Shown here: positions 1-64,000 of the stretch, piece after piece | Layout: every line of letters starts with the position of its first letter | Numbering within the stretch: the stretch's first letter is position 1 | Source of the DNA: Macrostomum lignano | Lineage: Eukaryota | Reading direction: 5' to 3' | NCBI GenBank assembly: GCA_002269645.1 | Contig: NIVC01000952.1 | Span: 524,967-588,966 of the forward strand | DNA: 64,000 nucleotides | The notes under the pieces: model-generated | Told to the model about the DNA's origin: nothing | Database searches by the model: none | What the model saw: only the letters and a program-made list of their open reading frames with translations | Translations under genes and position numbers: made by a program

Positions 1-691
1 AGAGCACCTTGAGACACCAACCGTGAGTCGATAGAGAGAGCAGTAGCTTGACCAGGAGGTAGAACTGGAGCTGACCGCGTTGAGCCCGACCTGCATTACA
101 ATATATAACTAACGTATTGTCGTATTTATAAATTCTGGGTGTAATCCCAAGCATGCAGTGGGAGATCGCGCGAATATGACCACTAGGCCCTAATAAACAC
201 AGGCCAGTACATACCAGTATGTGTGTGTGAGCACAGCGTGCTCGAGGTGTGAAAGAGATAGAGCGAGGTGATAACGTGTGGGTAGGCTGAGCTATGCGTT
301 GCATTTTAAAATGAATGTATGAATCCAATGAGAGATGTGCTATTAAAAACGACTATGCACACATGGAGGCGCATTATTGAATATACGAGTACAGTACAGC
401 GATATTATATATACACGTAAGCGATATATTATTACTAGGATTAGCACTGTGCTATGAGAGAGAGGGGAGCGGGGGAGAGAAAGAAAGAGAGAGAGAAAGA
501 GAGAGAGCGAGTGAGAGAGAGATATATATAGAGGGAGAAGGGGATATTTGCAATGCTTTCTATTATAATGCGTAAAAAAACTTGGTGCTATAAATTTGTT
601 ATTCTTGCATTCGTTTTTAACTGCAATTGCTTTTTTTATTTTAAGCGCTACCAGGGTAGCCCGCCCTATCACTGCTTATTCAATATATGTC

Positions 692-800
692 TGTCGCCGA
701 AGTGATCCAAATGTGTCGCCGAAATGACTGTCGCCGAAATGACTTGTCGCCGAAGTGACTGTCGCCGAAGTGACCTGTCGCCGAAGTGATCGGTGACCCC
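692..800. repeat. Six ~15-bp tandem units (TGTCGCCGAARTGA), probably the subterminal array of one end of a DNA transposon
   Basis: Units start near 692, 714, 729, 745, 760 and 776, ending at ...cggtgacccc. No matching opposite end found. Confidence 0.6.
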
Positions 801-1954
801 ATAGGCCTAGGCCGATTTTCAAGGTGCTTTTGCCAAGACATGGGGTTTTGACTAGGCCTATAACTGTAAAAATATAGTTTTATACTGCTTTAATTCTTAA
901 ATTCTTAGGAGAGAAGTAATGAAATTGACTGCATGACGCAGAGCTCGCTCTCGCTGCTGCAATCAGATTTGAAGTTTTTTATTCCATTTTAAAATACAGC
1001 CTCCATAAAACAAAAACTTTGGTATAGTTTTAATCAGTAGCAAAGAAGTACAAACTTAAGTCATAAATATAAATAAGGCTTCCTTAAATATTTAATATTC
1101 TAATATTTTTTAATATTCTTTAATTAATTTTATTAAAACTTTCTGGGTAGCCTTAACTAACTTTTGATTGTTTTGAACATGCAGATGCAATGATCACCCA
1201 GTGATTGTTCAAAGCCTGCAGTTTGTCAGGTGGAATCTCTGACAAACTAGGTTGTTGCGCCGGAATAGTGCAACCTAGGAATCCGAAATTCAAGATATCC
1301 ACTATAATCTTTTGCTGAACACCTTCTTTAAACAAGAATCGTCTCCAGCCAGCCAGCCCTCTGAATTCAACGATTCTTTACATATGCTGCCAGAAGATCG
1401 GGTTTCCCTAAGGGCTGATGAAAGTTAAGCCTTAAACGAAGTTAAAGCTGATGCAGACACATGTGGTCGACGCGTTTCGATGAAATTTGGAGGTTGACCA
1501 GGGCCGCACTGAGGCGCAGTGCTGATTGGCGCACAAGTAGTACATTTGAATGCACTATAGCGCCAGTAAAGAAAAAATCTAACCCAGCAGAATCACTGAT
1601 ATATCAACGCTCCAGAGGGCTGGTGACTTTTTGATTCTTGTTTGAGAAGGTGCGAAACAAAAGCTGGTTAGTTGATCTAAATTCCAGACCCCGGGGTAGT
1701 TCAACGATTGGCGGAATAAACAAATTTGTGTTTCACTGATATTCACTTCAATGTACAAGTATATCTACATGTAAAACACAGTGAAAAAATTTGTCCAGAG
1801 GAGGCTCATCGTATAAGTTAGACAGCACAACGCCCACATGCTCATGAAAATGTACCATTGCAAAAAAATTTATTATAGCTACTGTATCAAGTTTTAGCCG
1901 ATATGTGCTGTACATGTATAGTCATGTTTAATCCGCGTTTTTACTGTGTCTTAA

Positions 1955-2087
1955 GGCTCGTTCACACTGCCATCAAATATGACCAAATTTCGTGTGATCA
2001 TACAATTTTTTTACATCAAATTTGATTTCTTTGTACATTGGGACTCATGTGATTTGGTTGCTTGTTTGATGGCAGTTTGAATGAGCC
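1955..2087. mobile_element. 133-bp PIF/Harbinger (Tourist-like) MITE
   Basis: 23-bp TIRs GGCTCGTTCACACTGCCATCAAA / TTTGATGGCAGTTTGAATGAGCC (21/23 match), with TAA on both sides (1952-1954, 2088-2090). Confidence 0.8.
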
Positions 2088-2656
2088 TAAATTTGACAGT
2101 TGGCGATGATATACATGTAGTAAGTAAGCTTAGTGCCGCCTCTGCATAGCCAGTAATGAAAGTTGGTAAGTAATTTTTTTCTCCGCTGTCTATTTTAACG
2201 CTGCAAAAGCCGCTCGAAATTCAAAATCATAGATTTTAAGCCGTATAACTTTTTATTTTATACGAAACAAAAATATGCAGGAATAATTCATTTTTAAACA
2301 GCAGTTTTCTTTTTTAATTTTCGGTAGTTTTTAAACGTTGGAATTATAATCATAGTGAATTCGCTTTTGTTACCATGTTGATTAGACAAAATTATAACGA
2401 TCGTACATGCACACGTAACTAAGAATACTCGTACACAGCTTGCTCATACTAAAAGAAAAGCATTCGGCTTCCAAAGCGTTTGAACATCCTTGATGCAATA
2501 AAAAACTTGAATATATGGAAAACGTAATGCATAAACCTCCAAAACATTTTTAAGACCTTATATCATATTATTATAGGATTAAAAAGTTGATTCGTAGGTC
2601 TATGCAATTCGCAAAATAAGCATTCAGTTTTAAGGAGCCGTTTTATTCAGCATCAG

Positions 2657-2777
2657 TCAGCAGTAGTTGATCAGCGCGATCAGCACAGCGCCGACCACCA
2701 GGAAGTTCGCAGTCCGCAGTCTCAAGCCTTGCTTTTTGATAGTCGGCGGACAGTCGTTGCCGCCGTTGCTCTCTGGC
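2657..2777 (-). CDS. Displaced C-terminal end of the VWDE-like gene (hydrophobic, GPI-signal-like tail)
   Basis: Removing the LTR element and one TGCA copy joins 13367 to 2777 in frame: ...AEGL-Q-PESNGGNDCPPTIKKQGLRLRTANFLVVGAVLIALINYC*, with the stop at 2657-2659. Confidence 0.8.
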
Positions 2778-2781
2778 TGCA

Positions 2782-3637
2782 TGTAGAGTGTTCTACCTCC
2801 CGTTAAAAAAGGAAAAAAGAAGATAATCGTATAATACTACTATAAGTAAGTAAGTACACGCATGTGCGCCTAAGCTTTGAATGAATCACGCTACCAGAAA
2901 AAGATGTTACCAGAATAATACGCCATGAGCCATTTTCCCCTTTTAGCGCAACACGTGAATTGTCATGATACTATTTTGGATCAAAAACTTGTCTATAAAT
3001 ACAAGCGATCTGAAGCGGTACCGGAGCCATTCTCCCCACGGAAGAGGAGCGCTCCGAAGAGGAAGCCTTAGGAGGACTTCCTGATATACCAAGTCAATCG
3101 AGACTCGGTCGAGTTGTTGCGGTAAGCCTTCCTTATTTGCGCCGTTGTGTTAGAGACGTCTCGCTCAAGTCTATTGAGACTTGAGTCTATTTGAGTCTGT
3201 TGAGACTCTTGAGTCTGTTTAGACTCCATTGGTTGCAGTCTCCAGAAGGACTGCCCCTGATAGATCTTAGAGGACTATCTGTGGTTTCCGGAGCTATACC
3301 TAGAGTGCATAGAGGCACTGCTAGAAGAAGGAGGCTTAATTTAGACCGCAGTTTGGCGCAGGGATCCCACTGTTAATTCGGAAGCTTCCCATTGGTCCGA
3401 GCGACAGAATCCGGCCGGAACTATTTGAAGAAGAAAGAAGAATCGGACCCGATCTACAAACGAAAGTCAGAAGTGACTATACGAGAGCAACTGAAGACAA
3501 TCGAGAACTACTCCGAGAGATCTCCAAAGGACTCAAGGTAATTGAATACCTTCTGTTGACTTACTGGGTTGCCTAGCTGCTGAGCTAGAAGTGATTGTTC
3601 CTTGATTATCGAAAGTCGGGTAATAAGGAACACATCA
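2782..3637 (+). repeat. 5' LTR (856 bp)
   Basis: TGTAGAGTG...AACACATCA, identical by eye to 12511-13366. TATA-like TATAAATA near 2995. Confidence 0.97.
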
Positions 3638-3639
3638 AT

Positions 3640-3650
3640 TGGTGATCTCG
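3640..3650 (+). promoter_or_regulatory. Primer-binding site, tRNA-Trp-like
   Basis: TGGTGATCTCG starts 2 nt after the LTR. It resembles the TGGTGACCCCG complement of the tRNA-Trp 3' end with two G:U wobbles; the tRNA identity is tentative. Confidence 0.65.
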
Positions 3651-4352
3651 CCCTCTCGGCACTACTCAAACCTTGAGCAATAGCCTGGCCAAGCTATTGT
3701 AAAGTGACGACAGAGCGACTTCATTAATTTTGCGCGCACGTGTTAGAGTTAACACTTTTCAAGTCCGTACGTTTTGAAACTCGAGTAAAAAATTTTGGTG
3801 TACAGGTTTGAGCACCTGTCAAATTTGAGTACAGTTTGAGCACGCGTGTTAAATTTTGTTTTAACGAGCTCGAGCAAGTGTGAGTTAAAATAAAACTGAA
3901 ATTAAATTCATCGGTACACTGAAAACAAACCGAAAATAAAAGAATCGTCGACGCAAAACAAACAAAAAAATAACGGAAACATTTTGCCGGCACAAAAAAC
4001 TAAAACCGAAATTAATTGAAACTTCGTGAAGAGCGGAGTTAAGTGACAAAAGAGAGAGAGTCAAAGAAGAAAAAAAAAAAGAATTTGCAAAGCAAGAAGA
4101 CAAGTCCATCCTAACTTGAAGATACACTTTGCGGGACGCCGCATAAGTGCGAAATCAGCAAGCGAACAGAACAAGTTCATTTGAGGACAACCAGTGGCAG
4201 CAAGCCACACCGCATCCGAGGCCAGCGAATAACAAATCGACACCACAAGACAATTCGTTACAGTCGAGGTTTATTCCGAGGCAAACACCACACTGGACGA
4301 TCCGTTACAAATCGATCCAGATCTTGAACTACCGTTCTATCCTATCAACAAC

Positions 4353-5201
4353 ATGGCGCGGCGCAATCCAACGGTACACAGAGACATCAAAGAAACGGTC
4401 GGTACCTTCTCGATGGAGAAAGATTTTAACACATTTGTCGACCACTTTGACCTGGTATGTAGGGAATACAACCTACAAAATCCAGAGAAGGCACAGCTGC
4501 TGCCACCTCTTCTCCAAGGTACTGCGCGAGAAATTTACGGCAAGCTGGATGCAGCAACACAGCAAAATTATCCAGCACTAATCATTCAACTGCGCGCGCA
4601 TTTCAACCGTTGCGGCACAAACAGATCAGTGCTGCTGCACAAGTTACATAACAGAAGGATGCAAGCAACAGAATCCTTCCTCGCCTTTGTGGACGATATC
4701 CGCCAGATAATTAAGGCACTGCATCAGCCACCGCTGCAAGCTGCGGACCAACCGCCACTGGGAGCGGCAGAATTGGCCGCCAGAGAAAGACAACGATTGA
4801 TGGATCGCGAACAAAACCTCATCCTGCACGTAATAAACAACGCACAGCCGTCACTTCGGGATAGACTTTTGCGTGAAAATATCGAAACCGAAGAAGACCT
4901 TTTGCGGTGCGGAATGCAGTGGGAAGCCAGTGCCCCATTAATGACGACAGGCAACAATGAAGTGCAGAAACTGACGCAGCAACTAAACAAGTTAATGCAG
5001 CACCAGACAGCTGCTATCGCCGAACAAAAAAGACGAAATGAACAAGCCCAGCCAGATGTTACTACTGCGGACAAGAAGGACATTATCAGATTAATTGTCC
5101 TCATTGGTCAACAAGATACGACAAGCCGCGACAGATATTCAACAATCAGAAGCCGCAGAAACCATGGCAGCAATATCAAAATCGCCAACAACAAAGCATA
5201 A
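4353..5201 (+). CDS. gag: Gag capsid region; the real Gag continues in the -1 frame from ~5050
   Basis: Gag-like helical ORF (FSMEKDFNTFVDHFDLVCREYNL...LLQGTAREIY...MQATESFLAFVDDI). A CCHC knuckle follows in the next frame. Confidence 0.9.
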   Translation: MARRNPTVHRDIKETVGTFSMEKDFNTFVDHFDLVCREYNLQNPEKAQLLPPLLQGTAREIYGKLDAATQQNYPALIIQLRAHFNRCGTNRSVLLHKLHNRRMQATESFLAFVDDIRQIIKALHQPPLQAADQPPLGAAELAARERQRLMDREQNLILHVINNAQPSLRDRLLRENIETEEDLLRCGMQWEASAPLMTTGNNEVQKLTQQLNKLMQHQTAAIAEQKRRNEQAQPDVTTADKKDIIRLIVLIGQQDTTSRDRYSTIRSRRNHGSNIKIANNKA

Positions 5202-6574
5202 GACGCGTCGGAAATGATAGACGCTTCGGAAATAATGACCGCTCCGGAAATGATGGCCGCTTCGGAAACGAAGGCCGCTTCAGAAATAATGGCTACAGGC
5301 CACGCAATGCCAGGTACGCACAAAGACAGCCAACGCAAGCAATGCCACGATACGCGAATGCCATCACGTACACACCGGAAAATGAGCAGCAGGAACAGCA
5401 AGTGTTCACAATTGACGACTTGGAAATGGACTTCACAGTCCCGGAACTTGACATCAGCTTGATCGAAAAGAAGACGACGCACGAGGACAACACTGACAAC
5501 ACAGAAGAGGCGAATGAAACCGAAATGATCGAATTAAAAGAGACCACCGGAGACAGCAGAGAAAACAGGAAGAAAGTAAATCACAAGAAAAGGGAGGAGA
5601 CGGAGAGCGACACCGGCAACGAAGAAAAGATGAAGACTGGCAGAGAAAACAACTATGAATCGACAACAGTGGATGACGAAAAAACAAGCACGAAAGACAA
5701 AGAAATGAAGGAAGAAGAAGAATGTATAAGTTGCGGCAACGATCACGACTGCGAAGTGCATGATGATACGAATGGATACCGAGCCGAAGAAGGAATGCAG
5801 GAAGAACTGAGAGCGGAAAATCTAAGTTCCGACAGCGATCAAGGCTACGAAATACAATGGAAAGATGAAGAAATGGAAAAAGAACAAATGAAAGAAAAGC
5901 CGAGTTCCGACAGCGACGAATGCTACGAGATCCGATACAAACGAAATGGTGAAGCCTATATTCAAACGGTCGACTACAAGGCAGAGAAAAGATACCAAAC
6001 GCAATGGAGTGAAACAACGGAAACATCGGAAGAAGCTACAGACGAAGATACTGAAATAACCAAAGAGCAAAGCAAATCAGAAGCCTTCCGCCTGAATCAG
6101 CCAATGGAACAACCGAAAGAATACGATGCGGACATGGAGGATAACGAATGGCAATCGCAGCCAATGCCAGCAAAGACAACGGCAAGGTCCAAGAAGTGGA
6201 AAAACTGGCTGCTCTGGATCATCGTGATACTACTGATAGCAGTAGTCGCCAAAGCAACGGCAATGGAGAAACCAATGATATGTCCAACGGATGCGCATAT
6301 CCAACCAATGATCTACAAGATACCAACCGACATCAAATGCAGCTACTTCAAGACAAACCAGACGAAGCCAAAGAAGATCACAATTGATCTCTACAAAGCT
6401 AACATCAAGAAGCATCGACAACTCGGAATAGTGTGCTTTAGAGACAAGCACCTAGTGGAAAAAGTTTGGCGAGGACAGTGGAACAGAATTCGATTTTGGC
6501 AACACGAACACATGTGTCGCACGCTGAATGTCTACAATGGAACCAAACACTGTTCTCAAAGGATGGTCAGCTAG
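5048..6574 (+). CDS. Gag zinc knuckle, R-x-G-N repeats, acidic spacer, Env signal peptide and Env N-terminus
   Basis: CYYCGQEGHYQINC at 5057-5098 is in frame with ORF 5342..6574. Five 18-nt repeats at 5204-5293. KKWKNWLLWIIVILLIAVVAKATA at 6191-6262, then MICP...KC. Confidence 0.85.
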   Translation, partial: PARCYYCGQEGHYQINCPHWSTRYDKPRQIFNNQKPQKPWQQYQNRQQQSIRRVGNDRRFGNNDRSGNDGRFGNEGRFRNNGYRPRNARYAQRQPTQAMPRYANAITYTPENEQQEQQVFTIDDLEMDFTVPELDISLIEKKTTHEDNTDNTEEANETEMIELKETTGDSRENRKKVNHKKREETESDTGNEEKMKTGRENNYESTTVDDEKTSTKDKEMKEEEECISCGNDHDCEVHDDTNGYRAEEGMQEELRAENLSSDSDQGYEIQWKDEEMEKEQMKEKPSSDSDECYEIRYKRNGEAYIQTVDYKAEKRYQTQWSETTETSEEATDEDTEITKEQSKSEAFRLNQPMEQPKEYDADMEDNEWQSQPMPAKTTARSKKWKNWLLWIIVILLIAVVAKATAMEKPMICPTDAHIQPMIYKIPTDIKCSYFKTNQTKPKKITIDLYKANIKKHRQLGIVCFRDKHLVEKVWRGQWNRIRFWQHEHMCRTLNVYNGTKHCSQRMVS

Positions 6575-8055
6575 AACCGGATGAGAAAGTGGGGGAGGCA
6601 CAACTTTACCGAACGAAGAACTCAGCAAACGGACGATATGTACACTTTTCGGAAGCATGGACTAACTACATGACACGAAACAGTTACCTAATCAGGAATA
6701 TTCCATTCTATCACAATCCTTTTGAAAAAATGGAGTCGCTACAACTGCAATTAAGCGACTGCCGATACAGCAAAGGATGGTGTCCAACACCAATTCTACG
6801 GAAGGAAGAATTACACAGTCTACCACTGAGTCCAACATATCATCAAAACTATCGATGGCAGATTGAGCACAGAGCACACTCACACTATGAGGAACCGTAC
6901 AAGTCACGACAATATTTCTTCGCATGGGAAGTAGAGCCGGAAATTGACTGCAAGCTTCAAAAGTATCACACAGTGGAAGGAGGACTACTGTCGAATACAT
7001 TTTTGGCAAAAGCAGGAGACTTGGCCTTGACGTTTCAAAAGAAGCCGGACGAACAAGAACTCAAATGCAAGAATACGGACAAGACGCTGTTCATCTCGGA
7101 GCAAGAAATACCAGTCTATGTAAAGGATGGTGACAAACAAACCTTCCTGGCAATCATAAACGGAACATATCAGCAACAAGAAAGACAGCGACGCGACATA
7201 GAACGTCCACGATTGGTGTCGAACCGACTACTGTCAGCAAAGATCACGGCTTTAGATCACAATCTGCATAACCAGCTAAATCACCTACATCGATCACTGG
7301 TTCAGTTAACTTGCAAGATGCACGCAATCAACTTGAACTACGCAAGACAAAACTACTATGTCAACCCTACGATGACATTTCGCAAGATCACTGGAATGAG
7401 AGAGGTTCTGGCAATTCCGATATATGGACATCTCCTGATATACAAGTGCACGCCGATACAGCACTTCAACATCTTGCCGTCGAATACTTCAACAACTTGC
7501 TACGACAAGCCGAGAATTGAAGCATTCTACGAAGGCAAAAGGATCCAAGGATTCTTGGACACGGTACACAACATTATCGTTGGCACCGCCATACCAAGAC
7601 CGTGCACCACGGCAGCAAACTACTATCAACTGGACAATGCACTACACGTCATCAAAACAACTGGAACGACAGCAAACGTCACAGAACCGGAAGTAATCGT
7701 CGACGAAAACTACGACATGGAGGATTTGAAAATCCGATTCAACAGAACGAAGTATACGCCATTCGCCGATATCCAACTTGACGAGATAACACCAGGATGG
7801 ACGATCAACGACTTCTTGCAAGCGTTCATCACCCAACGTAAGATGATTCACCAGCTGTTCACAAGAAAGGACAAAGGAACCGGGACAGGAAGATTTCCCG
7901 TCCTTGTTTCAATGGACAGCGCCATCAAATCATTTTGGACAAATAGCTTCTGGGAGCTGCTCAATGGAAGAGGCAGTCTCTATCAAGGATTCATCTTCTA
8001 CGGTGCTTGCATTGTGTGGATTGTCACGGCAATCTTCATCATTTCATCGATCGTA
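6191..8055 (+). CDS. env: Envelope glycoprotein, class III (gB-like), with one -1 break in the 6466-6574 overlap
   Basis: Signal peptide; Cys-rich ectodomain; six N-glycosylation sequons (NQT x2, NGT, NTS, NVT, NRT); furin site RQRR at 7183-7194; gB-like helix ...CKMHAINLNYARQNYYVNP...KC...CYDKP; TM at 7990-8055. Confidence 0.8.
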
Positions 8056-10881
8056 CGGTGCTTCAGTCAAACTTGTCCAAGAGCTAAGAAGACAGTGAAT
8101 GCCATAATGCAAAGAACGACAACGGAAAGCGACAACAGTTTAGAACTAACAGAAACTGCACATTGTGAGGTTCAAGGGCAACCGACACTAGCAACGCGGC
8201 TATATCCATCGATTCCGACAACACCAACGGCACCAAGGATACAACCACCCAACTATCAAGCAGAACAGCACGAGCCAAAATGGCCGGAAAACTACGTCTG
8301 TACGCTACACGCCGAGATTGGCAAAGCAATGGCTCAGGTCATTGTCAACAACTTGCCATGTCGAGCACTACTGGATTCAGGCAGCTCGATCACAGTCATC
8401 TCGCAACAATTATGCAACAAGCTACGACTCGCGGTACGACCAGCAGCAATCGCAGTTGCAGGAGCAGGAGGACATTCACTCAACATCCTAGGAAAAGCAG
8501 ATATCGACTTGAAAATTGCTAATAAACAGCTGACGGTCCCGACGTACATCATCGACAGACTACCAAACCAAGACGTCATCGTTGGAATCGACACGTTCAA
8601 GCAGCTTCAACTACCATTGACCTTCGACTTCAACAAGCAAACGTTTAGGATCGACACGGTGGAGCAACCGCTGATCAACCAGATTCGAGTACTACCGAAA
8701 GTAACTCTGCAGCAAGATGTCATTATCCAGCCTGAAAGCGCATGCTGGGTCAGAGCGAAAACGACCAGCGCGGCAGATGAAGCAATGATATTTGATCCAC
8801 ACAGGAGAGTCACGGCAAAACATCAAATCATGATGCCTACGGCACTAGTGCTGGTTGCAAAGGATAAGCAACTGCCAGTACAAATCTTCAACCCGAACAC
8901 AGAAACGGTTCATCTACGACAAGGAATGTGCATCGGTCATCTCAACACCCAAGCATCGGTTATGCTGATTGAACAAGCGACTCCACGACTAACAGAGGAA
9001 GAATTTCAAAAGAAGATCAATTTGGATGACAGCCCGATTACGGAACAGCAAAAGAGGAAAGTTCGACAGCTGTTGTGGAAGTACAACGAAGCCTTCTGCC
9101 ATCATGATTACGACATCGGACGAGCCAAGGACATCAAACAGGAAATCAAACTTCTGCCGCACACGGAACCAATTCAGTGCAAGCCGTACCCGATCGCCAA
9201 GCATCTGCAACAACACTTTGACGAAATCATCGATAAAATGCTAAAGCACGGCATCATCAGCAAAGCTATTTCGGCTTACTCCTCACCGTGCCTACTGGTA
9301 CAGAAGAAGGAGACAAACGAAAGACGACTCGTATGCGACTTCAGACTGTTGAACAAGTACATACCGACGGATCAGCAAAGCCTACCGAAGATCTCCGAAC
9401 TACTAGCAAAGCTCAACACGGCAAAATTGTTCACGGTGTTCGACCTACGTCATGGATTTTGGCAAATTGAAATCGAGAAAGAGTCACGACAGTACACGGC
9501 TTTCAAAACCTACAATGGACAAGTATACGAGTACAATCGATCGCCGATGGGACTCAGCAACAGCCCAGCAACGATGAGCCGACTAACAGCATACATGCTT
9601 GCAGGATGCACGAACCTGTTGCACTATGTTGACGACATCTTGGCCCACGGAGAAGACTTCGAACGACTCTATGAAGCGACGGAGAAGGCCCTCGCGCTTA
9701 TACAACGTCAAGGTCTGAAGCTACAACCAACTAAATGCAAATTCTTCCGAGACAACGTGCGTTACCTGGGACATCAGGTGACAGCCAAAGGAATCTCACC
9801 GGACCCAGACAACGTGGAAAAGGTGAAGAAGTTTCCTACGCCAACCAGTATAACGAAGGTCCAATCATTCCTTGGACTTGCGCAATACTTCAGGAAGTTC
9901 TTACCTAACTTCGCAAAGACAGCAAAGCCACTGTACGACCTGCTCAAGTTCGACAAATGGAAGCAAGACAACTGGACACAGAGACAACAGGAAAGTTTCG
10001 ACGAAATCAAACGACAGCTGACATCAGACGCACTGCTACAGCATCCGGACTTCGACAAGCCCTTCATCATCGAGACAGACGCCTCAGGAACGGGACTCGG
10101 AGCAGTCCTACTACAGGAAACCGAGGACAAGAAGGAACGACCTATTGCTTACGTCAGTCGAGCACTCAAACCAAATGAGACAAAGTGGTCAGCTACGGAA
10201 CGAGAGCTACTAGGAGTCTTGTTCGCCCTGCGACAGTTTCATTACTACATCTATGGTTCTCCAATACAGACGATAGTACGCACGGATCATGCACCATTGA
10301 CCTACGTCGTAACTACAAAAGGACAGACCAACAACCGACTCATCAGGATGACACTCAAGATCCAGGATTACAACTACAAACTCGTCTACAAACCAGGAAT
10401 TACCAACAAAGCCGCGGACGCCCTGTCAAGAGCCTATGAAGTCAACGCCATTCATCCAATCCCTAACATCAAGGAGTTGGTGGATGAAACCGAGCGCGAC
10501 AACTTCTACCAAGCGGTTAAAGACGACGACAAGAACATCCAACTCAGCCCCATGGAACGAAAATTCCTACGCAAGCAACGACAACACCTAACAATCAATA
10601 AGTCACGGCTCTACTGGATGAGCGACAATAAACCCAAGATCTACGTACCATATTCGTTTCGGCAAGCAATCTCAACGAGCTGCACGACAACCCACTCGCT
10701 GGACACCTGTCGGCCGCAAAGACCATCGCGAGAGTGGAACAATACTACTTTTGGCCAACTATGTACGGCGACATCAAGCAGTATTGCAACAACTGCCATT
10801 CATGTGCTGCATCAAAGACAGGACGACGACAGAAACCGCAGCTACAGTCCATTCCGAAGTCGACTACAATGGACTGTCTAA
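6466..10881 (+). CDS. pol: Env C-terminal part fused in frame to Pol (aspartic protease, RT, RNase H)
   Basis: LLDSGS protease (D at 8374), YVDD RT (9625-9636), ETDASG...ELL...TDH RNase H, all in the same frame as the furin site and TM. Confidence 0.95.
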   Translation: MARTVEQNSILATRTHVSHAECLQWNQTLFSKDGQLEPDEKVGEAQLYRTKNSANGRYVHFSEAWTNYMTRNSYLIRNIPFYHNPFEKMESLQLQLSDCRYSKGWCPTPILRKEELHSLPLSPTYHQNYRWQIEHRAHSHYEEPYKSRQYFFAWEVEPEIDCKLQKYHTVEGGLLSNTFLAKAGDLALTFQKKPDEQELKCKNTDKTLFISEQEIPVYVKDGDKQTFLAIINGTYQQQERQRRDIERPRLVSNRLLSAKITALDHNLHNQLNHLHRSLVQLTCKMHAINLNYARQNYYVNPTMTFRKITGMREVLAIPIYGHLLIYKCTPIQHFNILPSNTSTTCYDKPRIEAFYEGKRIQGFLDTVHNIIVGTAIPRPCTTAANYYQLDNALHVIKTTGTTANVTEPEVIVDENYDMEDLKIRFNRTKYTPFADIQLDEITPGWTINDFLQAFITQRKMIHQLFTRKDKGTGTGRFPVLVSMDSAIKSFWTNSFWELLNGRGSLYQGFIFYGACIVWIVTAIFIISSIVRCFSQTCPRAKKTVNAIMQRTTTESDNSLELTETAHCEVQGQPTLATRLYPSIPTTPTAPRIQPPNYQAEQHEPKWPENYVCTLHAEIGKAMAQVIVNNLPCRALLDSGSSITVISQQLCNKLRLAVRPAAIAVAGAGGHSLNILGKADIDLKIANKQLTVPTYIIDRLPNQDVIVGIDTFKQLQLPLTFDFNKQTFRIDTVEQPLINQIRVLPKVTLQQDVIIQPESACWVRAKTTSAADEAMIFDPHRRVTAKHQIMMPTALVLVAKDKQLPVQIFNPNTETVHLRQGMCIGHLNTQASVMLIEQATPRLTEEEFQKKINLDDSPITEQQKRKVRQLLWKYNEAFCHHDYDIGRAKDIKQEIKLLPHTEPIQCKPYPIAKHLQQHFDEIIDKMLKHGIISKAISAYSSPCLLVQKKETNERRLVCDFRLLNKYIPTDQQSLPKISELLAKLNTAKLFTVFDLRHGFWQIEIEKESRQYTAFKTYNGQVYEYNRSPMGLSNSPATMSRLTAYMLAGCTNLLHYVDDILAHGEDFERLYEATEKALALIQRQGLKLQPTKCKFFRDNVRYLGHQVTAKGISPDPDNVEKVKKFPTPTSITKVQSFLGLAQYFRKFLPNFAKTAKPLYDLLKFDKWKQDNWTQRQQESFDEIKRQLTSDALLQHPDFDKPFIIETDASGTGLGAVLLQETEDKKERPIAYVSRALKPNETKWSATERELLGVLFALRQFHYYIYGSPIQTIVRTDHAPLTYVVTTKGQTNNRLIRMTLKIQDYNYKLVYKPGITNKAADALSRAYEVNAIHPIPNIKELVDETERDNFYQAVKDDDKNIQLSPMERKFLRKQRQHLTINKSRLYWMSDNKPKIYVPYSFRQAISTSCTTTHSLDTCRPQRPSREWNNTTFGQLCTATSSSIATTAIHVLHQRQDDDRNRSYSPFRSRLQWTV

Positions 10882-11835
10882 GCATCGACATCACCGGACC
10901 ACTGCCACCGAGCTGTCTCCAGGGCATCGCCTACACCTACATTCTAACCGCCTTGGATATCTTCTCGAAGTTTGCTATCGCCATACCGATACCGGACATC
11001 ACAGCTCAGGCAGTGGCAGTGAGTTTCTTCAACGAAATATTTGCAAGTACGGCACGCCGAAGAACCTCACATCGGACAACGGATCGCAGTTTACATCGCA
11101 ACTGTTTCAGCAAGTCGTAAGGATTCTCAACATTACGCAGATCTACACATCGACCTACAATCCGAAGGCAAACATGGTTGAACGGTTTCACCGCAACCTG
11201 CACGAGATGATTACACATTTCGCGCACCAACAGCCGGAAGACTGGATCATCTACCTGCAATCTGTAACAATGGCCTACAACAGCGCTATTCATCGATCAA
11301 CGGACAATACGCCATTCTTCCTAATGTTTGGACGAGACTTCCAACGCCGAATCTGCTCGCACAGCAATTGCTACCATCGCAGTACGTGGAAGTACCGACT
11401 TCCATTCAGAAATTCGTCACGCAACTACACCTCGCATGGAAGATCGCCAAGCACAACATTGACAACCAGGTGGCTCTGACCACCGGCAACGACGCGAGAT
11501 CGACAACCCTGACGGCCGGCGACATCGTTTACCTACACTACCCGCCGCAGCAGACGCATAAACATGCACAGAAGTATAAAGGACCCTATCGAGTGGTCCA
11601 ACTAACGTCACCGACAACGGCACGCCTGGCTAATGTACAAGATCCACATCAGCACCAGTTCTACGTACACATTCATCGACTAAAGAAGATCAACACTGAC
11701 ACCGCGACGTTTCTACCGACATTAGACAACGCTGATCGCACGCGTTCAACGAACCGCCACATCGCGACGAAGCACGAGGAGACTCAAACGACAGATGTGA
11801 GCCAGCCACATGGCTACAACCTACGACCACGCTAG
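10671..11835 (+). CDS. pol: Integrase (HHCC, DDE, GPY), broken by three single-base gaps
   Basis: LHDNPLAGH...CNNCHSC, SIDITGP, SDNGSQF, VERFHR, KGPYRV. Gaps at ~10671 (c/cc), ~11041 (ttt/tttt) and ~11343 (aa/aaa). Confidence 0.92.
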
Positions 11836-11955
11836 AGTTTCGAGAGCAACCCCGTGTAGTGACCGGGATAAAGAATAGCACTACAGCTTCGCAAGCTTGT
11901 CGTAAAAGGCGACTAATCCGAGCGACACAAAGACAGCGACAAATTGGCAACAATT

Positions 11956-12330
11956 ATGGGCAACGCACTGTCGAAACAGGCGCCCCAGCCTCAGCAGCTA
12001 TATGACTGCCCGATATGTTTAACTGATGACTTGGCTGTCAAGCCACCGACTATTTGCATCAACGAACATAAAGTTTGCGGACAATGTTTAAGCGATTCAC
12101 ATTATATTCAGCCATGGCAGAATTGTCCCCTCTGTAGAGATAGTTTGCGACAATGTGCCTATTGTTATTCTTGGCGCACGTTTCAATATTGTAACCACCA
12201 ACATTTTATTTGCATGCACTGTTTGAAGCAAACCGCTAGTAGGGGCGTTATAGGATGCCCCTTATGTAATAGTATGCCGCGAGACTGCACGTTTCGAAAG
12301 TGGTGTCGGATCAAACCTGATGCCACTTGA
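11956..12330 (+). CDS. Accessory protein with an N-myristoylation motif and two tandem C3HC4 RING-like fingers (124 aa)
   Basis: MGNALS...; CPIC-x12-C-x3-H-x2-C-x2-C-x12-CPLC; CAYC-x8-C-x3-H-x2-C-x2-C-x11-CPLC. It lies between the integrase stop and the PPT. Confidence 0.85.
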   Translation: MGNALSKQAPQPQQLYDCPICLTDDLAVKPPTICINEHKVCGQCLSDSHYIQPWQNCPLCRDSLRQCAYCYSWRTFQYCNHQHFICMHCLKQTASRGVIGCPLCNSMPRDCTFRKWCRIKPDAT

Positions 12331-12495
12331 TGTCTACGCGATATTCGAGTTTTGACCGCAATATGTACTGAAAAGTTTTTAGAGTTTTGACCAAACCCTC
12401 GCTTCACTAGACGCGCACAAAATCAATTGTTTATTTCCTATATTAACTGATCACCACAGAATTTTATTGTTAAAACTCGGGACGAGTTTTTTCGT

Positions 12496-12507
12496 AAAAA
12501 AGGGAGA
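12496..12507 (+). promoter_or_regulatory. Polypurine tract
   Basis: AAAAAAGGGAGA, 3 nt before the 3' LTR. Confidence 0.85.
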
Positions 12508-12510
12508 TTT

Positions 12511-13366
12511 TGTAGAGTGTTCTACCTCCCGTTAAAAAAGGAAAAAAGAAGATAATCGTATAATACTACTATAAGTAAGTAAGTACACGCATGTGCGCCT
12601 AAGCTTTGAATGAATCACGCTACCAGAAAAAGATGTTACCAGAATAATACGCCATGAGCCATTTTCCCCTTTTAGCGCAACACGTGAATTGTCATGATAC
12701 TATTTTGGATCAAAAACTTGTCTATAAATACAAGCGATCTGAAGCGGTACCGGAGCCATTCTCCCCACGGAAGAGGAGCGCTCCGAAGAGGAAGCCTTAG
12801 GAGGACTTCCTGATATACCAAGTCAATCGAGACTCGGTCGAGTTGTTGCGGTAAGCCTTCCTTATTTGCGCCGTTGTGTTAGAGACGTCTCGCTCAAGTC
12901 TATTGAGACTTGAGTCTATTTGAGTCTGTTGAGACTCTTGAGTCTGTTTAGACTCCATTGGTTGCAGTCTCCAGAAGGACTGCCCCTGATAGATCTTAGA
13001 GGACTATCTGTGGTTTCCGGAGCTATACCTAGAGTGCATAGAGGCACTGCTAGAAGAAGGAGGCTTAATTTAGACCGCAGTTTGGCGCAGGGATCCCACT
13101 GTTAATTCGGAAGCTTCCCATTGGTCCGAGCGACAGAATCCGGCCGGAACTATTTGAAGAAGAAAGAAGAATCGGACCCGATCTACAAACGAAAGTCAGA
13201 AGTGACTATACGAGAGCAACTGAAGACAATCGAGAACTACTCCGAGAGATCTCCAAAGGACTCAAGGTAATTGAATACCTTCTGTTGACTTACTGGGTTG
13301 CCTAGCTGCTGAGCTAGAAGTGATTGTTCCTTGATTATCGAAAGTCGGGTAATAAGGAACACATCA
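12511..13366 (+). repeat. 3' LTR (856 bp)
   Basis: Same sequence as 2782-3637, followed by TGCA. Confidence 0.97.
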
Positions 13367-13494
13367 TGCAGACCCTCGGCCTGGCAGGTCAGCAATTCGC
13401 TGCTGCAGGTCACAGGCCGGCCATCGCACTGTGCCTGGTGCAGCAGCAGGGGCACCGAGTTGCTCGACTCCCAATCGGGTGCTGTCAAGGAGAT
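13367..13494 (-). CDS. VWDE-like gene, last exon (5' part, interrupted by the LTR element)
   Basis: Acceptor ttgaacag|ATC. Reads ISLTAPDWESSNSVPLLLHQAQCDGRPVTCSSELLTCQAEGL, in frame with the upstream exon across an 87-nt GT-AG intron (13495-13581). Confidence 0.75.
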
Positions 13495-13581
13495 CTGTTC
13501 AAGTCAGGGGGTTGGTGAAATTTTATGTAAAAGCACTGAGATTGAAGGCTACCCGCAGTATTTATGCAAATGAGCACCCAC

Positions 13582-14664
13582 GTTAAGAAGCATATACATT
13601 CGAACGTCTTCGACCAGACTATCGTGCATGTCTTGCAGCTCGCACTTCACAATGTCTCCGCTGATGTAAGCAGACGGTGCCGAGTAATTGAGGCTGGAGT
13701 TCACATGAATGTCGCACACCGAGTCAGTGGACTTCAGCAACGGTTTCACTCTCAAGTAAACAGCCGTGCATCTGTCCGAGGCGCAGAAGATGTTCCGCTG
13801 CAGCAGCTCGACCTCTATGGGCATTTCGTCTCGTCTGGCGATCTCAAACTCGCAGCTGGGACCCCAGAACCCGTGGACACACGTGCATTCACCGCTAAAA
13901 CATTGGCCTCTACCTGAGCAGTTTGCTGGGCACAGATCATCGACCAGAGCTTCAATCTTGCTGGAGTTTCCCAACACCGCGGTTGCGTTGTATGTCATTT
14001 CAGTGTAGCACATGCCCAGCATCGAGTTGAACAGGGACTGTGTTGAGTCGAATGTTCCAAGCACAGTGGCGTACTGAGCACAAATCACTTTGAACTGACT
14101 AATGTAATCTGCTTGACCGGTGGGATCTTTCACTTGAGCACAGATCTCAGTGCTAACGGACTTGCTCAACTGAAGCTGCACGAACGTGTTGCAGAACTCA
14201 TCGGCCTCCTGCTGTGAAATTTCCCGAGTCTGAATCTGTCGTATGGGTTCGATTTGTGATTTCAATACCGTCTGTGCAGCTTCTCTTCTGTCTCGTCTTG
14301 TATTTTCAAGGGAAACAAAGCAATTGCTTCTGGTCATTTGGGCATCGTTGCAGGTGCAGATGCCAAGAATTTCGGTCGGCTGCATTCTGGAAAATTCGCA
14401 GACCTTCGGCATCTCGTAGAATGAGTGAAATAAACTTTTTGATGAATCTGCGATCGGCTCCCTTTGCGTTCCAAATATTAAACCATCGACTAAATTTTGT
14501 GTATCGTAAAATCCTGACACAATCATCAAATCCAAGGCAATACGATCGCCGATTTTGACCACGTACATGTATCCCTTGCAGGCCGAATCTGTTTCGAAGT
14601 TTCTCATACTTTCGCTATTCATGACAAAGCTATACAGACGGAGCTGCCCATCGAAAAGGCCCAA
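13582..14664 (-). CDS. VWD/EGF-domain (VWDE-like) extracellular protein, large exon; 5' boundary uncertain
   Basis: 371-aa ORF with a VWD-like segment (VKIGDRIALDLMIVSG...DGLIFG), a Cys-rich region and an EGF motif CPANCSGRGQCFSGECTCVHGFWGPSC. Donor AAC|gtgggt. Confidence 0.7.
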
Positions 14665-14902
14665 ACATGGAGAATAGTTCCATACAGATCGAACTGAACT
14701 TTCATTGCAGCTCCAACATTCTCTACCTTAACTCCAAATGGTAGTCAATCGGGCTTAATCGGAAGAGTTCGCTTCTGTTCACCTTTGGGTGGCAAATATT
14801 TAATTTTGGATAGTTCCTGAAGAGCTGCTACCACAAATTCGGATAATATAGTAGAAGTATCTTATTGCTATCTCAGTTGCATACCAGTTCTTGCCATCCA
14901 TC

Positions 14903-15297
14903 CTGTCCGTCAAAAGTTCCGGAACCCTTGCTACGATGTCTTCTAGCGGACATAATTTCAGTCCGTTTCAATTGTAACTTGATTCAAATGAAAGCTGCGG
15001 ATCTCAGCTCCATGATGTGGTCAAGAAAAAGTTTATTCGAAGGAGCGCGTGTGAAAAATGTGAACAGGCCAGTGTTTGTTCAATTGCTTGTTTGTCTTTT
15101 CCTCACTTTTTTTCTCTAACCTTTATGTACATAACACTGGCCTGTTCACACGCGCTCCTTCGAATAAACTTTTTCTTGACCACATCATGGAGCTGAGATC
15201 CGCAGCTTTCATTTGAATCAAGTTACAATTGAAACGGACTGAAATTATGTCCGCTAGAAGACATCGTAGCAAGGGTTCCGGAACTTTTGACGGACAG
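14903..15297. mobile_element. Foldback/MITE-like element with ~170-bp inverted arms
   Basis: 14903-15076 is the reverse complement of 15133-15297 apart from a 9-nt insertion in the left arm. Spacer is 56 nt; TSD not clear. Confidence 0.8.
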
Positions 15298-16489
15298 TAT
15301 ACATTCATCTGTATTTCGTATGGAAGCATCTTATGATATAGGAGAGTCTAATGACCATGGTGGATTTTGTCCTATAGCTCGGCTCAATTTCAGTTAAGAG
15401 GCCTCGAACTCGAACGAAATCAAATCGATAGTCGGAGGGATTCGAAGAGAGACGGATTCTAATCAAGCCACTAGCTTGCACTGTGACTAGGCCCAAATTC
15501 AAATGCACTGGAGCCGAAGATGCGCATACAGGCCCGGAGGTTTTATGTCTTTGCACTTAAATAAGCCCCGTATTTCCGCCCGCGATTGCACCCTAAAGCA
15601 GACTTGGGGGCTGGTATAGTTTGTGTCCACTGGAACAATTTTTGTCCTTGAGTAAGACACTTAGCTCTGCATTGCTTCAGTTCACCCAGCATTAGCTGGT
15701 TGGTTTAATTGGGTGTGTGCTTGGCGACCACCCAGTCCCTGGACTGAACAGCCGTACGAAGCCTTCAGATGCACCGCGCAATGGCTGGGGCTGAGCTGTC
15801 GGTTGCACTTACAAAGCCTCCAACAGCTCGTGGTGGCACTGAATCCGATCAAGAATTTTAAACTTTTGAGCCGGTTTAACGTCTGCACATGTTTTGCAGA
15901 TGGTCGTGGATTGCGTTTGCCTTATTGCAGTGTTCGTCCATCCTGGTGTACAGGTGACTATCAGTCTTACCGCTGGCTCTGCTTAGCAGGGTACGTGGAG
16001 GGAACTTTGCTTTTTAGGCGCGTTACAAAATTGGCTACTTTTAAGTTAGTATTGAAGCTATCATGAATGCGCATAAGATGGTATACGTCGTGAATTAGAA
16101 AATATATTATATCAAATAATCTAAATATACTAAATCTTCTACTATACTATTATACGAATTCATATAACTTACTCAATAGTGCATGCATTTAATAATGTAT
16201 TGATATAATAATAAAATTTCTAAAGTGAAGTAGCATCTGTAAACAGTTTTAGGACCTGAATATATGTATCAACTATATGGGGGGTTAATCCGCGGCTAAT
16301 CCGCTGTTAAGTCCGCGGTTAATCCACCGCCTGCGTTGGTAAAGCGCTCGCTCGATTCTAAACAAAACCAAAACAACGAAAAAGAATCGTTGGTAGCAAG
16401 GGAAGGGAAGGAAGCGCTAATTAAAGCTTAATAAATCGCAATCCATGCAGAAATTGCAGAAATAGTTCCAAATTGGAGGGATGCTGATC

Positions 16490-17596
16490 CAGGGCCGTAG
16501 CCAGAGGGGGGGCAAGGGGGGCCGTGGCCCCCCCAATCACCAACTCTGGCCTTGGCGCCCCCCCCCCTTAAAAGAAACTGGCGCCCCCCCACCCTAAAAG
16601 AAACTGGCGCCCCCCCCTAAAAGAAACTGGCGCCCCCCCCCCCCTTAAAGAAAGTGGCGCCCCCCTCTAAAAGAAAGTGGCGCCCCCCCCCCCTAAAAGA
16701 AACTGGCGCCCCCCTATAAGAAAGTGGCGCCCCCCCTAAAAGAAACTGGCGCCCCCCCCCCTAAAAGAAACTGGCGCCCCCCCCTAAAAGAAACTGGCGC
16801 CCCCCCCTAAAAGAAACTGGCGCCCCCCCTAAAAGAAACTGGCGCCCCCCCCCTTAAAGAAAGTGGCGCCCCCCTCTAAAAGAAAGTGGCGCCCCCCCCC
16901 CCCTAAAAGAAACTGGCGCCCCCCTATAAGAAAGTGGCGCCCCCCCTAAAAGAAACTGGCGCCCCCCCCTAAAAGAAACTGGCGCCCCCCCCTAAAAGAA
17001 ACTGGCGCCCCCCCCTAAAAGAAACTGGCGCCCCCCCCTAAAAGAAACTGGCGCCCCCCCCCTTAAAGAAAGTGGCGCCCCCCCTCTAAAAGAAAGTGGC
17101 GCCCCCCCCCTAAAAGAAACTGGCGCCCCCCTATAAGAAAGTGGCGCCCCCCCTAAAAGAAACTGGCGCCCCCCCCCTAAAAGAAACTGGCGCCCCCCCC
17201 TAAAAGAAACTGGCGCCCCCCCCCTAAAAGAAACTGGCGCCCCCCCCCCTAAAAGAAACTGGCGCCCCCCCCTTAAAGAAAGTGGCGCCCCCCCTCTAAA
17301 AGAAAGTGGCGCCCCCCCCTAAAAGAAACTGGCGCCCCCCTATAAGAAAGTGGCGCCCCCCCTAAAAGAAACTGGCGCGCCCCTATAAGAAACTGGCGCC
17401 CCCCCCTATAAGAAACTGGCGCCCCCCCCCCCCTATAAGAAACTGGCGCCCCCCCCCCCTAAAAGAAACTGGCGCCCCCCCCCCCTATAAGAAACTGGCG
17501 CCCCCCCCCTAAAAGAAACTGGCGCCCTCCTATAAGAAGCTGGCGCCCCCTAACTCACGCCCCCCCCCCCAATCAAAATTCCTGGCTACGCCCCTG
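16490..17596. mobile_element. Non-autonomous hAT element filled with a ~23-25-bp tandem array
   Basis: TIRs CAGGGCCGTAGCCAG / CTGGCTACGCCCCTG (14/15); 8-bp TSD TGCTGATC at 16482-16489 and 17597-17604; internal unit TAAAAGAAACTGGCG(C)n. Confidence 0.9.
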
Positions 17597-17829
17597 TGCT
17601 GATCTCTCGGTGAAACTCACTAGAAGTTTAAGCGTCACGTACCATGGCGCTCCTGAAGCCTTTAATGATTTATCTGTAACCAACATGCCCCTAAAGTAGC
17701 CTCAGACTCAGCAGATTATTTTGAGAATTTCGGGTAGGCATTTTACTCAGTCTAATTATCCAAGCTGCAACTTGTGATAAGGATTGGTTGGAGGCCAATG
17801 ATACCAGCCGGACATCGGCAACCATCACG

Positions 17830-19770
17830 CAGAGGCGTCGCCATGGAGTTTATGGTAGGGGGGGGGGGCGACAAAATCAAGGATTTTACAAGTGCATGAC
17901 TAAATTCCTACATGTACATTATTTTGGGAGTCGGTGTTGTTATAGCACTCATTTTGGAGCCGCAGACACTCATTTTGGAGCCGCAGACACTCATTTTAGC
18001 CGCAGACACTCATTTTGGCCGCAGACACTCATTTTGGGGCCGCAGACACTCATTTTGGCCGCAGACACTCATTTTGGCCGCAGACACTCATTTTGGCCGC
18101 AGACACTCATTTTGGCCGCAGACACTCATTTTGGCCGCAGACACTCATTTTGGCCGCAGACACTCATTTTGGCCGCAGACACTCATTTTGGCCGCAGACA
18201 CTCATTTTGGCGCCACAGGCACTCATTTTGGGGCCGCAGACACTCATTTTGGCCGCAGACACTCATTTTGGGGCCGCAGACACTCATTTTGGAGCCGCAG
18301 ACACTCATTTTGGCCACAGACACTCATTTTGGCCGCAGACACTCATTTTGGCCGCAGGCACTCATTTTGGCGCCACAGGCACTCATTTTGGAGCCGCAGA
18401 CACTCATTTTGGCCGCAGACACTCATTTTGGGGCCGCAGACACTCATTTTGGCCGCAGACACTCATTTTGGCGCCACAGGCACTCATTTTGGAGTCGCAG
18501 ACACTCATTTTGGAGCCACAGGCACTCATTTTGGAGTCGCAGACACTCATTTTGGAGCCACAGGCACTCATTTTGGCGCCACAGGCACTCATTTTGGAGC
18601 CGCAGACACTCATTTTGGCCGCAGACACTCATTTTGGGGCCGCAGACACTCATTTTGGCCGCAGACACTCATTTTGGCGCCACAGGCACTCATTTTGGAG
18701 TCGCAGACACTCATTTTGGAGCCACAGGCACTCATTTTGGAGTCGCAGACACTCATTTTGGAGCCGCAGACATTCATTTTGGGGCCGCAGACACTCATTT
18801 TGGAGCCGCAGACACTCATTTTGGCCACAGACACTCATTTTGGCCGCAGACACTCAATTTGGCCGCAGGCACTCATTTTGGCGCCACAGGCACTCATTTT
18901 GGAGCCGCAGACACTCATTTTGGCCGCATACACTCATTTTGGGGCCGCAGACACTCATTTTGGCCGCAGACACTCATTTTGGCCGCAGACACTCATTTTG
19001 GCGCCACAGGCACTCATTTTGGCGCCACAGGCACTCATTTTGGAGCCGCAGACACTCAATTTGGCCGCAGGCACTCATTTTGGCGCCACAGGCACTCATT
19101 TTGGAGCCGCAGACACTCATTTTGGCCGCAGACACTCATTTTGGGGCCGCAGACACTCATTTTGGCCGCAGACACTCATTTTGGCGCCACAGGCACTCAT
19201 TTTGGAGCCGCAGACACTCATTTTGGCCGCAGACACTCATTTTGGGGCCGCAGACACTCATTTTGGCCGCAGACACTCATTTTGGCGCCACAGGCACTCA
19301 TTTTGGAGTCGCAGACACTCATTTTGGAGCCACAGGCACTCATTTTGGAGTCGCAGACACTCATTTTGGAGCCGCAGACATTCATTTTGGGGCCGCAGAC
19401 ACTCATTTTGGAGCCGCAGACACTCATTTTTGCCACAGACACTCATTTTTGCCGCAGACACTCATTTTGGCCGCAGAGACTCATTTTGGCGCCACAGGCA
19501 CTCATTTTGGAGTCGCAGACACTCATTTTGGAGCCACAGGCACTCATTTTGGAGTCGCTGACACTCATTTTGGAGCCACAGGCACTCATTTTGGAGCCGC
19601 AGACACTCATTTTGGAGCCACAGGCACTCATTTTGAAGCCGCAGACACTAATTTTGGAGCCACAGACAGCCATTGCCAAAGGCGCTATGTTTTGGCGCCC
19701 TGAAGCAAAGTTATTGATTTCACGGGGGGGGGGGGCATGTCCCCCTTGTCCACCGGTAGCGACGCTCTTG
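17830..19770. mobile_element. hAT-like MITE with degenerate TIRs carrying a 19/21-bp minisatellite (~17944-19665)
   Basis: Ends CAGAGGCGTCGCCA... / ...GGTAGCGACGCTCTTG with G-runs inside both. Units CACTCATTTTGG(AG/CG/GG)CCRCAGR. No TSD found. Confidence 0.6.
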
Positions 19771-22700
19771 GGTATAAGGCAACACTAAGTTTCAGTGACA
19801 GCAGTATCATGATTCAAGCGATTTAGACAATGCACAGAACCTGTTTAGCAAGCAAGCGGACATTTGTTCCGACCTACTGATAGGAAACTGCATGTGGGTC
19901 AGACAGATGAATTAAAAAAGCAAAAGTCGCACCCGAGTCGATAGGAGCGATGAACAGAAGCTCAAGTCGGACAAGAGTGCTTTCCTATACCGACTCCGTG
20001 TTACAGGAAGAAGAAGAGAATACGTAGCTATGTAATAATAATACTATACCCTCGCACACCGCCCCCCCACTTCATTCCTCAACTCAAAACTGTCGCGGCG
20101 TGGCTAAGTTGCGCCACTCGTAAAGATTGAGAGACTTTACCTCCACTCTCAAAAGTGGCGACCACAGACGGAATCTTCTGTGATGGCGACTTTTCGATGT
20201 CGCTGAGTATAAGCTCATATGAGCGTATGATGAGGACGCACTTTTTTCCAAACTTCAGGCTCGCACATGGGCTCCAAACTTACAAGCCTACTAACAACAG
20301 ACTATGGGCATTGTTTCTTCTCTTTATGCAATTTTCCTAGAATTCATACTAGTTATATGATTTTGCCATACTTGTAGTTATAATAACATAGGTGCGGTTT
20401 TTTGCTGCTTTTGGGTCATGAATCATTGCGTCTGAGCTGGTCTGACAGCCACCTGCGCCTCACTCAATGCTGAGACTGGCGCCAGATGGTGAGAGGATGC
20501 GGGCGGTAGCTTTTTTCTCATCATTTTGACAGGCCATCAAGATTTATGAGGTCAGGGCCTATTGTTCGTGTTCACTCAAGCGTGTGGCAGCTTTGACAGC
20601 TATGCGTTTTACTCCTAAAAGTACGTTGGGATTAGCGATTATCGATTTCTCTTCATTATCTTCACTTTCTACTTAATAAGAGCTTTCTAATGTATATTTT
20701 TTTATTAATTTTTGTCATTCCTACGCGAAAGGTCATAAATCACTATGTAGCTATTTTGAGTGATTTATGACCGCACCTGTCGTATTTTTATGGCCCCGAT
20801 GGAACTGATAGGATCTTCTGGTCACGTGAGTTTGGGTGGCAACAAGCTCAGCCAATCAGAAAATTCGACGTGCGTTATAACAAATCGGCTCAGCCAATCA
20901 GCGTCGAGGTGTTCCATTATAACAAATTGCGGTCCAGTTGGCGGCTATTTAAACCGGTGTTTTTGGCCCGCTCGGACTCAACCTCCTGCTCCGCCTCCTG
21001 GGACTTTGACCTAACTTAGACCTCCCGGAGCTCGACCGTCGTCTTTTGATCCCCGGATCGCGACTAACCCTGTCATCATCAAGGACGAATCCCCCCGGTC
21101 GTCAGCAGCGAACATCAAGATTAAGAACATCACCTGCTAGCTATCTGCGAAGATTGTGACAACAGCATCATCCCGGGCCTACAGCTGCGAAGCACTGAGC
21201 CGATTCGGTCGCTGTGGATTACCTGGTCTCCGGCTGTTGAGTTTCTGATTGGTTGGGTGAGAGGCTACCTAGACTTGCTTGTGTCATGAATGTGATATTG
21301 TAACTTGAGTTGAGTGCACTATTCTACGCCGGGCCAGTCTGGCCGGCATCTCCCCCCCCCCTCCTCAGATATTTTCTGACTCACCCCCCTTCACTTCTGC
21401 GCGTGTGTACCCTACCCCCTCTCTGCCTAGGCCTTGTCTGTTATTCAACCCCCATTCTCTGCGTGCGACCCCCCCCCCATTCTTTGCGTGCGACCCCGCC
21501 CCATTCTTTTGTTAGCTTTGCTGCCCCGCCCCTGTTTGTGATTGGCTGCCAGTCCCAGTCTGCCGTGCTGCGCCCCGGCGATTGGCTGGTACGGCTCATG
21601 TTTTTCCTATGCTGATGTCTAAGTCCCCTTTTCTGCCTTTATCCCGCGCCCTCAACCCCCAGTTTGCTGCCTATTTATTCGGACCCCCTTGAGACCCCAT
21701 TCTCGTCATCTTCGTGGCTCTCCGGTGATTTTGCTAGCGTTGGTTGCTATTAAGTGTCCGAATTGTCCTACAAATACAATTAAAATATCGATAATCCCAC
21801 TGCTCTGTCGGCGCTGTTCCCGAGTTGTACGACTGAAATCGCGGCTGGTAAGCCTTCCAATTTGCAAGTCATTTGGGTCTGCATCTGTACTAGGCACCTT
21901 AGGGGGATTAAGTGCGTCGTACGCCGGTCCCACCCCAAGCAGCTCTGCGTCGTACGCTCGAGCAGCCTAGTCCCGACGGATACCGCGTCGTACGCGTGTC
22001 AGTGGAGGACCGCAGCCGGGGTCAGTACGCGAACCCGGGTCTGGGAAAGGGGCACGAAAGGACCGAGCCCTTGAGCCCCATCACAACACTTGATTGGGTG
22101 ATTCCTCATCTGTCCCCTATTTCAGTAGCTGAATTAGGCGCACACTTTTGCTCATTTTGTTCAGCAGTGCTGTTATCGAGGCAGAAATCACTTTATAATA
22201 CTGCTAGTAGTCTGAAACTCCAATTCAATCTAAAGTGTGAAGTGATTTAAGGAGAAGGTTAAATCTGACAGTAATTTTTATCGGTTTTATTCTTTGTTCC
22301 CCGATGGCTCAGATGAGTAGCTAAGCTAGTAGGCGCCGGTCACAGTGGACCAATGGCAAGGCAGTTCTCAGTCGATCAATCTATCAAATCAGTTAGCAAA
22401 ATTGCCAATAGTGCAAAATCACAAAATCTGACAGGAGGGGGGGGCAGGACTCTAATTGATTTATTTCTGAGACCTGAGGCCCGAAGGCTTCCCGAAAGGG
22501 GCCGAAAAGGCCGAAACCCATCACGTACAGGGTGTACAGCGGTTCCGAGTTTCTCACCGTCAGGCTTGCGCACCCTCTGTGCCTTGGAGGTTGGTTCGTT
22601 TTCTGAGCTGGATTTATTTTGCGTTGCTGGGTCGGCGTTGCATAGGATATACCGGTTCCCTTCCCAGGGAAATTAGCGAGTTACAACACGTTATAATAAA

Positions 22701-22934
22701 ATATTGCCTACTGATTGATGTTGCAGAAAATTCCAACTATTGCTAGCTATGATAATATACTCTGAATATCACAATTTCCGTGCCGATGTAGCAAAATATC
22801 ACAAAAATGTGCAGTCAAATCACCTTGTTGCAGCGAAAGCATTGCATAGCCTATGAAATTTTAAAATCATCTTCATCTCGACCATGCACCCATGCTTGTT
22901 AATTGTTGCTGTGTTGATTCTTTGATATACCAGA

Positions 22935-23450
22935 CATTTCCCCTCCGGTGTTTTCCCTCTGGTGTTTCCCTTTCAGTGTTTTCCTCCAGCGTTTCCGGTC
23001 CGGCATTTTCCCTCCGGTGTTTCCCTTTCGGTGTTTTCCTCCAGCGTTTCCGGTCCGGCATTTTCTCTCCGGTGTTTCCCTTCCGGTGTTTTCCTCCAGC
23101 GTTTCCGGTCCGGCATTTTCCCTCCGGTGTTTCCCTTTCGGTGTTTTCCTCCAGCGTTTCCGGTACGGCATTTTCCCTCCGGTGTTTTCCTCCAGCGTTT
23201 CCGGTCCGGCATTTTCCCTCCGGTGTTTCCCTTTCGGTGTTTTCCTCCAGCGTTTCCGGTCCGGCATTTTCTCTCCGGTGTTTCCCTTCCGGTGTTTTCC
23301 TCCAGCGTTTCCGGTCCGGCATTTTCCCTCCGGTGTTTCCCTTTCGGTGTTTTCCTCCAGCGTTTCCGGTCCGGCATTTTCCCTCCGGTGTTTCCCTTCC
23401 GGTGTTTTCCTCCAGCGTTTCCGGTCCGCCTTTTTCTCTCCGGTGTTTCC
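22935..23450. repeat. 55-bp tandem array (~9 units), with an inverted cognate at ~23700-23770
   Basis: CGGCA recurs at 23001 and 23056. Unit TTTTCCCTCCGGTGTTTCCCTTTCGGTGTTTTCCTCCAGCGTTTCCGGTCCGGCA. Reverse-oriented GGAAAATGTCCGGAGG motifs end at ...AACGCACC. Confidence 0.85.
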
Positions 23451-25043
23451 TAAAAACTAGAATAAAATGGACTGCAGCGCAACAAAGCGCGCTTTGATGG
23501 CCTTGAAGTGTCTGAAGTGTCTATCGCCCCCTTCCATGCACGCCCCCTATCCATGAGCAGCAACGTGCACGTACATGTATCCATTATCCAGCTAGAGGAC
23601 ACAGAAGACATGGAGACATGACCATACGGACTAGAGGCCAATTTATTCCGTCCCAGCCACACAATCAACTTTCACTTTATGTTCACTTTCATTTCGAGGG
23701 AAAATGTCCGGAGGAGAATGTCCAAAGGGGAATGTACGGAAGGAGAAATGCCGGAGGGGAAACGCACCTAGAGGACATTCTGTTTCTCAAGATTCACCTG
23801 AGGGCAGTTAGCTGGTTAGAGAGCTCGTGTCTACTTGTATCTATGTAATATTTTAGAAGTATTAATTGGAGTAATCGAATTAAATAATTCACCTCTATCA
23901 TGGTGGAACACTTAAACAATTGAACATTGCCTTAGTCTGCAGCCACCTGGCTTGACCCGCATGAAACCCACATGGCTCAGCCAATGACTTTAACTGTATT
24001 GCTCAGGTTGCCGTATTGCTCAGGTAAATCAGCGCCAAGCATTAATAAACACAGCAGCCAGTCTGCATCAGCTCTGCCTCAGCTTTCTCAACTGTCTGCG
24101 CCGAAATCCTTGAGCATGGAGGCTCTCTGCTCAGCCATCGCAATCTGTTCGTATTACGCAGGGTGCCGAGAAGACTCAGCGATTGGGAACCAATTTGAAG
24201 CCTTCGTTACTCCAGGAAATTTCAAATGCAAAACGGAGGTCACATCACATCGGGCTTCGAGTCGCAAGACTGCGTCTCTGCTTTTGGTACTTGAACACTC
24301 TTCCTGGCTTCGAAGTTTTCAGCTGCACACTTACGAGTATTTGTTTTGCAGCGCAGATATCCTAATCTGCAGCCTGTCTTCGAACTACAGCCGGCTCCAT
24401 TCCCTGCGGAATTCTCATCAAAGACATTTATTGCGACTAACCAAGCAATAGATGTGAAAGCAACGAGTGCGAATGTCACAAGCTTTTCTCAGACTAAATT
24501 TGCATTCGAGTACTGGGCAATCAGCAGCCACAGAACAGGTGCGAATTTTCAGTGCAGCTTCCAGATTTTCAAGTGTTCGCAGAGAAGCGACTCGTCAAAC
24601 CTGAACTGAGCTCTGCAGCTCCGACTTTAAAAAGGGATGTTCATTTAAGTCGGTGCAAAATCAAATATTTTAATGCTTATTTAAACAAAATTGACTACCT
24701 ACATTCAGTATACGCTCGCATATGATTTAGGGAGAAATTCTGAAATCTCTGAATAAATTAATTGACAGATTTTGCTCAGCCAGGCAGTTGCTTTGTGCCT
24801 CAAAATTTCTATTGCAATTAGGACTGGAACCATAAGAAGACAGTTTAAGAAAGTCAGCATTTTAGAAACTTATTTAAACAAATGCCATCAGCTAAGTAGC
24901 TGACGTACTTTTTAAAACACGATTTTATTTCGCAAATTCTAAAACTAATTGGTGATGTAAAACAAACAAACACGAAATTATTTGCGGATCGGCGGCTTCC
25001 AGACAGGGTTTCTTAGCTCCAGGAACCTCCAGATTGGAAGCCT

Positions 25044-26076
25044 TAGTCTCAGAGATGGGGTTTTAATAGTCTCTGAGATGGGGATTTATTAGCCTCAGAG
25101 ATGGGGATTTATTAGCCTCAGAGATAGGGATTTATTAGCCTCAGGGATGGGGATTTAATAGTCTCAGAGATGGGGATTTATTAGCCTCAGAGATAGGGAT
25201 TTATTAGCCTCAGGGATGGGGATTTAATAGTCTCAGAGATGGGGATTCATTAGCCTCAGGGATAGGGATTTATTAGCCTCAGAGATAGGGATTTATTAGC
25301 CTCAGTGATGGGGATTTAATAGTCTCAGAGATGGGGATTCATTAGCCTCAGGGATGGGGATTTAATAGTCTCAGAGATGGGGATTCATTAGCCTCAGGGA
25401 TAGGGATTTAATAGTCTCAGAGATGGGGATTCATTAGCCTCAGGGATGGGGATTTAATAGTCTCAGAGATAGGGATTTATTAGCCTCAGTGATGGGGATT
25501 TAATAGTCTCAGAGATGGGGATTCATTAGCCTCAGGGATGGGGATTTAATAGTCTCAGAGATGGGGATTCATTAGCCTCAGGGATAGGGATTTAATAGTC
25601 TCTGAGATGGGGATTTATTAGTCTCAGAGATGGGGATTTATTAGCCTCAGAGATAGGGATTTATTAGCCTCAGGGATGGGGATTTAATAGTCTCAGAGAT
25701 GGGGATTCATTAGCCTCAGGGATAGGGATTTATTAGCCTCAGAGATAGGGATTTATTAGCCTCAGGGATGGGGATTTAATAGTCTCAGATATGGGGATTC
25801 ATTAGCCTCAGGGATAGGGATTTATTAGCCTCAGAGATAGGGATTTATTAGCCTCAGGGATGGGGATTTAATAGTCTCAGAGATGGGGATTCATTAGCCT
25901 CAGGGATGGGGATTTATTAGCCTCAGAGATGGGGATTTATTAGCCTCAGGGATGGGAATTTATTAGCCTCAGAGATGGGGATTTATTAGCCTCAGAGATG
26001 GGGATTTATTAGGCTCAAGGATGGCGATTTATTAGCCTCAGGGATGGGGATTTATTAGCCTCAGAGATGGGGATTC
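25044..26076. repeat. 23-bp minisatellite (~45 units)
   Basis: Unit TCAGRGATRGGGATTTATTAGCC; period measured 25093 to 25116. Confidence 0.95.
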
Positions 26077-26112
26077 CTAAACTACCTAAGCAAAATCACA
26101 CAGAGCAAGCGC

Positions 26113-26496
26113 TCAGTCAACTGTCAACCCCGCCGACTTGGCGTACGTGAGCTCAAACAGTCGCTCAGCCGTGAGCTCCGGCTCCCCCCCGTACTTGGCC
26201 GCCCAGTCCACGTACGGCTTGAGCTGGAAGCCGGTCAGGTCGGGCACAACGAGTTCCGGCCGGGCTTCGCTGAACGCTCGACTGCCTGAGGGGCCGCCGC
26301 GAGTGGCAGCCGCGATGGCCACTCGGTCGGGCATCTCGCGCGGCACCCAAGGATTGTCGGCCCGGCGCTGGTGCTTGCGAACCGCCGTCATCCAGGCGTG
26401 GCCCTGATTTATGATTTGACAACAGCTCAAGACTTTATTTTTTTAGAGGCTGGGGGCTGTGTGCACCCTGGTGCACTTGGAGGCATTACTGCTCAT
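26113..26496 (-). CDS. MRPL41: Mitochondrial ribosomal protein mL41 (exons 26496-26467 and 26403-26113, ~106 aa)
   Basis: PELVVPDLTGFQLKPYV...LTAERLF matches the mL41 signature. Acceptor aaatcag|GGC. First exon MSSNASKCTR with a weak donor gtgcac; exon 1 is less certain. Confidence 0.85.
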
Positions 26497-26676
26497 TCCG
26501 AAGATTTATGATCAGAGATGCAAGCGCGTACGCAAGCGCGCGGATACGTACGCAGTCATACGCACAGCACACACTGACAGAGGAGTGGACAGCGGCCCTG
26601 ACTTTATTTATCGGCAGGCGTGTACACTTCACTGTGCCTTGGAGGTTGGCCCTCAAGGCTGGCGACGGGCCTAACC

Positions 26677-26860
26677 AAGGTAAGTCGCAAAAATGCCCAC
26701 CAAAAATAGACTAATTAGATGACGAGGCATTTGGCCTTATTATGCAGTTATATTTACACTTGCCGTTTACCCAAAATTTGCTTGTTTCTTAGGTAAGTCG
26801 CATTTTTGGTCAAAAAGTAAGTCGCACGGCCAGTGAAAATCAGGGGAGTTGCGCATGTAT
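26677..26860. mobile_element. Truncated relative of the hAT MITE at 28563
   Basis: Shares CCAAGG(T)AAGTCGCAAAAATGCCCACC, GACGAGGCATTT, CCGTTTACCCAAA, AAGTCGCACGGCC and the right TIR GTTGCGCATGTAT. No left TIR. Confidence 0.65.
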
Positions 26861-27077
26861 ATTCGAGGGGTCAATTGCACGAGCGACTCTCTTAGTGATC
26901 TTTCGTTTCTCTTCCTCTTCTCACATCGCCTTCTCAGTAGCGCGGCCACCTCTACTTTCTTATACACGCGCAACATACCGCCTGGTTCATGCTCATAAAT
27001 ATAACTGTTTTGGCTCGCGCTCGAGGCGCTTGGTAGTGCTACTCATAGTAGGGATGTAAAATGTAGGGAGTACGACG

Positions 27078-27490
27078 TTTGCTTGCGGGAACTTTGCTTG
27101 CCGAACTTTGCTTGCAAGAATTTTGCTTGCCGAACTTTGATATGTGCATAAATGTGCCCAAATCATTCGATATGTGTCCAAATCATTGTGTCCAATTTTT
27201 TGTTGAAAATATATTCCCAGTAAAAACTAAATTATTCCATTTCTGCGTTAGGGCTTTTCAAATCCGCCATATCCTCATACAAAATCATAACACTATAGGC
27301 GACTTCCACGAATCTTAATAGGTTCTTTAAGGTTCCGCAAGAAAACTGGCTGGCAAAACTCGGCAAGCAAAATTTCTGCAAGCAAAGTTCCTGCAAGAAA
27401 ACTTCGGCAAGCTTATGTGCAGCAAGCAAATTTGCTGCAAGCAAAATTCGGCAAGCAAAGTTCGGCAAGCAAAGCTCGGCAAGCAAATTT
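27078..27490. repeat. Inverted subterminal arrays (TTTGCTTGC.. / ..GCAAGCAAA), probable MITE
   Basis: ~15-bp units at 27078-27140 are mirrored by GCAAGCAAA units at 27360-27490. Confidence 0.6.
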
Positions 27491-28289
27491 CATAGATCCA
27501 AAATGTACGCTACTTAAAATGTAAGCATTAATATGAGTCAAATATAAATATTCATGCTATCACAAGTGACTGCATACAAACCTGCTGGTAGGAGAACTTC
27601 ATTTTCTTATGCAGCATGGCAGTGGTGGAAATCCTGCATGAGCATTGAGATTTTAGCAGCAAGCCCACTGCTGCCAGCTTTGACAACATTGGCTGCACAT
27701 TTGCTTCAAGGCAGAATTGCATGCTTTAACTGTAATGTTAAATTAAGAACTTGCATCATATTGCAATAAATCCAATTCAATTTGTGTAAAACACCAAATA
27801 TTATTACCTAAAAAGACCAAAAGCTTCATATACAAACAAATAAAAACTTAGGCCTAATTTTTATAATATTATGATTCCTTTCAATTAATTGGGGCTACCA
27901 TTATATTCAAATAAAATTAAGTTATTTAAATTTTTATATTAAACTATTTACTCCAACTAATATTGTTTTTGCAATATGAAATACATAGAATAGGCCTAGA
28001 ATACATATGAAATTCCATGGTCTTCTTGAACTAGAGAATGGTAAGTTTAGGGAAGGGAGATTTTTTATAGGGATTGATTGTACCTACCAAAACTTCAATA
28101 GAGGCATAGAGTAAAAATTAAGATCCATTTTTTAAATTAGCTCATTGGAAACCCACATGGAAGCAAAATTAAGATTCTATCAAACAGTTTTAGCTACCAA
28201 AACTTCGATAGAGGTTTGGTGACCTATTGAAGATTAGATAGATTGTTTATGAAGCATAAAAAGTCTTTTCTTAGTAGTCTAATAATGTA

Positions 28290-28562
28290 GCAAGCCACTA
28301 GTTGATAGAGGGTAGAGTAAGGAGTGAGAAGAGAGGAGAGGGAAGAGAAAGTAGAGAGAAGAGAGTAGAGAGCAAAGAGAAATGAGAAGAGATAAAAGAG
28401 GAAAAAGGCGAGATGAGAGAGCTGAGATGAGAAAGAAGAGAGGAGAGGGGAGAGAAAAAATAGGAGAGAGATAAGACAAGAAGAGGGGAGAGAGGCTCAG
28501 CTCAGAGAGGAGAAAGGAGAGAAGAAAGAAGAGATAAGATGAAAGAGAGAAGAGAGAGAGAC
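28290..28562. repeat. GA-rich low-complexity tract; continues after the MITE to ~28940
   Basis: Almost purely purine sequence. Confidence 0.85.
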
Positions 28563-28859
28563 CATACATGCGCAACAGTTGGCCGAGTCGGCCAATCCGG
28601 CCAACTGATTTGGCAGCCAACCAAGGAAGTCGCAAAAATGCCCACCCGAAAAAACACCAAGTAATAGTACTAAGTAGCTGACGAGGCATTTTGGTTTTAT
28701 AAGACAGTCATAGTTACTCCTACCGTTTACCCAAAGTTGCGTTAATTTTGCTTTCAGGTTTTCTTACATGTAAGTCACATTTTTGGCCAAAAACTACGTT
28801 GCATTTTTGTTAAAACTAAGTCGCACGGCCGACTGAATTTTGGAGGTTGCGCATGTATG
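28563..28859. mobile_element. 297-bp hAT MITE
   Basis: Perfect 14-bp TIR CATACATGCGCAAC; 8-bp TSD AGAGAGAC at 28555-28562 and 28860-28867. Confidence 0.9.
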
Positions 28860-30691
28860 AGAGAGACAAGAGAGAAGAGAGGAAACAGAAGAGAAGATAC
28901 AAGTTTCAAAGGATCTAATGGACATAAAGAGAGGCAGAGGTAGAAGCCAGAGTTTGCCTAACATTCTGTGCAGCATCCCAGCCAACAATATCAATGTTTG
29001 CCTTAAAATCCTAATTTTATACAAATGTATTCTATTTTTATGTTTAACTCTATACTAACAAATAACAAGTTTTTGTTTGAGTTTGCCTTCAGATTTTTGG
29101 AATACACGCAAAAAATAGTTGCAGGGATTGGAATTCCTTGGATTCAAAATCTGTGGGTTTCAACAGGTTATATACTATATTTATAAAAATAATAACAATT
29201 AATAGCCTATTATTATGAAAAAAAGATTAGAAAACATATTAATTAACATAGAGATACAGTTAATTATCAGGCATATTATTAATAGATATTATTTAATATA
29301 AATAATTTATACAACTTTACAAGTCATAAAAAATTTTGTAGTAAGAAATATTAGGCCTAGGGCAAGCCTATTCTATTAGGCCTAGCCTACCTAAACCCTA
29401 GTTAAGAACACAATAGGCCTAGCAAAGGTAGCAACAAATTAAAAGAAAATGAGATAAACAATACAAGAAACATTTTTTAAAGTGAGCTTTGATTTCACAT
29501 TCTGTCCATATTTAAACAAAACAAAAATAATATTAAATTAATATTAAGAAGTCTAGTAAAACATTTTTAGTAGTAATACAATACTATAAAGTTGCAAAAA
29601 AGAGAAGCTGCCTATTTTGAGTTCTTAGGGTTAGGCTACAGGGGGCCTAATATAATTGAAATGGAATAAGATTTGTATTATTTTCATAATCATAGAATTT
29701 TTTAGTAAGCCTAGATTACTGTTGACAAGATAAAAAATAACAAACTGATATGCTTTTACTAGGCCTAGTATTTTTAACACTAATAATAGCATTTTTTTAT
29801 TCTTGCAGTTTTATCATTCTATTCTAGACATCATCCAAGTGTCTGGCAAAAAAAAGTAATGAAGAAACAAAAGTAGCGTAAGACAGACACAAAGCAATGT
29901 ATTTGGAAAAAATTCGAAATCTAGAAGTTTATAAAGACGATTAAAGATAAAGTATTTGAAAGCGCGCCAGAATTTTTTACGGTATTTTTGGACGAAAAGT
30001 GACGACTAACAACGAAACGACAAATTTAAAGTACTTAAATAAGGAAATTATAATATGAATATGAATATGAATATGGATTAGTATAAATATGAGTTACGAG
30101 GCATTGCTTTGATTACGAGATTACGAGATAAGGCACGAATGAATTTCGAACGAAAAATCGAAAAGACAAAAAAGATGTAGACTACATATTGTAGTGAATT
30201 GGCTGAAAGCATATATTTTGATGCGAGCTCATACTATGCTGGGACAGACCTTTTAGAGGGGAACGAAAGCGAAAACGAGACGAAAAATACTTTGTCTATG
30301 GCAGTCACGAGCCAATAGGAAAGAACGGGGGAAAGGGATGTTAAAAGCGAAAATCGAGCGAGATAAAAATAACTTGCTCAGATTAGCACTCCATTCTATT
30401 CTTTCCTCCATGGTTGAAACCACAGAATGCACCAGAATGCTCAATCAGCTTCCAAATCGAAAGCCGAAATATAAAACCATAGACACGTACTAGTCCTGAG
30501 GTGAAGAAGAGATAAGTACTGAAATATGAGAAGTAGTCACCCTTTTGTACGTCCATTCGAGAGGGGGAACATTTTTATGGACAAAAGGTCCCGATTGTAT
30601 ATTTGCAGCTGTAGCGACATGAAAATGTAGATATTAATTGTGAACATTAAACTCAAACTAGAACAGTTTAAAACAGCAGTATGAGCAGCAG

Positions 30692-31439
30692 TTAAGCCTC
30701 AAACAACAGCTGCAGCCTATACTTTAGCGGATAACAGGCGTCGCAGCTTTGTTGTTCTGCCGAAGCTGTACTCGCACTGTGAGCTCCGCGCTTCCTATCA
30801 GCTCGAAGTAATACCTGTTGAGCTTTGCACCAGTGTTGTAAACGCAGGCGTGTGTACAAAGATGAGAGAGATGAAAGCCATTCCTTTGTGTGCTCACTGT
30901 TGTGTAGATGTAGCTCAGTTGCAGCAGCTGCTTGTGCTGCAGGCTGGACTCGGGCACTGATATCGATTCCCTTCCATACTCTAATCGAGTCCTGCACATT
31001 GCAAATCTGGTCGAAAACTATCTCCAACTTTTGCACTGCTTTCAAGACCGCTTCACTTGGTACGTACAGACCGCCATCTTCAGTGTGTTGCATATTCTTT
31101 TTTTCCAGGAAACGCATGCCCTCATTGCAACCATCGCGACTCAGAAGACCAATTTTGCAGCCTGGCAAGCGGTGCGCAACCGCAACAAGCAATGAAGCAT
31201 CCAATCTCCAACATAGGCACACTTTTCTCCAAATATTCCTGAATCTTCATAGAATTGTGTCAATGCCAGGCACGCATTCTCATCAACGGAACTGATAGAG
31301 AACTTCTCACCATCCGCATGTTTTTGATGCAGCGGGGAACATCGATCAGGACAGGTATTTCTGTCTCAGTTCCGTCGCTCAGATTTATTGCCAAATTTGA
31401 ATGGGCTGCAGTGGCTCCTAGTTTCAAAGACTTCCACTG
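30692..31439 (-). pseudogene. Internally deleted P-element/THAP9-type transposase relic
   Basis: IDVPRCIKNMR at 31343-31314 resembles the DxPHxxKxxRN motif. It is followed within ~100 nt by C-terminal motifs AYVGDW..C, GGLYVPSEAV and YTRLRLQHWCK, with frameshifts. Confidence 0.6.
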
Positions 31440-32320
31440 CGTCGGCTAATCGTTATTCGTGCGTCTAATTTATTTGGATCGTTTATTTGGCTCGGCCTCG
31501 GACTTTAACATTGGACCATCGATTTATTTGGAGCGGCCAAAAGGGGTATAAATCTAAGGAACGCAGGCAACTTAGCTGAGTTATTATACACTAGGCATCA
31601 AATAGATAGGATAGATGGACGGAAAGACAAACGAAAAACATCGTCTATGGCAAAATCGATCTCAATACACCCGGGTTGATGAAAAAAAGCCAGAACTACT
31701 CACAAATCACTTCATCTTAGAAGTAGCGTAGCTAGCGAATAGTTTTTGCCTCAAAAAATTTTTCGCAGGGAGCTTGATTGAGCATTCTGTGTATTCTGTG
31801 GTTAAAACCGACTATTAAACCCTTCACTCAGAAACATTGCTATGCGCTTTCGTCTATGGCATTAGTTGGCGCCGGAAGGAGTCGAGGAGGGGGGAGAGTG
31901 AGAATGGGGGTGTGAGGGCGAAGCCCCCACTTTCTACAATGAAATGAAAATAAATTTTAGTCTATGGCCCACATCAACATTAATATGCACTGTAGTTTTT
32001 TGACCCCATAAAGAGGGAGACAGAAGGTTTAAGAGAGCTGAGTAGAAAGACAGCAGATTTGATTGCTTGCATCTTTCATTTACGCAAACAAAATCGCCAT
32101 GGCTGACGCAGAGCCAACTACAGTGGCAGAAGTTCTGCCTCCTCTATTTAACTACGGAGCTATACCGAATGGTGAGATTTCAGGAGTAACATCCGGCGAG
32201 TTCGACTTGATTTGTACGTCATTCGATCATGCCCAAGGTCATTAGACAGTCGAGATGCAGCGAACCGCTATAGATTCTCCGAGAAAGGCTGCTAGAGGCT
32301 TTCGCTATCTTCTTGAGTTT

Positions 32321-32640
32321 ATGAAGGACGTCAGTGAGAAGGCAGGCCTTACTAAGGTGTACACCAACCGCTGCATATGGTAGGTAGTTTGACCTGTACT
32401 TTTGCCCACCATATTCATGTGTCTCTGTGAACACATTTGAATCTAGACAAATCAGTTGCCAAATTTTCTTAAACTGCAGAGTAACTAGAGCGTGCCACCT
32501 GGATGCCTGTGGCCAGACTATCCAGGAGATCTTGCTCATCACTGGGCAAAAGTGTGAGCGGACTGTTAAGCGCTACTTATCGAGGCGACGTGATCGCAGT
32601 TTGTACAGGGCATCTCTGGCTGTGGATCAGGCGCTGAATC
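32321..32640 (+). pseudogene. Decayed tyrosine-recombinase (Crypton-like) C-terminal fragment with an intron
   Basis: MKDVSEKAGLTKVYTNRCI | GT-AG intron 32380-32479 | *VTRACHLDACG...ITGQKCERTVKRY resembles the YTNHSxRAT...TGHKS...Y catalytic region. H replaced by R and Q, and R by a stop. Confidence 0.6.
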
Positions 32641-33271
32641 ATGCAGTTTCCGAAACTAATGTCAATAAGATTGTTAAGCTAGCTCGTCCAAAATCCAATC
32701 ACAATAAGCGAGGCTACGATGGAGGAATGTGCGGATGTTTATCAAGAGCCTGTCAAGACCGACGGCGCACTACGTGTGCAGGCTGCTCCGTCAAAGAAGA
32801 TGAAAGTGACCCACTGGCGGCAGTCGCAATCCGATCGATATTCTTTTTGAGTGACGTTTCTGTGTAGGCCTGGTACCAGGTATTAACTGATTAACATACG
32901 ATTTCTTTGTTGGACAGTTTTTGATGTTTTTCTAACATAAAAAAATTAAATTTACCCTTTGTTATTGTTTAAATTGCCATTGCGTGTTAATGTCCAAAAT
33001 GACATTAATGTCCAAAATAACATTAACACGCATCCCACGCGCGTGTTATTGTCACCAAAAGTGCATAGCAATGGATGTCATTACCACGCTCGCGCGAAGT
33101 ATATATGATTGAAAACATTGATGAAGGAATAACACAATCGAAACATTAAAAAGTTCCCACCTATTATTTTGTTTGTCAATGATAGCAAATCTTGAAAAAT
33201 TTTTGCTCCTCCGTTTGAATTTTGCTGATTCGATACACGATACCGGTATAGAATTTCAGCGACAATATATA

Positions 33272-33877
33272 CACTCAGCAACATTGAAAAGTTTCCACCC
33301 TCGCGCCAGCCGTGTATATTTAGAGTTTCAAAACTGATATTATGGTCGCCAGACTTGTGCCATAAACGATTGATGACATTGATGCTTCATGTGGTGGCGT
33401 GGGGAACAGCGTCCTCCAAGACGACAACGCCCCACCGCATCGCGCAGCCGCTGTGGCGCATCTGAAGGAGCTGCTGCACCTGCGAACCTTGCGCTGGCAG
33501 TCCCGATCACCGGACATGAATCCCATAGAGCACGTTTGGGATTACCTGAAGCACTCGATTCGGCGCGACAATCCGCCGCAAAACGTTGCCCAACTGCGCG
33601 AATCACTGTCTACTGCAGGGCAACAACTACCGCAAGTTTTCTGCGACGCCTGGTTCTGGGGATGCCCCGGAGAGTGAGCGCTCTGCTGCTATACGCGTCA
33701 CTGACCCTGTTCTGGGCAAGTTGTCACCCATGCTCGCGTACTTTGTTTCTTTGCTGCCTTTGCTTCGTTCGAATCCGGATTATATATTCGTCTATGGCTC
33801 AAACCAAGAATATCTCCACCCACCAAAACGTTGACCCTTCGCGCGCTTGGGTGGAAACTTTTCAATGTTGCTGAGTG
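33272..33877 (+). mobile_element. 606-bp internally deleted Tc1/mariner element
   Basis: Perfect 29-bp TIRs CACTCAGCAACATTGAAAAGTTTCCACCC; TA on both flanks; QDDNAPPH...SPDMNPIEHVWD and a frameshifted LRRLVLGMPRRV at 33399-33700. Confidence 0.92.
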
Positions 33878-33947
33878 TATTTACAAACGACAAATACCGG
33901 CACGTCTCATCAAGCACTCATCTAAAACGGCTGCTTGACGGTCAGCT

Positions 33948-34119
33948 ATGCGAGCTCTCTGCAATCGGAGAAGTCTCATCTGCTCACAAAGAGACAGAGG
34001 AGGCACATGTTTCCGCCTGTCAATCAAACTCCCATTTCTGAGTGGCTTGTGCGTCGGAGCTGTGGTCACCTTCGCGCTGTTTAGTCTGCACAACAACAAT
34101 CGAGCCATAATGTCGAACA
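33948..34119 (+). CDS. Probable first exon of the glycosyltransferase (type II signal anchor)
   Basis: MRALCNRR...FRLSIKLPFLSGLCVGAVVTFALFSLHNNN. The splice junction to the next exon is unresolved. Confidence 0.5.
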
Positions 34120-34237
34120 GTTAAAATCAAAAGCCACTGCGGAAACATGCAAATACAATTTATTCAAGTTCTTCAACTGCTAAAGCGGGCTTCCGAAAAA
34201 GCGGCAGCGCTACGAATTTTATGAGAATTACAAGGAA

Positions 34238-34992
34238 TTGTTCCGCAGCATGGATGAGTCTATGTACCACTTCGACAGCCAGGGCGTGCTGCTTCCGCTC
34301 ATGCGGCTCTCCAAGGACGAGGAGAACTGGGCGTACCGAGCAGCAGCTGGCAGGGCTTGGATCCGCAGCCAGTCGGTGGTGGTAGCAGCCACGGTGCGCA
34401 ACGGCATGGCCGGCCTACCGAGCACCATGCGTTACGTTCAGCGCCTCAGAGCTCTGTTCAATGAGTCCTGGGTGGTGATAGTGGAAAACGAATCGACAGA
34501 CTTGACCCGCAGCTTCTTGTACAACATGACGCTGACTGATTCCAACATGTCGCTGCTGGGCTGCGGCCGGATCAACTCCCCGCTGCCGTGCAAGACCAAC
34601 TACCGATACAGCACCAAGCGCGAGCACCGGCCCGGTCCGTATCACTACCGCAGCTTCGCGGAGGAGGTCGAGCGCGGCTTGATGATGTCCGCCCTGCGCA
34701 ACATGTACATGGACTACATCTACGATCACCTGGCCGATCGAGCAACGTTTCTGTTGATAATGGATCCGGACATCAGCTGGAAAGAGTGGGATCTGGACAG
34801 CATCACCCAGGGACTTTACTACTTTGCGGCCAAGCCTAAGCTGCAGCAGCTGTGCGCGCATTCCACCTTCAACACCCACCTGTACGACCCGTGCACGCTG
34901 AGCTTCTACTTGAACAAACACTTCGGCGAGGACAAAAAGTACCCGGTGGTCGACTACGAGAAGTCGATTCGGTTCGCGCCGCGCAGCCTGCC
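34238..34992 (+). CDS. GT-A glycosyltransferase, CAP59/GT69-like, N-terminal part
   Basis: VVVAATVRN, IVENESTDLT, MSALRN, LIMDPD (DxD), YDP. GC-rich coding bias. Confidence 0.7.
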
Positions 34993-36024
34993 TATACGCG
35001 TTTTTCTCTGGGGCCTTTGAGTCGGTGTTCTCACTTTCTTAAGATAGATGTCTAGCGGTCTAAGGTTCTTACAGCTCTTAGTCTCTCCTATCAGGCCGTC
35101 AGAGAAAACCGTATAAACTGACGGGATCTCCTAGTATCTAAGCTGAGCTCGATTCTCTCTAAGATTTGCTCTATGTCACAGTTAAGGCAAATGATCGATT
35201 TGAGACTCGGGTTTCTGTCAACTGGATAATCCAGAAACTAATTCAAATGGAGCAATTCAAGGTCGAAAACTGCGCAGGAAAAACGAAGCGCCGCTCCAGT
35301 TTGAAATGAGCGTCTATTTATACTAATTAGCATTTTCGACCTCCCCTGCCGCCGGTGGGGTGTCTTCGCGTTGTTAGCAACGGCGGGGGGGGGTTTGAGC
35401 AAAAACAATCTGGGACTCAGTCCCCTAATTGTACATGAATTTAGTTAGTTCTAATAGGTTGCTAAGTGTGAGGGTTAGAGATTATTCGGGCTTTCGCAAA
35501 TCTATGTGTTGAGTTGGATAAAATTTGGGATAGAAAGATTAAGAAAAAGTGCTTAGTTTTCCGTCTCTTGACTCTGTCCATTGATGATTAAACAGTCCTC
35601 TGTTTCTCTCGGTTGTCAGGCAGCTTGGGGTTGATCTCGCATTCTTGGGCAGCTTCGGGTTGGATAGAGTCTGTAGGGGCCTCACGTTTTCTCCCTCAGG
35701 GTGCGCCAGAAGATGCCGCGTGCCGCGTTGTTCTCTAAGCTGGCCGCTGCTCAGTTTGCTTTTCCCGGCCGGTTTAGTTGCCATTGTGCCTGCGGCGGGG
35801 TGACGCTACTAACTGGAATGGAAAGAGGCTTTATTAGATTCGGCTATTCAAATTGACTTGACAGTTGATTAATTATCTTAAAGCTGCTTCTATTTGCTCT
35901 TCTAGTAGCTATCTGGGGGTTCCATTGTACTCTTCTGCCTCGCCCTTCACTGCGCCTGGGCTTTTCATAAATTTCTACCTATCTTCTAACTTGGGGTCAA
36001 AACTTCAGATTTCTAACTCTTATA
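34993..36024. mobile_element. 1,032-bp insertion with TATA...TATA termini and a 5-bp TSD (solo-LTR-like, unclassified)
   Basis: CTGCC at 34988-34992 and 36025-36029. Excision restores RSLPPVKVGSCF in frame. No transposase or RT ORF inside. Confidence 0.8.
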
Positions 36025-36029
36025 CTGCC

Positions 36030-36219
36030 GCCGGTGAAGGTGGGGAGCTGCTTCCAGGCCGTGTCGTTCTACCGGATGTCGGCTCTGGCGCCCCGCAGGC
36101 TGCGCTATCGACGCAGTCCTGGCGAGTGGATTTGCGAACACAACACGCTCTCCAGGCAGCTGGACGAGGTGTACATCGACCCGCAGATGCGGCTGAATGT
36201 CAGCTCGGAAAGTTCTTGA
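36030..36219 (+). CDS. Glycosyltransferase C-terminal part
   Basis: PVKVGSCFQAVSFY...CEH...VYIDPQM*, the expected VxSxF/CEH/VYxxP end of this family. In frame with 34238 after excision. Confidence 0.75.
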
Positions 36220-37223
36220 GACTCCGTGCTGATGTACTTTGCATTGCTAGATTTTTAAGCCATTTAATTCTTTGCCGCTAAAATGGTTGATTCGAATTTT
36301 CACGTCAATAGAAAAATCAAAGTCAAATAGCGCTTTGTGCAAATTTACGACTTTGACTGATTCATGTCCTCTTCTTGGCGATTGTAAAATTAAACTTGCG
36401 AATGTTAGGAAGAAATTCGTCTCATCCTTGCATAGAAAAAAGTGCATTCGACGACAGCAACTACATGTAATATTTTATAGTCAGCTCAGCAACAGCTGAA
36501 CCCTTCTTGGACTTCCTCTGCGGTCAAATTAGATTACGCTCGTACAAGTTGTTCAGACCTAATTTTAATTTGATTTGAACAATGTGATGATCTGTGCACA
36601 GCTACTACATGTATTTAGTGGCATTGTGCAGACAGACGGGCGGCCCTTAAAATGAGTCATGCCAATGGGATGGCATTGGATAAACTTTTGAGTCAAGTTA
36701 AAGCGGGGGTTCGTCTCCTGTCGAGTTCCCGATATTTTTCAATCATTGCTAACACGGACAATTTCTCGAGGTACTTCTACATAGAGAGGCTTCGCAGGTC
36801 GGAAGTTGCTCTCAAGACGAGTTTTTCAAGCCTAGACTACCCACCCCCACACAGGGCATCATAAGAGCACCGCTGAAGATCCCGAAAGCAGAAACGTCAG
36901 ATTAAAGCAGGGGCGCTTTTATGCAACAATGATAGTGAATTTGGTGTACACACTCGAATGCTCACAATGCTTTTTATTTCCAATATGATGCAATAAACAT
37001 AACAGTTTATAAATGATTAAATATATATTACCAAGTGGGTAGCTAGCTACTGAAAGTACGACCGCAAGAGCATTTGATTTTCGCACACAAAAATTCAATA
37101 AGGTTTCTAGACGGTGCTGCGTTGGCAAAATTCGCGTCTGGCAACACTGAAGGGCAGAAAGCTGCACCTGCTGAGAAAGGCCGCCGCTAGAGGTGCTCAG
37201 CGCTTTGCGGCAAACATTGATTA

Positions 37224-37487
37224 GCTGGGCCACGCTAACAGCAGGGAATTAGCCAGTCAGCTGGGCCACGCTAACAGCAGGGAATTACCCAGTCAGCTGG
37301 GCCACGCTAACAGCAGGGAATTACCCAGTCAGCTGGGCCACGCTAGCAGCAGGGAATTACCCAGTCAGCTGGGCCACGCTAACAGCAGGGAATTAGCCGC
37401 ACCCAGTCAGCTGGGCCACGCTAACAGCAGGGAATTACCCGCACCCAGTCAGCTGGACCACGCCAACAGCAGGGAATAAGCCGCACA
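37224..37487. repeat. 36-bp tandem repeat (~7 units)
   Basis: CTGGGCCACGCTAACAGCAGGGAATTASCCAGTCAG. Confidence 0.9.
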
Positions 37488-38281
37488 GATGCAGGGGAGG
37501 CTGAGGTCTCTCCAGAAGCAGTTAAGCTAGCAGGCGCAAGAAGGGCTGGGCTGGTCACGCACTCCAGTCAAACAGTGCTATATACATGTGCATTCTCAAT
37601 CTCCAATGCAGAATTTGCATAATACAGTTCAGCGCAATAAAGATAACGCATCAGGTTTTAAATTTATTTAATTTGACTGCAAAATAAAATGAACAATTAT
37701 TTTAACCAGCTTGATACTGCAAGCACAGCAACAATCGGGGAGGAGGGACTGCAGGGGACTTAGGTATTTTATGAACCCCGTAGCGTAACGGTGGACATCC
37801 GGGACCAATGCAGAAAGCGCACAATTTCACTCAAGTACAAGTGGGGTGTCGCTGGTTCAGCGGCTCCAATCAGTTCGAAGAAAGATGAAATAAAAGCAGA
37901 CAAATTAATAGAAGACAAACAAGCAACTAACATGGCAACCGAGAGGAAACAACGAACTCATATAAATAAAGAATCGATTTGTCAAATTGGAAAGCGAAGC
38001 AGCGGCTGGGGGGGGACACAACTGGCAGACAGACCGACTGCTGCAGAGACTGTTGTCAAAGTTATATCAAGAAACGCAAGGCCGCGCAGTGCAGTGTAGT
38101 CCGCTATGCAAGAGGAACATTCTGCTGTCGGCAGTGGGAAAGCACCAAATCTTCTAAATTTAGGCAGAATCTCGGCCAGCCAATCCGAGCCAGATTTGGG
38201 CGGGGGCTGCGAGGTGGAGCAGAGAGAAAGCGCTGGGGCTCTGGTGAGTCGGGCTGCTGGTCAGTAGTCAGCAGCGAGTAG

Positions 38282-39221
38282 TCAGTAGTGCTTGCCGCCG
38301 GGCTGCGATGGCCGCCTGTTGTAGGCGTTATTGAATGCCGAGGAGGCGCTGTTGGAGTCCGCGCGCTTCACGCGAGCATCTGAGCGATGCTGATGTTGGC
38401 GATGGCCGTGATGCTGGTGGTGGTGATGATGATGATGATGGTGCTGCTTGTTGGCTTTGGCCTCCTTGCGGTGCTTTTTGTACAGCCGGTGCAGCTCCGA
38501 GTGTGACAGCTCGGTGAAGTAGGACACAAAAGTCCACAGCCGGTTGCGCCAGGCGCGGATCTCGTCTGGCTGGCGGAACTGCCGGATCTCGTGGCCGATG
38601 TGGCTGCCGATCTTCAGCAGGTGCGCCCCGATCAGGTTGCCGTCTCGGTCCGCCTCGCAGTCCTGCAGCCGCTTCAGCGTCTTCTTCAGCGGCCGCATGT
38701 GCTCTTTGCAGGCGTTGAACACGGACTCCGGCAGGCGCTGCTCCTCGGCGTCGCCTCCGGGCTTCCCTGCGGCCTGCTTGCCCGGCTTCTTCTGCTGCTG
38801 CTGCTGCGGCTGCTGCTGCTCCTTGGACTTGACCGGCTGGCCGCTCTTTTGCTGCTTCTTTGGATGCTGCTGCTGCTTGGACTTGTGAATGGACACCGGC
38901 TGCCGGTTGGCCGTGATGTGCAGCGCCCGGGAGCCGCTGGCCGCCGGAGAATTCGAGCGCGACTGGGCAGCGGATGAGCTGGACGATGAGTCGGAGGAGT
39001 CAACGAACTCTTTTGAGATCGGCTGCTGCTGCTGGTGCTGTTGCTGCTGCTGCTGCTGCTGCTGCTGGCTTTGGTCCTTGCCTGCCGCGCCGACCGATGC
39101 GCCCGACGGCTTCGAGCGCCGACCGCCGCCACCGCTGACGGCGCCCGCGCTTCCAGCAGCTCCACCGGCGCCGGTGCCGCCCTCCTGATGCCGCTGCAGC
39201 ATCTTCAGCAGGTAGTCGGTC
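38282..39221 (-). CDS. CHD1: CHD1 last exon (RTDYLLKML, poly-Q, CHCT/DUF4208-like domain)
   Basis: [15 protein letters not shown]...LLKIGSHI...[13 protein letters not shown]. Confidence 0.9.
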
Positions 39222-42200
39222 CTGACGGGGGAGGTTGGGGTTGGAGTTGAGGTTGAGTCAGACTCCGCCCAGCTGATGTCACATCCCAGTCATGCGAAAA
39301 GGGTGAGGGTCACACTACAAACCTGGTGCGCAGATGGGCAGCCTGAGGCTTCAAGTTGTGGTCCCTCAGGATCTTGGCCCGCAGGCCCAGGTCCGGGTCG
39401 TCCTTGATAGCGTCCCAGCTGTCCATGCCGAACTCGTACACGCCAATCAGCAAGTTCGAGTCGTCAATCTCGTCCCACACGCAGTCCCAGGTGACAGTCT
39501 TGGTGTAGAAGGGCACCCTGTACTTCCGGCGCGCCTCCCTGTCTGCTGGCATCTCCCTGTGCAGCGGGGCGAGGTCCTTCTGCGACTGCAGCAGCGGCCG
39601 GGCCTGGATCACCACCCGGCCGAGCGTGAAGGACGGCGCGCTGGGCTTCGCCGAAGCCTCCTCGCCTGTCGCGAACGTGGCAGCCTTGGCGACGGCCCGC
39701 TCGCAGCCCTGCAGGATGGCTTCGACCAGGCGGCGGACCTCCGTCTCCGACTTCTCCTGCAGCTCCGCCTCCTCCACCACGCTGTCCAGCCGGTCCAGCG
39801 GGCTGGCGAACTTGCGCATCGCCTTGGCCAGGGCGCGGATCTCGCGGTCCGACAGCTCCTCCTCGTCCTCGGCGCCCACGTTCAGCGGCTTGACCTGCGG
39901 GGGCGTTGACATGACAAAAAGTAAGGCAAACCTGACTGAGTGTCAGACTGTCTGACTGACTGTCTGACTGACTGCCTGACTGACTGACTGACTGACTGAC
40001 TGACTGCCTGCCTGCCTGACTGCCTGACTGACTGACTGACTGACTGACTGCCTGCCTGCCTGACTGCCTGACTGACTGACTGCCTCGCTGACCTGCTTGC
40101 GCTGTCGCGGCCCCAGCTCGAGCTGCAGCAGACGCTCCTCGGCCTCCTCCTGCTCGATGCGGCGCCGACTCTCCTCGGGGATGATCTCCTCCCAGGTCTT
40201 GCTGGCCGCCGGCTCCGCTGACTGCCCGGCGGAGTCCCCGGCAGCCGTGGCCGTCGCTTGGCCTTTGCGCCTGCCGGAGGGCCCGCCGCCGGACATGATG
40301 ATCTCCGTGTCCTCAAGGTTCTCCAGGTTCACCACCTGCGGGCGGATTGGCAAAAGCAGGTTGTTAAAGAGAATCTTGATGAAAAGCTCGGCTGAGCACA
40401 TGTCTGGGTGGACAATATCCTGCTAGAGTTCGAACCAAGGACCACTGTTAGTATTATAAGAGGACGTAAAATTTTGAAGCCAGTTTCTTGAAAAAAATCC
40501 GTATTTTTACAATGCAGTTGTTTCAGGCGGATTTTACTAGTGGTCCTTGGTTCGAGTCGGAAAGCTTTTCACACTCCTAAGAACTCCCATCTCCCAAGCT
40601 CTAAGTTTGTCTATGGCTAAGGCTACGAGCATGTACAGAACGGCATAGCAACCACGAGCGACAGGTTCCAACCTTGAACTGCGACAGCAGCTCCTCGGCA
40701 GCTGCGGAGGTTGGCTGCAGCTCCTCGCGAGTCTCAGCGCTGCGCAGAATGGCGTCCAGGTCCACCTCGGCCTCGGACTCCTCGCCCTCCTTCTCGCGGA
40801 ACAGGTCTGCGGCGCCGAACTTGAGGATGGCGGACAGTTCGTCCTTGGAGAAGGCGGGGTTGCCGGCGTCGCCTGGCTGACGCAGGCGGCCCGTGGTGTC
40901 CATGCGCTGAATGACCAGATGGTCCAGCACCATCTTCTGCTTGGCCCGTTCGATGATGTCCTCCTCTACTGTGGCGCGGAGCACCAGGCGGTAGACCCGC
41001 ACCTGGCGCGTCTGGCCGATGCGGTGGCACCTGGAAAATTGGAACGGATTTGGGATGTTTAGCTTTCGGTTGAGGATGTTTAGCCTCCGGTTGAGGATGT
41101 TTAGCTTCCGGTTGGGATGTTTAGCTTCCGGTTGGGGTGCGGTTGCTTGCGTAAACTGACCGAGGCAAACTTTTGTTCAAGCATCGAAGACCCACCTGGC
41201 CATCGCCTGCAGGTCATTCTGCGGGTTCCAGTCGCTGTCGAAGATGACCACGGTGTCAGCCGAGGCTAAGTTGACGCCGAGGCCGCCAGCTCGGGTGGAC
41301 AGCAGGAAGCAGAAGTCCTGCGAACTCTCCGCATTGAAGGCGTCAAGCGCCTGTTTGCGGGCCTCGCCTAGAATGGTGCCGTCCAGTCGCTGGAAGGCCC
41401 AGTTGCGCAACGACAGGTACTCGGCCAGCACGTCCAGCATCATCACCATCTGAGAGAAGATCAGAACCCGGTGCCCGCCGGCTCGCAGATTCCACAGCAG
41501 CTTGTCCAGCAGCAACATTTTGCCCGAGCCCCTGATGAGGCTCTCCAGCCTCTCGCAGCGGTCCGTGAGCTGCGGCGGCTCCTGCACCAGAAAGGTGTGG
41601 TTGCAGCACTTTTTCAGTTCCATGATCAGGTTGAGGAAGGCGTTGGGCTTGTTCAGCATCTTGTAGTTCCTGCGGGGCGATAGGGGTTGCGGTGAGTTTT
41701 AATTCGGGCACTTATTTATGCGAGATTGTCAGGTAGGATTTTGTGAGATTCTCAGGTAGATTTATGTGAGATTCTCAGGTAGATTAATGCGAGATTGTCA
41801 GGTAGATTTATGCGAGATTGTCAGGTAGATTTATGTGAGATTCTCAGGTTGATTTATGAGAGATTCTCAGGTTGATTTATGCGAGATTCTCAGGTTGATT
41901 TATGCGAGATTCTCAGATTGATTTATGCGGGATTCTCAGGTTGATTTATGTGAGATTCTCAGGTAGATTTATGCGAGATTGTCAAGTAGATTTATGCGAG
42001 ATTGTCAGGTAGGATTTTGTGAGATTCTCAGGTTGATTTATGAGAGATTCTCAGATTGATTTATGTGAGATTCTCAGGTTGATTTATGCGGGATTCTCAG
42101 GTTGATTTATGCGGGATTCTCAGGTTGATTTATGCGGGATTCTCAGGTTGATTTATGCGGGATTCTCAGGTTGATTTATGCGAGATTCTCAGATTGATTT

Positions 42201-45200
42201 TGCGAGATTCTCAGGTTGATTTATGCGAGATTCTCAGGTTGATTTATGCGAGATTCTCAGATTGATTTTGCGAGATTCTCAGGTTGATTTATGCGGGATT
42301 CTCAGGTTGATTTATGCGGGATTCTCAGGTTGATTTATGTGAGATTCTCAGATTGATTTTGCGAGATTCTCAGGTGGATGTATGCGAGATTCTCAGATTG
42401 ATTTATGCGAGATTCTCAGGTGGATTTATGCGAGATTCTCAGGTTGATTTATGCGAGATTCTCAGGTAGATTTATGCAAGATTCTCAAGTAGATTTATGC
42501 GAGATTCTCAGGTAGATTTATGCGAGATTCTCAGGTTGATTTATGTGAGATTCTCAGGTAGATTTATGAGAGATTCTCAGGTGGATTTATGCGAGATTGT
42601 CAGGTGGATTTATGCGAGATTGTCAGGTGGATTTATGCGAGATTGTCAGGTAGATTTATGTGAGATTCTCAGGTAGATTTATGTGAGATTCTCAGGTAGA
42701 TTAATGCGAGATTCTCAGGTAGGACTAGCAATCTTCGCCCCCCGTTGGGGGACATCTGTATAGAACCTCTGTTCTCTACAAGTAACAAAAAGATAGCCAA
42801 AAAAAGCCTTCACAAAAAAAGACAAAATACTCAAAGGAAGTGCAATGCAAAAAGAAATCATCCCAAGACAGCAAGCATCCCCCAGATAGCAAGCGTCCGC
42901 CAGATAGCAAGCATCCCCTACATAGATAGCATCCCCAAATAGCAAGCATCCACCAGACAATAAGTAGCTAGTGCGACAATTTCCTTAGCATTATAGTGGC
43001 TCCTTTAAAATTCGCTTACTTTATGTTTGAAATTGTGTAAATTTTATGTTTGACATGGTGGCTGTTTTATGTTCTACATGGCAACTGTTTTATGTTTGAA
43101 ACGATGGCTTTTTAATGTCAGACATGGTGGCTCTTTTATGTTTTACATGGTGGCTCTTTTATGTTTGACATGGTGCCTCTTTATTGTTTGACATGGTGGC
43201 TCTTTAATGTTTAACCTGGTGGCTCTTGTTTGAAACAGTGGCTCTTTTATGTTTGACACAGTGGCTCTTTAATGTTCGACAAAGTGGCTATTTAATGTTT
43301 GACAAGGTGGCTTTTAAATGTTTGACATGGTGGCTCCTTAATGTTCGAAATGGTGGCTCTTTAATGTTTGACATAAAGACACATATATAATTGACATGGT
43401 GGCTCTTAAATGTTTGACATGGTGGCTCTTTAATGTTCGAGAAAGTGGCTCTTTAATGTTTTTCATGGTATGGCTCTTTTATGTTCGACATGGTGGCTCT
43501 TTTAGGTTTGACATGGTGGCTCTTAAATGTTTGACATGGTGACTCTTTAATGTTTCAAATGGTGGCTCTTTAATGTTTTACATGGTGGCTCTTAAATGTT
43601 TGACATGGTGGCTCTTAAATGTTTGACATGGTAGCTCTTTAATATTCTACATTGTGGCTCTTAAGTGTTCGAAATGGTGGATCTTTTAGGTTTGACATGA
43701 TGGCTGTTTAATGTTCAACATAGTGGCTCTTTAATATTCTACATGGTGGCTCTTTTATGTTTAGCATGGTGGCTCTTAAATGTTTGACATGGTGGCTCTT
43801 TAATGTTCGAAATGGTGGCTCTTTTGTTTTACATGGTGGCTCTTTAATGTTTGACATGGTGGCTCTTTAATGTTTGACATAAAGTCACTTATATGTTTGA
43901 AATGGTGGCTCTTTAATATTTTACATTGTGGCTCTTAAGTGTTCGACATAGTGGCTCTTTTAGGTTTAACATGGTGGCTCTTTTAGGTTTAACATGGTGG
44001 CTCTTAAATGTTCGACATGGTGGCTCTTTAATGTTCGACATGGTGGCTTTTTAATATTCTTCATGTTATAGCTCTTTCATGTTTGACATGGTGGCTCTTT
44101 AATGTTCGACATGGTGGCTCTTTAATGTTCGAAATGGTGGCTCTTTAATGTTTGACACAAAGTCACATATATGTTTGACATGGTGGCTCTTAAATGTTTG
44201 ACATGGTGGCTCTTTATGTTTGACATGTTGGCTCTTTTATGTTTGACATGTTGGCTCCTTTATGTTTGACATGGTGGCTCTTTAATGTTCGAAAAAGTGG
44301 CTCCTAAATGTTTGACATAGTGGCTCTTTGATGTTCGAAATAGTGGCTCTTTTATGGTCGACATGGTGGCTCTTTAATGTTCGAAATGGTGGCTCTTTAA
44401 TGTTCGAAAAAGTGGCTCTTTTATTTTCGACATGGTGGCTCTTTAATGTTCGAAATGGTGGCTGTCTAATGTTCGAAATGGTGGCTCTTTTATGTTTGAC
44501 ATAAAGTCACTTATATGTTTTACATGGTGCCTCTTAAATATTAGACATGGTGGCTCGTTTAGGTTTGACATGGTAGCTCTTTAATGTTCGACATGGTGGC
44601 TCTTTAATATTCGATATGTTGGCTCTTTATGTTTGACCTGGTGGCTCTTTTTCGTTCGAAATGGTGGCTCTTTTTTGTTCTACATGGTAACTCTTTTATA
44701 TTTGATACGGTGGCTTTTTTAAAGTCTGACATGTTGGCTCTTTTATGTTTGACATAGTGGCTCTTTAATGTTTGACAATGTGGCTTTTGAATGTTTGACA
44801 TGGTGGCTCTTTAATGATAGACATGGTGGCTCTTTAATGTACGACATAATGGCTCTTTAATGTTTGACAATGTGGCTCTTTAATGTTCGAAATGGTGGCT
44901 CTTTAATGTACGACATAATGGCTCTTTAATGTTTGACAATGTGGCTTTTGAATGTTTGACATGGTGGCTCTTTAATGTTTTGACATGGTGGCTCTTTAAT
45001 GTTAGACAAAGTGGCTTTTTAATGTTTGACATGGTGGCTCTTTTATGTTTGACATGGTGGCTCTTTACTGTTTGAAATGGTGGCCCTTTAATGTTCGAAA
45101 TGGTGGCTCTTTTATGTTTGACATGGTGGCTCTTTTAGGTTTGACATGATGGCACTTTTATGTTTTAACATGGTAGCTCTTAAATGTTTGACATGGTAGC

Positions 45201-48200
45201 TCTTAAATGTTTGACATGGTAGCTCTTTTATGTTCGACATGGTGGCTCTTTATTGTTTGACATGGTGGCTCTTTAATGTTTAACCTGGTGGCTCTTTTAT
45301 GTTTGACACGGTGGCTTTTAATGTCTGACATGGTGGCTCTTTTATGTTTTACATGGTGGCTCTTCTATGTTTGACATGGTGGCTCTTTATTGTTTGACAA
45401 AGTGGCTATTTAATGTTCGAAATGGTGGCTCTTTAAAGTTTGACATAAAGTCACATATATGTTTGAGATGGTGGCTCTTAAATGTTTGACATGGTGGCTC
45501 TTTAATGTTTGACATGGTGGCTCTTTAATGTTTGACATAGTGGCTCTTTAATGTTCTACATGGTGGCTCTTTTATGTTCGACATGGTGGCTTTTTAATGT
45601 TTGACATGGTGGCTCTTTTATGTTTGACATGGTGGCTCTTTACTGTTTGAAATGGTGGCTCTTTAACGTTCTACATGGTAACTCTTTTATGTTTAATACG
45701 GTGGCTTTTTAATGTCTGACATGGTGGCTCTTTTATGTTTGACATGGTGGCTCTTCTATGTTTGACATGGTGGCTCTTTATTGTTTGACATGGTGGCTCT
45801 TTAATGTTTAACCTGGTGGCTCTTTTATGTTTGACACGGCGGCTCTGTAATGTTTGACAAAGTGGCTATTTAATATTCGAAATGGTGGCTCTTTAAAGTT
45901 TGACATAAAGTCACATATATGTTTGACATGGTGGCTCTTAAATGTTTGACATGGTGGCTCTTAAATGTTTGAAATGGTGGCTTTTTAATCGTTGACATGG
46001 AGTCACGTATATATTGACATAGTGCTTATTTTATGTTTGGCATGGTGGCTCTTTAATGTTCGAAATGGCTGGCTCTTTAATGTTCTTAATGGTGTCTGTT
46101 TTATGTTTGACATGGTGGCTCTTTAATGTTTGACATGGTGGCTCTTTAATGTCTTACATGGTAACTCTTTTATGTTCGATATGGTGGCTCTTTTATTTTT
46201 GACATGGTGGCTCTTTTATGTTTGACATGGTGGCTCTTTTATGTTTGACATGGTGGCTCTATAATGTTAGACATGGTGGCTCTTCAATGTTCGACATGGT
46301 GGCTCTTTAATGTTCGACATGGTGGCTCTATAATGTTAGACATGGTGGCTCTTTAATGTTCGAGCTTTCAAAAAAAACAACAGACATTCCCTCTAAAAAG
46401 AAAACATCCCAAGAGAGCAAGCATCCCCAGACGGCATGCAAGCATCCCCCAGACCGCAAGCATCCCCCAGATAGCAAGCACCCCCCCCCCCGATAGCAAG
46501 CAACCCCCAGATAGCAAGCATTCCCGGATATCAAGCAATCTCAGATAGCAAGCATCCCTGGATACAAAGAGTCCTTATAGATAGCTAGCAAACCACTCTC
46601 AGATAGCAAGTACCCACCACCCCCAAGAGCAAGCATCTCCCAATAGCAAGTTACCCTAGTAGCAAGCATATTTCCGATAGCAAGCATCCCCCTGATAGCA
46701 AGTATCTATCCTTAAATAGCAAGCATCCACCAGAGAACAAGTAGCTAGTGCAACAATTTCTATAGCTTTATAATGGCTCCATTTTGTTCGACATGACGCT
46801 TCTTTTTTTCGTTTCAAATTGTGTCTCTTTATGTTTGACATGGTGTCTCTTTTATGTTTGACATGGTGGCTCTTTTATGTTTTGGTGGCTTTTTATTGTT
46901 TGACATGGAGTCATATATATGTTTGACATGGTAGCCTTTAATGTTAGACATGGTGGCTATTTAATGTTCGACATGTTCGCCTTTAATGTTCGACATGGTG
47001 GCTCTTTAATGTTCGACATGGTGGCTCTTTTATGTTTGACATTGTGCTTCTTTTATGTTTAGCATTTTGTGTTTTTAAGGTGTTTTAATAAAAAAATCTT
47101 TTTGCACTACTAAGATTCGAACCCAGGTCGCTACATTAGCAGTCCAGTCTGTTCGCATCTAGGCTATCTCTTTTTAATTTGAGAACATGAATTGTGGCCC
47201 TTATACTTCAATTCTTACAGCAATTCAGTTAGAGTAAAAAGTTATGACACAATCAATTTCTCAGTCAGCCAGTATCAGTCTCAATTCAAGTTAGCAATAT
47301 TGGTTACGCAATTTAAATCAAGTCGTGTGCATTTCTTCGGCACTGTTTTCAACTGGTTGGGATGTAATCCTTATCACAATTGGAATTCAGTCAGTCAGTT
47401 TTTTTCTCTAGCATTCTTACAATGCATTTCAGGTCGAAAGAGCTGCTTGACCTTTGCAGAAAGCATGTTTTTCGAATATTTAATCCCTTTATCATAGAGC
47501 AATTTCTTAGCCAAGATGCATGTACCGTCCCAGGAAAATTTCTGATCGAATGGTACAAATCTGAAGAAAATCAGTTGAGCCAATTTTTCTTAAATCAATC
47601 GCATACCCATATACCCACAGACAACTCATTTTTAGTATATAGGACTAGCAATCTTCGCCCCCCGTTGGGGGACATCTGTATAGAATCTCTGTTCTCTACA
47701 AGTAATAAGAAGATAGCAAGCATCCCCCAGATAGCAAGCATCCCCCAGAGAGCAAGCATCCCCCAGATAGCAAGCATCCCCAAATAGCAAGCATCCACCA
47801 GACAATAAGTAGCTAAGTGCAACAATTTCCTTAGCTTTATAGTGGCTCCTTTAAATTGGCATGGCGCTTTATACCTTTACATTTGAAATTGTATATCTTT
47901 AATGTTTGACATGGTGGCTCTTTTATGTTGATATGGTGGCTCTTTTATGTTCTAAATGGTAGCTCTTTTATGTTCTAAATGGTAGCTCTTTTATGTTTGA
48001 TATGGTGGCTCTTTTAATGGTCGACATGGTTGGTCTTTAATGTTCTTCATGATGGCTGTTTTATGTTTGACATGGTGGCTCTTCAATGTTCGAAATGGTT
48101 GGCTCTTTAATGTTCTTAATGGTGTCTGTTTTATGTTTGACATGGTGGCTCTTTAATGTTTGACATGGTGGCTCTTTAATGTCTTACATGGTAACTCTTT

Positions 48201-51200
48201 TATGTTCGATATGGTGGCTCTTTTATTTTTGACATGGTGGCTCTTCTATGTTTGAAATTGCGCTTCTTTTATGTTTAGCAGTTTTTTGTTTTTAAGTTGT
48301 ATTAATAAAAAAATCATTTTGCGCTACTAAGATTCGAACCCAGATCGCTACATTAGCAGTCCAGTCTGTTCGCATTTAGGCTATCTTTTTTTCAATTGGA
48401 GCACATGAATTGTGGCCCTTATAATTCAATTCTTACAGCAAGTCAATTGGAGTAAAAAGTTATGACATAATCAATTTCTCAGTCAGCCAGAATCAGTCTC
48501 AATTTAAGTTAGCAATATGGTTACGCAATTTTAATCAAGTCGTGTGTGCATTTCTTCGACACTGTTTTCAATTTGTTGCGATGCAATCTTTATCAGAATT
48601 GAAATTCAGCCAGTCAGTTTTTTCTCTAGCATTCTTACAATGCATTTCAAGTCGAAATTTTTCTTGACCTTTGCAAGAAAGCATGTTTTTCGAATATTTA
48701 ATCCCTTTCACATTTAGCAATTTCTTAGCTAAGATGCATGTACCGTCCCAGAAAAATTTCTGATCGAATGGTGCAAGTTTGAAGAAAATCGGTTGAGCCG
48801 TTTTTTCTGAAATCAATCGCATACCCATATACATACATACATACATACAGACAACTCATTTTTAGGATATAGGATTTTGTGAGATTCTCAGGTAGATTTA
48901 TGTGAGATTCTCAGGTAGATTTATGTGAGATTCTCAGGTAGATTTATGTGAGATTCTCAGGTAGATTAATGCGAGATTCTCAGGTAGGATTTTGTGAGAT
49001 TCTCAGGTGGATTTATGCGAGATTGTCAGGTAGGATTTTGTGAGATTCTCAGGTGGATTTATGCGAGATTCTCAGGTAGATTTATGCGAGATTGTCAGGT
49101 AGATTTATGCGAGATTGTCAGGTAGATTTATGTGAGATTCTCAGGATGATTTATGAGAGATTCTCAGGTTGATTTATGCGAGATTCTCAGGTTGATTTAT
49201 GCGAGATTCTCAGATTGATTTATGCGGGATTCTCAGGTTGATTTATGTGAGATTCTCAGGTAGATTTATGCGAGATTGTCAGGTAGATTTATGCGAGATT
49301 GTCAGGTAGGATTTTGTGAGATTCTCAGGTTGATTTATGAGAGATTCTCAGGTAGGATTTATGCGAGATTGTCAGGTAGGATTTTGTGAGATTCTCAGGT
49401 AGATTAATGCGAGATTCTCAGGTAGGATTTTGTGAGATTCTCAGGTGGATTTATGCGAGATTGTCAGGTAGGATTTTGTGAGATTCTCAGGTTGATTTAT
49501 GCGAGATTCTCAGTTAGATTTATGCGGGATTTTCAGGTAGATTTATGCGAGATTCTCAGGTAGATTTATGCGGGATTTTCAGGTAGATTTATGCGAGATT
49601 CTCAGGTAGATTTATGCGAGATTCTCAGTTAGATTTATGCGAGATTGTCAGGTAGGATTTTGTGCGATTCTCAGGTTGATTTATGAGAGATTCTCAGGTT
49701 GATTTATGCGAGATTCTCAGGTTGATTTATGTGAGATTCTCAGGTAGATTTATGAGAGATTGTCAGGTTGATTTATGAGAGATTCTCAGGTTGATTTATG
49801 CGAGATTCTCAGGTTGATTTATGCGAGATTCTCAGGTAGATTTATGCGAGATTGTCAGGTAGATTAATGCGAGATTCTCAGGTAGATTTATGTGAGATTC
49901 TCAGGTAGATTAATGCGAGATTCTCATGAAGATTTATGCGAGATTCTCAGGTAGAATAATGCGAGATTGTCAGGTAGATTAATGCGAGATTCTCATGAAG
50001 ATTTATGTGAGATTCTCAGGTAGATTTATGCGAAATTGTCAGGTAGATTTATGCGAGATTCTCAGGTTGATTTATGCGAGATTCTCAGTTAGATTTATGC
50101 GAGATTCTCAGTTAGATTTATGCGGGATTTTCAGGTAGATTTATGCGAGATTCTCAGGTAGATTTATGCGAGATTCTCAGGTAGATTTATGCGAGATTCT
50201 CAGGTAGATTTATGCGAGATTCTCAGTTAGATTTATGCGAGATTCTCAGGTAGAATAATGCGAGATTGTCAGGTAGATTAATGCGATATTTTCAGGTAGA
50301 TTTATGCGAGATTCTCAGGTTGATTTATGCGATATTTTCAGGTAGATTTATGCGAGATTCTCAGGTAGATTTATGCGAGATTCTCAGTTAGATTTATGCG
50401 AGATTCTCAGGTAGAATAATGCGAGATTGTCAGGTAGATTAATGCGAGATTCTCAGGTAGATTTATGCGAGATTCTCAGGTAGATTTATGTGAGATTTCA
50501 GTTAGATTCGGAGATCAATAAGTTAATTATCCTTTATTAGGGCTAAACGTGACCAAGTGTCTCACCGAGTCAGAATCCATTTATAAAACTGCTTCTGTTG
50601 GCGGCTCATCTCCACGCGCAGGATGCTCTCAGTCTTGGGCGGCAGGCTTTTCTCCACATCCTTTTTCACCCGGCGCAGTAGGTACGGCTCCAGCAGCTTG
50701 TGAAGGCCTTCAAATCCTTTGTTATTGTCGCCGTGATCCTCCTCGAAGTCCGGCCAACTGTGGAATGTGTCGGGCTGGATGAAGTGCAGCAGGGCCCACA
50801 GCTCGCGCAGGCTGTTCTGCAGCGGAGTGCCCGTGACCAGCAGGCGGGTGTTGGTCTTGAAGTCGATCAGAGTCTTGTACAGCAGGCTGTCGTCATTCTT
50901 CAGACGGTGCGCCTCGTCAACGCCAAGGAGGGCCCAGGAGACGGCGCCAAGCCAGCCGCGGTCCTTCAGCAGGATCTCGTAGGTGGTCAGGCACACGTTG
51001 AATTTGAGACGCCTGTTCACCTGAATAGATGGGTTGGATTGCAGCTGTTGGCCGACTGCCTCAGTCCTTTAGATGGTTAATGGGAATTGCTCAGAGTGCC
51101 TATGGCTAAGGGGGAATTGCTGAGAGTGCCTATGCCTAAGGGGGAATTGCTGAGAGTGCCTATGCCTAAGGGGGAATTGCTGAGAGTGCCTATGCCTAAG

Positions 51201-54200
51201 GGGGAATTGCTCAGAGTGCCTGCGGCTAAGGGGGAATTGCTCAGAGTGCCTGCGGCTAAGGGGGAATTGCTCAGAGTGCCTATGCCTAAGGAGGAATTGC
51301 TCAGAGTGCCTGCGGCTTAAGGGGGAATTGCTCAGAGTGCCTGCGGCTAAGGGGGAATTGCTTAGAGTGCCTGCGGCTAAGGGGGAATTGCTCAGAGTGC
51401 CTATGCCTAAGGGGGAATTGCTCAGAGTGCCTATGCCTAAGGGGGAATTGCTCAGAGTGCCTGCGGCTAAGGGGGAATTGCTCAGAGTGCCTATGCCTAA
51501 GGGGGAATTGCTCAGAGTGCCTATGCCTGGGGGGAATTGCTCAGATGGCCTGTGGCTCATGGGGAATTGCTCAGAGTGCCTGCGGCTCATGGGGAATTGC
51601 TCAGATGGCCTGTGGCTCATGGGGAATTGCTCAGATGGCCTGTGGCTCAGGGGCAATTGCTCAGATCGCTTGCAACTTAGAGCGCATTGCTGAAGTAGCA
51701 CAAGATTCAGTTCGGGAGCCTTCAGAAAGAATCGAATATGGCAAAATATATAAAAATCATTCCATCAAATCTGGTCAATTTAACGCACCTGCTGCCATTC
51801 GTAGCTGCGAATAATATTCCTAGAGTCCACGTCGCCCAGGTACAAAATAACATTCATCTGCGGGGCCCAGTTGGCGAATTCTCGCTTCCAGCCAATCACG
51901 GTAGACAGCGGCACAACCAATAGGAACGGGCCGTAGATCTCGTGCTCGTGGAACAGCACAGATAGGAAGCAGATGGTCTGGATGGTCTTGCCGAGGCCCA
52001 TCTCGTCGGCTAGGATGGACGAGTAGCCTCTGGTCCAGGAGTGATAGAGCCAGTTCACTCCGTCTAGCTGGTAGTCCCGGAGTCGATTCTCGGCGTTCTC
52101 GGGCGACATGTACTTTGGCTGCGACTTCAGCTGGCGAAACTTTGGCCGATATTTCAACGCCTGGTTGAAGAATTGAAGAAAATATGCTTTAACGTTACTA
52201 ATAGTAGTCAAATCTTTCTAAGGCAGGGTCAGCAAAGTTTTTTACCGCAAGGGCTAGAGAGAACCTAGCGCACGACTCCGGACCAAAGGAGGGGAAAGAG
52301 AGAGAGGACAGAGAGGAGAGATAAGACATGAGTGAATAAAGGAGAAGAGAAGAGACAAAGTAGGACAGGAGAGAGGAAAGGAGAAGAGAGGAGAGAAGAG
52401 AGGAGGAGAGAAGAGGAGATGAGGGGAGAAAGGTGAAGAGAGAGAAGACAGGAGAGGAGAGAGAATAGGAGAGAGGTGGAGAGAGAAGACAGGAGAGAGA
52501 AGAGAGAAGGGAGGAAACGAGAGGAGAGAAGAAGAGAGAAGGGAGGAGAGGAGAGGAGAGGAGAGGAGAGAAGGGAGGAAACGAGAGGAGAGAAGAAGAG
52601 AGAAGGGAGGAGAGGAGAGGAGAGGAGAGAATAAGAGAGAAGGGAGGAGAGGAGAGGAGAGAAGAAGAGAGAAGGGAGGAGAGGAGAGAAGAAGAGAGAA
52701 GGGAGGAGAGGAGAGAAGAGGAGAGAAGGGAGAGAGGAGAGAAGAGGAGGAGGGAGAGGAGAAGAGAGAAGGGAGGAGAGGAGAGAAGAGGAGAGAAGGG
52801 AGGAGAGGAGAGAAGAGGAGAGAAGGGAGGAGAGGAGAGAAGAGGAGAGAAGGGAGGAGAGGAGAGAAGAGGAGAGAAGGGAGGAGAGGAGAGGAGAGAA
52901 GAGGAGAGAAGGGAGGAGAGGAAGAGAGAAGGAGAGAGGAGAGGAGAGAAGGGAGGAGAGGAGAGGAGAGGAGAGAAGAGGAGAGAAGGGAGGAGAGGAG
53001 AGGAGAGAAGAAGAGAGAAGGGAGGAGAGGAGAGGAGAGGAGAGAAGAAGAGAGAAGGGAGGAGAGGAGAGGAGAGGAGAGAAGGGAGGAGAGGAGAGGA
53101 GAGGAGAGAAGAAGAGAGAAGGGAGGAGAGGAGAGAAGGGAGGAGAGGAGAGGAGAGGAGAGAAGAAGAGAGAAGGGAGGGGAGGAGAGGAGAGAAGAAG
53201 AGAAGAGATAGGAGACTATTAGAGATGAGAGCTGACAAAGACAAAAATTCAACGGGCCGGACTGCTATTGTAAAGTTTTAAAGGACCCGAGGGTCGGATA
53301 GAGGCTTAGCTGCTCAAAAGTGTTCTCATTTAAATTCTTCAAATCAGCAGTATACTACCGAAAGTGTGAAATATTCCTTTGTTTGCGGGATATTCTCAAT
53401 TTATTCCCAAACGACTGGCAGTAGAAATACAAAAGTACAACATTTTCTAAAGCATGCTACAGTTCGAGGACGCTCGCTAACTTCTGTATTCTACCGCAGC
53501 TCTCAGAGTCAAAAATTAGAAAAATTTGGTAGCAACTCCAAAGCCAAACCTTGCAGTTCCTATTCGGCAGAGTCTGCGCCTTCAGGCGGGTCTCGTACTC
53601 CTCAACTGCGCTTAGAAACAGCTTAGTAACCAGCTGGCCGTCCTCCCAGCTGCACTCGGAGTAGGGCAGGCCGGCCCATTTGCAATAGTAGTCTGAGTAG
53701 CCGCCGGCTGGGGCCTTGGAGTGCGCCACCACCCGCTCCACCTGGCGGTGCTCGGCCAGCAGGTTCTCATTCACCTCCTCGTGGTAATTGAAGCTCTCCA
53801 GCTCCTCCGGGGTGGCCGTCTTCTTCCATTCTCTGATTTCTTCGATTCTCTGCTTGAAGTTCACGATCTTCTTCAGGCCGTCAACGCACTTGTGCGCCAG
53901 GCTGTCCATGGACTCCCAGGTGTTGTGCAGGTGCGACCAGCCGCGCCACTTGATGAAGAATTGCACATCGCCATCCTCCTGGCTCGGGTCGAAGCCGTCG
54001 TTGGGATCGCGCTCCTCCAGCACGTTGTAGAATGTGGTCTTGTCCCCGGTGGCGCCCTGGGGTGCGCAGGTTGGAGACGGGTGGATTGGGGTGGGGTGGC
54101 TCGGAGATTGGGATGGGGTGGCTGGCGATTGGGGTGGGGTGGCTGACGATTGGGGTGGGTGGCTGGGAGATTGGGGTGGGGTGGCTGGGGGATTGGGTCG

Positions 54201-56932
54201 GGGTGGCTGAGGGATTGGGTCGGGGTGGCTGAGGGATTGGGTCGGGGTGGCTGGGGGATTGGGGTGGGGTGGCTGGGGGATTGGGGTGGGGTGGCTGGGG
54301 ATTGGGGTGGGGTGGCTGGGGATTGGGGTGGGGTGGCTGGGGATTGGGGTGGGGTGGCTGGGGATAGGGGTGGGGTGGCTGGGGGATTGGGGTGGCTGGC
54401 TGGGGATTGGGGTGGCTGGGGATTGGAGTGGGGTGGCTGGGAGATTGGGGTGGGGTGGCTGGGAGATTGGGGTGGGGTGGCTGGGAGATTGGGGTGGACA
54501 AACAGGTGGAGCCGCCCAGAGCGGCAGGCTGTTACCTTGCGGCCAACCCGATAGTTGAGCACCCGCTCAATGCCTTCAGCATCCTCGGTAGGCGGCGCCA
54601 GGAAGTCGGAGTGAGAGAGCCGGGCCTCCATCTCCTCCTGCGACGGCTCGCCGGCCAAGTCGGGCTCGTTATCATTGTCCGAGTCGTCCGAATCGCTGCG
54701 GGAGTTCGAATGAGCGCAGCAGGTGAGCACTCGAGGTAGGTAAAGAAAGCTAGAATACAAAAGTCACGACAGGAACGGCGAGATAGACTCGTGCTCAAAA
54801 AAGGTTGAATGCGGTGTTTAAAAGCTTCTACAATAGAAGAGTGACAATAAATCCGACTACGATTTCGTACAGTTCAGTCAAATAAATCAAAGCAGTTGGC
54901 TATAAGGATAGAGTGTGCATAAAATAACGTGCGAGAGCTTAGCAACTGCTGATTAATGTTAATATAACTTTAACTGACTGTTACCTAATCACAGCAAGAT
55001 ACTTTAAGGATTGCATACTAACCGCTACCAACTTTGCTTAACCTGCTAAAAAGGATTTTTTAAAAATCTGTCAGGGCAAATTCCTGATCCCCCATGATAG
55101 CTCCGCCGCCAAGGATCAGAACAGAATTGCTAACCGCCACCAAGAACGCGCAGTGCCGCTACCAGGTAATGAGCTGCTACAGGTGAACTACAAGAGCATT
55201 GCCAACCGAAAATAGGCGCTAAGCCAGATGGAGCTTAAATAAACACAATAAGCGTAGTAAAAATTGCGGATACAATCCAGATACAAACAGAGAGACAACG
55301 CACGGCACCTCTTTTGAGCAGTCTTGGCGCCCAGACTGTGAGAAGAGAACTTTCTCAGCGGCCTCAGAGCGGCCTCGGAGGCGCCCCTGCGGTGGGTGAC
55401 AGAGGCTCGGGCTGCATTGTACAATCCTGCATAATAAACCAGCATATTGCAGTACCGCATGCCCCAGCATGTGGCACCGGGGTTGCGGATGCCAAGTTAG
55501 AAAAGATTTTTCACCTGGTCTCCGGCCGTTTACCGGCGCCTCGGGTCCCCGCTGCCTGGCGCGGCGGAGCGTCCGTAGCCGTCCGCAGCATGGGGTGCAG
55601 CTTGTTGCTCGGCTTCAGCTGGCCGCCACCGGATGATCGCTGGCCGTGCTGCTGCTGCTGCTGCTGCGACCTGCGCGGCGCCGCTGACTCCGCCACGTAG
55701 TCGCCGTCATCGGAGCTTGCATCGACCTTGGCATCTTCGCCAGACGTCGACAGCTCTCTGTAGCTGCGCACTCGGCCGCTGCTACGGCGTGACGACCGGA
55801 GCTGCCGCTGCTTCTTCTGCGATTGCGCTGAGGCGGCGCTGCCACCTCGCCGGCGCTTCCTGGCCGCGGCTGGTGCCGGCAAAGACGAGGAAGACGAAGA
55901 CGTGGCGTCGTCATCGGAAGACGAGCCGGCGGCGGCTGCCGAGTTCAAACGGGTCGACGAGCCGCCGTCGTCATCGTCGCTAGAGTTGGCGCCGTTGTCT
56001 TCGTCCGACAGGCTAAAGGTGACGCCACTGCGCCTGCGCCGCTTGCCGCCGCTGGCTGAGGCGCTGCCGCGGCGTCGCTTGCGCTGAGCGAACAGCTGCT
56101 GCTGCTGTGGATGCGGGTGCTGTGGGTGGCCGCCGCCCGCCTCGTCGCTGTCCTCTTCGTCCTCGTGCCCGACGGCCAGCCGGGTGGGCTTTTGGCGGCT
56201 GCGTCCGGACCGGCGGACGCCCCACAGCTCCGGGTCATCTTCGATGGCCGCGCGGAGCGACTCGCCGCCACCGCTGAAAGCGAAACAAGTGAAGGAGAGC
56301 GGAGCGCTGGAGCTCAGCCTGAGCCTGGTAGCAATATCCCCACCCATCAGTGATATCCTCACCCATCAGCAATATCCCCACCCATCAGTGATATCCTCAC
56401 CGATCAGCAATATCCCCACCCATCAGCGCAATATCCCCACTCATCAGCAATATCCCGGCCCATCAGCAATGCCCATCCATAAAGATGCAAGTCCTACCTG
56501 CCAGAGCCAGTCCTGCCGGCCCGCTGCTGCTTAACAGGAGCAGTGTGCCTTCTCTGATGCGGCAGGCGCTTGGAAGACTCCGAAGTTGATGAGGCAGCGG
56601 CTGGGGAGGAGGAATTGCTGCTGGCATCCTCAGTCTCCTTCAGCTGCTGCGGCTTCTGTTCATCGTCGCTGTCGCTGAGGCGGCCCCGGCGCTTGCCGCC
56701 ACTGCTGGCAGCTTTTGGCGCCGGTTTCGCCTTCTGCTGCTTCAACTGTTGTTGCTTCAGCTGCTGGCGCTGCTGGCGTGCTCTGGTGGCCCTCCTGCTG
56801 GCCTCTGAACTGCGGTCAGACTCATCTTCTGAAGAGCTGCTAACTGCTGCTGCTGGGGGGCCGCCAGCTGATGCAGAAGCTGACCCAGCTGATGTAGCTA
56901 TGGCTGCTGCAGCTGTTGCTGCCTCTTCATCA
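38282..56932 (-). CDS. CHD1: Chromodomain-helicase-DNA-binding protein 1 (CHD1/2 family), 11 exons, ~1,760 aa
   Basis: Exons 56932-56498, 56273-55515, 54695-54536, 54056-53550, 52160-51789, 51020-50566, 41669-41196, 41030-40673, 40335-40093, 39894-39323, 39221-38282. All internal junctions are GT-AG and phase-consistent. Two chromodomains, [22 protein letters not shown]-terminal CHCT. Start codon unresolved. Confidence 0.95.
39323..39894 (-). CDS. CHD1: CHD1 exon (SANT-SLIDE DNA-binding domain)
   Basis: LSDREIRAL...[26 protein letters not shown]...KPQAAHLRT. Confidence 0.9.
39935..40085. repeat. Intronic (GACT)/(GCCT) tetranucleotide microsatellite
   Basis: Direct reading of the sequence. 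Confidence 0.9.
40093..40335 (-). CDS. CHD1: CHD1 exon
   Basis: VVNLENLED...[19 protein letters not shown]...LGPRQRKQ. Confidence 0.85.
40673..41030 (-). CDS. CHD1: CHD1 exon (end of helicase C lobe)
   Basis: CHRIGQ...VYRLV...[27 protein letters not shown]. Confidence 0.92.
41196..41669 (-). CDS. CHD1: CHD1 exon (helicase C lobe)
   Basis: MELKKCCNH...[10 protein letters not shown]...[35 protein letters not shown]. Confidence 0.95.
41714..42724. repeat. 23-bp intronic minisatellite, left part
   Basis: Unit GAGATTCTCAGGTWGATTTATGC; resumes at 48875. Confidence 0.95.
42725..47644 (-). mobile_element. Non-autonomous Helitron unit A (4,920 bp) carrying a 23-bp satellite and an internal partial duplication
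   Basis: On the - strand: TC start; CCCCC-AAC-GGGGG hairpin followed by CTAG. Internal unit ATGTTTGACATGGTGGCTCTTTA. AGCAAGCATCCCC clusters at ~42870 and ~46420. Confidence 0.8.
47113..47167 (-). ncRNA. tRNA-derived (Ser-GCT-like) Pol III cassette in the Helitron arm; second copy at ~48330-48384
   Basis: TAGCCTAGATG (A-box-like), GGACTGCTAAT (anticodon arm-like), GGGTTCGAATC (B box), then a T7 run about 20 nt downstream. No complete cloverleaf. Confidence 0.5.
47645..48874 (-). mobile_element. Non-autonomous Helitron unit B (1,230 bp), head-to-tail with unit A
   Basis: Same CTAG/hairpin end and the same ~600-bp 5' arm. The pair sits in an A|T site of one satellite unit (caggtagga | ttttgtgag), with no TSD. 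Confidence 0.8.
48875..50508. repeat. 23-bp intronic minisatellite, right part
   Basis: Same unit as 41714-42724. Confidence 0.95.
50566..51020 (-). CDS. CHD1: CHD1 exon (SNF2 ATPase, DEAH)
   Basis: [10 protein letters not shown]...VDEAHRLKN...[21 protein letters not shown]...[14 protein letters not shown]. Confidence 0.96.
51081..51666. repeat. 30-bp intronic minisatellite
   Basis: GGGGAATTGCTCAGAGTGCCTRYGSCTAAG units. Confidence 0.92.
51789..52160 (-). CDS. CHD1: CHD1 exon (SNF2 motif I)
   Basis: [12 protein letters not shown]...[15 protein letters not shown]...[11 protein letters not shown]. Confidence 0.96.
52280..53230. repeat. GA-rich intronic low-complexity array
   Basis: Near-pure purine GAGAGGAGAGAAG... 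repeats. Confidence 0.92.
53550..54056 (-). CDS. CHD1: CHD1 exon (double chromodomain)
   Basis: [18 protein letters not shown]...VERVVAH...[18 protein letters not shown]. Confidence 0.95.
54080..54497. repeat. G-rich ~21-bp intronic repeat
   Basis: GGGGTGGCTGGGGATTGGGGT-type units. Confidence 0.9.
54536..54695 (-). CDS. CHD1: CHD1 exon (start of chromodomain 1)
   Basis: SDSDD...[14 protein letters not shown]; ctcccgcag| acceptor and AAG|gtaaca donor. Confidence 0.85.
55515..56273 (-). CDS. CHD1: CHD1 exon (Ser/acidic N-terminal region)
   Basis: [15 protein letters not shown] motif and RVRSYRE; donor AG|gtgaaa (3' boundary moderately sure). Confidence 0.8.
56330..56480. repeat. ~19-20-bp intronic repeat
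   Basis: CAGCAATATCCCCACCCAT units. Confidence 0.75.
56498..56932 (-). CDS. CHD1: CHD1 N-terminal exon
   Basis: [10 protein letters not shown]...GRTGSG, donor AG|gtagga. Confidence 0.7.
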
Positions 56933-59714
56933 CTAAAAGTTTTGGTTATTCATCAAGTTAGAGCTACATAGTTGACTAGAAATATATAAAAATGCTTCTG
57001 AAAATTGAAAAAAAAACATATTTGCTTACTCATCTTCTTTCTTTTCTGTGTCACCATGCTTGCCAAACAAATTTGGATTAAAGTCAGCGATATCCAGCTG
57101 TGGAAAAATATTTTCAAATAATGTCATTATTAATAAAGCAATGAACAACATAGATTACACTAAAAAACTGAAGACAAAAAGCTTACAAGGGACATCACAG
57201 CTTCTTAAATGGTTTAGTATATACTCTGAAATTGAAATAATTTTTGGTGAAAATAGATTGTACATTATTAATTAAAACGAAGAATTTATCAATCTAAATG
57301 ACTAAAAAACAATTTAAAGAATATAAACTAAATATTCAAAAGGCAATAAGTTGTAAGAAAAAAGGAAATAATAGGAAATTACTTAACCTAAAATTTATAG
57401 CATAGATAAAATATATAATACACAACAATGTCTTTTAACCTAAAAAAATCCTATGTATATCATTGACAGCTTAAAATATGTTATAATTCTATTGTATTAT
57501 AATATAGTTAAAAATATTAAACATAGTATATAATGTTACAAAAGTTTGTTTAAAAAAAATGTCCAACTATTAAGGTCTGCATAATAATTATATTTATAGA
57601 CAAAAATATTGATATATATATACCAACTCTTTTAAATAAAAAATAATTTATTTTAGTCAAATCAAAAAATGCTCATATTCAATAAATATGAAAATATTTT
57701 AAAAAACTATCATAATAAGTTGAAAATACTGTTTAACTTTAAATTAGGCCCTCATATAAGTAGGGCTTACATATTGACATTTTGGTATCTTTTTAAAATA
57801 TTAGGCTACAATCAATAAAATAAATTCAATGAATATATTATATACATTTATTTTCAAAATATTAATTTTGTATAACTAATGTTAAATGGTTTTTATTAGA
57901 AAAATGATATATTGAGAATAGAAAGTTTAAATACTAGGGTCAAAGCATGAATTTATATTGCTATACCATTATCATGCTAAACCAAAGTAGAAATTATTGA
58001 TTAATTAATTATTGTTATACTGACTATATAAAATTGGCAATTTTGGTTTTAAAGGGACTAGATTCATACATATTGTATTTCTTTTTTCTTTTTATATTAT
58101 TTATTAAGTCATATAAACCTAGCATATAAATTAGCCTAGCTTTGAAACCTTTACTTTAGTTGGAAAATCAACTCCTAAATAAATTATCTGAGCTAGATTA
58201 GTTTAGAACTAAAAATGAAACAATAGACCACTAGAAAAAAATCATGTAAAAAACAATTAAAATACTAAAAACTGATTAACACAGCAAAACACAGTAGGCC
58301 CCCCCCCTATTTTAAGTCTTCAAAATCACATCATAGGCAACAGAGGCCAAAAAGGTAAGGCTAGGCAACTAGCCCATGTATAATAAAAACTAGGCCCTAA
58401 GAATTTTAAGTTCGTCATGTTAAGAGTTTAAACTGAGAGTTTTTTATGCATTCCACTAAAAAACAATAATGTGACTTACGAAAACTAATATTAGACTACC
58501 TAGACAAGAGCGCAATTATGTGGGGTATGGAGATTCTTAATCCAAAGTGTCAAACTCAATTATGAATTAAACGTTCATTTTTGAAAATGTAAGTGACCAA
58601 AACATCATGAGTAGTTTCAACGAAACTTACTTGAATTGTAAAGTATAAATGAACAGCTCCCTTCCAGCAATAACGTTTCTTAAATAACGAAAAAACAACA
58701 GGAGAATCTCTCAATCTCTCATGCATACAACTGACAACTAAAAAATCTTTTTTTGTCGAAGTCTAACATGCTGAAGCAACAATTAGTTTACTAAACAGAA
58801 ACAATCGTAATTAATTTTAAGGAGATTTGGCCTTTTTTCGCAAAAAATGTATACGACAATTGGTACTAAAATACATCAGTTCTTTTTATTTGTTAAATTT
58901 TACTCCTTGCGTAAGTTTTGAGTCCGATACTTAAAGTATTATTTTTTTATGTCAAGAATTGCTACGTACCCAAAATTATGTGTAAGAAAATTCTTAGTGT
59001 AAGCATTTCGTATTCTCTTTTGCTATCGTGGAGTCCCTTGAAATATCTTTCTTCTCTCTACCTTTGTAAGGTTCTTTATCTTTATTAGCCGTTCTTGAAA
59101 GTAATCTGTACTTACGAACAAAAAAATAAAACAAACGATCAGACAAGAAATTAAAAAAAAATTGTGAAGTACTGATGCCAGTTAGCATATTTTCTTAATT
59201 TAGTTTTTTATCGCTGCAAAGGTTTGAATCTGGTAAAAGAATCGGTTTATATATTATGAACTTATAAGTTGTACTGGAATTTAATCAGAGTAAATTCGCT
59301 AATATTTTTTAAAATCAGAAAATGTTACTCTCTTCCGTCTCTCTCTTGGTCTCCGTGTATTATAATTTCAAAATGAAACTTGTAGACACATGCAAGTAGA
59401 GCTCTTATGTCCCTGAGATTGGGGGCTCAACAAACACAGGTTTTTTATGCGGTTGTTGGGGCTAAAGCTAGGATGAATGCAGTTTTTGCCAGTTCTTGTT
59501 TAGTAGTTTTACTATAAATAAATGTCAAATGAGAATGAGATACTGTTAATGAGGGATATAGGTTAAGAAATTTCAGTCATTTTTTACTCTCCCACTCTAC
59601 TATAGTACATAAATGATGGGGAACTGTTGTGATTCGAGTTAAAATCATATAGAAAATTTATTTTAGGGATTTTTAGCTATAGTCCATTAGTCCATATGCT
59701 TGGATATGATTCAG

Positions 59715-59982
59715 ATTTTTATTTGGCTATATGACTTACTTTTTAACAAAAATGTGACTTATTTATATAAGACTTCCTAATAAAGAAAAATTAACTCCAG
59801 TTTTGGGTAAATTGTTGGAGTAACTATGACTTCATTATTAAGGCTAAATTCCTCATCAGCTAGTTAATATATATTAGGCCTATGCCTATATTTTTGGGTT
59901 GGCATTTTTTGCAACTTTTCCTTGGCCAGACCTCTTGCCACCTCGCCAAATTGGCCAGGTTGGCCAGGTGTTATACATGTAT
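59715..59982. mobile_element. Decayed, AT-shifted, inverted relative of the 28563 hAT MITE
   Basis: TTTTGGGTAAA..GGAGTAACTATGAC, GGCATTTTTTGCAACTT, CCAAATTGGCC, GTTATACATGTAT. Confidence 0.45.
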
Positions 59983-60121
59983 TAGTCTATTTTATAGTCA
60001 AGAGTCATAATTATTTACTTTAAGCATTGTATAAATATAATAGTGCTTACAATCCATATATTGTATAATGTATAGATTACATGAACTTAATAAATAGCTA
60101 CATTTTCACTTCAAATTCCAG

Positions 60122-60397
60122 GTGCTCTTTGAACCAAGTGGACCCCACCGGGTTGGGGCCATGGACCTGCTGACCAAGCATGGCAAGTCTGGGGTACTGA
60201 TACGTCTCTTCTATCCAAGTGGGATTCGAACTCCAGACCATGCTGTTGAAGGGGTGCGCAGCTACACAACGCCAGAGTGCATTCAAGGCGCCCTGGCTGC
60301 AATGGGCCACAGCTATTGGATCAGCACCCTGCTGAATTGGGGCTTCTCCATGCTGCGCCTCCGCTGCGACTGGCGAGCTGAGGCTGTCGGCGAGCAG
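60122..60397 (+). CDS. PAF-acetylhydrolase family (PLA2G7/PAFAH2-like), exon
   Basis: PSGPHRVGAMDLL...GVLIRLFYPS; ccag|GTG acceptor and CAG|gtaaga donor. Start codon is upstream and was not found. Confidence 0.8.
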
Positions 60398-60879
60398 GTA
60401 AGAGCTGAGTCCCGATGAAGACAAGAAGCTGGAATGACACAAATTTAAATATTGTTCAATGAAGAAGATGAAAGCTTCAACTCCATTTGCAATCAAGGCC
60501 CTGGTGGCCACCCAAGGACTGCTAAATCAAACATTTGGACGGAAAACAGCTGCTGCAGTCCGTCAGTCGGGTCTGAAATAATTTGGCCAACAGAAAATGA
60601 GTTGGGCATAGAAACTGCTCGAAGACTCAACCTCTCTGCTCTTAGCAGCCAAATAAACCGAGGTCGCTCATTTCTGTTTGAAAATTTGTATTGTTCTCGC
60701 AACTAAGGGGTGGCGTAAATAAATACGTTTATTACTCTTGCGGCGAGCCCAGCTTGCTTGTTGTGCCTAAGTCTGATGCGGGCTCGCGTTGAGTAAGTTT
60801 GAAAATAGCTCTAGACTAATGCGTGACATTCTACTGTCCTCAGTAGTTGCATTTGCACAAGAGAGAGTGATGTCTCTTG

Positions 60880-61417
60880 GATCTGCCTCTCCTCACCGCT
60901 CCAGTCCTTGAGAATCTGCCTCTCAGCTCATCCAGTCTTTGAGAATCTGCCTCTTCGCTCCCCCAATGCTTGAGAATCTGCATCTCCGCTCCCCAATGCT
61001 TGAGAATCTGCATCTCCGCTCCCCAATGCTTGAGAATCTGCATCTCCGCTCCCCCAATGCTTGAGAATCTGCATCTCCGCTCCCCAATGCTTAAGAATCT
61101 GCATCTCCGCTCCCCAATGCTTGAGAATCTGCATCTCCGCTCCCCAATGCTTGAGAATCTGCATCTCCGCTCCCCAATGCTTGAGAATCTGCATCTCCGC
61201 TCCCCAATGCTTGAGAATCTGCATCTCCGCTCCCCAATGCTTGAGAATCTGCATCTCCGCTCCCCAATGCTTGAGAATCTGCATCTCCGCTCCCCAATGC
61301 TTAAGAATCTGCCTCTCCGCTCCCCAATGCTTGAGAATCTGCATCTCCGCTCCCCAATGCTTAAGAATCTGCATCTCCGCTCCCCAATGCTTAAGAATCT
61401 GCCTCTCCGCTCCCCCT
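60880..61417. repeat. 30-bp intronic minisatellite
   Basis: CCCCAATGCTTGAGAATCTGCATCTCCGCT units. Confidence 0.95.
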
Positions 61418-61517
61418 AACCAAGCCAATTTCCGTCGCTTCTGCTGTCTTATAAGAAACTGAAAATGCTTGGCGATACCAATTGAGGAAGTCACTTGCAG
61501 GTTGCCTTCACCCGCAG

Positions 61518-61913
61518 CTGCCGGCAATCGTGCTGTCTCACGGCCTCGGCGGCAGCCGGCACCTCTACTCCTCGCTGAGCCTCGAGCTCGCCTCCCACGG
61601 CTTCGTCGTAGCGGCAGTCGAGCATCGCGACGGTTCGGCGTGCGCCACCTTCTACGCGGAGCCGCCGGCCGACGAAGGAAGCCGCGGCGATGGCCCGAAG
61701 GCTTCCCGGGTCAGCTGGCTGCCGCTGCAGCGGGCCGCACTGGACGATGTGCCGCTGCGCAACGGCCAGGCGGAACAGCGGGCAGCCGAGTGCCTGGAAG
61801 CTGCCGAGACTCTCTGCCTGCTGACCAGATCCGGCAGCGCTGAGGTGTCCAACCGGATGCCCGACAGTGACTGCGGACCGGATGCGGACGCCCGGATGTT
61901 GGATCAGTTCAAG
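61518..61913 (+). CDS. PAF-acetylhydrolase family, exon
   Basis: PAIVLSHGLGGSRHLYS..LASHGFVVAAVEHRDGSA...RNGQAEQRAAEC; phase-0 splice sites. The catalytic GHSxG would lie beyond the window. Confidence 0.88.
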
Positions 61914-61937
61914 GTCCGCACTGGCTCAGTATTGCGA

Positions 61938-64000
61938 GTCTCTCCAGGGCATTTGATGTCTCTCCAGGGCATTTGATGTCTCCAGTGCATTGGGTGCCTC
62001 TCCAGGGCATTGGGTGCCTCTCCAGGGCATTGGGTGTCTTTCCAGTGCATTGGGTGCCTCTCCAGGGCATTGGGTGCCTCTCCAGGGCATTGGGTGCCTC
62101 TCCAGGGCATTGGGTGCCTCTCCAGGGCATTGGGTGCCTCTCCAGTGCATTGGGTGCCTCTCCAGGGCATTGGGTGCCTCTCCAGTGCATTGAGTGCCTC
62201 TCCAGTGCATTGGGTGTCTCCAGTGCATTGGGTGCCTCTCCAGGGCATTGGGTGCCTCTCCAGTGCATTGAGTGCCTCTCCAGTGCATTGGGTGTCTCCA
62301 GTGCATTTGGTGTCTCTCCAGGGCATTGGGTCTCTCCAGGGCATTGGGTGTCTCCAGTGCATTGGGTGTCTCCAGTGCATTTGGTGTCTCCAGTGCATTG
62401 AGTGTCTCTCCAGGGCATCGGGTGTCTCCAGGGCATTGGGTGTCTCCAGTGCATTGGGTGTCTCCAGTGCATTGAATGTCTCTCCAGGGCATTGGGTGTC
62501 TCTCCAGGGCATTGGGTGTCTCCAGGGCATTTGGTGTCTCCAGTGCATTGAGTGTCTCTCCAGGGCATCGGGTGTCTCCAGGGCATTGGGTGTCTCCAGT
62601 GCATTGGGTGTCTCCAGTGCATTGGGTGTCTCCAGTGCATTGGGTGTCTCCAGTGCATTGAGTGTCTCTCCAGTGCATTGGGTGTCTCTCCAGGGCATTG
62701 GGTGTCTCCAGTGCATTTGGTGTCTCTCCAGGGCATTGGGTCTCTCCAGGGCATTGGGTGTCTCCAGTGCATTGGGTGTCTCCAGGGCATTTGGTGTCTC
62801 CAGTGCATTGAGTGTCTCTCCAGGGCATCGGGTGTCTCCAGTGCATTGAGTGTCTCTCCAGGGCATCGGGTGTCTCCAGGGCATTGGGTGTCTCCAGGGC
62901 ATTGGGTGTCTCCAGTGCATTGGGTGTCTCCAGTGCATTGAGTGTCTCCAGGGCATTGGGTGTCTCCAGGGCATTGGGTGTCTCTCCAGGGCATTGGGTG
63001 TCTCCAGTGCATTGAGTGTCTCTCCAGGGCATTGGGTGTCTCCAGTGCATTGGGTGCCTCTCCAGTGCATTGGGTGCCTCTCCAGGGCATTGGGTGCCTC
63101 TCCAGGGCATTGGGTGCCTCTCCAGGGCATTGGGTGCCTCTCCAGTGCATTGAGTGCCTCTCCAGGGCATTGGGTGCCTCTCAAGTGCATTAGGTGTCTC
63201 CAGGGCATTTGGTGTCTCCAGTGCATTGAGTGTCTCTCCAGGGCATCGGGTGTCTCCAGGGCATTGGGTGTCTCCAGTGCATTGAGTGTCTCCAGGGCAT
63301 TGGGTGTCTCCGGTGCATTGAGTGTCTCCAGTGCATTGAGTGTCTCCAGTGCATTGGGTGTCTCCAGTGCATTGAGTGTCTCTCCAGGGCATTGGGTGTC
63401 TCCAGTGCATTGAGTGTCTCCAGGGCATTGGGTGTCTCCAGGGCATTGGGTGTCTCTCCAGGGCATTGGGTGCCTCTCCAGGGCATTGGGTGCCTCTCCA
63501 GGGCATTGGGTGCCTCTCCAGGGCATTGGGTGTCTTTCCAGTGCATTGGGTGTCTCCAGAGCATTGAGTGTCTCTCCAGGGCATTGGGTGTCTCCAGGGC
63601 ATTGGGTGTCTCCAGTGCATTGAGTGTCTCTCCAGGGCATTGGGTGCCTCTCCAGGGCATTGGGTGCCTCTCCAGGGCATTGGGTGCCTCTCCAGGGCAT
63701 TGGGTGCCTCTCCAGGGCATTGGGTGTCTTTCCAGTGCATTGGGTGCCTCTCCAGGGCATTGGGTGCCTCTCCAGGGCATTGGGTGCCTCTCCAGGGCAT
63801 TGGGTGCCTCTCCAGGGCATTGGGTGCCTCTCCAGGGCATTGGGTGCCTCTCCAGGGCATTGGGTGCCTCTCCAGGGCATTGGGTGCCTCTCCAGGGCAT
63901 TGGGTGTCTCCAGGGCTTTGGGTGCCTCTCCAGTGCATTGAGTGCCTCTCCAGGGCATTGGGTGCCTCTCCAGTGCATTAGGTGTCTCCAGGGCATTTGG
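61938..64000. repeat. 18/20-bp composite intronic minisatellite, running off the window
   Basis: CTCCAGKGCATTGRGTG(T/CCT/TCT) units. Confidence 0.95.

Follow-up and report, generated by a model that had tools for sequence, protein, structure and literature searches.

In the stretch of Macrostomum lignano DNA analysed here (the window: 64,000 nucleotides of contig NIVC01000952.1), a Ty3/gypsy LTR element carries env between gag and pol, and natural sibling copies elsewhere in the genome encode all three genes in one open reading frame. The reading that we regard as fairly probable is that a single Gag-Env-Pol chain is made, crosses the membrane twice, carries Pol on the tail of Env and leaves the cell by what would probably be ESCRT-assisted budding.

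The element is a complete copy on the plus strand (2782–13366), and all its features discussed below have the same orientation. Its LTRs, both with TG...CA ends, occupy 2782–3637 and 12511–13366 and are identical at 856 of 856 bases; a target-site duplication TGCA, which has no strand of its own, flanks them at 2778–2781 and 13367–13370. A primer-binding site follows the 5′ LTR (3640–3651) and a polypurine tract precedes the 3′ LTR (12496–12507). Together with gypsy-type Pol domains in the order protease, reverse transcriptase (RT), RNase H, then integrase, these structures place the element in the Ty3/gypsy group (Metaviridae), and gypsy-annotated proteins are among the named sequences nearest to its RT. 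The earlier note had recognised the coding region correctly but overlooked the LTRs, the target duplication and the primer site, as well as a small RING gene. According to Supplementary file 1 of PMC13524379 (Chary and Hayashi, eLife 2026), Platyhelminthes_Rhabditophora_Mlig_errantivirus_2 from the same species has an HSV/gB-type Env, an 863-bp LTR and a spacing of 9,727 bp, against 856 bp and 9,729 in the window, and the identical 12-nt primer site, tabulated as GCGAGATCACCA, the reverse complement of ours. Matched by these tabulated features, the window element almost certainly belongs to the Mlig_errantivirus_2 family.

The insertion is very young, because its LTRs are identical and the target site is empty at two homologous host loci. 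The empty loci also explain why contigs from two of four sequencing runs contain a joint that bypasses the element. A minus-strand host coding exon (window 2642–2776 and 13369–14727) is interrupted by the insertion; it is apparently the last exon of a gene encoding an EGF-domain surface protein that has a hydrophobic C-terminus, and the reading frames on either side run on through the target site and end in a hydrophobic tail and a stop codon. Elsewhere in the window (14900–15300, 16560–19668, 41714–50508 and 61940–63997) there are a 156-bp, 99% inverted repeat, possibly a MITE, and minisatellite arrays with units of 20–23 bp.

The coding region starts with the Gag capsid region (4353–5201), which runs from the first methionine (MARR), lacks an N-terminal glycine and gave only a weak Pfam match, to DUF1759. 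The CCHC zinc knuckle of the nucleocapsid lies at 5057–5098 (PF00098, E 1.7e-4), and a rapidly evolving acidic spacer some 280 residues long (5366–6190; 81 D/E vs 38 K/R in one sibling) connects the nucleocapsid to a putative internal signal or first transmembrane segment (6191–6262, helix 6206–6262). Read by eye, this segment has a basic n-region and a hydrophobic core, and the residues at its probable cleavage site are small. The predicted ectodomain of Env, a gB-like class III fusogen (6263–7986), contains a furin-type site RQRR (7183–7194) and is followed by the second transmembrane helix, the Env anchor (7987–8043). In the presumably cytosolic linker between the anchor and the protease, three late-domain-like motifs, LYPSI, PTAP and PPNY, are clustered within 19 residues (8200–8256). 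The chain is completed by the aspartic protease (8335–8592, with LLDSGS at 8368–8385), the RT with RNase H (9301–10371, YVDD at 9625–9636) and the integrase with its zinc finger, core and C-terminal part (10632–11835, in three pieces in this copy, the polyprotein stop being at 11833–11835). Between protease and RT (window 8600–9000) lie about 110 conserved residues that have no Pfam match; judged by their position, they are a possible dUTPase-like remnant.

That the env-between-gag-and-pol order proposed in the earlier note is real is evident from the window copy and its siblings alike, and the frame relations described there were reproduced. The furin-type site, transmembrane helix and protease motif share one frame, stop-free over 6442–10881; the Env signal is in frame with the Gag zinc knuckle, both lying within 5042–6574; and the six ORF pieces step by −1 (frames 2, 1, 0, 2, 1, 0). 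The inference drawn from them, one Gag-Env-Pol polyprotein, is now borne out by natural copies. As siblings we analysed all 18 other genomic places, represented by 20 further DNA matches; 17 of them have gag, and the 16 full-length ones were aligned with the window copy. Eight of the 18 are open from Gag to the integrase core without any repair, six of these to the integrase C-terminal end, with frames of 2,461–2,538 codons from stop to stop, and the remaining ten are partial or broken at differing places. The knuckle and the signal are in frame in 13 of the 17 siblings with gag. A consensus-type check for a stop between the transmembrane anchor and the protease had been suggested; the two are in frame in 18/18 siblings.

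The window copy itself is defective, with breaks near 5.0, 6.5, 10.7, 11.0 and 11.3 kb. All five are private to it, the sites being open in 16/16 aligned siblings, and are therefore lesions or errors, not recoding sites. Programmed −1 frameshifting at these positions is thereby ruled out, and in one open copy none of three slippery heptamers was in the −1 phase. Decay seems to us a less likely cause than an error of sequencing or reverse transcription, because the five breaks stand beside perfectly identical LTRs. Two more gaps, near 6.6 and 6.7 kb, appear against 15 of the 16 siblings; they are absent against one sibling and lie in a divergent Env segment, and were rejected as breaks. Most genomic copies are broken, since only nine of the best 57 Env matches in the genome are in frames of at least 2,400 codons. 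Synonymous divergence along the ORF varies more than tenfold between copies (L008, L013, L016, L018), a mark of recombination between subfamilies.

Database proteins with 98–100% identity bear the name M. lignano, a species the genome of which contains at least 113 Env matches. Five additional families were found there, with about 62, 29, 29, 27 and 26% Env identity, two of which have open copies (frames of 2,502–2,503 and 2,859–2,866 codons). In an RT tree built from database relatives only, all six Macrostomum families form one clade (support 0.996), separate from nematode-named Steinernema and Panagrolaimus proteins, and the other Env-bearing relatives are dispersed across the tree. Among 36 distant Env matches, 13 have the protease motif and eight combine knuckle and protease motifs in a single chain; one is named Panagrolaimus superbus. 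In three of the distant Macrostomum families (L021, L023, L026) the ectodomain between the helices is 820–890 residues long vs about 600 here, and one distant Env relative (P0024) has an N-terminal NADAR domain fused on.

Profile and structure predictions identify Env as a class III fusogen like herpes gB and the nyamivirus glycoprotein, so the env assignment of the earlier note stands. Built from 28 natural Env sequences, a profile matched EBV gB (E 1.9e-11), and eight of its nine matches were herpesvirus gB. In structure comparison the AlphaFold model (pLDDT 73, pTM 0.45) matched herpes gB with E 1e-19, while the best predicted viral structures were the glycoproteins of Beihai rhabdo-like virus 3 (E 3e-23) and Midway nyavirus (7e-23); the likeness is at the level of domains only, because whole-chain TM-scores are low (0.2–0.38). 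Such an Env might be a mere passenger, an RNA-virus glycoprotein captured in frame and tolerated by an intracellular retrotransposon, and the text of PMC13524379 shows neither particles nor infection for any such element. Selection data, however, largely refute this idea, which we find scarcely credible: in four pairs of close copies, dN/dS of Env is 0.05–0.16, and both helices and the furin-type site are retained across families at 26–62% Env identity. The same pairs gave 0–0.05 for Gag, 0.34–0.59 for the acidic spacer, 0.15–0.23 for the linker between the second helix and the protease and 0.01–0.02 for RT-RNase H, and all polyprotein domains are under purifying selection.

The open chain has just two strong hydrophobic segments, with a net charge of +5 before the first helix and +3 after the second, and the first segment has a counterpart in 6/6 families. 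This pattern supports the two-crossing topology that had been postulated earlier: an internal signal, then a stop-transfer anchor, which would leave Gag and Pol in the cytosol. In the one-chain reading that we prefer, the polyprotein would cross the ER membrane twice and signal peptidase would cut it after the first helix into two membrane-linked products, Gag-spacer-signal and Env-Pol. Env trimers may then bring the protease domains together, so that the protease could release the enzymes; the amount of Pol per particle would be set by the number of spikes and not by a frameshift rate; and P[TS]AP in the Env tail would probably recruit TSG101/ESCRT for budding, taking the role of retroviral Gag late domains. 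Since such a cleavage would give two products, what is made in equal amounts could still be packaged unequally; the 1:1:1 stoichiometry suggested in the earlier note is thus tenable for synthesis but not for packaging, where Gag would be separated from Env-Pol. A point against this model is that Gag would be tethered at its C-terminal nucleocapsid end, the reverse of the retroviral geometry, which leaves the entry of Pol into the core unexplained.

Unequal ratios could instead be obtained from the same single ORF by RNA processing or turnover, with an excess of Gag arising from spliced or early-terminated gag RNA or from Pol decay, and with cytosolic capsids forming before they meet Env. Precedents exist: copia makes abundant spliced or early-terminated gag RNA, Tf1 relies on selective Pol decay, and foamy viruses assemble their capsids in the cytosol before Env is encountered. 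By a rough volume estimate based on the Ty3 shell of 540 subunits, the interior of a capsid is too small for one Pol per Gag, and a protease-like site ANAI just after the nucleocapsid (5354–5365) could free Gag early; repeated [AV]NAI sites of this kind occur only in the window copy's family. On the other hand, GT..AG ends were found in none of the 15 joints examined out of 22, in contigs that neither show nor exclude splicing, and signal-peptidase cleavage alone would already uncouple packaging from synthesis. We consider this explanation unlikely. The contigs, from four runs (three of them presumed RNA), cover the element and give no evidence on its expression either way.

The budding step of the preferred one-chain model draws on the linker motifs, the classes of which recruit ALIX (LYPSI), TSG101 (PTAP) and Nedd4-type ligases (PPNY) in retroviral budding; the host genome encodes a TSG101-type UEV domain. 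P[TS]AP is present in the linker of 6/6 families and in 14 of 15 copies examined, the exception being a PNAP in one copy of the second family, and the other 12,238 residues of six representative frames contain it a single time. The three motif classes came together in 5 of 200,000 shuffles of the linker of the window copy's family; for P[TS]AP, the shuffle p was 0.017–0.083 per family, values that are not independent since the families are related. The tests were made after the motifs had been noticed, on linkers that are proline-rich. The six families being one clade, P[TS]AP shows conservation and not six independent gains.

The proline motifs may also be incidental to a disordered linker, or may serve sorting or turnover of Env, in which case the polyprotein and its fusogen would be real and the particles would exit without them. 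The proline content of the linkers (10–18%), the PNAP variant and the lack of P[TS]AP in 14 of 15 distant Gag-Env-Pol proteins are in line with this. Nevertheless, the exact motif is kept in all six families despite linker turnover, the linkers of the three deepest groups being just about 23–31% identical, and it is absent upstream of the protease in all 23 env-less controls, which were database relatives and not a same-host set; the background is 0.005 per 115 residues. We hold this reading to be improbable. The first env-less control retained 19 of 119 proteins, and a relaxed rerun evaluated 28, after 43 had dropped out with no protease motif located and 48 with too little upstream sequence; five of the 28, having an upstream helix, were counted apart. 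The idea of a late domain universal to Gag-Env-Pol elements can be ruled out: among 15 other proteins with an Env/TM-protease fusion, any late-type motif was seen in five and P[TS]AP in only one, and the latter is therefore a feature of the lineage and not of the layout. Our literature search found nothing on Macrostomum-type elements regarding either late domains in gypsy elements or signal-peptidase-processed gypsy polyproteins.

Between pol and the 3′ LTR lies a separate RING ORF (11956–12330) of 124 codons with two RING-like cysteine clusters. The Met-Gly start is found in 18/18 siblings and dN/dS is 0.14–0.30. In one large subfamily the ORF has a common early stop and the RING cysteines are lost, while other subfamilies have two or more RING paralogues, some contigs containing runs of four to six. 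At G000:C4009:39917-47958, C272:407798-415283 and C1063:101197-102984, three to six diverged paralogues lie close together in a row, suggesting an expandable accessory cassette. The second family has two tandem RING ORFs without the Met-Gly start (L019 7807–9103, L020 7842–9102), and none was seen in the 3′ stretch examined in the four distant families. The RING gene is accessory, and its product is likeliest an E3 ligase acting against host factors; feature neighbours among RING proteins of large DNA viruses (0.90–0.92) are a weak lead. Arenavirus Z, a weaker neighbour (0.87), is likewise a small Met-Gly RING protein, but proteins of that type have an N-terminal glycine, one RING and late domains and are needed in every active genome, whereas the ORF described here has two RING-like clusters and is degenerate or multiplied in sibling subfamilies. 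An essential Z-like matrix role is unsupported, Met-Gly being absent in the second family and the RING degenerate in the large subfamily.

In flavivirus, hepacivirus and alphavirus polyproteins, too, an internal signal and a glycoprotein come after the capsid, and foamy viruses show Env-dependent budding and package Pol without Gag-Pol fusion; with the enzymes unrelated, these likenesses are analogies of mechanism only. Sacco et al. in 2022 reportedly described nematode endogenous retroviruses (NERVs) with a continuous gag-env-pro-pol ORF, a nyamivirus-like Env and extra small ORFs. NERVs, as cited in PMC13524379, have env before pol and share this order with our element, but the host phylum differs and the Macrostomum families have their own RT clade; with a flatworm host, and apart from the nematode-named relatives, the element lies outside the NERV clade. 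It lacks the separate env ORF 3′ of pol that characterises canonical insect errantiviruses, and the BEL/Pao-type Pol with env after integrase of Belpaoviridae (Atlas, Cer7/Tas and Anakin type). Atlas virus of Ancylostoma ceylanicum does encode a single 2,828-residue polyprotein with Gag, Pol and Env (PMC9094657), but this belpaovirus has the order Gag-Pol-Env, a class II phlebovirus-like Env and a Pol that is not behind a membrane anchor.

The element is a non-canonical errantivirus, having env between gag and pol and an HSV/gB-type ectodomain flanked by a signal or transmembrane segment and a transmembrane segment. GAG-ENV-POL errantiviruses with gB-type Env, not monophyletic, are reported from Nematoda, Bryozoa and Platyhelminthes (PMC13524379), contrary to the earlier suggestion that the layout might be undescribed. 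Layout and family are thus already known from print, and the headline is therefore not a discovery. The main text of PMC13524379 makes no mention of polyprotein, fusion, frameshift, splicing, late domain, budding, ESCRT or RING, while the fusion or the additional ORF may be visible already in its figures and sequence files or in the bioRxiv supplements; term searches of PMC4604429, PMC12801592 and PMC5408684 yielded nothing about the element or about RING ORFs.

In the portions of the literature consulted, the Env-tail budding motifs and the RING cassette are unreported leads. Retroviruses set the Gag:Pol ratio by frameshift or readthrough and express Env from its own RNA. This strategy is impossible for Gag-Env-Pol elements, and the remaining value of the finding lies in the mechanism: the Env-tail motif cluster offers a specific, testable idea for budding and enzyme loading, in a flatworm that is a laboratory animal and carries many recent copies. 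It is conceivable, though we hold it with some doubt, that these elements follow a route novel to Ortervirales, with one chain crossing the ER membrane twice, spike-driven budding and packaging, a C-terminal Gag anchor, an Env tail bearing a late domain and the whole of Pol, and an arsenal of RING ligases. If so, the dose of Pol would equal the number of spikes in a reverse-transcribing virus of the Macrostomum lineage, and the RING genes of the 3′ cassette, one to several in number, would supply accessory ubiquitin ligases. Such a mechanism bears on the infectivity of env-bearing gypsy elements outside insects, a question left open by the text of PMC13524379.

Follow-up and report, generated by a model that had tools for sequence, protein, structure and literature searches.

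The locus described here raises the question of whether a retroelement in the flatworm Macrostomum lignano carries a membrane-fusion protein of the herpesvirus glycoprotein B (gB) type. The window, i.e. the whole stretch of DNA analysed, comprises 64,000 nucleotides of contig NIVC01000952.1, and a sequence-only reading had assigned its segment 6,191-8,055 to an envelope (env) resembling a class III fusogen captured by a Gypsy element. Taken as a whole, the data make it highly probable that the locus is a Ty3/gypsy gag-env-pol element with a gB-type (class III) env that acts by the fusogen mechanism proposed below.

The assignment of the host is supported by an LTR element of the Ty3/gypsy type at 2,782-13,366, spanning 10,585 nucleotides with the gene order gag-env-pol. 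It carries LTRs, a primer-binding site, a purine tract and a short target duplication. Outside env, the element is composed as follows:

2,778-2,781 (left) and 13,367-13,370 (right), no strand: TGCA target-site duplication, 4 bp, shared by the flanks at empty sites
2,782-3,637, plus strand: 5' LTR, 856 bp, TG...CA, identical to the 3' LTR
3,640-3,651, plus strand: tRNA primer-binding site, a 12-mer starting 2 nt past the LTR and equal to the 12-mer in a published catalogue row
4,353-5,104, plus strand: gag, with a CCHC zinc knuckle at 5,057-5,104; the reading frame breaks near 5,047 in this copy
5,105-6,199, plus strand: low-complexity spacer between gag and env, Gln/Arg-rich and then acidic, in the env frame (read from the sequence)
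8,335-8,592, plus strand: aspartic protease (Pfam Asp_protease_2, E 9e-10)
9,301-10,371, plus strand: reverse transcriptase (RT, YVDD) and RNase H of Ty3/gypsy type (domain and RT searches)
10,600-11,835, plus strand: integrase with H2C2, core and GPY/F-like motif; in this copy the frame is broken near 10,671, 11,030 and 11,345
11,956-12,330, plus strand: 3' ORF of its own, encoding a RING-like finger and another Cys/His finger (domain searches, siblings compared)
12,511-13,366, plus strand: 3' LTR, 856 bp, with a purine-rich tract just before it (LTR comparison)

The insertion is shown to be very recent and the element to belong to a multi-copy family. The two LTRs agree at 856/856 positions, and the same genome contains two empty sites (contigs C506 and C180) at which the element flanks overlap by 4 bp. 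The gag/env spacer differs in length between relatives, and several siblings have a longer version of the 3' RING-like ORF than this copy.

gB-like envs are already known on BEL/Pao elements (PMC13524379; PMC9094657), gag gives a weak DUF1759 match (E 0.0026, below the cut-off), and the order protease-RT-RNase H-integrase found here is also common to BEL/Pao. A BEL/Pao identity with an env of the chuvirus kind, like that of mosquito elements or of Ascaris Tas, is nevertheless very improbable, and this reading is largely refuted. The polyprotein has no match to Peptidase_A17, while the YVDD motif and the RT/RNase H are of Ty3 type, with Ty3 itself as the closest PDB RT (E 1e-68). Against 20 BEL/Pao loci of the same genome this RT scores at most 10.5 bits, compared to 56-160 bits against other gypsy-type RTs. 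In a tree of 45 RT rows, which holds no named gypsy references and in which this RT adjoins a long branch, BEL forms a separate side with a support of 100/100 and this RT lies outside the BEL/Pao clade. The tree omits loci L109-L112, L114-L117, L119, L121, L133, L135 and L136, which were short, low-scoring or duplicate, and 9 of the 20 BEL loci (duplicate or without in-frame RT). The Gypsy host named at the outset thus stands.

The segment 6,191-8,055 is indeed env, but it is not a single ORF in this copy, a frameshift near 6,510 having gone unstated in the sequence-only reading. Its parts are:

6,200-6,265, plus strand: TM1, internal signal-anchor or signal peptide following a basic patch (hydropathy 2.6; probably cleaved after TM1)
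6,275-6,510, plus strand: N-terminal part of the ectodomain, gB domain IV/III/II leader and first fusion-domain hairpin (profile alignment, model)
about 6,461-6,484, plus strand: candidate fusion loop 1, within the first fusion-domain hairpin
6,508-6,511, plus strand: frameshift within env in this copy, as assembled (frame comparison with other loci)
6,511-7,182, plus strand: fusion and PH-like domains of the ectodomain (alignment, model, fold search)
about 6,634-6,660, plus strand: candidate fusion loop 2
about 6,784-6,924, plus strand: lineage-specific insertion of ~38 residues in the fusion-domain region
7,183-7,194, plus strand: furin-type site RQRR (motif) in a flexible linker preceding the central helix (linker pLDDT<50 at model residues 302-315)
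7,222-7,362, plus strand: long central helix (gB domain III), 47 residues, H320-366 (model; paired in the alignment with the core helix of EBV gB)
7,363-7,983, plus strand: gB domain IV-like beta crown, domain V-like extended arm and membrane-proximal helices (alignment, model, fold search)
7,987-8,055, plus strand: TM2, the C-terminal anchor of env, from which the frame runs stop-free into pol (ORF list, hydropathy)

The first ~80 ectodomain residues are encoded in the ORF at 5,042-6,574 and the remainder in that at 6,442-10,881, so that this copy, as assembled, is unable to make the whole env. The break may reflect a dead copy or an assembly error; identical LTRs together with frame breaks at five places and aligned frames free of premature stops suggest the latter. 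At 13 of the 20 best-matching loci env is read through in one frame, and 6 of 8 copies picked for long frames carry a single frame of 2,480-2,538 codons. In unbroken siblings one reading frame thus extends from gag to integrase, placing env inside one polyprotein of ~2,500 amino acids. By hydropathy, a sibling polyprotein of 2,498 amino acids contains exactly two hydrophobic segments, which flank the ectodomain on either side. Among 150 database relatives, the pol domains follow env C-terminally within the same chain in 48 and precede it in none.

All motifs on which the gB comparison had been based were found, albeit over two frames: MICP at 6,275, LYKANIKK at 6,389, the following Cys at 6,434, VEKVW at 6,455, RQRR at 7,183, LTCKMHAINLNYARQNYYVNP at 7,306, IYKCTPI at 7,438 and CYDKPRI at 7,498. 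All six predicted N-glycan sequons fall within the frames that code for env (6,356; 6,541; 7,159; 7,483; 7,675; 7,741), and the distance from MICP to the second hydrophobic segment, about 571 codons here and 574 amino acids in siblings, agrees with the estimated ectodomain of ~575 residues. Hydropathy and the six sequons together give the features of a type I topology, i.e. a signal, a sequon-bearing ectodomain and a C-terminal TM anchor.

The class III, gB-like nature of env is supported by profile searches, the cysteine register of EBV gB, an AlphaFold model and three PDB fold searches. In a first PDB profile search, gB accounts for the top 12 of 14 matches (best E 2.2e-13), and in a second for 51 of 51 (best E 7.3e-18). 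Seven of the 12 env cysteines align with cysteines of EBV gB, six of them in two included stretches and the seventh in a non-significant one; we take these EBV gB positions to be the disulfide cysteines of gB. Searches from one sequence had almost no power to find relatives: a phmmer search with the single sequence gave nothing significant in the PDB (5 hits, E>=0.66), a word-indexed protein search returned one relative among 3,472 candidates, and an Atlas hit (0.90, 167 shared features) had a low recognition score and is weak on the tool's own scale.

The AlphaFold monomer (pLDDT 81.2, pTM 0.60; pLDDT 80.0 in a repeat run) shows the class III layout, in which a PH-like domain hosts the fusion domain as an insertion, together with a long central helix and a beta crown. 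The PH-like domain is modelled as discontinuous (model residues ~30-298), and the candidate fusion loops fall at the hairpin E47-66/E69-79 and the loop 114-129. With this model, Foldseek retrieves KSHV gB from the PDB (E 2.1e-21, TM 0.47) and gB in all 33 rows listed, at whole-chain TM-scores of 0.40-0.48 and rmsd values of 12-18 A. A VIA-align search of 48,161 chains gave nine chains at Z>=5, all nine of them class III fusogens: gB reaches Z 11.0 (rmsd 8.8, 430 aligned), followed by Chandipura G (6.1), Bourbon GP (5.9) and Thogoto GP (5.5). Domain IV of PRV gB is matched at Z 10.7 (rmsd 3.5, 162 aligned). The 50 VIA-align rows listed include neither class I nor class II fusogens, and none of these, nor any cellular protein, outranks class III as best match. 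A trimer prediction of residues 315-574 in three copies, made with the alignment unused, scored 0.14 (mark 0.32), which speaks neither for nor against a trimer.

Herpesvirus gB (EBV 3fvc, KSHV 9cu4, HSV-1 2gum) and env share the order of their domains, the central helix, the fold of domain IV, the cysteine register, a furin site located in the linker that precedes the helix, and two candidate fusion loops. They differ in that identity is 10-17%, gB has 10 cysteines (PMC12240383) and env 12, and the matches of the PH-like region of env are to single PH domains and to rhabdovirus G.

Seven env sequences of the same genome, with identities down to 24-26%, have all 12 ectodomain cysteines in common, and in a 77-sequence alignment each corresponds to Cys in 55-75 of 58-75 aligned rows; the env motif pattern therefore exceeds chance. 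R-x-K/R-R is found at the furin site in 56 of 74 aligned relatives. An aromatic F/W is present in loop 1 in 46/61 rows and in loop 2 in 64/67, against 0.22 as the median of 411 windows, the rows being related rather than independent. For five unsaturated pairs the env dN/dS is 0.05-0.10, and the two env frames of this copy give 0.03 and 0.06. Judged from these ratios, env is shown to be under purifying selection, which could stem partly from keeping frame and topology for Pol.

This last point bears on a reading in which the gB-like domain is real but has lost its fusogen function and is kept as a membrane tether of Gag and Pol, with intracellular assembly and movement only within the cell. 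An env locked in frame between gag and pol is hard to lose piecemeal, one disulfide pair usual in relatives is absent, and the fusion-domain region carries the ~38-residue insertion. A tether, however, would need two TM segments and not an ectodomain of 574 amino acids; cysteines, furin site and aromatic loops are all kept at 24-26% identity, and the low dN/dS speaks against a tether-only role. The missing cysteine pair is jointly absent in 20/66 rows and jointly present in 43/66, so that its loss is a normal variant. We therefore regard a mere tether as quite unlikely and retain the gB-type fusogen.

As to the origin of env, PF24664 (Monjiviricetes_fusion) is matched by 35/66 alignment members and herpes Glycoprotein_B by 2/66, and the best named BFVD matches are rhabdo-like and nyamivirus glycoproteins (E 3e-22 and 8e-22). 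The Monjiviricetes/Chuviridae glycoproteins share the class III fold and are the best Pfam family, but env scores 24.5 bits (E 8e-6), below the curated cut-off of 27 bits. A recent acquisition from an RNA virus (chuvirus, nyamivirus or rhabdo-like), rather than inheritance with pol since early animals, would accommodate these matches, and for elements of nematodes a capture of this kind is proposed in the title of Sacco et al. (2022). Yet identity to every viral BFVD match is 9-14%, with herpes gB comparable (E 7e-21), and envs have already diverged to 24-26% identity inside this one genome. Named relatives of the same layout come from one flatworm and two nematodes, none of the 33 pattern matches from a scan of viral contigs was confirmed as a relative, and PMC13524379 favours an ancient association of env with pol. 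Recent capture is thus unlikely, and as regards the donor, env matches RNA-virus G and gB to a similar degree.

A gB-type env on a Gypsy element and the order gag-env-pol are already published: Chary & Hayashi (eLife 2026, PMC13524379) describe gB-type GAG-ENV-POL Ty3/gypsy 'errantiviruses' in flatworms, which share with the present element the Ty3/gypsy pol, the ectodomain between two TMs and many near-identical copies, while this copy differs in being frameshifted. The two families are very probably the same. The catalogue entry Platyhelminthes_Rhabditophora_Mlig_errantivirus_2 (PMC13524379; 16 copies) has an identical 12-nt primer-binding site, an LTR of 863 (856 here) and a span of 10,591 (10,585 here); the family match is drawn from the primer site, the dimensions and the type of env. 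The main text of PMC13524379 does not contain 'polyprotein', 'fused', 'in-frame', 'RING', 'zinc' or 'accessory', although its figures or sequence files may show the in-frame layout. In the literature searched, we found no earlier description of either the in-frame polyprotein or the 3' RING gene; Sacco et al. (2022) may already describe the polyprotein.

The mosquito chuvirus-like envs of Dezordi et al. (2020) are reported to reside on BEL/Pao elements, whereas the host here is Gypsy. Atlas virus of hookworm (PMC9094657) resembles the present element in being an LTR element of an invertebrate whose LTRs are identical and whose fusogen lies in one long polyprotein. It belongs, however, to the belpaoviruses, its fusogen is of class II and placed C-terminally (Gag-Pol-Env), and experiments have been carried out on its membrane activity.

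In the mechanism that we propose, the polyprotein would be synthesised at the ER and span its membrane twice, with Gag cytosolic, the env ectodomain luminal (glycosylated and disulfide-bonded) and Pol cytosolic behind TM2. Signal peptidase would cleave after TM1 and furin at RQRR, and the element's own protease would release Gag and the Pol enzymes. On budding particles, env trimers could then bury their two aromatic loops in the membrane of a target and fold back into a post-fusion hairpin, in the manner of gB and rhabdovirus G. From these features we infer fusion activity of env, and the result would be cell-to-cell transfer of the element, probably into germline or stem cells.

As a discovery this matters little, since the kind is already in print (PMC13524379). 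Its value lies in the material, a young multi-copy family with a strongly constrained env. Herpes gB requires gH/gL, and how gB-like envs enter without them is a question left standing in PMC13524379. Unlike the herpesviruses, the element encodes no gH/gL partner and its env would be cut from a retroelement polyprotein. A natural ectodomain of this family would offer a direct test of such entry and would bear on the origins of class III fusogens.

A more far-reaching joint reading is possible, though we consider it less likely than not: an infectious agent of retrovirus type, still active today in an invertebrate (probably a flatworm), that makes Gag, a stand-alone gB-like fusogen and Pol at 1:1:1 from a two-pass polyprotein and whose variable set of RING-finger accessory genes would act as ubiquitin ligases against host silencing. 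On this reading env would be a minimal gB that dispenses with gH/gL for fusion. None of the sequencing runs listed is recorded as RNA; 19/24 contain at least half of the element's words, their RNA status being guessed or unknown. No GT..AG junction skipping env was seen among 15 of 16 joints displayed, in contigs that drop rare forms. Contigs of four runs, guessed to be RNA, cover 30/30 bins of the element.

The same genome also holds several more divergent env families, and 11/30 matches from other env families lie above the PF24664 cut-off.

Every envelope motif quoted by the sequence-only reading is found in the window, over a span of 6,275-7,518. About 571 codons run from MICP to the anchor (claimed ectodomain length ~575 aa) and the six claimed N-glycan sequons are located within the env frames. 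The observation is confirmed with the addition of a frameshift: env of the window copy is split over two ORFs, a feature absent from the earlier account, and switches frame at about 6,508-6,511.

Features of the element in the window
2,782-13,366: element, 10,585 bp
3,640-3,651: primer site
5,042-6,574: ORF with zinc knuckle, acidic spacer, hydrophobic segment and first ~80 ectodomain residues
6,442-10,881: ORF with the remaining env, then protease, RT and RNase H
11,956-12,330, + strand: 3' ORF with a RING-like finger and a second Cys/His finger, between integrase and 3' LTR

A single env sequence gave no significant match in the PDB and stayed below threshold against PF24664 (E 8e-6, 24.5 of 27 bits). 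With a profile of seven sequences from this genome, gB took the top 12 of 14 PDB matches (EBV gB, E 2e-13), and a 77-sequence profile returned gB only (51/51). In the seven-sequence profile alignment, EBV gB cysteines match the N-terminal pair C-x18-C, the one in the helix and the three of domain IV; gB itself has ten cysteines, two fusion loops and a furin linker (PMC12240383). We then modelled the ectodomain of a natural sibling with AlphaFold2 (pLDDT 81.2, pTM 0.60); a second run used an overlapping alignment and is thus not an independent repeat.

Features of the AlphaFold2 model (model residues)
47-79: long beta hairpin
after loop 114-129: second long strand
302-315: disordered furin linker
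320-366: 47-residue helix
after the listed helix: beta crown

Foldseek placed KSHV gB first (E 2e-21, TM 0.47), with gB in all 33 matches listed. A Foldseek-free search of 48,161 chains gave nine at Z≥5, every one class III: post-fusion gB (Z 11.0, rmsd 8.8, 430 aligned), gB domain IV (Z 10.7, rmsd 3.5, 162 aligned), other gB chains (Z 10.2-6.7) and the non-gB proteins Chandipura G (6.1), Bourbon (5.9) and Thogoto (5.5), PH domains ranking next at Z ≤4.5. A further fold search agrees (best Z 12.3). Among predicted viral structures, rhabdo-like, nyamivirus, entomopoxvirus, herpes gB and chu-related glycoproteins are intermixed at 9-14% identity. Thus, profile, model and fold-search results make it certain that env is, by its modelled fold, a class III fusogen, while the donor is not certain. 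The earlier interpretation of a class III, gB-like env is supported.

A DNA search of the genome gave at least 43 matches (40 of 95 candidates scored), 40 of which, the window among them, are 88-100% identical over 1,900 or more of the 2,501 bases. Env reads in one frame in 13 of the 20 best loci, and in 8 the reading extends from the gag knuckle across env to the protease. A single frame from gag to integrase (2,480-2,538 codons) is present in six of eight longer stretches, picked for long frames; the resulting polyprotein contains two hydrophobic segments and no more, one on either side of the ectodomain. The genome also has env families of like layout that are more distant, with identities of 62-63% and 24-26%. 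In the best 150 of 435 relatives from the database, with domains located by means of the element's own sequences, pol domains follow env in one chain in 48 and precede it in none; a hydrophobic segment lies before env in 21 and after it in 24 of 29 env-pol chains. Three of ten relatives looked up had species names (one flatworm, two nematodes).

As a side observation, at least three divergent gag-env-pol families (env identity 24-26%) and a closer one (62-64%; loci L059-L068 on contigs C103, C1189, C1524, C2598, C4628 and others; L052-L054) have env fused in frame with protease wherever the frame is unbroken. Between copies (L051, L055, L057, L058) synonymous divergence is uneven along the polyprotein, with dS of 0.03 in gag, 0.35 in env and 0.85 in protease for L051 and L055, which suggests that co-existing subfamilies recombine.

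What we observed is the anatomy; the steps of the proposed mechanism are drawn from what is generally known about class III fusogens and translocation into the ER. The polyprotein would cross the membrane twice, leaving Gag and Pol in the cytosol and env in the lumen, and signal peptidase, furin and the element-encoded protease would cut it. Predicted env trimers on budding particles would then insert their loops and refold. For the family, we regard this mechanism as a whole as highly probable. Its main rival, in which env would serve as a membrane tether without fusion, is improbable; F or W occupies the two candidate loop positions in 46/61 and 64/67 rows, the rows being related. Env is under strongly purifying selection (dN/dS 0.048-0.098, five unsaturated pairs), with lower values for RT-RH (0.007-0.016). 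All 12 env cysteines are near-invariant across aligned relatives, and 56 of 74 rows carry a furin motif. A cysteine pair common among relatives is missing here (66 rows: both present 43, both absent 20, single 3).

In the fusion-domain region, an insertion of ~38 residues (6,784-6,924, + strand) has low model confidence. It is common to all env families of this genome and one database relative, eight of 72 rows (seven from this genome) having 44-50 residues where the remaining 64 have 8-10. It may be a receptor-binding or shielding loop. By eye, the published flatworm alignment has an extended gap in a similar position.

A gB-type env on a gag-env-pol gypsy element is already known. Such envs are described on Ty3/gypsy elements across animals (Chary & Hayashi, eLife 2026, PMC13524379), with GAG-ENV-POL order in Nematoda, Bryozoa and Platyhelminthes, ectodomains sometimes flanked by two TM domains, AlphaFold trimers with five gB domains, and an env-pol link read as ancient rather than a recent capture. 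Its catalogue entry Platyhelminthes_Rhabditophora_Mlig_errantivirus_2 (ENV_HSV, 16 copies) shares the element's 12-nt primer site, and has an LTR of 863 against 856 and a span of 10,591 against 10,585. Compared by primer site and catalogue data rather than env sequence, the two are very likely the same family. Ascaris Tas also carries a gB-like env, and Atlas virus provides a single-polyprotein precedent, although its env is class II (PMC9094657).

The main text of PMC13524379 makes no mention of polyprotein, fused, in-frame, RING, zinc or accessory, and our literature search found no description of the element's 3' RING ORF; the forced single frame and this separate ORF may therefore be undescribed so far. 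The ORF occurs in every subfamily compared (15 Cys/His invariant in six sequences; also L051:8234-8938, L052:8342-9034 and 8898-9647) and has 151 matches in the genome. Some copies carry it as tandem paralogues, and many, the window copy included, have it shortened. Its dN/dS of 0.13 and 0.20 (two pairs) indicates purifying selection. Pfam RING scores are mostly below cut-off, and viral RING proteins make up the closest Atlas clusters (0.91, a weak match); the protein is a putative ubiquitin ligase.

The claimed Gypsy host stands: in pol (order PR-RT-RH-IN), the RT matches Ty3 best in the PDB (E 1e-68; next family 9e-48), and 11 BEL/Pao RTs of this genome, none scoring above 10.5 bits with the RT of the window, take their own side of a 45-row tree (100/100) whose long branches and lack of named gypsy references leave the finer position of the window RT unsure. 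A TGCA duplication flanks the element at both ends. Two empty versions of the site (contigs C506 and C180) have flanks that are 92-99% identical and overlap by exactly 4 bp, and the insertion is therefore very recent. The LTRs (856 bp each) are identical at 856/856 positions; together with five frame breaks (near 5,047, 6,510, 10,671, 11,030 and 11,345), this probably fits assembly error better than decay. If the breaks are assembly indels, broken-copy counts for this genome may be overestimates.

The landing site is apparently the last coding exon of a minus-strand host gene (2,662-2,781 and 13,367-13,500, - strand), with an EGF-domain ORF upstream (13,549-14,727, - strand). The flanks are readable in compatible frames, and past the element the gene finishes with a hydrophobic C-terminal tail. 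Besides the two near-identical empty sites, the genome has three paralogues at ~80%. At 14,900-15,300, an inverted repeat of 156 nt resembles a small foldback element, and much of the remaining window consists of minisatellite arrays with units of 18-30 nt:

16,535-19,710: minisatellite array
22,827-26,200: minisatellite array
41,575-46,958: minisatellite array
50,992-53,125: minisatellite array
60,871-64,000: minisatellite array

Follow-up and report, generated by a model that had tools for sequence, protein, structure and literature searches.

In retroviruses the late domains usually lie in Gag, whereas here motifs of the same types lie on the Env tail of a Ty3/gypsy element, off the Gag chain after a predicted signal cleavage. 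This raises the question of whether such a tail serves particle release, and whether its motifs moved there from Gag or arose in place. The element lies in a window of 64,000 nucleotides (the whole stretch of Macrostomum lignano DNA that was analysed), with the following features:

2782-13366 (+), Ty3/gypsy element, whole span, length 10585
2782-3637 (+), 5' LTR, 856 nt, TG...CA, identical to the 3' LTR
3640-3651 (+), primer-binding site (PBS), a 12-mer shared with the Mlig_errantivirus_2 listing
4353-5098 (+), gag: capsid-like region, then a CCHC zinc knuckle at 5057-5098
6206-6262 (+), internal signal/anchor helix at the Gag-Env junction, ending in a signal-peptidase-like A-x-A; predicted cleavage
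6263-7986 (+), Env ectodomain, class III, of the herpes-gB type, with a furin-like basic site at 7183-7197
7987-8055 (+), Env transmembrane (TM) helix, stop-transfer; a hydrophobic helix of predicted topology
8056-8280 (+), Env tail or Env-protease linker, proline-rich and fast-evolving, probably on the cytosolic side
8200-8214 (+), LYPSI, ALIX-type YPx(L/I) motif
8224-8235 (+), PTAP, TSG101-type motif
8245-8256 (+), PPNY, WW/NEDD4-type PPxY motif
8281-8286 (+), conserved WP, 31 residues upstream of the catalytic Asp; candidate N-terminal cut of the protease
8287-11835 (+), pol: protease (DSGS 8374-8385), RT (YVDD 9625-9636), RNase H, integrase
11956-12330 (+), accessory RING-like ORF within the element; longer in some other copies
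12511-13366 (+), 3' LTR, 856 nt, identical to the 5' LTR

The element and its family

The element is a GAG-ENV-POL gB-type Ty3/gypsy errantivirus, having LTRs, a PBS, a 4-nt target-site duplication flanking it at both ends, the order PR-RT-RH-IN and an Env between two helices. It runs from Gag with its CCHC knuckle through an acidic linker, the signal-like helix, Env, TM, tail, PR, RT, RNase H and integrase to the RING-like ORF, and the layout from Gag, signal helix, gB ectodomain, TM and tail to PR-RT-RH-IN is a single frame. In the window's copy there are frame breaks near 5050 (gag), 6510 (Env), and 10670, 11040 and 11340 (pol), and the motif block is held by ORF 6442-10881 (+). The gB-type identity of Env is assigned from a sequence profile: since a profile of 43 Env sequences matches herpesvirus gB chains (best E 1.7e-17), Env is classed as a class III, gB-type protein; it also matches Monjiviricetes_fusion, at a score under the curated cut-off. 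The basic cleavage site of this gB-like Env is conserved.

In Env searches the genome's GAG-ENV-POL elements fell into nine well-separated families, A-F and H-J; the window's element belongs to family A. In families C, D and F (L067, L069, L073) a Thr/Ser/Pro-rich, mucin-like Env insert of ~280 residues stands directly before the furin-like site. Family A is young: of 40 DNA matches scored, 27 have 99-100% identity and the remaining 13 have 93%, open frames of 2538 residues hold 4 of the 148 protein matches, and one Macrostomum lignano database protein has 100% identity over the protease-RT query and an identical motif block. The element is directly adjoined by a teneurin-like EGF-domain exon (13549-14727, -), a MITE-like 156-nt inverted repeat (99%) occurs at 14900-15300, and 16500-64000 contains numerous minisatellite arrays whose periods range from 14 to 55 nt (for instance 23 nt at 24900-26200 and 41600-47000).

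According to the accessible part of a 2026 survey (Chary and Hayashi, eLife, PMC13524379), Mlig_errantivirus_2 (Platyhelminthes_Rhabditophora) shares ORF order, gB-type Env and the PBS 12-mer with our element, has an LTR spacing of 9727 (9729 here) and a length of 10591 (10585 here), and is listed with 16 copies. The two thus appear, very probably, to be the same family. Since GAG-ENV-POL gB-type elements from Nematoda, Bryozoa and Platyhelminthes are described there (PMC13524379), the element type itself is known. That part of the survey lists one such family for this species, whereas we see at least nine related ones.

Late-domain motifs in the Env tail

The block at 8200-8256 (+) reads LYPSI-PTT-PTAP-RIQ-PPNY, 19 residues in frame. 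The first-pass annotation had placed all three motifs within 19 residues between the Env TM and the protease, and translation agrees, with the hydrophobic helix (7987-8055) before the block and DSGS (8374-8385) after it. It had further called the linker cytosolic; here the position between TM and PR is observed, while the cytosolic side is suggested by the two hydrophobic helices and by continuity with Pol. Its description of the LYP motif as a variant ending in I also stands, since no strict LYPx(1-3)L occurs in this family. In this genome the I-ending is the common one (five of six YP motifs), and YPXL/I is named as an ALIX-binding motif in the title of a cited paper.

A chance origin of the block appears unlikely. 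Among 200,000 shuffles of the 108-residue tail, in which the YP pattern was loosened to accept 1-3 x and I or V ends, all three motif types occurred in 2 and at least two types in 273. In the comparator copy L061, whose frame runs uninterrupted for 2538 residues, P(S/T)AP, PPxY and [LIVM]YPx[LIV] are absent outside the block. The family's database gene model P0003, in which a 34-residue block is missing in frame, suggested that the motifs might be spliced out. No such joint was present in the contigs of any of four runs (4/4), a check made on assembled contigs, from which rare forms can drop out, and because the contigs gave no supporting joint we treat P0003 as a gene-model artefact.

Within the family, 16 distinct tail variants carry YPSI in 16, PTAP in 15 and PPxY in 16. 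The x of PPxY is N in five variants, T in seven, G in three and I in one, with PP and Y constant, and spacer and flank positions vary; a seventeenth variant outside the filtered set, L157, has changes at the free YP position and at two spacer residues and retains all three motifs. Alternative residues in at least two variants occur at none of 10 core positions and at 8 of 26 others (p 0.052), so that lower variability of the core than of the flanks is suggestive only.

Comparison between families covers far greater divergence. Tail identity of family A to the other ten families and subfamilies is 22-31%, a range that includes the tail core of family B even though its ectodomain end is 61-63% identical to that of family A. 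P(S/T)AP is nevertheless found in seven of nine family tails (0.24 expected) and [LIVM]YPx[LIV], a pattern drawn up from these families after viewing them, in six of nine (0.10 expected). PPxY occurs in one of nine (0.41 expected) and is therefore not conserved among this genome's families. With two B subfamilies added, the counts become 8/11, 8/11 and 1/11. None of 600 shuffles within local 15-residue windows matched the P(S/T)AP or YP counts. In A the YP motif comes before PTAP, and in B, D, E and I it comes after; P(S/T)AP has S in some families and T in others, with different codons; no motif occurs in the tail of family J, P(S/T)AP is missing from that of family H, and subfamily B2 has PNAP. 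Having three motif types together is peculiar to family A among the genome's families. Since some families are kin (C-D-F, and E-H on the Env tree, with I similar), they represent fewer than nine independent events.

To extend this beyond the genome, a profile search was reduced to 150 representatives of 50%-identity clusters. Forty-eight were excluded for a missing Env end, missing TM or insufficient length, leaving 102 with a definable tail, and removal of four presumed members of this genome's families left 98 distant tails, whose hosts are mostly unrecorded. P(S/T)AP was present in 8 (0.97 expected), PPxY in 11 (2.0), the YP motif in 12 (1.0), strict LYPx(1-3)L in 4 (0.39) and any of the motifs in 25 (4.0); 73 of the 98 have none of the three. 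These counts were reached by none of 2000 shuffles, and the enrichment survives local shuffles. Reversed or reordered control motifs were rarer (0-4 in the 98 tails, except P.YP at 7). For the three main patterns, the density per 1000 residues was 0.63, 0.86 and 0.94 in tails; ectodomains had 0.13, 0.06 and 0.06, which makes the tails 5 to 15 times denser, and Pol had 0, 0.07 and 0.07. On an Env tree of 89 representatives and nine own-genome rows, the 30 carriers split 8/9, 18/37, 3/46 and 1/6 over four main groups, one large clade being mostly without tail motifs. Carriers thus cluster, so that the counts cannot be taken as independent events. Among the carriers is P0083, a Gag-Env protein of Caenorhabditis angaria, which terminates after its PTAP-bearing tail.

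Several individual relatives deserve mention. P0053, P0061 and P0083 are Gag-Env frames that stop shortly past the motif-bearing tail with no in-frame protease. In P0011, PTAP, PPxY and YPxV overlap within ten residues, resembling the overlapped design of Ebola VP40. A further retroelement protein with Env, P0076, bears the label of a Gammaproteobacteria MAG protein, probably because animal DNA contaminated the bin.

The first-pass expectation that motifs are kept while flanks diverge is thus borne out for P(S/T)AP and YP in the genome's families and for PPxY within family A and among distant relatives; for PPxY across the genome's families it failed. One could still regard the motifs as chance matches in a proline-rich disordered linker, since four-letter motifs are short, the tails are rich in Pro, Thr and Ala, PPxY is at chance level over the genome's families (1/9), and [ST]APP reaches 3/9 families and 6/98 distant tails, although it overlaps P(S/T)APP. 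Against this, neither whole-tail nor 15-residue local shuffles ever met the observed counts, when the 12 arrangements of P,P,A,S/T are ranked the functional one comes first in both sets (genome families and distant relatives), and in PPxY variation is confined to the free position. We regard chance as very improbable. Judged by these comparisons, the tail motifs are a real, selected feature, their identity, position and selective retention being observed.

One may also consider that the YP motif, taken alone, is not an ALIX site at all: the element's protease could cut there, at an aromatic-proline bond, or the motif could serve clathrin adaptors as a YxxPhi signal. The LYPAL of MLV spans a protease site. 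Among protease-bearing relatives, five of nine YP motifs lie 36-46 residues ahead of the catalytic Asp, within the WP zone (WP clusters at 31-48 residues before Asp in 13 of 21), and the generic YxxPhi without P is mildly raised in tails (80 vs 64 +/- 7). In our element, however, YP lies 58 residues before Asp, a separate WP at 31 is the better cut candidate, and several families carry both. The YP motif is also found in P0053, a Gag-Env frame ending without a protease, and the enrichment of YPxPhi (17 vs 6.0) exceeds that of generic YxxPhi, bare YP (33 vs 24) and FP (29 vs 32). This explanation leaves PTAP and PPxY unaccounted for, and such roles may coexist with that of a late domain; we consider it rather unlikely.

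Origin of the motifs and accessory ORFs

The first-pass annotation had proposed that budding signals moved to the Env-Pol linker from Gag. As an env-less control we used 26 Ty3/gypsy pre-protease segments (19 from a database search and 7 from this genome), which represent distant and not sister groups. P(S/T)AP was found in 0/26 (0.25 expected), the YP motif in 0/26 (0.16) and PPxY in 2/26 (0.57), the first two expected counts being low. A PTAP or YP motif is present in 13 of 62 protease-bearing tails and in none of the 26 env-less segments (p 0.007). The linkers between NC and the signal helix in 37 Gag-Env fusions showed no motif enrichment (0, 1 and 1 of 37), which rules out late motifs at that site as a general rule; as exceptions in this linker, families B and F have PPxY and D has PSAP. 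With env-less elements unenriched and motif order differing between families, the proposed move finds no support, and we favour repeated origin and turnover in place. Thus, it appears that the motifs probably arose and turned over in the tail instead of moving from Gag. Searches for a stand-alone gB-type Env from GAG-POL-ENV elements gave 2 and 0 matches, with no further family in this genome.

Between integrase and 3' LTR, families A and B also have accessory ORFs, one or two per element, that encode tandem RING-like domains and are ~50% identical between the two families; the window's copy has a single, shorter one. Copies of these ORFs are many (L061, L063-L066, L096), some clustered on contigs C87, C1130, C2121, C272 and C4009, and they are possibly captured ubiquitin ligases. 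Other families have unrelated accessory ORFs of ~270-330 residues. A role like that of the myristoylated arenavirus Z protein was considered for the RING ORF and rejected: the MG start is not retained in family B, the post-pol 3' stretches of other families are without a RING ORF (three of these stretches being uninformative or interrupted), and an Atlas match to Z scored 0.87, a lead only.

Particle release or sorting of Env

The host has candidate partners for two of the three motif types. Its TSG101 UEV domain was found (E 1e-44 to the human domain) with most pocket residues retained, including the TYNIP and M95 segments; two pocket positions differ from human, which we take to be the equivalents of Y63 and F142. 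The ALIX V domain was found with its KFY segment retained, and host ALIX itself carries PSAP.

We consider it fairly probable that the Env tail carries late domains on the cytosolic side, which recruit TSG101, ALIX and a NEDD4-family ligase and so lead to release of an enveloped particle. The polyprotein would be threaded through the ER, with Gag and tail-Pol both on the cytosolic face, and signal peptidase would cut anchored Gag from Env-tail-Pol. Gag would then assemble at the membrane next to Env trimers, whose tails would bring Pol in; PTAP would engage TSG101, YPSI ALIX and PPNY a NEDD4-family ligase; ESCRT-III would sever the neck of the bud, either at the plasma membrane or at an endosome, and the protease would then release itself near the WP site. 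Lentiviral p6 or p9 sits just before the protease. The tail may take their place because the C-terminus of Gag became a membrane anchor; in sequence terms, it is the end of a Gag-containing precursor ahead of the protease, with Env inserted in front.

An alternative is that the motifs bind ESCRT and NEDD4 proteins to sort or degrade Env (endosome, multivesicular body or lysosome) without particle release, the element replicating intracellularly or from cell to cell. The tail of a membrane protein is a site of cargo-sorting signals, and the conservation data fit sorting as well as they fit budding. HSV-1 gB is ubiquitylated and sent to multivesicular bodies via its tail (PMC7995964), and ZAM particles take endosome/exosome routes (PMC3383448). 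However, P(T/S)AP, YPxL and PPxY used jointly are the pattern of budding viruses (PMC8402826), the family's Gag is without any other such motif, and an intact fusogen would be useful only on a membrane-wrapped particle. Sorting alone is, in our view, quite unlikely, and for the preferred reading, release through the tail's late domains, we infer an enveloped, extracellular particle.

That late domains exist and are used jointly is textbook knowledge (PMC8402826); MLV Gag (PSAP, LYPAL, PPPY) and HIV-1 p6 (PTAP, YPXnL) resemble our tail in using three motif classes together as position-independent modules (PMC8402826). The HSV-1 gB tail is that of a gB-class fusogen sorted via ESCRT, but ubiquitylation and not late motifs is described for it (PMC7995964), and it has no tethered polymerase. 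Drosophila gypsy and ZAM are likewise Env-bearing Ty3/gypsy elements, with a YxxL-like motif predicted in gypsy Gag; in contrast to our element, they have an F-type Env after pol and the motif in Gag (PMC3383448). In bluetongue virus, too, ESCRT is engaged from outside Gag or matrix, through NS3 with its PSAP and PPxY (PMC7995964). NS3 differs from our tail in being non-structural, in not being a fusogen and in having no tethered polymerase. NS3 is a membrane protein.

Nematode GAG-ENV-POL elements were reportedly described by Sacco in 2022, which may bear on novelty. In the open-access literature searched, and in the text of PMC13524379 as available, we found no report of late domains on a Ty3/gypsy Env tail. 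The main text of that survey, as accessible, gives no matches to ESCRT, late domain, budding, cytoplasmic or polyprotein and does not describe the tail motifs, budding appearing to lie outside its scope. A 2012 review describes it as not known whether any errantivirus relies on ESCRT, or whether env-bearing Ty3/gypsy elements make infectious particles outside insects (PMC3383448).

Tentatively, and as a possibility somewhat short of even, we propose that GAG-ENV-POL Ty3/gypsy elements are true budding viruses with a plan unlike the retroviral one, in which the polyprotein yields anchored Gag and Env-tail-Pol, the fusogen tail loads the enzymes and recruits ESCRT, and late domains arose there repeatedly and independently of retroviruses. 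Because the same tail would carry the enzymes and recruit ESCRT, only Env-bearing particles would be released under such a plan. As selected features, the late motifs of the Env tail would count as independent evidence, drawn from sequence, for budding of these elements, and they point to an exit like that of retroviruses through a different protein layout, in an element family that is actively expanding in this flatworm.

Follow-up and report, generated by a model that had tools for sequence, protein, structure and literature searches.

The question raised by this locus is what a small gene, encoding a protein with a myristoylation-like start and two adjoining zinc fingers, does near the 3' end of a retroelement of Macrostomum lignano. 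An earlier note on the window (the whole stretch of 64,000 nucleotides that was analysed) had described an intact 124-aa open reading frame in the usual env slot, and had offered a matrix protein or an E3 ubiquitin ligase as its role. The frame (11956-12330, + strand), its MGNALSK start and the two RING-like fingers were confirmed. The first finger, RING1 (C18-R61, 12007-12138, +), reads C18-x2-C-x12-C-x3-H-x2-C-x2-C-x12-C-x2-C60, ie eight zinc ligands at canonical spacing, and ends in an invariant P-x-C-R. The second, RING2-like finger (C67-C104, 12154-12267, +) reads C67-x2-C-x8-C-x3-H-x2-C-x2-C-x11-C-x2-C104, with a short first loop of eight residues and no linchpin Arg. The double-finger pattern occurred in none of 20,000 shuffles. 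Pfam recognised finger 1 only, and that at 18.2 bits to zf-RING_2 against a curated cut-off of 27.3. The word intact holds for the open frame and both fingers, but what is seen here is the shortened form of a gene that encodes 222 aa in full, here called gene A.

The ORF falls in the stretch from the integrase stop (11835) to the 3' LTR in an element that occupies 2782-13366. The two 856-bp LTRs are identical and the insertion is bounded by a TGCA target-site duplication, so the insertion is young. The 5' LTR (2782-3637, +, TG...CA) has TATAAA at 2994, a conserved splice-donor-like G|GTAAGC at 3121 and, at 3537, the donor proposed in the earlier note. It is followed by a primer-binding site (3640-3651, +), by gag (4353-5201, +), which starts MARRN and lacks Gly2 as had been reported, and by a segment holding the end of gag, an acidic spacer and a class III (gB/chuvirus-like) env (5042-8199, +). 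The env segment has a hydrophobic signal, an RQRR site and a transmembrane helix at about 7987-8043. A late-domain-like cluster of LYPxI, PTAP and PPxY (8200-8256, +) separates that helix from protease, RT, RNase H and integrase (8305-11835, +), of which the first three are in frame with env. Beyond the RING gene come a decayed coding remnant of a helical domain (12331-12460, +), the scar of a deletion of about 1.06 kb, a polypurine tract (12496-12507, +) and the 3' LTR (12511-13366, +), which has the same sequence as the 5' LTR. In the window copy gag is frameshifted near codon 232, the gag-env segment is in two frames and integrase is spread over three; several other copies contain a single open frame of about 2,500 codons.

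With LTRs, primer-binding site, polypurine tract, target-site duplication and the protease-RT-RNase H-integrase order all present, and a full domain order of gag, acidic spacer, env, protease, RT, RNase H, integrase, the element is a young gag-env-pol Ty3/gypsy errantivirus with a gB-type env. The Monjiviricetes fusion family PF24664 matches env weakly, in four of four segments (E 1e-4 to 8e-6, all under the cut-off). Because env sits upstream of protease there is no vacated env slot, and env was not displaced by the RING gene. The root of the RT tree was not resolved. The long spacer between gag and env (5342-6200) is acidic and fast-evolving, with a 78-nt duplication at 5786-5941.

The element itself is already catalogued, as it is of the same family as the published Mlig_errantivirus_2 (Chary and Hayashi, PMC13524379). 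In the text of that paper available to us the two share the 12-mer of the primer-binding site and a gB-type env before pol, published there as ENV_HSV; the LTR spacing is 9727 as against 9729 in the window and the LTR about 864 as against 856 bp. A public protein labelled Macrostomum lignano carries near-identical RING paralogs. In genome G000, contigs C2121, C1130, C87, C272 and C4009 hold dense nested clusters of these elements, and on any one contig almost all of them point the same way; self-targeted insertion and single-strand, piRNA-cluster-like loci are candidate readings of this arrangement.

The RING gene was then followed across DNA copies, with 40 of 80 candidates scored. All 40 lie inside the element, with integrase sequence upstream. 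The short type accounts for 25 (124 aa in 15, 144 aa in six and an earlier stop in four) and the long type for 13, ten of them of 222 aa; the remaining two are diverged. The frame is open through both fingers in 36 of the 40, and the M-G-x-x-x-S start with Gly2 is kept in 38. In the long type the protein extends into a helical domain of about 100 aa, and a further gene, paralog B, follows. Compared with a long-type copy, the window matches at 37-40 bases in every 40 up to about 12279, and at 18-29 thereafter, where it resembles instead an old short-type copy, L039 (36-37 bases in 40). This switch indicates that the window ORF is a recombinant, ending in a stop, a decayed helical remnant and the deletion, which took the rest of gene A and the whole of paralog B. 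Between the window and L054, dS is 0.31 in RT and 2.6 in the RING gene, a contrast which points to the swapping of cassettes between subfamilies by recombination. A tandem pair of A-B cassettes stands behind a single integrase end at L047 2957-5773, and in a distant-family copy gene A holds what by eye is a mariner-type transposase fragment (L059 2461-3123, -).

The window ORF thus belongs to a multi-paralog accessory cassette which follows integrase in several related element families. Gene A, in its full form RING1-RING2-helical domain, heads the cassette. A protein search returned 151 matches. Families whose RT is just 82% identical have cassettes of two or three paralogs each in the same place; one element, its 982-bp LTRs identical, has two paralogs, another, with LTRs 98.9% identical, has three, and numbers are higher in nested clusters. 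For alignment, 22 intact, distinct proteins were hand-chosen from the approximately 150 matches, a choice that favours conserved motifs. The alignment of type-A with non-A paralogs extends over 189 columns (hhalign 99.8%), nearly the full length of the proteins, and the two groups fall apart in the tree, so that the duplication is older than the element families. Three further full-length relatives, P0002-P0004 (E 6e-38 to 2e-35), came from a profile search over 1.84 billion proteins; they are not encoded in G000, where their best identities are 42, 33 and 30%; for P0002 no genomic context was found in metagenome or viral contigs. Single-protein homolog searches with the 124-aa or the 222-aa query found nothing. 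With the helical-domain profile, P0001 was the only match among longer proteins, and the Atlas gave none. A host donor gene with introns was not seen among the best 150 candidates of each search. Apparent stand-alone copies on contigs C273, C1391, C738, C986, C283 and C1063 all adjoin pieces of element 3' UTR or LTR, and another on C356 is a decayed DNA fragment.

The T-richness of the ORF, which the earlier note had read as suggesting capture, is real. Its T content is 0.28, as against a maximum of 0.248 in any 375-nt window from gag to integrase; four-fold sites have T at 0.25, compared with 0.12 (p = 0.025), and NNT and NNC codons stand at 30:15 against 91:209 (p = 7e-6). However, distant families have type-A genes whose T-richness equals or exceeds this (four-fold T 0.27-0.43; 0.17 in one near copy), past the point of synonymous saturation, whereas the later paralogs are mostly GC-rich. 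A bias that outlasts synonymous saturation is no trace of recent capture, and that part of the proposal is abandoned.

The comparison of dN and dS across copies gave values well below 1, as expected of a selected accessory gene. For the RING part of type A, dN/dS was 0.07-0.29 in 11 of 12 near pairs (one is saturated) and 0.15 and 0.43 in two distant-family pairs; other paralogs gave 0.08-0.25, the helical domain 0.13-0.39 and RT 0.02-0.21. These are pairwise values from pairs that are not independent, and the intervals of some short pairs reach 1. Selection on the short form has to be considered separately, as the ORF could be a passenger, ie the decaying remnant of a once useful cassette. 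The loss of the helical domain and paralog B agrees with this, as does a sister subfamily that has decayed further and is still spreading, and variants found in single short-type copies are neutral (pN/pS 1.04), as expected after insertion. Against it, variants shared between short-type copies have pN/pS 0.18 (nine synonymous, six non-synonymous; p = 0.0013; 0.17 for long A and B), the window and the old copy L039 differ with dN/dS 0.22 (0.10-0.38), and neutrality is rejected for the family as a whole. We regard the passenger explanation as very unlikely. The purifying selection seen on the short form may nevertheless be partly inherited, since its 5' part was recombined in from a full-length gene.

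Selection over the long term does not make the gene indispensable to the copy that carries it. A stop at codon 71 is common to 20 copies; in the ten that were read, the last cysteine of RING1 is also altered and paralog B is gone, and in all five tested the LTRs are 99.1-100% identical. A young subfamily of 20 copies has therefore spread with a dead cassette, and the gene is dispensable in cis, a success that also fits a gene of small benefit. Separately, three young elements (L053, L077 and L079, on C301, C4582 and C525) are internally deleted, with protease, RT and most of integrase gone and gag and both RING genes kept; the LTRs of such elements are identical.

As to what the proteins do, the features of RING1 fit a ubiquitin ligase. 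The linchpin Arg of the P-x-C-R motif in RING fingers activates E2~ubiquitin, and P-x-C-R closes RING1 in 27 of 27 family proteins, whereas an Arg after RING2 is found in none of the 27. The hydrophobic, E2-facing residues of loop 1 are, like P-x-C-R, invariant across paralogs that are only 20-40% identical. Pfam reports Sina_RING in 19 of the 22 members at E <= 0.05, the best member reaching 7e-8 to zf-C3HC4_3, and the best PDB matches of the family profile are RING1B, TRIM5, TRIM21 and SIAH1 (E about 2e-5 to 1.5e-4). In the predicted structure of the 222-aa protein (pLDDT 87), RING1, searched as residues 9-67, overlays the RINGs of E3 ligases with Z 4.5 and rmsd 2.1 over 47 aa, a modest, noise-adjacent score, and Foldseek with the RING1 model gave no match at E <= 0.001. 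Finger 2 has weak profile matches to MAT1 (E 0.036) and BRE1 (E 0.04). The helical domain is modelled at pLDDT 82 and has an invariant WP; Foldseek found no match to it. Its best fold scores, to TAP and the ATP-synthase delta N-domain (Z 6.8 and 6.5), are in the range of generic bundles and both assignments were rejected.

The ligase option of the earlier note thus fits RING1; RING2 lacks the Arg, and the window's own RING1 score is under the Pfam cut-off. The strongest competitor is a zinc-binding protein that is not a ligase but an adaptor or regulator, such as an E2 sink or a regulator of the element's transcription or RNA. RING folds also act as scaffolds, RING2 lacks the Arg, the helical domain matches no known fold, and the short form survives the loss of the domain presumed to choose the substrate. 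The invariance of the loop-1 hydrophobic residues and of P-x-C-R at such low identity indicates an E2-binding face, however, and we consider an adaptor unlikely. By a narrow measure we favour the view that the window ORF is a shortened representative of a long-standing family of accessory RING proteins, borne by the elements, which are candidate E3 ubiquitin ligases; their task is probably to mark host proteins for destruction and not to form part of the particle.

The myristoylation signal invites a different account, namely that a RING protein with a myristoyl anchor links the Gag core with the membrane. Arenavirus Z is a small protein with a Gly2 start, a RING zinc finger and a C-terminal PTAP/PPxY late domain, and the window protein is likewise small, with Gly2 and a RING zinc finger. 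G2 and S6 outlast synonymous saturation within the Gly2 clade (MGNALS compared with MGNAQS), which, with the retention of the motif across DNA copies noted above and a Gag that lacks Gly2, counts in favour of a matrix role. But Gly2 is present in just five of 27 family proteins, a single clade with moderate support nested among non-Gly type-A genes, and where it is missing the families still show the MARRN start of Gag and young LTR pairs. The ORF has no PTAP or PPxY (PT/SAP or PPxY occurs in none of the 22 cassette proteins examined, with one YPxxxL-like match), no Z family appears among the Pfam matches of the 22 members or the 40 PDB profile matches, and the 20 young copies with a dead gene show it to be dispensable in cis, although supply in trans is possible. 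Unlike Z, the protein has two fingers and a native form twice as long. By its sequence the window protein falls outside the arenavirus Z family, and the matrix proposal has very little left to recommend it. The myristoyl anchor is probably real but derived.

The anchor could alternatively serve release of the element, with membrane-bound gene A protein ubiquitinating Gag or the env tail and so aiding ESCRT recruitment at late domains. The LYPxI/PTAP/PPxY cluster on the env tail is a candidate set of such domains: PTAP and PPxY together are found in eight of eight copies of the Gly2 lineage, and in 48 of 100,000 shuffles, while the two families lacking Gly2 carry a single motif or neither. That the Gly2 lineage also has both motifs is the point in favour of a release ligase, but it is a single co-occurrence on the tree and not a set of independent events. 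It also leaves two or three diverged, anchorless paralogs unexplained, and the dead-cassette subfamily kept its late domains and spread. We judge this improbable, if less so than a matrix role.

Returning to the accessory ligase family, RING1 would bind and activate host E2~ubiquitin, with the substrate chosen by RING2 and the helical domain, and the divergence of the paralogs would direct them to different host proteins that limit the element, such as silencing, antiviral or cell-death factors. RING ligases would work in trans, allowing copies that have lost the cassette to spread. In one lineage gene A may have acquired the myristoylation signal, placing the protein on membranes. The 124-aa form, which keeps the anchor and both fingers and has lost the helical domain, might then be a ligase of reduced specificity, a decoy for E2 or substrate, or a stage in decay. 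The broader proposal, that an endogenous animal errantivirus encodes its own diversifying E3 family as a trans-acting counter-defence locus comparable to the accessory genes of large viruses, shed by cheater subfamilies, with the first gene translated via an undescribed pseudoknotted RNA leader shared with LINEs (either a site of internal entry or a self-processing RNA of a new kind), is put forward tentatively.

How the cassette genes might be expressed was considered from the LTR onwards. Both of the splice signals that had been proposed, a donor at about 3537 and an acceptor at about 11887, exist as sequence, but the 3537-11887 joint is absent among the joints listed in four sequencing runs presumed to be RNA. 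All 30 bins were covered in these runs, with no silent control, and no run holding the sequence is on record as RNA. In three of the four, contigs span the 3' junction of the short type and differ from it at 0-1 positions, which speaks for presence only. The donor conserved across families is not that at 3537 but the G|GTAAGC at 3121, which is common to the window and two distant LTRs, 113-127 nt past the TATA box; one contig ends at it. CAG stands 0-2 nt before the ATG in eight of ten later paralogs examined, and a public gene model, P0001 (a prediction), joins the G|GTAAGC donor to a CAG-preceded paralog ATG. The later paralogs may accordingly be expressed by splicing from the LTR donor to CAG|ATG acceptors, and gene A through a pseudoknot leader or an acceptor inside it. 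The AG of the acceptor at about 11887 (ending at 11886) lies in the 3' strand of that pseudoknot, and its conservation therefore neither shows nor excludes splicing.

The leader is a conserved structured RNA (11851-11916, +) ahead of the RING gene, composed of a stem (11851-54/11864-67), the pseudoknot (11855-61/11879-85) and a hairpin (11899-903/11909-13). The 20-nt core of this 65-nt element has 99 occurrences in G000, always at the head of a cassette, with no control matches, and in 20 of 21 element instances the first AUG past the core, in any frame, is the start of gene A. In the pseudoknot helix two pairs are compensated and pairing holds in 98% of cells (none of 500 shuffles), the covariation being taken from 12 related sequences with few independent events. 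Its folding energy is unremarkable (z -0.45). The core was also found in 19 metagenome contigs, 3-9 nt before an endonuclease-RT ORF in two and before an RT ORF in one. The flanking stem covaries in these LINE-side instances (none of 5,000 partner swaps), and pseudoknot pairing is clear in just four of the 16 metagenome instances scored. Leader-type RNA stands just before LINE-type ORFs at L149, L151, L152 and L156, and L157 has four tandem copies. Rfam gave no match at E <= 5 in 221 bases and none at the motif in eight metagenome loci, and the sequence string is absent from the literature searched. Two known RNAs were set aside. The conserved L4 and L1 strings of the twister ribozyme of RTE elements (as given in the available text of PMC8501958) were not matched in a by-eye comparison, and the leader differs from Kojima's RTE/Ceph domain as judged from the supplement text of PMC5786205. 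The leader, recognised by its position and covariation, is a candidate self-cleaving or IRES-like RNA of LINE type and, covarying, missing from Rfam and shared by LINEs and an LTR element, it is a separate lead.

The nearest precedent for the cassette, by analogy, is the planarian Burro element. From the part of PMC6431247 consulted, the giant gypsy elements Burro/GYPSM1 carry domains linked to ubiquitination and apoptosis, and interference with host systems was proposed for them. Burro resembles the present element in being a flatworm gypsy with env in frame between gag and pol and such extra domains; its own (MATH/TRAF, BIR, BCL2, SUMO-like, ankyrin, AIR1 motif) lie in or upstream of the polyprotein, whereas the Macrostomum cassette consists of separate 3' genes, an array of paralogs with a candidate catalytic RING and a helical domain (PMC6431247). 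The ORF3s of bdelloid rotifer LTR elements are similar in being non-env accessory ORFs after pol with family-specific gain and loss, but they are GDSL esterases, DEDDy exonucleases or TM proteins, mostly single, and the text available from PMC5408684 has no mention of RING, zinc or ubiquitin. The likeness to viral proteins is confined to RING1. ICP0, PE38 and the RING proteins of giant viruses are RING E3 ligases of large DNA viruses, and viral RING proteins make up the nearest Atlas clusters (0.90-0.91) and the best Foldseek rows; the resemblance is not significant (best E 4.7e-3), and none of them has RING2 with the helical domain. Lentiviruses make use of the ligases of their hosts, and large DNA viruses bring ligases of their own.

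In the literature searched no LTR retroelement with its own array of RING-ligase genes was found. The main text of PMC13524379 has no mention of RING, zinc finger, accessory genes, ubiquitin, late domain, PTAP, myristoylation or splicing, and its table head has no extra-ORF column; its supplements were searched for host names only, and the cassette may already be annotated in their other parts or in transposon libraries. The element family is thus known, and no published description of its multi-paralog RING cassette was found. Little is understood of the means by which animal transposons resist silencing, and the cassette makes the question approachable: its genes are small, soluble and selected, and their substrates would name host restriction factors. 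The coexistence of full, truncated and dead cassettes among young copies provides a natural test of public goods and cheaters.

Other features of the window lie downstream of the element. Just outside the 3' LTR, an open frame of 357 aa (13549-14622, -), its Cys pattern EGF-like, is probably a host exon. At 14900-15300 there is a 156-nt inverted repeat, 99% complementary with an 89-nt spacer, which is MITE-like or a fold-back. Minisatellite arrays, whose repeat units are about 23, 19/21, 14 and 23 nt long, together with a cluster of short inverted repeats, occupy 16535-17420, 17900-19710, 22830-23560, 24920-26200 and 27070-27460; the long ORFs at 17896-19788 are artefacts of the repeats.
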